Shown piece after piece: positions 1 through 45,685 of a stretch of 45,685 nucleotides of DNA; the first letter of the stretch is position 1, and each line of letters begins with the position of its first letter. Made by a program: the position numbers and the translations under genes. Below the pieces are notes generated by a model that worked only from the letters and a program-made list of their open reading frames with translations, made no database searches and was not told the DNA's origin. The DNA comes from Octopus bimaculoides (lineage: Eukaryota): NCBI RefSeq assembly GCF_001194135.2, contig NC_068997.1, positions 35,436,758-35,482,442 on the forward strand, read 5' to 3'.

Positions 1-166
1 GGGCCATCTACCTGAAGGGGTTTGTGTTTTATCTACCTTCCAACTTATTAGGACTTTGGTTTTAGCTAGGTTGACTCTAAGGCCCTTCAATTCTAGACCT
101 TGCTTCCACACCTGAAACTTCTCCTCTAGTTCTGATAGTGACTCCGCAATTAGGGCAAGGTCATCA
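1..166 (-). mobile_element. RTE-clade LINE reverse transcriptase fragment (continues off the left edge)
   Basis: Colinear with 33701-33866 (6 mismatches in 166 nt). Minus strand reads DDLALIAESLSELEEKFQVW and is cut off within the YADD motif. Confidence 0.9.
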
Positions 167-233
<67 letters not shown>

Positions 234-260
234 TTATATATATATATATTTGTGTGTGTA
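167..260. repeat. Compound (TA)n/(TG)n microsatellite
   Basis: Directly visible dinucleotide tracts. Confidence 0.95.
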
Positions 261-281
261 TCCCATCGCTTGACAACCGAT
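261..281 (+). mobile_element. Short remnant of the SINE family seen at 12828-13093 and 37133-37310
   Basis: CCATCGCTTGACAACCGAT after a TA/TG tract matches the reverse complement of ATTGGTTGTCAAGCGATGG in both other copies. Confidence 0.45.
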
Positions 282-283
282 AA

Positions 284-1194
284 ACCAATATTTCTCCAAG
301 AAATATGAAATTCATGTGTATAAGAATATGCACAAGATAAAATTCATACGTCACATGGTGCAAAGCAATAGGGAATAAACAACATTATCAATATGATGAC
401 TACATGCTAATTTGGGGTTATAGAGGCCCTATTTAACTCAGTTTAGTGCAACTTCTCATAGAAATATGTTTACTTACCAGTTAATTTATCCATTTCTTGA
501 AAATCTGGATCAAAATTGATATTTGAATCCTTGAATTCGTCTTCTGTATGACATCTAGCTGAGTGGGAATCCATCATTTTGACAAATAGTGTCAATATGT
601 ATTAATCATATGCAAAATACATCAGTTTACCACCCTCTTTTTTTCACTTCACACATTTTCGCCATACCGTGGCCAGAATCAGTAATGTCCACAATGATTT
701 AGTAAGAAATTTTTCTTTGTTATGGTATAAAATTCTTGAAGAGATTGTTCTTTTCTACATGAAAATTAACTATAAAATTTTCACTTTTATATTTTGTAAT
801 AATTATCTGACCTACTCCCATCGAGTTTTATGCCAAAATAAAGCTAAAAGATTCATCTACATATGTATATAATTTTCAACAAAATTTGAGTTATGGTGCT
901 TGAGCACATTGAACTAGAATGAGGGCTACTGTCCAGCAGACAAAATAATAAAAAAAAGGAGACAAACTTTGAAAATAGGTGAAAATATCAGGGTGTTTAA
1001 GGGGCCTTGATATGATATGTAACTGTTGGATTTGAATTAAAACTATATTAGAAGAAAGCTCACATCCAATGCTTTTAAATGATATACAATTTTCTATGGA
1101 AAAAGTTTATTTTGGCATGAACATGATAAAGCAAAAAATGTGATTTTTTGTGTTCAAATTGTTTGTTTCCATTATACAGTTCTCTATAGTGATA
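284..1194. mobile_element. Partial copy of an unclassified non-coding element with short terminal inverted repeats
   Basis: Aligns by eye with 5261-6035 (ACCAATATTTCT, GGGAATAAAC, AGAAATATG, CACCCTCTTT, ATTATCTGACCTAC blocks) and ends in TATAGTGATA (1185-1194). Confidence 0.6.
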
Positions 1195-1921
1195 CACCAA
1201 CTTTTGTTTTACATCGTTCAGGTTTTATTTTTTTTTATGTATAAAAAATTTTTTTAGTCAGAAAATAAAAAAAAAATCTTTTAGGTTGTTTTTTTTTATC
1301 TGATGAGTCAGCTACAAATGGTTGAGAGTGGTAAGTAAAGCAAACAGAATTCATTTTGATGAAATTACAAATTATTGATGAATCACTCTCCTGTGATTGA
1401 CAGTTGGTTATAGGTTTAGTTTTAAGTTTAGCATTGGTTTTTACTTTGTTTGAAATGTATTAAAGCTTTGAATATTAATAATTAATGATAGTAATCAGTT
1501 TCTTACCATGTTTATGTGGTTATTTGCCAAGTACACTCAATGCTTTGAACATTGAAGTATTGTGTGAAATTATTTTATTGGCTTTTCATATTTTAGTCAT
1601 TTTTTAAAAATGAGTTTTCTAGGCAAATCTAGTCATCTGTGATCTTGAGCATGAGGAAGTAAGTCAAGAGCATTTTGCTCAAATACAGTGTGTGTTTGTG
1701 GAAGGCATTACATGTATGAGAATGTACGATATATATGACAAATCATTTTGACAAAAACTAGCAGATTTACATTTGTACCACTTTGTTTTTGGTACGTGCC
1801 ACTTCCTGCCATATCCCATGAAAAGCATCATATTTAAAACCTATCTTTGTATTTTATAAGAGTCAGCTGAAAAGTTCATAGGCTGACCAAGATACTCTCA
1901 TGGAATGTATCCAGATGAGGT

Positions 1922-2925
1922 TTATTTTTCAACATAAACCTCTTGCAGTCCACAATGCTTGGATTCCATTGGTAAAGAAGCTTTCATCCTGTTGATCAAA
2001 AAGTCATAAACCACAGGTATGAAGTAATCATCACTGATGCTGGTTCCCAGCCAAGTGTTTTTTCATGTTGGGGAACAGATAATAGTCAGATGGGGTGATA
2101 TCAAGAGAATAGGGAGGGTGATTAACCAGTTCAAAACAACAGTCATGCACAGCAGACATTGAAACCAAGGACTTGTGTGATGGACCATTGTCTTGATGAA
2201 ACAAGACTCTTTGGTCCATTTTCCTGGGTGTTTGGTCTTGATAGGCTTTTGTAACTGCCTCAGCAAGTTGGCATTGTACTCTCCATTGATTGTGCAGCTT
2301 TTTTGAAAATAGTCAATAAGCACAATGCCTTTTGCATCCCAAAAAACTAAGGTCATCACCTTCCCTGCAGATGAAATTACCTTCTTTGGAGCAGGTGAGT
2401 CAGAGTGTTTCCACTGTATGGATTGTCTCTTTGTCTCTGGTTCAAAGTGATGAACCTTACACTCATCCTGGGTTAGGAAACGTTCAAGGGAACCAGCTGG
2501 ATCTGCCTCAAACAATGTGAGATTTTCCTGTGATGTGATGAGCCTGGTATACTTTTGTTCAGGTGTCAGAAGATGTGGCACCTACCAAGCAGAAACCTTT
2601 GTTCATTGTGCAGAATATTCTTAACTCTTCCACAAGATATGCTAATAGCATTAGCTATTTGATTTATAGTCAATTGCCTGCTATCTGTCACCTTGTGTTG
2701 GACATGATCAATGTTTTCCTCAGTGATGGCAGTTGCAGGACATCCAGGCATTGGGTCATCTTCAAAATTCTACCTTCCTCTCCTAAATTCAGCTGTCCAC
2801 TTTTGTACTGTTGATAAAACTGGAGTGTCATCACCTAGTGTAGCAACTATATCAGTATGAATGTCCTTGGGTGCTGAACCCTTTTTCTGTAGCTACTTGA
2901 TAACACCATAATGTCAAATTTGTTG
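1922..2925 (-). pseudogene. Degenerate mariner transposase
   Basis: Motifs across frameshifts: TVQKWTAEFRRGR, PHLLT, TQDECKVHHFEPETKRQS, SAGKVMTLVFWDAKG, FHQDNGPSH, HPPYSLDITPSDYYLFP, YVEK*. Contains stops and frameshifts. Confidence 0.9.
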
Positions 2926-3516
2926 ATCTCCAAGAGAAGTCGCTATTAATTACTTTTGAAGCAGGTATCACTATAAATTCTTGAAAATATGTAAATGTAA
3001 TTTTTACTGTACTTTTTCATGGGCATCCAAAAACATTTTGGTACTCCATTTGTGAAATTTGGATGAATATTTTAGGAAATATGACAATTTGAATGGTCAG
3101 CAAATTGGTTGAAATTTTGCCTAGTGAGTAATACTTAACCATATTTGTGATGTCACATCTTTGAAACTTAGGTGATAATCATCTTCAAAATAAAATAGTT
3201 AGCAAGCTATAGCAGATGACTATTTTTACTTTCAAGTTCTTGGAAAGCAAACTTTGTTTTTTGACAGTTTTTTTTAAAGATTTTATGTAAAGCCTAGTTA
3301 CAAACAATTTCATGGTTTTCCAGACCTAGCTAAATACAAAAGTATAAGTGACAGGGACTTGAGTTTTGGCACATTTGTTGTAGGTATAGAACTAAATATA
3401 TTCTGAGATTTTGGGACATGAAACTAGTTTGATAAAATTTCAATGGACTATTAGAAATGGCTGTAAATAGTAAAGTTTCAAATCAGGATGCCCACATATA
3501 AGTTGGGTTTTCTTGT

Positions 3517-4982
3517 AACCAGCAGAACTGAGAAAAACATCGCAAAGGGCTTCTCACTCAGAGTGAAAGGTTGATTGTACGATGTATGTGTGCGAACTGC
3601 CATGCTTCACCGCAGTGAAACATGGGCCATGACTGCTGAAGACATGCGAAGGCTCAAAAGAAATGTAGTTAACATGATCTGCTGGATGTGTAATGTCAGT
3701 GTGCACACACAACAGAGTGTAAGTGCCCTGAGAGAAATGTTGGAGATAAGAAGCATCAGATGTGGCATGCAAGAGAGACATTTGCGCTGGTATGGTCATG
3801 TACTACAGATGGATGAGGAGAGCTGTGTGAAGAAGTGCCACTCCCAAACAGTGGAAGGAATCTGGGGTAGAGGGAGACCCAGGAAGACATGTGATGAGGT
3901 GGTCAAGCATGACCTTTGAACGTTGGGCCTCACAGAGACAATGACAAGAGACCGAAACCTCTGGAGATATGGTGTGACTGAGAAGACCCGGCAAATAAAG
4001 TGAGTTCACAGCTGTAACCCACATCAGTGTTACATAACTAGCCCACTCAAAAGTTCCTTGGATTGTAGGGTGACATGGCATGCTTGAGGAGACCTATTGA
4101 GTCAAGTACATCAAAATCAAATCAAATCCCATTCAGATGGAAATTGTAGTTGTGATCCCCATGCCGGTGGCACGTAAAAAGTACCACCTGAACGTAGCCA
4201 ATGCCAGTGTCGCCTTGACTGGCTTCCATGCTGGTGGTATGTAAAAAGCACCATTCGATCATGGTCAATGCCAGCCCCCTCTGGCCCCTGTGCCAGTGGC
4301 ACGTAAAAAAGCACCTCCTACACTCTGAGTGGTTGGCGTTAAGAAGAGCATCCAGCTGTAGAAACACTGCCAGATCAGACTGGAGCCTGGTACAGCCTTC
4401 TGGCTTCCCAGACCCTAGTCAAACTGTCCAACCCATGCCAGCATGGAAAACGGACGTTAAATGATGATGATGTACATGCAGCTGTGACGGGAAATTGTTG
4501 AATCACCATCCGTGAGTTATGAGAGGATGTGCAGTTTAGTTATGGTTCAGTTCAGTCCATAATCACTGAAGATTTGGGTAAGAGATGCATGTCTGCCAAG
4601 TTTATGCCAAAACTGCTTTCAGCTGACCAAAAAGACACTCAGGGTTCCAGTTGCACAAGCTCTTCTTGATTATGTTGAGAATGATCAAAACATTTTGAAA
4701 ACTTTGCATTGGCCACTAAGTAGGCATCGCCAAACTTTTGGCAAAATTTGATGCAGATTCTCTGCTCAGTTTTATCTCTCATGGTCAATGCGACAATCAC
4801 ATGCTACATACCTTCCTTCCAAGCATTGCTGTAAACAGTGGATGTGAGCTAGAACAAAAAAACTTAATGCGCATGCACAGCAGAATTCAAGGTCAATCTG
4901 TGGCAAGCAGCTTTACTCTGCATGCTTTAGCTTTGTTACTATAGCAACAGTCTAGACTACTTATTAATCAGACCACACATAT
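3517..4982 (+). mobile_element. Partial copy of fold-back mariner derivative (second family), split by an RTE
   Basis: 3517-3544 plus 4469-4705 read TSRTEKNIA/DVHAAV..ITIREL..GSVQSIITEDLG..SAKFMPKLLSADQK..NILKT, followed by an inverted copy of the element 5' end to 4982. Same junction as 13546-14375. Confidence 0.8.
3543..4472 (+). mobile_element. 5'-truncated RTE LINE with complete 3' UTR and (TGA)n tail
   Basis: KGFSLRVKG.LYDVCVRTAMLHRSETW..HLRWYGHV..GRGRPRKT, then a UTR ending CCATGCCAGCATGGAAAACGGACGTTAAATGATGATGATG. Confidence 0.92.
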
Positions 4983-6479
4983 ATAAAAAAATTTTTTTTA
5001 ATATTTTCAAACGGAAAGTTGTGAGATTTTAGAGAGATTAAGCTGTTGTCTCTAGCACATTTCATGACCGCTTGGTACCTTTCTTAGAAATGCATGTAGA
5101 GCTAGATTAAAAAAACAAGTAAAATCTGAAAACCAGTTCCTTGCTTTAACTTTAAAAGCATAAATTAGATATTAAAAACATCTGCAACTTACAGCAAACT
5201 TTAAAAAAACAAAACAAGCATCACATCTGACAAAATATAATTATTATTGGTGAAAATTTGACCAATATTTCTTAAAGAGCAACAAAATTTGCATGTACTA
5301 GAATATCTACTAGTTAAAATTTGAACATTGGTCTCCACACATTAAAATAGCAAGAGGGAATAAACAGCATTCTCAGTATGGCAATTCAATGCTAACCGTG
5401 AGCTTATGTAGCTCAATTTAGTGGGGTTTTTTTTTTTTTTTTTTCCAGAAATATGCTTACTTAGGAATTAGTTCAGCCATTTTTTGAAATTCTGGCTCAA
5501 CCTCAATATCTGAAGCTTTGGATTTATGTTCTGGTTGATCTCTCTCATGTGAGAATACACCACCCTCTTTATCAACTTTGTGCTTTTCGCCATGTTGTGG
5601 CTAGATTCAACAATGACCATACTGAATTCGCAAGAAAATTTTCTTCCTTATAATATAAAAATGTTGAAGAAAATTGTTCTTTTCTAAGTGAAAATTAATG
5701 GTAAAATTTTCACTTTTATATTTCATAATGATTATCTGACCTACCCCCATTGATTTTTATATCCAGTGCATTGAACTAGAGTGAGGGCTTTCATTCACCA
5801 GTCAAAAAAAAAAAAAAACTTTGTGAATAGGGACAAACTTTGTGAATAGGTGGAAAAAGAATGGTGACTGAGAAGACCTGGCATGATATTTAAGTGTAAG
5901 CCTTTGATCATAACTATATGAGGAGAAAGTTTACATTCAGATTTTCCATGGATAAAATGTATTTTGACATGAAAATGATCGAGCAAAAAGTGTAAGTTTG
6001 AATTTGTCTTCCTTCTATACTGCTCTGTAGTAATATCTTGTTAGAATGTCAGATGTCAGTTTACCTAGAAAGAGACAATGCAGTTATTAATAAGATCTGA
6101 AATTAATGCATGCAAGATTTCAAAACTCTAATGTCACTCCTTCATAGCCAGCCTATGAACATTTCAACCCACCCTCATATACTTCATTCAACCTATTCAC
6201 ATTGTATATCTGTTTGACCACACACCACTCATTCCTTGCCAAGTATACTCTGCTCTCCTCGTCCATGTTAGAGTGTATCTGTAATACATGGCTCATATAA
6301 TTTTCCCTTTTTTTACCCCCCAACATATGTGGTAGGTCTCAAAAGTTTTTCAAGTAAACAATGGAATTTTCTCCCTCCCTACTCCCACAGCCCATCCTAA
6401 TATCTTTAATCCCTGCTTTTGTTTCCCTTTTTTATGACTTAGTCAAAAGGTAGGGGCATTGTCCTTTCCAAGTACTCTG

Positions 6480-7790
6480 ATACTAGTGATGTTGACATAT
6501 AATTATGTTTAACCATTAGTCAACATCTGTAGGTAAAAGATGGTTGGTAAAGGAATTCCAGAGTGTTGACACTAGGGAAGAAAAAAGATTAGGTTTGTGG
6601 TTAGTGTAGAAGTGATGAGAGAAGGTGAGATATATAAATCAGATGAATACCTTAGTGGAAATTGTATACCACTAACTAGTTCAGTGGAGCAGAAACTGCT
6701 GTAAGGGTGATGGCACATATCTGAGGGTCAGAGGGCCAGTGTGTTAAGAGTGAATCTTTGTTAATCAACTGGATGACTTATTTACTGACAGTCTGGGATG
6801 TTTGTTTGTGTATGGAAGCAGTATTCCATTGTAAGTCTTATTTAAACTCAGTAGAAAACCTGCAACTGAACAGAGATGAAGTGTTTTCCACATGAAGAGG
6901 AAGGTTTGTCTTTGGAATGCAATGTTGGTGATGTTTTGTGTGTGAGATTACCAAGAAAGACCATCAGAGATTGTTATACCTAGTTTTTGCTCCTAGTTAG
7001 TGTTTTAATTGCATTTTGTGCAAGACTACAAATGGTGAGAGTAGTGAGTATATATTTGTGGTACTGAGGTAAACAAGATTGTCATTTTTCTATTGAAGGA
7101 TATTTCCAATGTTTTTATATTCATGTAAGCAGTGCAAGTTTCCATATGGGTAATGCTTGTGTGTGGAAGGTTATGGAAGAATGATCATTGTTAGAGGTGA
7201 CAGCAAGTGGGTCATTAACAAAAGGGAGGAAGAATTTGAAGGAGATAACCAAGCCTTGATACATGCTGGGTTGATAAAGGGTAGGTTGGAAAGAACCCCT
7301 ACAATACACACTGCAATTGTGTAATATTACAGGAAACTTCCAATCTAAGACATGAGAGGTGAATAAAGCCAACAGGTTGGTTGCTCAGCTTAGCGGTGCT
7401 CATGTCAGAGTCTATCAAAGGCTTTACTGATGTCTTTTGAAACAATATTGCTTTTACCAAGCTCCTCAAGAATAAGGTATCACTGGTGAGTGACATAGGA
7501 AAGAAGACTTGTAGATCTAAATCTATGACAGCCTGTGTTCTGGTTATTAAAGAAGAGTAAGGAAAAGAGAGACTTGAGGTATGGAGGAGGTGATTGTTAG
7601 CTGTTTTCATCACCTTTGAAACTTTAAAATGAGATCAGTGGTTAGAGAGATTGCTTTTTTGGGGTATGAAATATTAGAATAGTTCCTTTTTGAGAAAGAA
7701 AGGTTAAAGAGTTTGATGAGGATATGAGCTAAGTCTAGTTTGAGGATAACAGAAGTGACATAAGTGTAGCCTAGCAACTGGAGGTTTTTT
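6480..7790 (-). mobile_element. Highly degraded CR1/L2/Jockey-group LINE (RT and C-terminal region)
   Basis: Minus strand SKVMKT (about 7610), DISKAFDRL*H (7400-7432), GLVISFKFFLPFVND (PQGSVLSPxLF-IND like), LGITISDGLSW. Many frameshifts. Confidence 0.7.
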
Positions 7791-7806
7791 TAAAAAACTT
7801 GGCATA

Positions 7807-9328
7807 TAAACTGCTTTTCAAAAGTATAAAGCTGGAGCACTGTTTTTTTCTGATGAACTATACTTCCCAAATCCATGAAACACATCTAGATAGGAAATGG
7901 AATAGAAGAAGGCATTGCAATATTCAAATTTATTGAAATCCAAAAATAAATTAGATAATAATTCAAAACCATACAGAGCCAGAAAATCCCCTACTCAAAA
8001 CTATAATGCCAGGTTGAATAATGTTGCCAAAATGATACAAAACAGGGAAATTATGATATATTTCAATGATATTTTCATGCAATGCATCACCAGTAGTGTT
8101 TGACCACCACCTTTCTGAATTACTTCAAAGATACATGATTTCATGCTCCCAGTCAACTTCTGCAGCAGATCTAGTGGAAGCTCTTCCCAGGCCTTCTTTA
8201 TTGCCATTTCAAGTTCATCAATAGATGAATACTGCTTGCCTTCACTGTACACAACATTTGTGAGATATCCCCAGGCATTCTCTATAGGATTAAGGTCAGA
8301 ACTTCTTGCTAGCCATGGAGGAAATCCAAAAGTTGCCTTTGCTTTATGAATAGGAGCATTGTCCTGTTGAAATATAAAGTTCTCATCATGGAGCCATCTT
8401 CCTTCATCAATGTGAGCCCTGTCCAACATTTCAATGTATTATGCAGCATTGAAAAGGCCATCCATGATGACAGGTAGCAGCTTCCTATTGGCAGATATTG
8501 CTCCCCACACCATAAGACCTCCTCCACTGTTCTGCCACTTGGAATAAGTAGAATTTTGTATACATTTATCTGTCCAGTGATACTTATAACCATCAGGGTC
8601 ATCCAAATTCCATTTTTTCTCATCTGAGAACAGAACCCTGGTTCATTCATTCAATATCCCATGTCTGATGCTGCCAAGCAAATTCCAATCTAAAAGCATC
8701 CTAGCTGCATTTTCAGGTGGAAACCACGGTTCAAAATCGCTCTTCTTAAAGTGAATGTTGAGGTTCCTATTCTTGATGATGCCTTGATTTTGGAAACAGA
8801 AGAGTAACGTGACTTCTTAACAGCTCTGACAATGGCCCTTTCATCTCTTTCTAGCTATGGGATGTCTACCAGCATGAACCCTGTTGTAGCTATCATGATC
8901 TTCCAGAAAATTGTCCTCTAGTGTCCTGCTTTGCCATTTCATCTTAGAAATCTTCCAGTTACTCATTCCTTCTGCTTTCAGTGCAAGAATCTTCCCTTGC
9001 TCAATTTTGGAAAGCTTTGTATCTTTAGGTTTACTGAAAATGTAATCTGGATCGTGGTGAATACAGTTGAGTTGAATATTTTCCAAAACAATCTGGAAAG
9101 AAATGAAAATGTATTGGTGGTTTTATAGTTTTGAAGTGTTTGTATTCTAGGGAAATTTAGAAAATCAGGTGTTGTAATGTGATAATAAAGATACATGGTT
9201 TACATTTCAAAGTATTCACAAAATACACATTTACAATATATTATCTCCCTTAGTCCACATAAATATAGAGCTAAATTTCTTATTAGATTAAAAAAACATG
9301 TGGCTTTATAGTTTTGAATAGTAGTTTA
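7807..9328 (-). mobile_element. Tc1/Tc3-like DNA transposon with IR/DR-type ends, transposase decayed
   Basis: KLSKIEQGKILALKAEG, FSDEKKWNLDDPDG, FQQDNAPIH, DLNPIENAW. TA at both ends. Motif TTCAAAA(C/G)TATAA(A/T)GC occurs twice per end (about 7817, 7995; inverted about 9120, 9303). Confidence 0.85.
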
Positions 9329-9329
9329 T

Positions 9330-12323
9330 GTGGTGGTGACAGTGGTAGAATGTAGAAAAATTGTTTTGGAATTCTGCCACCAGCAGAGAGACTGCTTTCA
9401 CTGGCAACCTAGCTGTTTAGTAGCATACATAAATCCCAAAGTTTTCGATCTTCCCTTCTATGAAAAATTACCTCACAACATAAGCTGTTGGCTCATAAGG
9501 TTCCAAGAAGCAAGTTAGTTTGGAAAAGAAGGGTATGGAAGCTTAAGGATCCTTTGATTAGTCAGAGATTTAGAAACGTCCTAACTGAAGCATTTAATGA
9601 GGAGGAGGAGGAGTTACAGACTTGTAACAGACAATAACTGGAATTTTCTACAAGACAACCTATTGAGAGCCACAGACCAAATTTGTGGGTGGTGCAAAGT
9701 CCCAGCCAGGCCTAGGGTGATGTGGTAGTGGAACAGGGTAGTCAACAGGGCCACTAGAGCAAAGAAACAGGTTTGGAAGGATGGTGGTAGTAAAGAGTTA
9801 TATCAAGCAGCTAGAAGGGAAGCTAAGAAGCAGGTATACGTAGCCAGGAGTGAAGCAGAAAGGGAGAAGTTTGCCAATGTCGTACAGTGTGAAAACCAGA
9901 GGCTTGAAGTATTTTGGCTTGCATGACAGTGTGCCAGAGAAAATTGTGATGTGGAAGAGAAGTGTGTTTGCATGGATGATGGTTCACTTGCTGTTAGTGA
10001 CTCTGCAAAGAAAGAGGCTTGGAAGTGTCACAATGAAAGGCTACTAAATGTAGAGAATGCATGTGAGAAGGAGACTGTGCCTTAAGTAGATCTGACAGAG
10101 AGAGCAGCAATTCGAATAGACAGGCTGTACATGAGGGAGTTGTACCCAATGACCGGTGTAGTAACGTCATAGTCAACTGCTACAAAGGTAAAGGTGACAC
10201 ATTAGATAGAAATAATTACAAAGATAGCAAATTGTTGGATCAGGGGATAAAGTCAAAGAGTGGGTCATAGCCCTACTAATTAGTGGGAGAGTTAGCCTAG
10301 ATGAGATGCACTTTGTTTTTGTGCCAGGTCGAAGCACCACTGATGCTATATTTCTGGTAAGGCAACTGCAAGAGAAATTCCTAGCCAAAGATAAACCTCT
10401 GTATTTGGCTTTTGTTGACAGGAATAAAGCCTTTGACAGGGTCCCCCGATCTCTTATCTGGTGGTCAATGCGGAAAATAGGGATAGACAAGTAGTTGGTA
10501 AGAGCTGTACAGAGATGCTGTCAGTAATGTGAGGGTTGGCAACAAGTATAGCAATTAATTCAGGATACAAGTATGAGCTTGCCAAGGTCAGTCTTCATCC
10601 CCCTTCTGTTCATTGTAGTCCTTCAGGCAATAACAGAAGAATTTAAGAGGGGCTGCCTTTGGGAGCTCTTCTATGCTGATGACGTTGTTTGCATAGCTGA
10701 ATCACTTCCAGAACTAGAGAAGAAATTTCAGGTGTGGAAGCAAGGTCTAGAGTCAAAGGGCCTTAGAATTAATCTAGCAAAAACCAAAGCCTTAGTAAGT
10801 AAGAAAGCAGATGAATCACAAATCCCTTCAGATAGATGACCCAACTCAATTTGTAGAAAATGCATAGGTATAAACTCCATAAGCTATGGAGGCATAAGAG
10901 GTGCAGCAATATCTGAGGAAGGTTAACAGGGAAAATAGTTTTTGTGTGTTGAAGGTGCACAGGTACAATAAACACCACAAATGTACAGAAAATAGACTCC
11001 ATCAAATGTCAAGTGGGTAAGCTAGAGGTAGTCGATAACTTCCTTTATGTAAGTGACAAAGTCAGTAGTGGAGGTGGATACTCCAGGAGTGTAGCTGCAA
11101 GAATTGGTTGGGAAAAGTTCAGCGCTCCTACTTCTGTTGGGAACAAAAGGCCTCTCTCTCAGAGTGAAAGGCAGACTGTACGATGTAGTTATGCTACATG
11201 GTAGTGAGACATGGGTTGTGACTGCTGAAGATATGTATAGGCTTGAAGGAAATGAAGCCAGCATGCTTTGCTGGAAGTGCAATGTTAGTGTGCATGTACA
11301 ACAGAGTAAACATCTTGAGAGAAAAGCTGGTCATAAGAGGCATGAGATGTGGTGTTCTAGAGAGACAACTGTGCTAGTGTGGTCATGTGATACGTATGGA
11401 CGAGGACAGCTGTGTAAAGGAGTGCTGATCTCTAACTGTGAAGGGAACCTCTGGAAGAGGTAGACCTAAGAAGACAGGACGAGGTGGTAAAGCATGATCT
11501 TCAAATGTTGGGCCTCACGGAGGTGATGACAAGTGACTAAGAGCTCTGGCACTCTGCTATGTCTGAGAACACTCATCAGGTCAGTTGAAATCGTAGTTGT
11601 GGCCATGCCGGTGTCATGTAAATGGCACCTGTGCATCATAAATATAGTCGTTGCTGGTGCCATGTAAACGGTACCCATGGATTGTAGTCGTGGTCCTTCG
11701 CTTCCAGTGCTATGTAAATGATAGTTGTAGTTGTTTGCTGCCAGTGCCATGTAAATGACACCTATGCATTGTAGTCATGGTCATTGATGGTACCATGTAA
11801 ATCACAACTGTGAATTGTGGTCAATGCTGGTGCCATGTAAATTGGCACCCGGGAATTGTGATCATTGGTGGTGCCATGTAAGTAGCAGCTGTGAGTCGTG
11901 GTCACTGTGGGTGTCATGTAAATGGCACCTGTGCATTGTAGTTGTTGCTGTTGCCGGTGCCATGTAAATGACACCCACCCATGAATCATAGTCTTGACTG
12001 TGCTGGTGTCATGTAAATGGCACGACACCTGTGTATCGTAGTTGTGGTTGTTGCTGGTGCCATGTAAATGGCACTCACCCATGAATTGTAGTCATGATCA
12101 TTAACAGTGCCATGTAAATGGCACATGCCTGTGTATTGTGGTTGTGGTTGTTGCCAGTGTCATGTAAAAGCACCCATTACACTCCTGGAGTGGTTGGTGT
12201 TAGGAAGGGCATCCAGGTGCAGAAACCATTCCCAATCAGACTGGAACTTGGTGCAGCTCTCCGGTTCATCAGCTCCAGTCAAACTGACTAACTTATGCCA
12301 GTATGGAGAGTTAAATGATGATG
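9330..12323 (+). mobile_element. Degraded RTE LINE (partial APE, RT with Cys-rich insert, expanded 3' UTR, TGA tail)
   Basis: LEFC (APE), PGRSTTDAIFLVRQLQEK, LAFVD.NKAFDRVP, YADD at 10672-10683, HGSETW, tail TTAAATGATGATG at 12311-12323. Confidence 0.92.
11610..12175 (+). repeat. 13-unit tandem array of hairpin motif GGTGCCATGTAAATGGCACC with variable spacers, inside an RTE 3' UTR
   Basis: Unit starts 11610, 11656, 11706, 11743, 11789, 11829, 11870, 11910, 11956, 12005, 12056, 12106, 12156 (period 37-51 bp). Confidence 0.92.
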
Positions 12324-12827
12324 TGTGCATTGTGAAATTGAAAGTAATGCAGTTAGAAAATGTAGGCACTTTCTTTCAGGAGTACTACTTCCAGTGCCAT
12401 CTTGGTTGAGTTGTGGTGGTAGCTGTAACAATTTCAAAATAAAGTAAAACAATTGCTGGAAAGTTTTTGAGAAAGTTGTATTACTTAATAGGTACATGAT
12501 TTGCTATTTCTTCAGATGTTTTTATTCTGAAAAGGAATGCTAACATTTTTATGCAACTTGCTTGATGTATGCTGTAATTTCAGAAGAGATAGTTGTCATT
12601 TAGCCTTGGGTCAATTCTGAGCAAACAGTCCTATGATAAGAAACACTCAAACCTTGACCTTCCCATAATAAGGATATCAATGTTACATTTTGTTTCCATT
12701 TTTAAGTCTGTACGCTGTAATTTGAGGAGTTGTGTGTGTTTTAGGTCGGGTATAGACCTTTGATTTAAGAAGAGATTGTTAATTTTACATTTTAGTTTGC
12801 ATTGTTTGTACAGCTCACAGGTGGAAA

Positions 12828-13093
12828 TTCTTTTATTCTTTTACTTGTTTCAATCATTTGACTACAGCCATTCTGGAGCACCTCCTTTAGTTGAAACACA
12901 CCAACATTGGTTGTCAAGCAATGGTGAGGTAACTAACACAGACACACAAACATGTACATGTATATGATGGGCTTCCTTCAGTTTCCAACTAGCAAATCCA
13001 CTCAAGGCTTTGGTCAAGGTGCCATGCAGTGGGACTGAACCTGGAACCATGTGGTTGGGAAGCAAGCTTCTTACCACAAAGCCACTCCTATGC
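12828..13093 (-). mobile_element. tRNA-derived SINE, internally deleted
   Basis: Minus strand A-box TGGCTTTGTGG (13074-13084), B-box-like GGTTCAGTCCC (13031-13041), tail GTCAAATGATTGAAACAAGTAAAAGAATAAAAGAA shared with 37133-37310. Confidence 0.8.
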
Positions 13094-13545
13094 ATGTGAA
13101 TACTTAATTGTTTTTAAACTTTTAAGTTTGACTGAATTTTCAAATATGTTTTTTATATAAGTTTGTGTAAAGTATTGAAAGTGCATGTGGGAAGTAAGAT
13201 AAAATATAAGATGTTCCATCGGCATAGGTATGCATTTGATTGTATGTAGAAAGGGAGAATGAAGACAGTTATTAAAGCAAACTGATAGGACCTCAGAAAG
13301 CTTCTTTTGATTAGGTTTTGCTGAAGTCAAAGTTGATAGTTTATTTTATCAAGTTTCTCTAACATAGCTCTCTTATTTTATCTGCTTGTGGGAAGAAAAA
13401 AATTAGAAGAAAAGTGGGCAGCAGATATTGAAATTTTAGCTATTGGAATGCTGATAATCATTTTGAGGCATGAGAAATAGAAGATATCACTGAACTTTTG
13501 GAATCTGCTTTACAACGAACTAAAATGCATGGTTGTAAGTTGAGC

Positions 13546-14375
13546 TATATGTGGACTGATCAATAAATATCCGGATTGTTAGCATAGTAACAAAGCTTAA
13601 AGCATGCAGAGTGAAACTGCTTGGCACAGACTGACCTTGAACTCTGCTGTGCATGCACACTAAGTTTTAACATTATAGCTCATTTCTGCTGTTTACAGTA
13701 GTGCTTTGAAGTAATGTGTGTAATGTGTGATCATCACATTGGCCATGACAGAGAAGGTTGAGCAGAGAGTCTGCATCAAATTTTGCCAAAAGCTTGGTGA
13801 TAGCTGCTCAGAGGCCTACGCAAAGTTTTCAAAAAGTTTTCATCATTCTTGACACAATCAAGGAGATCTTGTGCAACTGAAACCCAAGTGTCTTTTTGGT
13901 CAGTAATAATGGACTAAACTGAACCATGACTAATCTGCATATCCTCTGATAACTCACAAATGGTGATTTGATGATTTTCCCTCACAGCTGCATGCATATC
14001 TGCAATGTTTTTCTGTTTTGCTAGTTGTCAGTCTCCCAGAACGTTTGTCACTATCAATATTTTTTTGGCCATCTTGGAAATGTCTGAACCACTTGTACAC
14101 TTGTGTGTGATCATACACTTTCTGCAACTTTGCATAGGCCTCTGAGCAGGTATCGCTGTGACAACTTTTTCTGTCATGGACAATGTGACAATTACATGTT
14201 ACACACATTACTTCCAAGCACTGCTGTAAACAGGAGAAGTGAGCTAGAATATTAAAACTTAGTGTACGTGCACAGCAGAGTTCAAGGTCAATCTGTGCTA
14301 AGTGGATTCACTCTGCATGCTTTAGCTTTGTTACTATGGCAACAGTTTGGATACGTATTGATCAAACTTCATATA
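13546..14375 (-). mobile_element. Complete fold-back non-autonomous mariner with about 250-280 bp inverted arms
   Basis: Arms 13546-13825 and 14127-14375 are reverse complements and both contain the transposase start (MTEKVEQRVCIKFCQKLG..SEAYAK). Minus strand continues VYKWFRHFQDG..KRSGR. TA at both ends. Confidence 0.88.
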
Positions 14376-14959
14376 AGCGGAACAATGTTTGTTAGTTCTT
14401 TATAGCTTTTCTACAGATGTTTTTTTATGACAGCAGCTTAACCTTCCCTAAATAATCGAATATTAATTGATAGACAGGTCATGGAAAATAAGATCTGAGG
14501 TGTGTTGCTGTGGACAGGTTAAATTTTGCAAATTTCAACATTTTATGGTTCTTATCACTGAATGCTTTTCTTACTAGTGAGTTCTTGCATGGAAATAGAA
14601 TTAGAATGGGTTATCTATAGAAGCCTAACAGTAGATTTAAGGTTCAAACACATGATCTTGGCATTTAACCTCACAATAATATTTAGTAATAATTAAGAAA
14701 ACCTCATATTGCACAATTCATTTAGATGTCATTTTCATATTAAATATTACATTACACTTCACAGTAGAAGCCACTTTATCTCTAAATAGAATTTGATTAA
14801 AATAATCCATAAATTGTCTGCATTTATTAAATGTTTAATTTCCATAATTTAATTACTCCGCGTGTGTGTGTTTGTATGTGTAATATTCATATTTCTGGAA
14901 GTTACCAGTTCATATTTTGTTGGACTCATTTTTATGGATTTTCTCTTTGTCTTTTTCAG

Positions 14960-15133
14960 AGTGTTACTGTGAACATCTTTAATGGAGCTTTGTGGTGTAG
15001 AGTTATGATCACTGAGTACAATTCTAAAAAAAATATGTATCAGTTGAATATATCGTTTTTAGTTTATTATCCAACATTACCAATAATCCTAGTGAAATTC
15101 CTTAAAGATCCCCTCCTTGGCATTGTGATGGAG
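14960..15133 (+). CDS. CENPN: Internal coding exon (174 nt, phase 0/0), probable centromere protein N
   Basis: Acceptor TTCTCTTTGTCTTTTTCAG, donor GAG|GTAAGG. Peptide SVTVNIFNGALWCRV..FLVYYPTLP..DPLLGIVME resembles my recollection of human CENP-N (VTVSF..NAVWIRI..YVVYYSQTP..TPLLG). Not database-verified. Confidence 0.72.
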
Positions 15134-16665
15134 GTAAGGGAGATTTCCTTATATACTGATTGTTAATGACTTCCATGTAATCTTTTTTTTTTATGAAACT
15201 TTAAGAATTTGAAAGTTCAGTTGGTTATTCATCAGATCTCTTGTGACTCTTATATTAACATTAAGATTTCAAAATTACTACAAAATTACCATTAGTTTTT
15301 CATTTCCTGTCTTATCACGTTAAATAAATCTACGACTGTGCATCAGAATTATAGACATTTTAGCATTACCATGTTTCAAAATCATTCACTCTTCAGCTTT
15401 CTCAATTGACTGCACGTAATTTTGATTGTTGTTATATTACTACTGCATGCATTCTTTTGTAACTAAACATTCTCTCAAGATTGGTTTTCCTTTTTTTAAA
15501 GAAAATTTTCATGTTCTTTTAGGCTCTTACTTTTCATTAATGTTGAGTTTAATATTGCCAGACCAGCTTTTACCAAGTGTTTTACTATAGTCAAGTAATA
15601 TGTACAAATAATAAGCTATGATTGGTTCAGTCAATTGTACAAGTAATGTACTGTTGTTGCTCAACGAAAGAGCAAAATATTGTGCAATGTTTTCTGTTAA
15701 ACAAAGTATCAGTTGTTATAAATCATGTCAAGACTATCCATCTTTTACAATTTTAAATATAATCTGTTGTTTAAATCAATTGTTGATATTCAATGGTTTA
15801 AATCAGCAAATAATAGGGTTCTGACAAATTTGATCATATTTAATTTTCTCCCAACAATGAAATTAGATATATCAAACATCAAAATTTTCTTATAACTTTA
15901 AAGATAATTTTTCGTGGGGAAAAAACTTTAAAAAAGAATTTTTTTAACCCATTTAAAGTACAAGAATTTTTGTTTGCCAGTGAATGTATGAAAATTTCAA
16001 GGAAAAAACTGTCTTTTTACATATTGCTGACATTTGGGGCCAAGTGACAAAATAAATATTTAAGTATCAGGATTTGATTATTATAAATTTAAGATATGAA
16101 GGAGATCAACTGCTGAGACAGATTTGAAATATATAAATCTTATAATTAATGGCTTCTTGGCTTTGTACTCTTGCTTGATGGGGGCTGGAGTCATTCCGAG
16201 TTAGTGGTCCGAGTTATCATCATGCATAGAGCCAACCAGGTCCACCTATGCGCTCCATTGCTTGTGGTCCTATGCTAGCCCCTCTGCATCCTGTTGTAAT
16301 TAATACAATTGTTTATTATTTAATCATGGGGAAGGACAGTACCCTTGATTTGTTTCAGGGCCTCTGAAACTGGAGGGAAGGAAGTAGGAACATATACTCA
16401 AAGCAGAGGTTTGGTTGAAATGCTTGCAACAGAGTGGGATTCACTAAATGTATCCAAGGATCTGGTGGAAGTCTTTAAACTCTGTGATGGATGAAGCCTA
16501 CCACCCCAGTAGACTATGGTAGAAGTTGAACTCAGAAAGCAAAGAACTAGAAAAATGCTGATATTCTAACAATTATTTCATTCATGTAAGAATGCAAAGT
16601 TGCGACACTTCGAGAGAGTTACTTCTTATGCAATTAAGTTATGTTTCTAATCTTTTTGCAGTTAC

Positions 16666-16870
16666 ATCATCATCATCTTTACATCTTTTTCCATGTTGGC
16701 ATGGATTGAATGAATCTTAACAATACTCTTGCCAGATGTTCTTCTCAAAGACAACTCTTATTTGCTTTTGAGTAAAATACTTTATTCCACTGCTTTTTGC
16801 ATGTCAAACCACCGAGTTGCAGACATAAGGACATAAAGGATACTACTGCTCAGTGTCAATCCAAAGACAC
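16666..16870 (-). mobile_element. Non-coding SINE-like repeat ending in the RTE-type 3' hairpin and (TGA)n tail
   Basis: Plus strand CATCATCATC..TTTTTCCATGTTGGCATGG is the reverse complement of the RTE tail module. No RT coding sequence attached. Confidence 0.55.
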
Positions 16871-17285
16871 ACAAAGTTAATATGTGTGCAAAGATATGCA
16901 TATACGTACATGCAAATACATATACATACACACACAGTTGCACATTCAGTGTGGAAAGCTATTCATTAATTATATGATGAATATCTTCTCCAAGATTGAC
17001 ACAGTTACCAGCTTTATTAAATAACTGGCTATTTTTATATTCACTGAAGTAAGCATTTAGTAAAAATCATAGTGATACCCATTTTGAACAAATCTACCAT
17101 GCAGAAATCTATTACAAACAGCATGTTTGAAAACAACTTCACTACTGAAGAAGTATTAAAACAAAATATAGGAAAAAAATAAACAAAGCATTATCAAAGA
17201 AGAATTGAAATGAAATATGGGTAAGTAAACAAAATACTTTTAGTTGTAACTATAAGGATTAAAAAAAAAGTGGCAGGATAAAGAT

Positions 17286-17524
17286 CCTTCCCAAGTCATA
17301 TAGACTCATAGGGCTGATTTCCTGGTTTCAGTGGTGCATATATTTTCCTCTGGACAGGAATCTGGTCTGTTGCAGGAATACATTTTTGCTGGCTGAGTGA
17401 ATTTGAGCAGCGTGAAATAAAGTGTTTTGCTCAAGGACACAACACATTGTCTGGTCCAGGAACTGAAACCACAATCTTACAATCATGAGTCCAACACCCT
17501 AACCACTAAGCCATACACCTCCAC
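17286..17524 (-). mobile_element. tRNA-derived CORE-type SINE
   Basis: Minus strand A-box TGGCTTAGTGG (17503-17513), degenerate B-box GGTTTCAGTTCC, CORE-like TGTGTCCTTGAGCAAAACACTT. Confidence 0.8.
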
Positions 17525-18012
17525 ATAGCTATAAGAGGAATCTTATAATATTTCTGCTTGTCATTATGTTAGTAATGCTTTCACGTGATTAAAGAAAAGG
17601 AGGGTGAGAGAAGCATCCATGGCATGAGGTAGAGAGAACATAATTGTAACATTTTCACATGATTGGTTGAAGGGAAAGAGAACAAGAGGAAGAAAAAGGA
17701 GCGAGAGAGAAAGAGGATAGGGTGAAGAGTGAGACAGAAAGAGAGAAGGAAAAAGAGGAAGAGAGAAGTGTCCATGACATGTGATTGGGGGAGCGTAATA
17801 TTTATTGCATGGTTAAAGAAGTTAGTTGGTGGTGAGATAGAGGAGAGTTAGAAATATAATTTTAGCAAAGGGGTGATATTCTGATGGTGAGATTAAAGAA
17901 AGGCACAGAGAGAGAGATGGTGGTGGTGGAGGTGACGCTGGTGAGTGCATAGTGAAAAGTGAATATTTATTTTAAGAGTGCTGTGCTTTAAGTCTATAAA
18001 TTGTGCATAAAG

Positions 18013-18038
18013 TATATATATATATATATATATATATA
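18013..18038. repeat. (TA)n microsatellite
   Basis: Direct observation. Confidence 0.95.
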
Positions 18039-18672
18039 AAGTGCATTAAGTTATCATTGCATTCCAATTTCCTTCACTTTTCAATGAATAGCAGATGAGC
18101 AACTATCTTTTGATACAGACACAATACAGGTATGCTTTCAGGCTTTTTGGATAATGTTTTCAAGAATAACCCACTAGGTTTACTATTAATTCTGTGAAAT
18201 ATTCATGGGCCCTGCTAGTTGTAATTAAAGAATTCATTTTTTGTGAAGTTATGAACTCAATAATGGCTTATTGGGCACATTGTTAGGAAATGGCAAAAAA
18301 AAAAAAAAAGAAGATTCCTCAGTTGGCTATATGAAAATAATGAAATCATTCTGAGATGAACTTCATCCATAACTAAAACATTTTATAGTGAAGCAGTTAC
18401 GCCAAGTGACATTTGTTAAACACAAAAGAATGACCTATTATGGTAATTTTTCCCTGAGAAATGATATGTGTAATTTTATTCCTGAAAATGTAAACATTGA
18501 ACTAATAGTACCACATGGACATTGTCTTTGATCAGCAACAACCTAGGCTTATGCAACTAATACATTGCTAGCAGTCGAGCTGACTGCCGTACTCCTACCA
18601 TGTCAGCAGATAGCCACAATGAAGTCAACATGTCAGGGAATCTATCAATGAGTGACAATGAAAAAATATGCC

Positions 18673-18985
18673 TTTATTTATCTATAAAGCTTTGGCTACC
18701 ACATGCTATATATTAGAGTAAAGTTCAGAAATCCAACTGCTCAATTCTCTTCCACTTTATAGTACTCACATTATAACTATTATTCGTTTATTTATCTATT
18801 TACCTACAAAGCTTTGTTTATTCCATACTGTATGTTAACAAATCCAAATGTTCAATTCTGTTTCACTTTATAGCGCCCATATTATATTATCATTATTATT
18901 ATTTATTTATCTATAAAGCTTTGTCTACCCCATACTGTATGTTATAGCAAAGTTAAGAAATCCAATTGCTCAATTCTGTATACAG
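18673..18985. repeat. Degenerate 3-copy tandem repeat, about 115 bp unit
   Basis: TTTATTTATCTA..AAAGCTTTG..AAATCCAA.TG.TCAATTCT recurs at 18673, 18788 and 18902. Confidence 0.75.
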
Positions 18986-19469
18986 TTGCTCTAAATCTTG
19001 AAAAATTTCAGCTCTTCATTTGTTTTGTTACCCTCTATCTTATTCAAACGTTCTATTGTTTTCCTCTACTGTAGTCCTAATTCTTGAAAATTTTACCTTC
19101 CTCCCTCTCCCTCTCTCCGTTTTGTTACCCACTATATTTTTGCTTGTCTGTATCCTTCCTTTCCCATGTTGATTGCTAATTAGCTTTTGCTTTGTTTGTG
19201 GATATGTTACATTGCCTTTAGCTAGGAAATAGGGCATCCATAGTTAGCAGTGCCCCCTCCCAACCTACCCCTACCACATGTACTGGAAGTCTTTCCCGTA
19301 GCACTTTTAATGGTTACCTATACGGAATGCTCTCCCCCTTCCATCCCTATCTAGTGTTTATCTCTCAGTAAACATAGCAATTGCGAAGCGAATAAAATGA
19401 CAATGCAGGTTGAAACCTATTTATACTTTTACAATGTCTGCCAAACACACATGCAAGCTTTCTTTTCAG

Positions 19470-22390
19470 ATGCAAATGCTGTCCCTCATCCCTGTGTCTC
19501 CCCAGCCCACACCATAAGAGTTGGCACACTTAATATGTGCACATTGTAAGGTAGGTCTGGTGAGCTTGTTGGGATGCTTGAACAGAAGTATGCAGATTTG
19601 TGTTGCATCCAAGAGGTAAGGTTGACAGGAGGTTCTGCTACGTTCCTCACAGGCAAAGTGCTCAGAACAGTGATGGGGTTGGGGGCATGGGTATACTCCT
19701 TGCTGAGAAATGGGTTGATAAGGTAATCAAGGTAGTCAGAGTCTGTGATAGAATACTTAAGCTTAGACTAGTTCTACAACATAGAACAGCAACCATTATC
19801 TTAGTCTATGCCCTTCAGCCAAATCTACATGATGAACAGAAAGACTGATTTAATGACACCCTCTTGCAGATTACATCATTAACGAATGACAGGAACTTTC
19901 TCTTTGTGGCTGACAACTTCAATAGGCATGTTGGACAACATCCGGGTAGCTTCCATGGTGTGCATAGTGGCAACGGATTTGGTTCCCACGATGAGGAGGG
20001 AACCAGGCTGCTGGAGTTCTGTGATCTGCTATACTAACTTCAGGAAACCTGCCAGTTACTTGTTCATCTACCAATCTGATGTGCACAATTATCAGATTGA
20101 CTACATTATCACCAGAAAATGGGAAAGGTAGCTGCTTATAAATGCCAAAACTAACCCAAGTGAAGAATGCACCCCTCAACATAGGTTAGTTGTTAGCGAC
20201 TTCAGGATCAGGGCTAGATGGCTGCCCAAAAGACAACCAGTGTGGAAAAGAAAGGTTTGGAAGCTTAAGGGTCCTTTGAATGAACAGAAATTTAGAGAGG
20301 TATTACTTGAAAAGGAGCATCATATAATGTGGAGGACAAATGAAGGTTGCTATGGGACAACCTGCAGAAGGCTACTAACAAGATCTGTGGCTGGTGCAAA
20401 ACCCCCTCTCGTCTTTAGGTGACATGATGGTGGAACAGTGTAGTTCACTAGGCCATTAGAGAAAATAAACAGGCCTGGAATGACTGGAAGTGTGGTGGTA
20501 GCAGGGAACTGTATCAGGTAGCTAGAAGGGAAGCTAGGAGACAGGTATACTTAGCCAGAAGGAAAACAGAAAAGAGGTTTGCCAATGTTCTGCGTCATGA
20601 GGACCAGAGACTTGAAGTATTTCAAATTGCACGACATTGTGTGAGAGAAAATTGCGATGTCCACATGGATGATGGTTCACTTGCATTTAATGGTGCTGCA
20701 AAGAAAGAGGCTTGGAAATGCCACTATGGAAGGCTGCTAAATAAAGAGAATGATTGGGAGAAAGAGAGTCTGCCAAATGTTGACCCAACTGAGGGACCAG
20801 CTATCTGAATTGACAGTACTTTCATAGATAAAGCAATTTAGGATATGAAGACAGGAAAAGCTCCCGGCCCATCAGAAATCACCACTGAAATGCTTAAAAT
20901 ATCTGACAGTGTAGGCTATGGTCTAGTCACACGTATAGGTAATCAGGTTTTACATGAAGAACTCATGCCTAATGACTGGTGTAGCAACACCATAGTTAAC
21001 TGCTACAAAGGTAAAGGTGACACATTAGATAAAAATAATTACAGCGGTATCAAATTGTTGGATCAGGTGATGAAAGTTACAGAAAGGGTCATAGCCCAAC
21101 TGATTTGGGTGAGAGTTATTTCAGATGAAATGCGGTTTGGTTTTGTGTGAGGGAGAAGCACCACTGATGTTATATTCCTGGTAATACAGCTGCAAGAGAA
21201 ATATCTAGCCAAAGATAAACCTCTGTACCTGGCTTTTGTTGACATGGAGAAAGCCTTTTACAGGGTCCCCCAATCCCTTATCCGGTGGTCAATGCGGAAA
21301 CTATGGATAGACAAGTAGGTGTTGAGAACTGTACAAGCCATGTACAGGGATGCTGTCAGTAAGGTGAGGGTTGGCAATGAGTATAATGAAGAATTTTGGG
21401 TACAAGTAGGGATTCACCAAGGATCAATCCTCAGCTCCCTCTTGTTCATCAATCCTCCAAGCAATAACAGAGGAATTGAAGACTGGCTGCTCCTGGGAAC
21501 ACCTCTATGCTGATGACCTTGTTCGCATAGCTGAATTACTTCCAGAACTAGAGAAGTTTGAGGTTTGGAAACACGGTCTAGAGTTAACCTAGCAAAAATC
21601 AAAGTCTTAGTAAGTAGGAAGGCACACAAATCACTTCAAGTAGATGGCCCTGCTTGATCTGAAGAAAAGGTGTAGGTAGAAACTCCATAAGATGTACCCA
21701 GTGCAAGCTGAGGATACATAAGAGGTGCACAAGTACAATTAACACTAAAAATGTACAGATAATAGATTCCATCACATGCTAGGGGGAGAAAACTAGAAGT
21801 AGTTGATAGCTTCCATTACCTAGGTGACCAGGTCAGTAGTGTGGGTGAATGTTATAGGAGCATAGCTGCTAGATTACGAATAGATTGGGCAAAGTTCAGA
21901 GAGCTCCTACCTCTGCTGATAACAGGGCTTCTTACTCAGAGTGAAAGATGGACTGTATGATGCCTGTGTGTGAACAGCCATGCTATATAGCAGTGAAACA
22001 TGGGTTGTGACTGCTGAGGACATGCCTAGGCTAGAAAGAAATGAAGCCAATGTGCTTCACTGGATGTGTAATGTCAGTGTGCATGCATGACAGAGTGTAA
22101 GCATCCTGTGAGAGAAGTTGGGCATAAGAATCATGAGATATAGTGTGGAAGAGAGATGACTGCTGGTATCATCATGTGATGTGTATGGATGAGGACAGCT
22201 GTGTGAACAAGTGTTGGAAGACATGGGATGAGGTGATGAAGTGTAATCTCCAAATGTTCGGCCTCATAAAGGCAATGACAAGCGACAGGTCTGGCAATAT
22301 GCCATGCTTGAGAAGAGCTGTCAAGCCAAGTGTGACCATAGTCATGGTCGATGCCAGTGTTGTGTAACTGGCCTGTTGAAAGCACATTTT
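19470..22390 (+). mobile_element. Near full-length degraded RTE LINE (APE + RT), 3' tail missing
   Basis: IRVGTLN..DLCCIQEV, GGMGILLAEKWVDKV, KTGKAPGPSEITTEMLK, YKGKGD.LD.NNY.GIKLLDQVMKV, YADD at 21506-21517. Many stops and frameshifts. Confidence 0.92.
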
Positions 22391-22739
22391 AAGCATTGGG
22401 AGATTATTTAATTTTAATAACTATTTTTAGAAAAATCTAACAAAAATATAAGAATCAAATCACTCTAACAGTGCTTAACAAAATTGGAGGGAAATATGAC
22501 AATATGAGTAGGGTGACCCCTCCCTTCCCCCCATTTTGGCAAATTAAGACTTGTTTAACTGCTCTCTGTCTGACTGCAAAACACCATTTTGGGGATACAG
22601 AAGAATTAAAGAAAGGTAAAAAAAAAAAAAGAATGTCAGTCATGGGCTTTAAAAATGAGAAAATGGGTTGTTGATCTATAGAAAACTATCAGTCATGTTA
22701 TATTGCTTATCACATGCGGACAGAAAAATAAATATGCTC

Positions 22740-24900
22740 TCTACTAACAAAGAGTGAAAAATAATTAGAAAGAAATGTTTGGAGATTGTAGACTAATCAC
22801 CTTGAAATCAGAACTGAACACTGAAAATCTTTGGCATAAGAAAAGAAGAATTGTGAATCAAATATTTACTAGTTTCCAGAGATATGAGGAGACAATGTTA
22901 CAGAGGTTCCATCCTAAGAAGATACATTCTGAAAAAATGTCTGGAGTGAGACAGTGCTTGATTAGAGAGCAGTACAGCGAGAAGAAACAAATATTGTCTC
23001 TGTGTTAAACCAACAGCATACAGAATTAATGGTGAGACCATTGAAACTGCGATTCAAAATCTTCAGGATAAAAAAGACACAGGAAGGGATTTGTTTATCA
23101 GGTACTGGTACAAAAATAACTGAACTTTTATTGTGAGTATGTTTCTGACCTTTACCAGTTATCTCTCAATAAATACATAAAAAAACTAAGCTGGTTTAGT
23201 ACCAGCGGAAATAAAATTTATACCCCCAAAACAATGCCACTCACCTATCAAAAACCTACAGTCAATTGAAGTCAGAATTTTATGTATGAAATGTATTAAG
23301 ACTCTCTGAACCTGTTTGTCTAATATTACTGTGATAGTAATATCTTCAGAGCTGAAAAAGCAGTTGAGGGATGTGTTGAACAACTCTTGGTAACAAAACT
23401 AAGATGCAAGAGTTGCATTGAAGAAACTAGGTCATAGCCTGGCTGGATTACAAAAAAGTATTTGATTCTGTTTCTCATTTTTATAGTTTTTGATAGGTGA
23501 GTGGCATTGTTATTGGGGTATAAATTTCATTTCTGCTGGCACTAAACCAGCTTAGTTTGTTTATGTATTTATTGAGAGATAACTGGTAATGGTCAGTAAC
23601 ATACTCACAATAAAAGTTCAGTTATTTTTGTACCAGTACCTGATAAACAAGTCCCTTCCTGGGTCTTTTCTATCCTGAAGATGCAAGAACCTCTTTGACT
23701 TGTTAAATTTCCCAGTACCATTATCAAGGTCATAGACAACCTGATTCTGTCCTGGGCCACCATTGTTTTTGTTATCACTGATAGGATACTATATTGTAAG
23801 AAGTATATTTCAAGGAGACATTTTCTTTGTGATGCTGTTTATACTTTCATAAACTCTGTCCTTTTTGTTAAGGAAATCTAAAGGATATGCAATTGGCTCA
23901 TGGTAAGACAGAAACATCAACTTAAGACATTACTTCTTTGTGGACTATCTGAAAATATATGTCAAATACATAGTTTGAAGGAAAGCTTTGGCCTGGCTTT
24001 GACATTATCAAAAGATATAGGTATATAGTATAACCAGGATAAATTTTCTTAAATGATTGAAATGGCTTGACTGTTTCTCTCATATTTTTTATAGCTAAAA
24101 ATATCCCATGATGGAACCTGTAACAAAGAAAGTATAACCAAGAGATATAATACCAGAGTAAAGAAAATATGGTCCTTGGAACATGACTCCTGCAATAAAT
24201 TGATAGCCCCCAATATGTTTGCTGTACCAGTGCTCATTTAAACATTAGATGCTAGATGTGATCTAGGTTATTGATGATAAAACCTGAAAATTGTTGACAA
24301 AGGTCAACAATTATATGTACTGCATTTACTTAAAATGGAACACGAAAACTGAAGATTAACATCAATTCAAGCAGCTTTTGGATGTTGCATTATATCTTAT
24401 TGACAACATCTAAACACCAAATGTTGAAGTCCTGCCTTGGATCAAGTCTGTATATGAGAGACTAACAGTATCATGAGAGTTAGAAAAGAGCTTCTCAAGG
24501 ATGTTCCCTCACTGATATCTTTGGATACACGCTCAAAAAAGTTAAACAACTTTCACAAAAGATATCAGAAGATGGGCTGTGTATATACCAGTAAAAGGTC
24601 ATGCATGGCTATATTATGGAAGGCTTCAAAGTGACAGTTACCAGAGTAGTTATTGCAAACTAACAATGTTGTTATTAGCTTTCACATTGAAGGATAAACT
24701 TTTGCAAATCAGGAGCAGGAAATAGCCACAGAATACAAAAATATGCACAAAAAGATAGGGATGCAGGTGAACCACTTGGGTATGATAACTAATGCAGGTC
24801 CTGTGGAATTTACATTGAAGATGTAGCCTCATCATGAGTAGTTTGTCAACAAGGTACTCATTGTATTAGTTACCTAGGAAGACCTTATATTGTGGTTAGA
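22740..24900 (+). mobile_element. Degraded R4/Dong-like (RLE-type) non-LTR retrotransposon
   Basis: KDTGRDLFIRYWYK, GCVEQLLV, AWLDYKKVFDSVSH, IFQGD, HYFFVDYLKIY (YMDDLKLY-like), RVKKIWS..NMFAVPVL, CRSCG..E (zinc knuckle-like). Clade assigned by motif recall. Confidence 0.7.
23061..23680. repeat. 195 bp inverted repeat with 230 bp spacer
   Basis: 23061-23255 versus reverse complement of 23486-23680: 11 mismatches, no indels. Confidence 0.95.
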
Positions 24901-24963
24901 TTATATAATGAAAAATCTATAGATAAGGTAATCCTGAGATAAGCTACAGTGATGTGGAGAGCA

Positions 24964-25206
24964 TGTTAGGAATAATAGGTTTTAGCATGTGAAAAGGACA
25001 TTCAACCTGTTGTGTCCTTGCAAGTCAATCTCTCTTCCATGTGTGCATTCTCATTTATGTTTTTTGTCTGACAGACAGTTTTGCCAATTGTTATAATATA
25101 ACTTTTATATAAGTAAACTGAGTTTCTTTTTTCTTCATTGGAATCTGGTGGGTTATATTTTTATCATCTTGTACCCAAGGACTAAATTACAATTATAGTT
25201 ACAACA
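24964..25206 (+). repeat. 5' LTR of the Gypsy element
   Basis: TGTTAGG...ACAACA. Homologous to 29564-29813 (TTTAGCATGTGAA, CATTCAACCTGTTGT, CCATGTGTGCATTCTCA, GTGGGTTATATTT) but clearly diverged. Confidence 0.8.
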
Positions 25207-26771
25207 GTAGCGACAAGGTTAAGGAATAAAATAGCCATTTCTTTTGAGCAAATGGAAATGCTTACCAAATGTCAGCAGAAACAACTTGAGGTGGCACAAC
25301 TCGAAAGTTATCTGTCAACTCAAACAGTGACAAACCTCAGACAGCATCAAATTCCATTACAGAATTTATTTTTGACCCAATTGTCAATATTACCTTTGAT
25401 TCATTGTTTGCACATTTCAGATACTTTTAGCATTGACTGTTTGAATCTTGATGACCAGGCAAAAATCAGATTACCCTTAAGCAAGCTTGGAACTAATGAA
25501 CACACTAAATACATCAACTATATATTATTGAAGAATCCTTGAGATATCAGTTTCAATGAAACAGCTGAAATACTTCAGGAGATTTTTGGTGCATACTTAT
25601 CTTTGTTAAATATTAGGTACAACTGTTTTAAAATTGTCAAGTCCAAGGAGGAGGATTTTGTCTGTTATGTGAATGATTCAACTTGAATTCTTTAATTTGT
25701 TTTCAGTTTAAATGTTTAATCTTCGTTGCTAATTAATAAATTTGAAGCATGACATGAAGATGATTGAAATGAGAGTCAGTAAATCAAGTGAAAACTAATC
25801 CTAAACCATTACTTATTGACAGAAAAAGAAATTTCAGTCCTCTTCAACTCTGCTGAAGAAGACCAGAATTGTGTTGTGAGACATTATGGAAAGTTTTGCT
25901 CTTAAAAGCAACACAAATGTCAATTATGTGACAATTTCTGCCACATGGAAGGTTTTTGTTTGCCTAATCATTCAAAGGAAGTCAGCAAAAAAAAATCTAA
26001 TCATTCAAGGGAAGTAAGCAAAAAGTCTCATCCCAAGTTTGCAGTTGATTACAAACCAAGAAATCAAGTTAACACAATTTATGCCAGTTTTAAAGTGGAT
26101 TTTCAAGAAGGAAAAAAACTCCCTGAGTACTGCAACTATTTGTTTCAATAAATGACACTCCAGATAAATTACAGTTAGATGCAACATTTGATATCACATT
26201 ATTTTCTCACAAAGTCTGGAGGCAACTTAGTTGAGACAGACACATTGCTAAGAATAATAATTTCAAACTTATTGGTTATTATCGTCAGATAATAGTTTCA
26301 AACTTATTGGTATGATTAAGTGTAAAGTACTCTTTGATTCAGAATCTTTTTAGTGGAACTTGTTATTTGGCAAATCAACATAACTTTGATTTACTTGGTT
26401 TAGATTGGGTTACTGAACTAGCCTTATGTAGTAAACCATTGAACTTTATTTGCTTATATCCAAACATTTTTGAGTGGTTCTATCTGTAGTTCATTTCATG
26501 TTGCATCATCTCGCTCACCCATTTTTCAAAGATTTGTTGGGGTGTTGCAAATTATACAAAGCAAGTTTGTTGCTAAAGCCTGATTCAAAGCTTGTATTTA
26601 GGCCTTGCAGACCTGTTCCATATGCAGTCCAATCCCAAGTCAACATAGACTATCTTGTACAATCAGATGTAATAAAACCAGTTAACTATTCAACTTGGGC
26701 AGCACCAATAGTGGCAGTTAGGAAAGCAAATGGTTCTATTTGCCTTTGCACTGATTTTTCAATTAGATTAA

Positions 26772-26989
26772 CCCTTTAGTATATAATTCAGCCATATCCA
26801 GCCCAAACATTCTATGTTTTATGTTAAAACTGGCCAGAACCAACCTCTTAGACCTATTCTAATATGTCATTCTAAAAATATAAAAACATACCATTGAAAT
26901 CTTGAAACTATAAGATAATGCATGATTAATTCAGATCAATGTAAATAAATTAGCAATAGATTTGACAAAGACATCTGAATACTAAAGGG
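26772..26989. mobile_element. 218 bp piggyBac-type MITE
   Basis: TIR CCCTTTAGTAT / ATACTAAAGGG, TTAA on both sides (26768-26771, 26990-26993). Excision restores the Gypsy pol frame DFSIRLNEALNDNSYTLP. Confidence 0.9.
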
Positions 26990-27850
26990 TTAAATGAAGC
27001 TTTAAACGACAACTCCTACACTCTACCTATTGATGGAGACATTTTCAGCAAGCTTAATACTGGTTGCTGCTTACTTACAAATTGAAATGGATAATAGTTC
27101 AAAATAACTGTTGACAATACTCACAAAGGTCTTTACCAATATCATTGATTGCCATTTGAAATAAAAATGGCTCCAGCTATATTTCAACAAGTAATGGATA
27201 TGATGATTGTAGACAAATCTGGAGTTGCATTTTATCTGGGCAATATTATAGTGACTTGTTCAAAGAAAGAAGAATTATAATCATTTTATTGATTAGATAT
27301 CCTTTTCCATAAAATGAATTCATTTGGTTTTCAAGTAAAAGAGGACAAATGCAATCTTTTTAATGACCTCAATAAAATACCTTGTTTTTTATTATTAACA
27401 AAGCTGATCATAAACCAGACCCAGCAAATGTAGAGGCAATATTAAAAATGCCAGATCCATCAGATGTTAAGTTTCTTGGACTCCTTATTTATTACAATGT
27501 GTTCCTACTTTCCATGCTTTGTTTGCCTAAACCTTTAAACTATCTACTTCAAAAAGATAGAAAGTGGAATTGGACACCAGCATACCTTTGAAGAAGTGAA
27601 AGAATTCTTGCAATCTGATTTATTTCTAACCCATTATGACCCAAAGTTGGAAATAATACTGTCCACAGATGCTTTAGATTATGTTATTGGAGCTGTCATA
27701 TCCCATGTATTCCCAGATGGCATTGAATACGAAATTATGCACACTGCTCATACCTTGAGTAAAGTAGAAAGATACTAGTTATACTGAAAAGGAAGCATCA
27801 ACTTTAGTGAAGATAAAAGATTTCATGAAATGTTGCAGATCCTATCTTTA

Positions 27851-28670
27851 TCAGGTAAATGATACTGCTCAATATGTAGGAAAGATGTTGACAGGAATTT
27901 CATATGATGTACCTTGTGCAAACTATGGGCACACAAGAGATGCTGTGGAATAATAAGGAAGCTTAACAGAGAAAGTAATGATTGTATGTGGCAGATGCAC
28001 TGGAGACATAAAGACTACAGATACATGGGAAACTGATTTTCTCAAATTCCCTGGAGGCTCTTAAGAGATAGTTGATAATGTCTGCTATGTAAGGGACCTA
28101 ATTTGCAGTGAGGGAGTCTGTACTGAAAGTGTAATTGGTAGAATAAGAATTGGATGGAGAAACTCAGAGAACTTTTAGCTCTGTTGGCAACCAAAGGTCC
28201 CTCCTTTCTCTCTCTCTCTCTTTCTCTCTCTCTCTGTGAATGAAAGGAAGGCTGTATGATGTATCTGTACAAACAGCAATGTTACATGGTAGTGAGATAT
28301 GGGCTCTAAATGCAGAAGACCTGCAAAGACTAGAGAGGAACAAAACTTGAATGCTCTGCTGGATGTGCAATGTCAGTGTACATGTGCTACAGAGTGTTAG
28401 TGTATTGAGAGAAAAGTCAGGCATATGCAGTGTGCAAGAGAGAAGATTGCAGTGGTTTGGTCATGTGATGTGTATGAATGTAGACAGTTGTATAAAAAAG
28501 TGCTAATCACTTAAAGTGGATGGAACTTGTGGAAGAGCGAAATCCAGGAAAACATGGGCTGAAGGATTTGAAGGCTAATCTCAAGACACTAAGTATTACA
28601 AAGGAGATAAGGGACTGAGATATCTGGCACCTTACTGTACTCTAGAAGACCTGCCTATCACAGCAGAATT
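27851..28670 (+). mobile_element. Old RTE LINE 3' coding fragment inside the Gypsy element, with a (CT)n tract at about 28205-28234
   Basis: CSICRK, CGRC, AMLHGSEIW, LQWFGHV motifs. Heavily mutated. Confidence 0.8.
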
Positions 28671-29563
28671 GATATTCTAAACCACCTTAGTTAATGCTTG
28701 TCTGTGAGGGACTCTGCCCCATGCCCACCTACACTCCCTCTGCCTTGTCAACCATTTCCCCCCCACCTTTCATCCCCTAACACCCATCACCTGAGAGCAG
28801 AATAGGTGCATACTACATCCCCTTGCTTTCCCAGCTACCTTCTCTACCCTGAACCACTTCCTTTTCCTATTATCTTCTCCCAACCTGCTGTCTCCACCAA
28901 TTACCTCCTTCCTGTGCCTTCTCTTCCCTGTGTTGTTCTCCATCATTAACACCTCACTTATCTGCTATCACCATCAATGCCCTCAGATACTTATTGCAGT
29001 CCCCACACTCAAGCCATTCCTGTATTTCACTTTATCATTTGCCTTAGTCATCTGTATCCTTCCGCAACTGCCCCTGGGGGGGAAATTCAAACAATTATGG
29101 AGAATATTCTGCCATATAATTGTAGAAAAAAAGCAAAACGAGATTTAAACAACCAGCACAAGAAGTATGTGAGACAGTTCTGTTCCAGACAGCCAGTATG
29201 AGTATGGCAATTTAGAAAGGAATAATTAGTGTGGTCACCTGGTATAGTTAAAAAGCAATTTAGAAAAGTTATTTATGAAATTTAAGTGGATAAGCAAATC
29301 TGGACAAGACATTATAATCAACTATGGAAAAGAGAAATAACTTCAAATAATAGCGATCAAAGAAGCGAGATATCCCTGCACATTCTGCTGGAAGAATTTA
29401 ATATATCTTTATCAAAGGTACATGCTCAAAAGAATGATTTTCAATGTCAAGCTCAATGAAGTTCTACTTGAATTCACCAAAAGCCAAAAAAAAAGGTCAT
29501 TTTAGATTCACACAAAAAGTCTTATGACAGTGGAATTTAATTTTTTTTTGTTGAAAAGGAAGG

Positions 29564-29813
29564 TATTAGGGATAAGATGACCAATAGTTATTTAGCATGT
29601 GAACATGGCATTCAACCTGTTGTATCCCTGCAAGTCAGTCTTTTTTCCATGTGTGCATTCTCACTTCGGATTTTTGTCTGGTGGACAGCTTTGTTTTGCA
29701 GATTATTATAACTCTTATGCAAGTGAAACAAGTTTCTTTCTTCTTCACTGTGATCTAGTGGGTTATATTTCTATCATCTAGTATGCAAAGCCCAAATTAC
29801 AGTTACTATACAC
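29564..29813 (+). repeat. 3' LTR of the Gypsy element
   Basis: Follows the polypurine tract and matches 24964-25206. Confidence 0.8.
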
Positions 29814-30577
29814 AATGCACATAATTTAGACAAATACTGGTGGAATGTTCTTAAGATCTCGATAAAATGCAGGCACTACAGATCAGGCTTAATGATATAG
29901 GACAGAAAAGAAACTATGCATAACCATTGAAATAAGCAAATGTCAACATAATGTTAAAGATTAATGGAAAAGGAAACATCTGTGCTGAACTGCCAATTCA
30001 TTTGGTTTCAGAACAGCAGATAGCTACTAAATACCTTATCAACAAAAGAGATACAGATGCCTCTAAACCTCCATTCTGTGATAGAAAGTGCTGATTGTGT
30101 TATACTAGTGTGGAAGATATCGGGAATTGTCCACTTGTTTCCAGACTGAACACATGCACACAATCACATATACATATAAAATGCACACATTCACTCCTCT
30201 GCACATAAACAGTAATGGACATACACACTTCTGTACTAAAGCAACAAGCACATCTACTTCTCAAGTGAGAATTTGTCCATATGCACAAAAACATATATTT
30301 CAAATAACTACACATTCCAAAAGCTGTCTCAACCATGACAAAAAAGCCTTTCCACTCATTAATGATTTGTAGGGACATGGTATGCAGCCATAATATACCA
30401 CAAAGCATATTAAACATTTTTAGAAGTCAATATCATGTTCTACTGTGTTAACAGTGCTATTACATCACTTGTTAAGGCTATCTCTACAAATTTTCTGTAG
30501 AAATTATAGCCAGCGCTGATTTTGTTACATTTCGTATCTGAGATGTCTGATGTAAGCAAAGATGAAACATGAATAAT

Positions 30578-30626
30578 GAGTGTATATGACATATTTCAGG
30601 AGATTTTGCTCCTTCATCAGCTCCTG
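30578..30626 (-). ncRNA. Candidate minimal type I hammerhead ribozyme (degenerate)
   Basis: Minus strand CTGATGA-AGGAG-CAAAAT-CTCCT-GAAA-TATGTCATA-TA. Core boxes and 5 bp stem II are perfect. Stem I pairs poorly. Confidence 0.4.
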
Positions 30627-30791
30627 TCCAACCCATGAATCATCCACGAACTCATTACTAAATGTAGTGTTGTAGCATTATTGGGTATAACAATTTTACA
30701 TATAAAACACATTCCTGGAAACTGGTACATAAATATTAATGACTTGAAGGGACACAGTATTTCATTATGCAACCATAATATAACATAAAGA

Positions 30792-30938
30792 ATATTAAAT
30801 GTTGTTATAAGTCATTCATTCAGCTGAATTGATGGAAGTCAGAGATAGTCAGACCCAGGCTATAATTGTTATAGCCTGGGTTTGACACTCTCTGACTTCC
30901 ATCAATTCAGCTGAATGAATGACAACAGCGTTTAATAT
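30792..30938. repeat. Near-perfect palindrome
   Basis: Arms 30811-30865 and 30869-30923 match 52/55 with a 3 nt loop. Extends 15 bp further with a 4 nt bulge. Confidence 0.95.
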
Positions 30939-31261
30939 AGTTTATTAAAGTTGGAAGACAACTGACCTGCCCAATCTTCTGAATGCTTGATTTAAGATGT
31001 TTGTGATTGTGAATTGTCTTGGTCAGTGTGTATCATTTGCAGATTCTTGTTTAAACTTTTCCCCCTAATGATTTTCTAACCTTGAGTATCTCAGATGTTA
31101 ATAGTTTTCACCTACATTCTAGAAAATTAAAGAGAATGATGTATCTCTCATCCCCCAAAATAGTTACTATGAATTTCAGTACTGATTGTTAGCTCTTGAA
31201 TTTTTTGGAGAAGAGGTGACATGATTCTATGGACTAAGACTTCATTTTAGGATCATAAAGA

Positions 31262-31490
31262 TATGTATGTTTGTGTCTCCTTGTCTTGAAATCACATGAT
31301 AGTTGTAAATGAATGTCACTCATGCAAGCATTGTCCACTATTCTGCAAAACATGTCTGTTGAGAAGGAAATATTGCACTGCCTGAAAACTGAGTTTTGGT
31401 GATAGGAAGGCTATCCAGAAAATCCTCCTCTGTATACTCTATTTGATCCATGCAAGCATTGAAAAGTGGATATTAAAATAATGGTGATGA
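31262..31490 (+). mobile_element. Non-coding SINE-like repeat with RTE-type tail
   Basis: Reverse-complement similarity to 36417-36660. Ends CCATGCAAGCATTGAAAAGTGGATATTAAAATAATGGTGATGA. Confidence 0.6.
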
Positions 31491-31687
31491 TATACTGATA
31501 TGTACATTACATTTTTCAGATAAATTCATATGTAAAAAATTTATTCTTTCTCAAGAAATCAATATTGCTTCATCCATATTTATTGCTGTAAATTATGTTG
31601 GAATTCAAGTGGAGTGGTTATCTTTATCCATGTGCAATACTTATTTGAGAATGTCTAAAATTTGGGGGTGGGGTGGAAGGGGTAGAC

Positions 31688-32074
31688 ACCAGAAGATGAA
31701 CAAAGTGGTGAGAAAGTATCTACAGACTCACAGAGGGGATGACAGGAGACCAAGACCAAGACTCCTGGCAGTTTGCTGTGCTTGAAAAGACATTTCAAGC
31801 TAAGTAAAAGCATGGTTGTCTTTGCATACAGGCTTGTAGATGCTGGTGCCACATAAAAAGCACCTGTACTGGTGCCATGTAAACACACCCATGCCAGTGT
31901 TGCATAAAAGCACCCAGAACACTCTGTAAATTGGTTGGCATTAGGAAGGGCATCCAGCCATAAAAACCATGCCAAAACAGACATGGAGCCTGGGCAGCTC
32001 TTCAGTTGGCTAGCTCCTGTCAAGCCATCCAAGCCATGCTAATATGGAAAATGGACGTTAAATGATGATGATGA
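31688..32074 (+). mobile_element. Short 5'-truncated RTE 3' end
   Basis: Three GTG..CA.GTAAA..GCACC motifs, GTTGGCATTAGGAAGGGCATCCAGC block, tail GGACGTTAAATGATGATGATGA. Confidence 0.85.
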
Positions 32075-32400
32075 AGGTGATAAATGGTTTGTTCTACCAT
32101 TTGTGATTAAGGAGTAATATAAAATATAGTTTATAGATGTGAAGAAAAACTGTTTTGATGAATTTGCTGAGGCTGAGCTATTTTGCAGGTGTAGGAATGG
32201 GGTTTTATATTTTTTACACACATGTTTTTTTTATGATAGCTTTAAATAACTAATTAACACTAGTGTTTTTTTTTTCTTATAAAAACCAAGCTGCAAATAT
32301 AAATTCTCAATTACCATCCCCTGTTGAATTTGGCCATTTGGATGGCAAAAAGTTGGTTGAAATTTGATCTTTGAGGAACTCTCACTTGAATTTCAAATAT

Positions 32401-34205
32401 ATCATCATCATCATTGTTTAACATCCGCTTTCCATGCTAGCATGGGTTGGACGATTTGACTGAGGACTGGTGATCCAGATGGCTACACCAGGCTCCAATC
32501 TGATTTGGCAGAGTTTCTACAGATGGATGCCCTTCCTAACGCCAACCACTCTGAGAGTGTAGTGGGTGCTTTTATGTGCCACCAGCACGAAGGCCAGTCA
32601 GGCGGTACTAGCAACGGCCACACTCAAAATAGTGTATTTTACGTGCCACCTGCACAGAAGCCAGTCCAGTAGCACTGGCAACGATGTTACTTGAATGACT
32701 TTTCATGTGCCACCGGCACAAGTGCCAGGAAGGCGACGCTGGTAACGATCACGCTTGAAAGGTGGTGCCATCACGATTTCGCTTTCGCTTGCCCCCAACA
32801 TGTCTTCCTAAGCAGAGTTTAGTGTCCAATGGAGGAGATGCCTCAACAGGTTTTCGCAAGCAGAGTAAGCATAAGTGGGCTGGCTACATCCCTGGCAGAG
32901 GCCTTGGATTTTGGTCTCACTTGGCTTGCCGGGTCTTATCACGCACAGCATATTTCCAAAGGTCTCGGTCAGAAGTCATTGCCTCGGTGAGGCCTACTGT
33001 TTGAAGGTTGTGCTTCACCACATCATCCCAGGTCTTCCTGGGCCTGCCTCTTCCACAGGTTCCCTCAACCGCTAGGGTGTGGCACTTTTTCACACAGCTA
33101 TCCTCATCCATTCTCACCACGTGACCATACCAGTGCATTCGTCTCTCTTGCACACCACAACTGATGCTTCTTAGGTTCAACTTTTCTCTCAAGGTACTTA
33201 CACTCTGTCGAGTATGCACACTGACATTACACGTCCATCGGAGCATACTGGCTTCATTCCTTTCGAGCTTACGCATATCCTCAGCAGTCACGGCCCATGT
33301 TTCACTGCCATGTACCATGGCTGTTCGTACACATGCATCATAGAGTCTGCCTTTTACTCTGAGAGAGAAACCCTTTGTCACCAGCAGAGGTAAGAGCTCT
33401 CTAAACTTTGCCCAGGCTATTCTTATTCTAGCAGCTACACTTTCAGCGCACCCACCCACTACTAACTTGGTCACCTAGATAGCGGACGCTATCAACTACA
33501 TCTAGTTTTTCTCCCTGGAATGTGGCAGAAGTTGTTTTCTGCACACTTACAGTGTTTATTGCTCCTGAACATCTGCCACATACAAGAACTAACTTCCTAG
33601 TTAACCTTCCTTTGATATTGCCGCACCTCTTATGTGTCCATAGCTTGCACTGGGTGCATCTTATAGAGTTTCTACCTACGCCTTTTCTACAGATCAAGCA
33701 GGGCCATCTACCTGAAGGGGTTTGTGTTTTCTCTACCTTCCAACTTATTAGGACTTTGGTTTTAGCTAGGTTGACTCTAAGGCCCTTTGATTCTAGTCCT
33801 TGCTTCCACACCTGAAACTTCTCCTCTAGTTCTGATAGTGACTCAGCAATTAGTGCAAGGTCATCAGCATAGAGGAGCTCCCAGGGGCATCCTGTCTTGA
33901 ATTCCTTTGTTATCGCCTGGAGGACTATGATAAATAGGAGGGGGCTGAAGACAGAACCTTAGTGGACCCCTACCTCTACCCGGAATTCTTGACTGTACTC
34001 ATTGCCAACCGTCTCCTTACTGACAGCGTCTCTAAACATGGCTAGCACAGCTCTCACTAACCATTTTTCTATCCTTAGTTTCCTCATTGACCACCAGATG
34101 AGGGATCGGGGGACCCTGTCAGAGGCTTTCTCTATGTCAACGAAAGCCAGGTACAGAGGTTTATCCTTGGCTAGGTATTTCTCCAGAAGCTGTCTTACCA
34201 GAAAT
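32401..34205 (-). mobile_element. Youngest-looking RTE LINE copy, 5'-truncated, antisense to the host gene
   Basis: From FLVRQL to the stop at 32917 I find only one in-frame stop and one frameshift. WELLYADDL, C4HC3 insert, YLG, HGSETW, WYGHV, GRGRPRKTW, full UTR and (TGA)n tail. Confidence 0.95.
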
Positions 34206-34267
34206 GGTAGGTCATGTTATATATTTATCACTTACATATTATGACTACTTTCATTCTATTTTTCCAG

Positions 34268-34369
34268 GAAATTTTGGATTTTATGGGATTTTCTGATTAC
34301 AAAAGAATGCAGTTGAGTGGCAAGGATGTCAGTTCATTGGCTACAATGGCTTTGAATAACTTTTCTAAG
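34268..34369 (+). CDS. CENPN: Internal coding exon (102 nt, phase 0/0), probable centromere protein N
   Basis: Branch-like CTTAC (34231), acceptor TTCATTCTATTTTTCCAG, donor AAG|GTAATT. EILDFMGFSDYKRMQLSGKDVSSLATMALNNFSK continues the first exon in frame and resembles recalled CENP-N KMDLRSRYLDSLKAIVFKQYN. Confidence 0.72.
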
Positions 34370-34524
34370 GTAATTTTTCATGATTTAGAATATCATAATT
34401 TTACATTAAATGAGTTTATTATTTCAGTGAGGGTAGTGAGATGACAGAATTGTTAGAACATGGGATAAAATGCCTTGCAGTATTTTTTCTCACTTTTTAC
34501 ATTCTAAGTACTTATTGAATTGAA

Positions 34525-35590
34525 GCAGAGCTATCAGTAGGGGCTGCTTGCAGCCTATGTCAATCTCTGTAAGGCATTTGAATTAGTGGACAGAGATGTC
34601 TTTTAGAGGATACTGAAGTTGTGAGGTATACCTCCTTAACTGATTAGGCTGATGACCTTATACACTGGAACAGTAATTGCAGTTTGAATTGAGGGTTCAA
34701 CATCTGACATTTTTACCCCCAGTTAGATCTGTTGTCTGTCAGTTGTGTCTTGGCTTCTATTCTGTTCAACCCGCATGGATTGGATACTTAGCAGAAAGGT
34801 GACTTGATCAAGTTGTGGTGCGCTAACTGGTAAAACTGGGATTACAAGCCTAGAATTTGCTGATGATGCAGTTGTTCTTGCTGAACCTCTGGATATCTTA
34901 AGGAGCACTCTGTTTTCATTGAGTGGGGAAGCAGAACCACTTGGCCTTAGAGTCTCTTGGGTGAAGACAAGGATCCAGTCCTTCATTGACTTCTTGGAAG
35001 AATCTATCTCGTCTGTCTCTGTTGAGATTTATAGTGGCATTAGTTGCAAGTTTAAAAAGACTTGGATGACCTGATGCAGTTGTGAACTCATTGGGCAAGG
35101 CTGTATGACACTGCCAATATCTGTGCAGGAGGACAAAGAGGTTCAGGTCTTTAAGTTTTTGGTCCTCCCTGAAGACTTGGACATGGTCTGGGGCCCTTAG
35201 GAAATGTCTGAACTGCTTTGATACCAGGAGGCTTCACATGGTTATAGGTTATTAGCCAGATTTTGTATGCAACCAACGACTCTACTCAGAAACTGGGATG
35301 TGTTCTATTATATAATTCAAGAGTGCCAGCTCAGACTGTTTGGCCATGTTGCTCAGTTTTCTGAGTTAGACCCTGCTTATCATGTTCTCTTCACTGAGGA
35401 TCTGGCTGGGTTGCTGGCTTGTGTTGGTCAACTATATGCCATGTGGTCAATGCAGATGAGGAGGTATTTTGTAGAGGCTAGGACTGACTGGGATTCTGCA
35501 TACTGTGTCACCTGAGAAGACCTAGGAATATACTGACAAATGGGGAATGAAGCAATGCACTGCAACAGTGCATGCCTCCACACCTGACCC
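34525..35590 (+). mobile_element. Degraded RTE-like LINE of a second family (no Cys-rich insert)
   Basis: AYVNLCKAFELVDRD, LEFADDAVVLAE, EAEPLGLRVSW.KT, QLRLFGHVA. Confidence 0.78.
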
Positions 35591-36416
35591 AATCATTTTG
35601 AACATATAATCTGCTAAGAGTATAGATTTAATCTCTACCTGTAATAAAAACTCAAGTAGATTAATGTTGTAGATCACAATGAAAGAGAAAAGATAGGATG
35701 GAATGAAAGAAATTTTCTACAGAAAATTTGTAAGAAATTCAAGAGTATGTGATCACTGACAAAATTTCAACTTAATGCTGCTGCTGAAATATATTTAAAT
35801 TCTTGATGATGATAGAGAAACAAAGAAAATCTAATCATTCAGTATGAAAAAGCGATTCATGAATATTATTCATATATGAGCCGATCAAAAACAGTGATGA
35901 ATTCATGATTATGTTAACATTTTTGCAAAGTTTCCCAGACCAAAGGTTGCAATGATTTACAGAGAGAGGAGCTATTGTAAAATAAGGAACAATGGAAGCT
36001 ATATTTTGCAACACAAAAGATGTTGCTGCGTTATAGAGTCTTTGTACTAAAAAGAATCAAATTCTACATAAAACTTGAAGGAACATAATGATAAAGTGTA
36101 AAAGAGAAACAAACATTTGTGTGATCTGTATACAAAGGAAACCTTGAACATTAATTTCATTAAGGATGAACCACTGAATTGAAAATCAGAAAAAGTTGCC
36201 ATGTGCAGGCATAAAATGCTTGAGACATGACTATATCACTTGCCAAATTCTAGAGGTAAATTCTGAACATATTATTTCATTGAACCTCATTAATTCAAAT
36301 ATGTCTTTTTTGTATGGTGTACATTTATATGTACATGTATATATATGTATGATGTACATGTATATATTTCTATACACATTCTAATAAATTTGTGTCTGTG
36401 TGTATGTATTGCTTTT

Positions 36417-36660
36417 TTAAAATAATGCCCACTTTTTCATGCTTGCATGTGTCTGATAGTTTATTGAACCAATTCTACAACCAGATGCTGTTTATGTTGC
36501 CAACATTCACCTGTATCCAAGCAAGGTAATAATTTCCCATGGCCAGACATGTACTTGCAGGATATTGGAAATGAGTGACATAACTTGTATGACAGTGATG
36601 CTCATTTATGACTATTACATCATGTCAAGGCAAATAGACACAAATATGTACACACTCAAA
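36417..36660 (-). mobile_element. Non-coding SINE-like repeat with RTE-type tail
   Basis: Reverse complement resembles 31262-31490 (GTCAAG..ACACAAA, AGACATG, CAAG..AATA blocks and tail hairpin). Confidence 0.55.
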
Positions 36661-36667
36661 CACGCAC

Positions 36668-36684
36668 ATTTACATACATATGTA

Positions 36685-36770
<86 letters not shown>

Positions 36771-36780
36771 TATATATTAT
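36668..36780. repeat. Compound TG/TA/TACA microsatellite
   Basis: Direct observation. Confidence 0.95.
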
Positions 36781-36913
36781 AATTTATATAAGGGCATATA
36801 AATTATTATATATATTTATGAAAAAAACGAGTTTTTTTCCTTATGGGGTTTTTTCACGCTGACTACTTGATAAATTCTTATAAAGATTTTATCCTATATT
36901 ATATTATATATAT

Positions 36914-37052
36914 NNNNNNNNNNNNNNNNNNNNNNNNNNNNNNNNNNNNNNNNNNNNNNNNNNNNNNNNNNNNNNNNNNNNNNNNNNNNNNNNNNNNNNN
37001 NNNNNNNNNNNNNNNNNNNNNNNNNNNNNNNNNNNNNNNNNNNNNNNNNNNN
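36914..37052. other. Assembly gap (139 N) between TA-rich microsatellites
   Basis: Run of N. Confidence 0.99.
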
Positions 37053-37055
37053 TAT

Positions 37056-37102
<47 letters not shown>

Positions 37103-37132
37103 CATACATGTATGTATGTATTTATGTATATA

Positions 37133-37310
37133 TTCTTTTCTCCTTTTACTTGTTTCACTCATTTGACTGCGGCCATACTGAAGCACCGCCTTTAGTCAAA
37201 CAAATTGACCCCAGGACTTATTCTTTGTGAGCCTAGTACTTATTCTATCAGTCACTTTTGCTGAACTGCTAAGTAGCATTGGTTGTCAAGCGATGGTGGG
37301 GGGACAAGCA
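37133..37310 (-). mobile_element. 3' half of the SINE family seen at 12828-13093
   Basis: Shares TTTACTTGTTTCA.TCATTTGACT..GCCAT.CTG.AGCACC.CCTTTAGT and TTGGTTGTCAAGC.ATGGTG. Followed by TA/TG/TATT tracts to 37423. Confidence 0.75.
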
Positions 37311-37325
37311 CAGACACACAAATAC

Positions 37326-37357
<32 letters not shown>

Positions 37358-37371
37358 ATGTATGTCTGTAT

Positions 37372-37406
<35 letters not shown>

Positions 37407-37423
37407 TGTATGTATTTATGTAT

Positions 37424-39170
37424 ATGAAGATATTTCCTCCGTCTGGCTGCTTTTCTCTCTACAAAATGGAAAGTTACATTGCGGAACAGTCATTTTTACA
37501 AGTTGTATTTTTTTATCAGCCGACTAGATACATCTGCACCACCGGATGCTCCTGAACCAGTTGTTGAGTTTCTCTTCCATGAAGAATCAATGTTAGATGT
37601 GTTGAAACAATTGTCATGACTAATAATAAATTCTCATATATTCTATCTTCAGTCTTTCATTTGTTATATACTTAACAATGACTGTGAAAGTGACTGTGCT
37701 TTACCAGTAAACTACCAGGTGTAAAGTATTTGTTTTATTATCCATTAACCACAACCAATTTCCGATTTCCGGGTGGAAGGTGCTATACGGTAGCGTACTA
37801 AGATGATGGATAAAATAACACTGGATGTTTCGCTAAAAGACATATCTGTACCCAGTAGGAAGGCTTATATACACGATCTTTTGGAGAAAATGAACCAATT
37901 TGTACGTAGAATGCAGTGGAAAGTTTTCTTTTTTGACAAGGAGCTTAAACCAAACAACAAACCTGAACATGGTGACCTACTAAGAAAAGTATTCATATCT
38001 AGAAGGAACCCACCTTCTAGATATGAACACCTAACTAGATTTGAAGAAGAATTATATAGTATAGTCAAGAATGTGAAGTTCAGGAAGTACCCTAGAAGGT
38101 GTAGTATACATCAACAGAAAATCAGAAAATTACTTATCAACTTCAAGAAAGTTCTGGGGATACTTATACCAGTGGACAAAACAAATAACATTTATATTGT
38201 TAATATTGAGCTAAATAAATCTGTGATTAGGAAGGAATTATGCAGCAAATATAGACATGCTAGTAACAACGTATTAAAAAGAATAACAATACAGGGCTAC
38301 AAATCATCAGAGATCTAGCCATAGATGATACAACCGAACCCTACGTCCCTCGAAAACCCCAGATTATACTTAATGACTTAACTTTCTTATTGACCCCTCA
38401 GTTAGTAACAGAGGATCTATATTAGGGATGACGCCTTATTTTTTCTAGACAGAAGTAATAAAATACAGTTAGAAAGGCATAGAAAAAATTTCTTTAGACT
38501 TTTCAAAAATTTAGGACTAAACATTACTATAGGTTAAGATTATCGTAGAGTGAATTTACTTGATGCTACCTTCTGTCTTGATATTGGATTATTTGGACTA
38601 TTTCATAAGCTAAATGATCATATTAAGTACATTAATGTAGCGTCCAACCATCCACCCTCAATTATACAGGGACTAGTTAAGAATCTCTAGATTATCTGCT
38701 AACAATAAAATTTTTGAATCTCATGCAATTTATTATAATGCTGCTCTAGCTAGGGCTGGGTATCATGAAAAAATTCTATATATACAAGAAGCAGGCATAC
38801 ACAACACTGGTAATTCCTCCAACTGTGATGCACATTGTATACCACCACAACGTTACTGTTTGAGAACTCACTCAGATAAAGAATACAGGCCAGAAAGAAT
38901 TGGTCATATCTATGAACTTCCAACGAAAACTCATAGACACACAAGACTTCATAATTCATCTGCTTGTTCCAATCCTGTACAACACACTCAGTCAAAAAAG
39001 CCTAACAACAGATATAGGAATCAAGATGTCCTCTGGTTCAACCTGATTTGTATGTTTCAACCAAGATCGCTGGAAAATTTTTTGCTGCTTTGGACAAGTG
39101 TTTTCCTGCTCTTTTCATTAAATCCTCGCACCATTTCCTTTAAACTAGCTTCCGGTTGCATCTATATGTT
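37424..39170 (+). mobile_element. Penelope-like retroelement (Naiad-type by motif recall), internally deleted
   Basis: Upstream pLTR 37424-37663. ORF 37803-38318 SLKDISVPS..FVRRMQWKVFFF, then RDD, NLGLNITI, YINVASNHPP, YYNAAL.RAGY, VLWFN, LDKCFP. Most of the RT and the GIY-YIG domain are absent. Confidence 0.8.
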
Positions 39171-39563
39171 TTAAAATCCTGTCCCAAGTGCTTCCCACCA
39201 TTCCATTTTCTCACATTCTTGTCCAGTCGCCAAATGATGATTATGCATTGCTAAGCTAAGCTAAGTCTCGTTTCAATCCTTCATTCACTCATTCGCCATT
39301 AACACTTTAAATGTATTGTTCACTACTTAAATGTACTGTTTACTAACAGCTAATTTTCTCAGAAGCTAACTAATTAAATTAGGATAATTACTCGTCTCTT
39401 GGCCTGTTTAATTTCATATTCCTTGTTTCTCAAGTTTAATTTCTCATCCACCATGAACACTATAAATGTCTACTATACTAAACACCCCAGCTACTTACGT
39501 TAGATCCTCCTACCATTTCCCCAAATTAAACTCGTTTTTTTGTGGTGTGCCTACCCTGTCCCG

Positions 39564-39701
39564 CCCCCACCACCAATACCAGATATCTCGATCTTTACCC
39601 CCACCACCAATACCGGATATCTCGATCTTTACCCTGATCACCATCTCCACCGGATATCTCTCTCTCTACCCACCACCATTACTTGATATCTCTTCTCTCC
39701 A
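39564..39701. repeat. 34 bp tandem repeat (2 near-identical plus 2 degenerate copies)
   Basis: CCCCCACCACCAATACC(A/G)GATATCTCGATCTTTA at 39564 and 39598. Confidence 0.9.
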
Positions 39702-40387
39702 CTGCTCCTCCTCACTGGGCTGTTCTCTATATATTACTTGCACTCTCTCTCTCTCTCTCCTGGGAAATATGCAACTAACTCAGTTGCCCTTCATTTCGTT
39801 CCATTCTGTCTAGCAATTTCTCACCACCGTTACCAGATGTCTCTTCTCTCCATCCCCCTTCCTCTCTGGTGCTGTTCTCTATACTACCTGCACCCCAACT
39901 CCCTCCCCGAAAAACGCAACTGGGTTAGCTGCCCACCTACTTAACCAACTATCATTCGTTCCGTTTCGTCCCATCTAGAAATATTCCAACAACTACCCAG
40001 TAATTTTCCATGTACATATCAATTGCAGGAGACAGCTAATGGGTTGTACATGTGTGCTTGTTCGCCTGTGTCTGTGTGTATGCATGGATGAACTTGCTTT
40101 CTCTCTCTGTGTCTGAAATCACCCCCTCTTACGACGACCATAATGCTTATATTCACAATGGATGAACTTGCTTCCTCTCTCTGTCTGAAATCACCCACCC
40201 CGACTGACTCCTTTACAATGACCATAATGCTTATAATCACAATGCCATGAACACCTAATCCTACCTTTAGTAGTGGCTACGATCTTAATCCTAACACCCT
40301 TGAATGTTTGAATGATGTCAGGTCGGAAGTGAGAACAGATGACGCATACCTAAAAAACGAACACGACAACCTCCCTCTTCTTTTCAG

Positions 40388-43252
40388 GCACTGAATAACT
40401 TCTCTCCTCCCCAAGCCTCACCCCACATTCCTTTCCCAGTTTTCAGAGTTGGCACAGTCAATGTAGGCATACTGAAAGGTAGGTCTAGTGAGATTGTAGA
40501 GATGCTTGAAAGGAGACGTGTCGATGTATGCTGCATACGAGAGGTAAAATGGAGAGGAGCTTCAGCTAGGGTCCTCACAGGCAAGGCACATAGGTACAAA
40601 ATCTTCTAGCAAGGAAACACAGATGGAGTAGGGGGTGTAGGCATACTCTTTGCAGAGAAATGGGTAGATAAAGTCATAGAGGGTATGTGATAGAGTGCTT
40701 AAGCTTAGGCTAGTCCTGCAGAACAGCACAGCTACAATTATCTCTGCCTACTCCCCACAAGTGGGCCTACCAAATGATCAGAAGGACCATTTTTATGATA
40801 CCCTTCTACAGACTACCTCGAAGACAAGTGGCAATGACCTCATCTTTGTGGTTGGAGATTTTAATGGGCATGTTGGGCAGAAATCCGATATCTTCACTGG
40901 TGTACATGGGGGCCATGGTATTGGTTCCCGAAACAATGAGGGAACTAGGCTACTGGAGTTCTGTGATGCATGTAACCTTTTAATCTGCAACACCAATTTC
41001 AGGAAACCAGACAGCCACCTGATAACCTATCAATCAGGTGACTGCTAGCCAGATTGATTTCATCCTCACCAGACAGCGGGACACAGGGTTGCTCTTAAAT
41101 ACAAAGACCCTCCCAGGTGAAGAATGTACCCCCCCAGCATAGATTAGTCATTAATGACTTTAGGCTTGAGGCCAGAAGGATACCAAGAAGCAGACCAATC
41201 CGAAAAAGAAGGATTTCGAAGCTAAAGAACCCTTCACACGGTCTGAGATTTAGGAACATCCTCATCAAGAAATTTGATGCGAGGGAGGAGGAGGAGCTAC
41301 AGACATCGGACATTGAAGGTAACTGGAAATTCCTACAGGACAGCTTACTGAGTGCCACAGACCAAGTCTGCAGATGGTGCAAAGTCCCTTCCAGACCTAG
41401 AGTTATGTGCTGATGGAATAGTACAGTAGACAAAGCCATTAGAGCAAAGAAACAGGCCTGGATGGGTGGGGGTAGCAGGGAACTGTACCAGGTAGCCAAA
41501 AGAGAGGCTAGGCGACAGGTATACATAGCCAAGGATGAAACAGAAAAGAAGAAGTTTGCCAATGTCCAGTGACGTGAGGACCAAAGTACTGAGGTATTTC
41601 GGATTGCAAGACAGTGTGTGAGCGAAAGTTGTGATGTCACAGGAGAGAAATGTGTCCGCATGGATGATGGTGCACTTGCTTTTAATGATTTGGAAAAGAA
41701 AGAGGCTTGGAGAAGCCATTATGAAAGAATGTGGAGAATGAATGGGAGGAGAGCCTTCCAAATGTTGACCCAGCTATTCGAATAGACACCTCCCTTGTAG
41801 ATTAAAGGTATGAAGCCAGGAAAAGTCCCCTGCCCATCAGGAATCACTGCTGAGATGCTTAAAACATCTGGTCGTGTGGGATATGGCTTCATCACCTGCA
41901 TTGTAAACCAGGTAGTTCATGATGGAGTCATACCCAATGACTGACATAGAAGCACCATAGACAACTGCTACAAGGGTAAAGGTGATGCTCTAGATAGAAA
42001 TAAGCACAAGGGTATCAAACTGCTGGATCAAGTGATGAAAGTCACGCAGAGGGTCATAGCCCAACTAATTAGGGAGAGAGTCTGCTTAGATGAGATGCAG
42101 TTTGTTTTTGTGCCAGGGAGAAGCACCAACGATGCTATATTCCTGGTTTGACAACTGCAGGAGAAATATCTAGCTAAAGATAAACCCTAATACTTAGCTT
42201 TTGTGGACTTAGAGAAAGCCTTTGACAGGGTCCCCTGATCCCTTATCTGGTGGGTGATGCGGAAACTGGGGATTGACAAATGGTTAATAAGGGTTATACA
42301 GGCCCTATACAGAGAGGCCATTAGGTTAGGATTGGCAATGAGTATAGTGAAGAATTCCGCGTAGTAGTAGGGGTCCACCAAGGTTCAGCCCAAAGTCCCC
42401 TTTTATTCATCATAGTCTTCTAGGCAATAACAGAGGAATTCAAGACAGGTTGCCTCTGGGAGCTCTTCTATGCTGATGAACTGGCCCTCATAGCAGAACC
42501 ACTACCAGAACTAGAAAAGAAATTCCGGGTGTAGAAGCAAGGTTTAGAATCAAAAGATCAAAGTTCTAGTAAGTAGGAAGTCGAAAACATCACACACCCA
42601 CTCAGGTAGGTGGCCCTGCTTGATGTGTAGAAAAGGTAGGTAGAAACTTCATAAGATGTACTCAGTGTAAGCTATGGACACAAGAGGTGCAGCAACATCA
42701 AAGGAAGATTAACTGAGAAGATAGCTTTCATGTGCGGCAGATGCACAGGGGCAATAAACACCACAGATGCTCAGAAAATAGATTCCATCACACTCCAGGG
42801 GGAGAAACTAGAAGTAGTTGATAGCTTCCGCTGCCTAGGTGACCAAGTTAGTAGTGGGGGGTGGATGCTCAGAGAGTGTTACCACTAGAATAAGAATAGC
42901 CTAGGCACAGTTTAGAAAGCTTCTACCCCTACTGGTGACAAAGGGTCTCTCACTGAAAGTGAAAGGTAGATTGTACGATGCATGTGTGCGAACTGCCATG
43001 CTTCGTGGCAGTGAAACATGGGCCGTGACTGGAGGACATGCGTAGGCTCAAAAGAAATGAAGCTAGCATGATCCGTTGGATGTGTAATGTCAGTGTGCAC
43101 ACACGACAGAGTGTAAGCGCCTGAGAAAAATGTTGGACAGAAGAAGCATAGGATGTGGCGTGCAAGAGAGACGTTTGCACTGGTATGGTCATGTACTACG
43201 GATGGACGAGAGCTGTGTGAAGAAGTGCCACTCCCAAACATTTCAAGGAATC
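40388..43252 (+). mobile_element. Near full-length degraded RTE LINE lacking its 3' UTR and tail
   Basis: FRVGTVNVG..VDVCCIREVKW, SAYSPQVGL, GDFNGHVG, LLEFCDACNL, YADE at 42469-42480, Cys-rich insert, SETW, WYGHV. Closely similar to 3543-3868. Confidence 0.93.
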
Positions 43253-43662
43253 TGTATGCTCACATTTTTGCAGATGCTTGTATGAGTGAGTGTACTTGCG
43301 CTATGCAGTTTGCCTGAGAGTATTTATACATCCATATATGCTAACGGTTATTTTTAATACTTTTATTGCTGGATTGATTCTCTTTTTGCCATCTGTGATT
43401 TTATTTTTGTTCTTCTATATAAATGAAGATATTTCCTCTGTCTAGCTGCTTTTCTCTCTACAAAATGGAAAGTTACTTTGAGGAACAGTCATTTTAATGA
43501 ATTGTATTTATTTATCAGACGACGAGATACATCCGCACCACCGGATGCTCCTGAACCAGTTGTTGAGTGTCTCTTCCAAGAGGAATGAATGCTAGATATG
43601 TTGAAATAATTGTCATGATTAACAATAAATTCTCTTATATTCCATCTTCTGTATTTCATTTG
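43253..43662 (+). mobile_element. 3' terminal region and pLTR of the Penelope-like element
   Basis: 43423-43662 is a 240 bp direct repeat of 37424-37663 (about 90% by eye) ending at a (TA)n tract. Confidence 0.75.

Positions 43663-43704
<42 letters not shown>
43663..43704. repeat. (TA)n microsatellite
   Basis: Direct observation. Confidence 0.95.
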
Positions 43705-43705
<1 letters not shown>

Positions 43706-44640
43706 CTAGCAGTATAGCCCGATGTTGCCCGGGATTAAGCTACGATTATTAAGTGATCAAGTGCTTTATTTCAAACCAAAATAAGTAACATCGACATCAA
43801 ATTTGAGCGAAATCCATTGAAATTGGTTTGGCTGAAAATGGTTTGCTGGCAATTTGATTGGGAAATCTCATAAGGAATTAGTTTATCGGTTATTTCCACT
43901 CATTGACTGTTTTTTTTTTAAAGTTGCATTAGAGATCTGCATAGGAGAAGGTTGATCTGAAGGTTTGCATTGGAGATCTGGATTGGAGTAACTTAGGAAA
44001 ACTTACCAACAGCCTTAACCAGAAAATAAGGGGCCTGTCCCTTCCTGGTTAATTCTATGAGCAACTTAGGCAATCACTGATATCAGCATTATTGTTGGAG
44101 AAGTCAGCATTGTCCAATAAAAAGAGGAAGAGTGTATAAGTCATGTTGCCATGGTTTGAGAATATGTCCAGCCGATGCTTCCGGATCATTGTTTATAACC
44201 ACATCGACTGCAATGACAACTTGTCTATAAAACTTCGCTATAGACAACATTGCATGTTCTGCCCTGAAGAGCATACACAAAAAGAGCATTTCTACTACCC
44301 ACCTAAAGTTGCCCATGTGAAAAGCATGGATGCCTGCCACCGGTGTGCTGAAATCCTCGGAATTTCACTCCCCCAACACATTGATCTTTTCACCATCTAT
44401 TTTTCAATGTATGGGAAAAATACGGAGATTAAGAATATGGATAATTTTTTTTTTAATCTCAAATTTACCATGAAAAACTCCAGCTAAATTTTAGATAACA
44501 CTTGCGCGATTTTCACTAAGAAAAAAATAAATCGGATTTTTTGCGTGGAATCAACTATCCTGGCCTGCTAATATGCTACAAAACCTTTTATGTGGTCTGA
44601 AAAACGGGTTGGGGTGTGGTGGAAGCCTCAGAAAGTTTAA
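43706..44640 (-). mobile_element. Helitron 3' end with RepHel helicase C-terminal remnant
   Basis: Minus strand 44326-44225 reads CFSHGQL*VGSRNALFVYALQGRTCNVVYSEVL*. Terminal hairpin CCCGGGCAACATCGGG (43718-43733) lies 8 nt from CTAG|T. Confidence 0.85.
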
Positions 44641-45304
44641 ATCACATTGGCCTTTTCCGTAAAAAGTGTTGGAGGGAAAGAGGGAAACGACGTCGTAAAA
44701 GCGAAAGAGATAGAGAGAGCGCGATTTCTTTTGAAGTTGGCATGTGTGTGTGTGTGTGTGTAATGTTGCTGCTGTGTGTATGTGTGAGAGAGGGAGAGAG
44801 AGAGATAACTAAAATTATTTTTATTTCCTTTTTATAGTGAGTATGCGAGACAGAAAGTGTGGTGAAGTTCTTTTGTTAGTGAGAGAGAGTGAGGTTATGT
44901 ATGTATGTATGTATGAATGGCTACAGCGACACACACAGGTTGTTATGTATGTGTAACTGAATCCATTCACACACACACACATACATAACAACCTGCATTT
45001 GTGTGTGTGTGTCACTGTAGCCATTCATACATACATAACCTCTCTGTCTCACACTAACAATAGAACTTCACCACACTCTCTGTCTCGCATACTCACTATA
45101 AAAAGGAAATAAAAATAATTTCAGTTATTTCTCTTTCTTTCTCTCTCTCCCTCTCTCTCACACATACACACACCAGCAACATAACACACACACACACACG
45201 TCAACTTCAAAAGAAATCGCGCTCTCTCTATCTCTTTCGCTTTTACAACGTCAATTCCCTCTGTCCCTCCAACACTTTTTACGGAAAAGGCCGATGTGAT
45301 GTAA
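44636..45304. repeat. About 670 bp palindrome containing mirrored microsatellites
   Basis: 44641-44740 versus reverse complement of 45201-45300: 94/100. Pairing continues inward to a loop of about 13 nt at 44955-44967. Confidence 0.95.
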
Positions 45305-45685
45305 ATAAACACACGTGGGTTAAGTGATAGCTTTGGCACTGGTATCGTAAGATCGCCTTTTACCCATTTATATTGTGTAATTTACTGACAAATTGTTACA
45401 TACCTCTTTGTTTCATTGTTGTTAAATAAATGGATTGTCAGTAAACATTTGTCTTCAGCGTGAAATATAAACAAAACTCTTTTGCTCCCAAAGTAGTATG
45501 TGAGTGTGTGTGTGTGTGAGAGTGAGGGGGGGGGGAGAAAGATGAATGATTTATAATAAATAAATGATTTAAAATATATTTTAATTGTTGTGTGAGAAAG
45601 TATATATAATCTCATTATAAAATATAGTGTCTTTCAAAAACATCCTATATTTGAAACTATATCTCATGTTTAAGAAAAAAAAATC

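What the first reader, a model, noticed from the sequence alone, without database searches (positions are those of the whole stretch)
33569..33700. PHD-finger-like C4HC3 module inserted inside the reverse transcriptase of the dominant RTE family
Seen: between YADD and YLG the minus-strand frame reads CLIC-x10-CTQC-x4(KLWT)-HKRC-x14-CGRC, which is Cys4-His-Cys3 spacing with a Trp before the His. Decayed versions occur at about 10840-10960, 21650-21730, 27865-28000 and 42615-42740, so it is a family trait. The second RTE family (34525-35590) lacks it. Established: PHD fingers read histone H3 tails and are known from ORF1 of CR1/L2/Jockey-group LINEs. Inference: an RT-internal reader could tether integration or the RNP to marked chromatin. 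I cannot confirm whether this position has been described.
Basis: partly seen in the sequence, partly recalled or inferred. Interest (0 to 1): 0.7.

Follow-up and report, generated by a model that had tools for sequence, protein, structure and literature searches.

The report
PHD zinc finger inside RTE reverse transcriptase
A dead copy of an octopus jumping gene (an RTE-type LINE) carries a genuine PHD-type zinc finger inside its reverse transcriptase. The same insert is conserved in relatives from cnidarians, bivalves and lancelets, so it may steer where these elements insert, but that function is untested.

Summary
Window 33569-33700 (minus strand) encodes C-x2-C-x10-C-x2-C-x4-H-x2-C-x14-C-x2-C. 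It lies between RT motif 6 (LRVNLAKTKVL) and motif 7 (YLGD) of a 5'-truncated, inactivated RTE-like LINE copy at 32401-34216.

- **Other copies:** four further copies in the window carry decayed versions. A second, BovB-like RTE family at 34544-35600 lacks the insert.
- **Identity:** it is a real PHD finger. It passes the Pfam PF00628 cut-off narrowly here (24.6-25.8 bits against 24), and homologues score 32-37 bits. All 50 best Foldseek matches to an AlphaFold2 model are PHD fingers.
- **Conservation:** 114 of 120 homologues keep all eight ligands, which are 98-100% conserved among variable neighbours.
- **Distribution:** named homologues come from Octopus, Mercenaria, Hydractinia and Branchiostoma. 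The domain matches 977 protein clusters (50% identity).
- **Closest solved relatives:** Pygopus, then PHF2, PHF13, BPTF and TAF3, which I know as H3K4me2/3 readers. Both aromatic cage positions are conserved.
- **Against a histone role:** the domain is strongly basic (mean charge +6.3). It also occupies the position of R2 "motif 6a", which contacts target DNA.

A chromatin-reading role during integration is plausible (about 0.45) but untested. PHD fingers are known in LINE ORF1s, and inside the RT of Chlamys Penelope-like elements. I found no paper describing this position, so I rate it a new variant of a known kind.

The parts
33569..33700 (-). PHD-type C4HC3 zinc-finger core (Cys1 to Cys7/8): CLICRKGVGRNSIRCTQCKLWTHKRCGNIKGRLTRKLVLVCGRC
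   Evidence: Direct translation. Pfam PHD E=1e-5, 24.6-25.8 bits against a cut-off of 24. Only strict pattern hit in six frames, none in 200 shuffles.
33527..33727 (-). The 67-aa stretch modelled as an isolated domain (PHD plus flanks, including the conserved G-R-W-P before Cys1)
   Evidence: AlphaFold2 mean pLDDT 75, core 81-89. Foldseek against PDB: all top 50 are PHD fingers, TM 0.5-0.68, rmsd 2.1-3.0 A.
33860..33871 (-). RT motif 5 catalytic YADD
   Evidence: Translation. 98-99% conserved in homologues.
33749..33781 (-). RT motif 6 (LRVNLAKTKVL), immediately upstream of the insert
   Evidence: Translation. V, N, K, T and K are 95-100% conserved. Alignments to L1 ORF2p and R2 end here.
33470..33481 (-). 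RT motif 7 (YLGD, primer grip), downstream of the insert
   Evidence: Translation. 97-99% conserved.
32401..34216 (-). The whole focal element copy: 5'-truncated RTE-like LINE with RT motifs about 3 to 7 plus PHD, thumb/C-terminal region to the stop codon at 32917-32919, a 3'UTR, and an (ATG)n tail at 32401-32415
   Evidence: tblastn and blastn against the window and homologues. 3' end read directly. RVT_1 E=3e-18.
33959..33961 (-). In-frame TAA replacing the Gln of the conserved GVHQGS motif (inactivating)
   Evidence: Homologues have Q.
33452..33456 (-). Frameshift just after motif 7 (DQVSSG | GCAESVAARI)
   Evidence: The two tblastn segments abut here in different frames.
10828..10976 (+). 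Decayed PHD of a second copy (element about 9801-11579): stops and one frameshift
21636..21734 (+). Decayed PHD of a third copy (element about 20422-22289): Cys2 codon is a stop, W changed to R, C-terminal half deleted
27851..28016 (+). Decayed PHD of a fourth, more divergent copy (about 27683-28563)
42602..42762 (+). Decayed PHD of a fifth copy (element about 41447-43255): two frameshifts
34544..35600 (+). Second, BovB-like RTE family fragment without the insert (FADD ... VSWVKTRIQSF, then no Cys/His motif); serves as an internal negative control

Best explanation
**What it is (shown, about 0.9).** The module is a bona fide PHD-type cross-brace zinc finger of about 46 aa. It is built into the palm of the reverse transcriptase, in the loop between RT motif 6 and the beta-hairpin of motif 7 (the primer grip). 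The host element belongs to an ancient metazoan lineage of RTE-like LINEs whose single ORF of about 1100 aa reads APE endonuclease, RT with embedded PHD, then a C-terminal domain. The window holds only dead copies, so any function belongs to the active family, not to this locus.

**How it most likely works (inferred, about 0.45).** The finger is held rigidly against the RT next to where the primer and target DNA enter. There it may act as a reader of a histone tail, most likely H3 with methylated K4. It would use a two-walled aromatic pocket made of the Y/W/F two residues before Cys1 and the invariant Trp two residues before the His. Target-primed reverse transcription would then start preferentially on, or be stabilised at, nucleosomal DNA carrying that mark.
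For: **Identity**
- The C4HC3 spacing is canonical.
- Pfam PHD matches 50 of 50 family members, best E=6e-9.
- The AlphaFold2 domain model matches only PHD fingers in its Foldseek top 50: TAF3, ARID5, BAZ2A/B, BPTF, CHD4/5, Pygo, BHC80, MOZ and PHF13, with probability 0.77-1.00.
- In a 711-aa model of homologue P0017, the PHD and both linkers have pLDDT 94-97 and pTM is 0.87. The isolated domain scores 75, which suggests the finger is docked on the RT rather than tethered.
- The whole model matches human L1 ORF2p and R2 target-primed reverse transcription complexes at E=1e-23 to 1e-21.

**Selection**
- 114 of 120 homologues keep all eight ligands, and 99 keep the exact 10/4/14 spacing.
- Ligands are 98-100% conserved while neighbouring positions are 20-50% conserved.

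**Breadth**
- Named homologues come from Octopus, Mercenaria, Hydractinia and Branchiostoma.
- 977 clusters at 50% identity match the domain alone.
- Full-length members show APE + RT + PHD.

**Reader hypothesis**
- A profile of the domain hits Pygopus PHD best (E=1e-7), then PHF2, KDM5B, PHF13, BPTF, Alfin-like, PHF23, TAF3, Set3, DIDO1, MLL1, KDM5A and PHF8. From established knowledge these are essentially all H3K4me2/3 readers.
- The Trp before the His is present in 99 of 100 sequences. The aromatic before Cys1 is Y, W, F or H in 109 of 114, and it aligns with the Tyr of Pygo's YPCGIC.
- CR1/L2 ORF1 PHDs also hit Pygo structures best (PMC4120745, Table 1).
- A non-RT protein with a 2A-like peptide plus two PHDs matches this profile at 98% probability.

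**Position**
- R2 motif 6a, by its numbering an RT insert following motif 6, wedges into target DNA (PMC11601368, PMC11204384, PMC12247875).
Against: - No binding data exist for any LINE PHD (PMC4120745 says so explicitly).
- The domain is strongly basic: mean K+R minus D+E is +6.3, range +2 to +12. The positions around Cys3/Cys4 that bind H3R2 through Asp or Glu in TAF3 and Pygo are S, T, G or K here. Canonical H3-tail binding is therefore not assured.
- Foldseek does not separate K4me3 readers from K4me0 readers; BAZ2A and BHC80 score as well as the others.
- The positional analogy with R2 motif 6a favours DNA contact at least as much as histone contact.
Confidence: 0.45

Rival explanations
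1. The finger is a nucleic-acid-binding zinc module. It would contact target DNA near the nick, or the RNA template or cDNA duplex, as a functional counterpart of R2 motif 6a or of the C-terminal CCHC knuckles of other LINE ORF2 proteins.
For: - The domain has a net charge of +6.3 with conserved R/K at positions 5, 6, 24, 25, 30, 32 and 43.
- It is inserted after motif 6, where R2's motif 6a lies, and motif 6a wedges into upstream target DNA (PMC11601368, PMC11204384).
- The model shows a rigid connection to the palm next to the primer grip.
- Pfam finds no other zinc finger in the two full-length ORFs.
Against: - Sequence signatures specific to methyl-lysine readers are conserved for no obvious reason under this model: the invariant Trp before the His and the aromatic before Cys1.
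- The nearest solved relatives are histone readers, not DNA-binding extended PHDs.
- PHF13, a close match, is also basic, and to my knowledge it reads H3K4me3, so basic charge does not exclude histone reading.
Confidence: 0.3
2. The finger is a structural or protein-interaction module with no chromatin or nucleic-acid ligand. It would brace the palm-thumb junction through zinc, or recruit a host protein, much as Pygo PHD binds BCL9.
For: - pLDDT is very high across the PHD and both linkers only when the finger is modelled within the RT, which suggests an intramolecular interface.
- Pygo, the best sequence match, uses its PHD for a protein partner as well (PDB titles).
Against: A purely structural role does not explain conservation of surface aromatic and basic residues over cnidarian-to-chordate distances. 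Related RTE RTs, such as the second family in this window, function with no such insert.
Confidence: 0.2
3. The motif is a chance Cys/His pattern or an artefact of reading a decayed repeat.
For: The focal copy is a pseudogene with a stop and a frameshift.
Against: There were no such patterns in 200 shuffles. The motif is present in 114 of 120 homologues from several phyla, with invariant ligands. Pfam and Foldseek both assign it to the PHD family.
Confidence: 0.01

Closest known systems
PHD fingers of CR1/L2-group LINE ORF1 proteins (Kapitonov & Jurka 2003; Metcalfe & Casane 2014, PMC4120745)
   Same: Both are about 50-aa C4HC3 PHD fingers carried by an APE-type LINE. Both hit Pygopus PHD structures (2vpb, 3zpv) best (Table 1 of PMC4120745). 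A non-RT protein with two such PHDs matches this family's profile at 98% probability. Function is untested in both.
   Different: Those fingers sit in ORF1 or at the N-terminus upstream of the endonuclease. This one is embedded in the RT palm between motifs 6 and 7 of a single-ORF element. That paper describes ORF2 as structurally highly constrained.
PHD insertions in Chlamys Penelope-like elements of Chlamydomonas (Craig et al. 2021, PMC8557442)
   Same: Both are PHD fingers inserted inside a retroelement RT, which sets a precedent for RT-internal accessory domains. The same paper reports a SAP domain between RT7(E) and the thumb.
   Different: Those belong to a different retroelement class (PLE with a GIY-YIG endonuclease) and a different site (between RT2a and RT3(A), or inside the EN). 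They occur in five algal families, not in a pan-metazoan lineage.
R2 reverse transcriptase motif 6a (PMC11601368, PMC11204384, PMC12247875)
   Same: Both are lineage-specific inserts in the RT after motif 6. In R2 the insert protrudes from the RT and wedges into upstream target DNA during target-primed reverse transcription.
   Different: Motif 6a is a short loop, not a zinc-finger domain. R2 has a restriction-like endonuclease and is site-specific. No sequence similarity was found.
Pygopus, TAF3 and PHF13 PHD fingers (cellular H3K4me2/3 readers)
   Same: They are the best sequence matches (Pygo E=1e-7; PHF13 E=7e-4 with the single window sequence) and structural matches (TAF3 TM 0.57-0.62, rmsd 2.1 A). 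They share the YPCGxC and C-x2-C-x2-W-x-H signatures.
   Different: The RTE finger lacks the acidic loop residues of Pygo and TAF3, is strongly basic, and is an internal domain of a polymerase.
Octopus RTE-2_OV / O. bimaculoides RTE (Petrosino et al. 2022, PMC9115989)
   Same: It is an octopus RTE-clade LINE with a single ORF of 1109 aa carrying EN, RT and one zinc finger that the authors call relatively rare in RTE elements. Full-length homologues here are 1096-1100 aa, and Pfam finds only one zinc finger in them, the PHD.
   Different: The paper labels the finger C2H2 and does not place it inside the RT. I could not obtain its sequence, so whether it is the same module is unproven.
Chromodomains of chromoviral (Ty3/gypsy) integrases and the RAG2 PHD finger (from my own knowledge, not tested here)
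   Same: Both are histone-mark readers attached to transposition machinery that bias where DNA is cut or integrated.

Membership tests
PHD finger (Pfam PF00628) | Cys4-His-Cys3 ligand pattern with canonical spacing | tested here: met
   C-x2-C-x10-C-x2-C-x4-H-x2-C-x14-C-x2-C at 33569-33700. 114 of 120 homologues have the pattern, 99 with identical spacing.
PHD finger (Pfam PF00628) | Profile score at or above Pfam's gathering cut-off (24 bits) | tested here: met
   The isolated window domain scores 24.6-25.8 bits, but 21 bits when scored within the 432-aa fragment. Homologues score 32-37 bits. 50 of 50 members match. The result is marginal for this decayed copy and clear for the family.
PHD finger (Pfam PF00628) | Cross-brace two-zinc fold with a short two-stranded sheet | tested here: met
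   The AlphaFold2 model (pLDDT 81-89 in the core; 94-97 in the RT context) has two short strands. All top 50 Foldseek PDB hits are PHD fingers, rmsd 2.1-3.0 A. This is a prediction only.
PHD finger (Pfam PF00628) | Conserved aromatic residue two positions before Cys7 | tested here: met
   F in 54 and Y in 46 of 100 at position 39. The focal window copy has L at this position (VLVC), a decay.
PHD finger (Pfam PF00628) | Binds two zinc ions | not testable with these tools
   Needs metal analysis of purified protein.
H3K4me2/3-reading PHD subclass (Pygo, TAF3, BPTF, ING type) | Trp two residues before the His ligand (cage wall) | tested here: met
   W in 99 of 100. It is present in the window copy (KLWTH).
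H3K4me2/3-reading PHD subclass (Pygo, TAF3, BPTF, ING type) | Second aromatic wall contributed from just before Cys1 | tested here: met
   Y, W, F or H at position -2 in 109 of 114. It aligns with the Tyr of Pygo's YPCGIC in the HMM alignment. That this Pygo residue lines the K4 pocket is from my memory of the literature.
H3K4me2/3-reading PHD subclass (Pygo, TAF3, BPTF, ING type) | Acidic residues for H3R2 and the N-terminus | tested here: not met
   Positions 16, 17, 19 and 20 are S, T, G, K or H. Net charge is +6.3.
H3K4me2/3-reading PHD subclass (Pygo, TAF3, BPTF, ING type) | Measured binding to methylated H3K4 peptide | not testable with these tools
   Needs peptide binding assays.
RTE-clade LINE | Single long ORF with N-terminal APE endonuclease followed by RT | tested here: met
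   Full-length homologues P0290 and P0274 show Exo_endo_phos at 67-301, RVT_1 at about 610-820 and PHD at about 830-873. The window copies are 5'-truncated.
RTE-clade LINE | 3' end made of a short tandem repeat rather than poly(A) | tested here: met
   (ATG)n at 32401-32415 ends the similarity between copies.
RTE-clade LINE | RT phylogeny placing it in RTE (RTE, RTEX or Proto2) | not tested
No reference LINE set was available. The subclade is unresolved.
LINE ORF1-type PHD (CR1/L2) | PHD located in ORF1 or upstream of the endonuclease | tested here: not met
   Here the PHD lies between RT motifs 6 and 7.
R2-type motif 6a | Lineage-specific insert in the RT after motif 6 | tested here: met
   There are about 90 aa between KTK and YLG, against about 24 in L1 ORF2p. 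Alignments to L1 and R2 stop at motif 6. That R2 motif 6a lies between motifs 6 and 7 is inferred from its numbering.
R2-type motif 6a | Contacts target DNA during target-primed reverse transcription | not testable with these tools
   Needs a structure of the complex or crosslinking.

The most novel reading that the evidence does not exclude
The RT-embedded PHD finger is a working methyl-lysine (H3K4me2/3-type) reader, fixed beside the primer grip. It would couple initiation of target-primed reverse transcription to marked nucleosomes. This ancient RTE lineage would then choose insertion sites by chromatin state through its polymerase. That would be the first chromatin reader built into a LINE reverse transcriptase, acquired by domain shuffling from the PHD pool used in CR1/L2 ORF1s.
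Probability: 0.3. Interest if true: 0.75.

Novelty: new variant of a known kind. Interest (0 to 1): 0.5.

Why it matters
How APE-type LINEs choose insertion sites beyond the short endonuclease consensus is an open question, and no LINE PHD finger has ever been tested.

This family offers a compact, deeply conserved reader-like domain fused into the enzyme that performs integration. Natural controls sit in the same genome: an RTE family without the insert, and octopus RTE copies reported to be recently active (PMC9115989). If the finger reads a histone mark, it would explain insertion bias. It would also link LINE spread to germline chromatin. Finally, it would suggest a way to direct engineered retrotransposon-based gene insertion.

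If the finger instead binds DNA, it would be an independent solution to the job done by R2 motif 6a. In either case it shows that the LINE RT core tolerates a whole inserted domain between motifs 6 and 7.

Tried and rejected
1. **Chance pattern:** rejected.
2. **C1 or RING domain instead of PHD:** these Pfam families score below PHD and below their own cut-offs.
3. **Wider taxonomy, protein search:** a second protein search with a divergent variant (RWPCGVCNKGVGSNSLQC...) returned only unnamed metagenomic fragments.
4. **Wider taxonomy, cluster look-up:** the look-up gave no names. It did yield full-length members.
5. **Wider taxonomy, contig look-up:** this gave an unnamed ENA assembly.
6. 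**Is RTE-2_OV's "C2H2" finger this domain?** The sequence is not in the held supplements, so this is unresolved.
7. **Literature:** nine full-text searches combining PHD or plant homeodomain with RTE, RTEX, non-LTR, ORF2, RT domain or AlphaFold found no description of a PHD inside an RTE RT. Kapitonov & Jurka 2003 is not held. Repbase, Dfam and Repbase Reports could not be consulted, so prior description there cannot be excluded.
8. **Pfam PF27108:** this family is precomputed on many homologues but is absent from the local Pfam copy, so its meaning is unknown.
9. **Consensus ORF:** Intact natural homologues (P0017, P0001) were used for modelling instead.
10. **Pocket geometry:** model coordinates and PAE are not returned by the tools, so pocket geometry and the PHD-RT interface could not be inspected.
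Full report
**Observation.**
Reading the minus strand from 33700 to 33569 gives CLIC-RKGVGRNSIR-CTQC-KLWT-HKRC-GNIKGRLTRKLVLV-CGRC, which is the reported C4HC3 spacing. It lies in one frame with YADD (33871-33860) and the motif 6 sequence LRVNLAKTKVL (33781-33749) upstream, and with YLGD (33481-33470) downstream.

The surrounding sequence is a 5'-truncated LINE copy running from about 34216 to an (ATG)n tail at 32401-32415. It is dead: a TAA replaces the Gln of GVHQGS at 33961-33959, and a frameshift follows motif 7 near 33452-33456. A strict C4HC3 pattern occurs only here in the six frames of the window and never in 200 shuffles.

Four more copies of the same family, all on the + strand, carry recognisable but broken versions at 10828-10976, 21636-21734, 27851-28016 and 42602-42762. 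The second RTE family at 34544-35600 reads FADD...LRVSWVKTRIQSF followed by a stretch with no Cys/His motif.

**Is it a PHD finger?**
- *Pfam.* The isolated window domain scores 24.6-25.8 bits for PF00628 against a cut-off of 24, with E=1e-5. Intact homologues score 32-37 bits. All 50 members of a domain alignment match PHD, whereas C1 and RING families score lower and below their cut-offs.
- *Isolated model.* An AlphaFold2 model of the 67-aa window stretch, built with 114 homologues, has core pLDDT of 81-89. Its 50 best Foldseek matches in the PDB are all PHD fingers: TAF3, ARID5, BAZ2A/B, BPTF, CHD4/5, Pygo, BHC80, MOZ and PHF13. Probabilities are 0.77-1.00, TM-scores 0.5-0.68, and rmsd 2.1-3.0 A over 47-53 columns.
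- *Model in context.* In the 711-aa homologue P0017, the finger (residues 441-486) and both linkers reach pLDDT 94-97, with pTM 0.87. The whole model matches human L1 ORF2p and R2 target-primed reverse transcription complexes at E=1e-23 to 1e-21.

The refutation criterion "does not fold as a cross-brace zinc finger" is therefore not met, within the limits of prediction.

**Conservation and distribution.**
A search with the 432-aa fragment found 1131 proteins at E<1e-5. The closest named ones are from Octopus bimaculoides and O. vulgaris, which identifies the window as octopus. Others come from Hydractinia (Cnidaria), Mercenaria (Bivalvia) and two Branchiostoma species, at 46-53% identity over the whole fragment. 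Most carry precomputed RVT_1 + PHD hits.

Of the 120 best hits, 114 have the complete ligand pattern and 99 have the exact 10/4/14 spacing. The six exceptions are point-damaged. In the alignment the eight ligands are 98-100% conserved. Also conserved are Pro before Cys1, G-V-G, N-S-I, the Trp two residues before the His, a Leu, and an F/Y two residues before Cys7. Interspersed positions are only 20-50% conserved.

The domain alone matches 977 clusters (50% identity) among 1.84 billion representatives, mostly short decayed ORFs. Full-length members of 1096-1100 aa show APE endonuclease, RT, PHD and a C-terminal region in one ORF. The insert is thus an old, selected trait of a pan-metazoan RTE-like lineage rather than a mollusc peculiarity.

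**Position in the enzyme.**
The finger sits between the motif 6 strand (model residues 417-427) and the four-strand sheet that carries motif 7 (499-521), just before the thumb helices. About 90 residues separate KTK from YLG here, against about 24 in human L1 ORF2p. Sequence alignments to solved L1 and R2 proteins stop at motif 6.

In R2 proteins, a lineage-specific insert called motif 6a, which by its numbering follows motif 6, protrudes from the RT. [quoted passage not shown] By topology, the RTE finger is therefore likely to lie near incoming target DNA.

**What kind of PHD?**
A profile of 50 family domains hits Pygopus PHD fingers best among all PDB sequences (E=1.2e-7, sharing YPCGxC ... 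aILC ... C-x-K-W-x-H). PHF2, KDM5B, PHF13, BPTF, Alfin-like, PHF23, TAF3, Set3, DIDO1, MLL1, KDM5A and PHF8 follow. With the single window sequence, PHF13 is best. From established knowledge, these are H3K4me2/3 readers.

Two positions that form the methyl-lysine pocket in such readers are conserved here. The Trp before the His is present in 99 of 100 sequences. An aromatic two residues before Cys1 is Y, W, F or H in 109 of 114.

Against this, the domain is strongly basic, with a mean net charge of +6.3. It lacks acidic residues where TAF3 and Pygo bind H3R2. Foldseek scores K4me0 readers such as BAZ2A and BHC80 equally well.

**Relation to known transposon PHDs.**
- Metcalfe & Casane (PMC4120745) found PHD fingers in many CR1 and L2 ORF1 types. 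Their best HHpred hits were the same Pygopus structures (2vpb, 3zpv). They stated that no functional study of a LINE PHD exists, and they described ORF2 as structurally constrained.
- One protein from the representative search, P0211, has a 2A-like DIESNPGP peptide followed by two PHDs and no RT. It matches the RTE finger profile with 98% probability, E=9e-14. This is consistent with one LINE-associated PHD type that has been shuffled between positions.
- Craig et al. (PMC8557442) report PHD fingers inserted within the RT (between RT2a and RT3(A)) or within the EN of Chlamys Penelope-like elements. An RT-internal PHD therefore has a precedent in another retroelement class and at another site.
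- Petrosino et al. (PMC9115989) describe octopus RTE-2_OV (1109 aa) as having EN, RT and a "C2H2 zinc finger ... relatively rare in RTE elements". Pfam finds only one zinc finger, the PHD, in the full-length homologues here. This may be the same module under another name, but I could not verify it.

I found no held paper that places a PHD between RT motifs 6 and 7 of an RTE element. Repbase and Dfam could not be checked.

**Explanation and rivals.**

| Reading | Confidence |
|---|---|
| It is a genuine PHD finger and a selected family trait embedded in the RT | about 0.9 |
| It reads a histone tail (H3K4-methyl type) and so anchors or licenses target-primed reverse transcription on marked nucleosomes | about 0.45 |
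| It is a basic zinc module that grips target DNA or template, a counterpart of R2 motif 6a or of the CCHC knuckles of other LINEs | about 0.3 |
| It is a structural brace or a host-protein docking site | about 0.2 |
| It is chance | excluded |

The first two functional roles are not mutually exclusive.

**Verdict.**
I rate the novelty as a new variant of a known kind: PHD fingers in transposons are known, while this RT site and this LINE lineage are apparently undescribed. Interest is moderate (0.5). The window itself holds only dead copies, and the architecture is already visible in domain databases. The feature is nevertheless deeply conserved, experimentally tractable, and bears directly on how LINEs choose their targets.

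Noticed in passing
window 1-166 (minus strand): A fragment 96% identical to 33701-33866 of the focal copy, much closer than the other copies (67-80%). It is a young second copy of the same subfamily, cut by the window edge exactly where its PHD would begin.
   Followed up: partly
window 31903-32076 (+) and 32401-32576 (-): A second RTE 3'-tail fragment lies tail-to-tail with the focal element. Each ends in an (ATG)n/(CAT)n run. It could be a severely 5'-truncated copy or a SINE sharing the LINE tail.
   Followed up: partly
window 32565-32720 (minus strand, 3'UTR of the focal element): The 3'UTR appears to contain a few internal repeats of about 45-60 nt around a ...ggtggcac(a/g)t(a/g)aaa... 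core. blastn aligns the region to 4162-4252 in two registers.
   Followed up: no
window 23059-23255 / 23486-23682: A 197-nt inverted repeat, 94% complementary, with arms 230 nt apart. This is a foldback or MITE-like structure.
   Followed up: no
window 44636-45305: Nested inverted repeats: 44636-44757 with 45184-45305 (93%), and 44786-44911 with 45022-45147 (91%). Together they form a foldback-like element of about 670 bp.
   Followed up: no
window 37417-37670 and 43416-43669: A 254-nt direct repeat pair at 89% identity that did not match the RTE protein queries; probably another repeat family.
   Followed up: no
protein P0002 (UniRef, Octopus bimaculoides, 653 aa): An annotated octopus 'reverse transcriptase domain-containing protein' joins an RT-PHD fragment of this family (83% identical to the window copy) to a LETM1-like C-terminal half (PF07766). 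It is either a chimeric gene model or an exonised TE fragment.
   Followed up: no
protein P0211 (ENA metagenome assembly, 228 aa): A 2A-like peptide (DIESNPGP) is followed by two PHD fingers of the same YPCGxC...W-H-H type and a proline-rich linker, with no RT. It looks like the 5' region of another LINE and hints that this PHD type moves between LINE positions.
   Followed up: partly
homologues: A precomputed Pfam family, PF27108.1, co-occurs with the PHD hit on many homologues. It is absent from the local Pfam copy, so I could not learn what it describes. It might be a recent model covering this kind of finger.
   Followed up: partly
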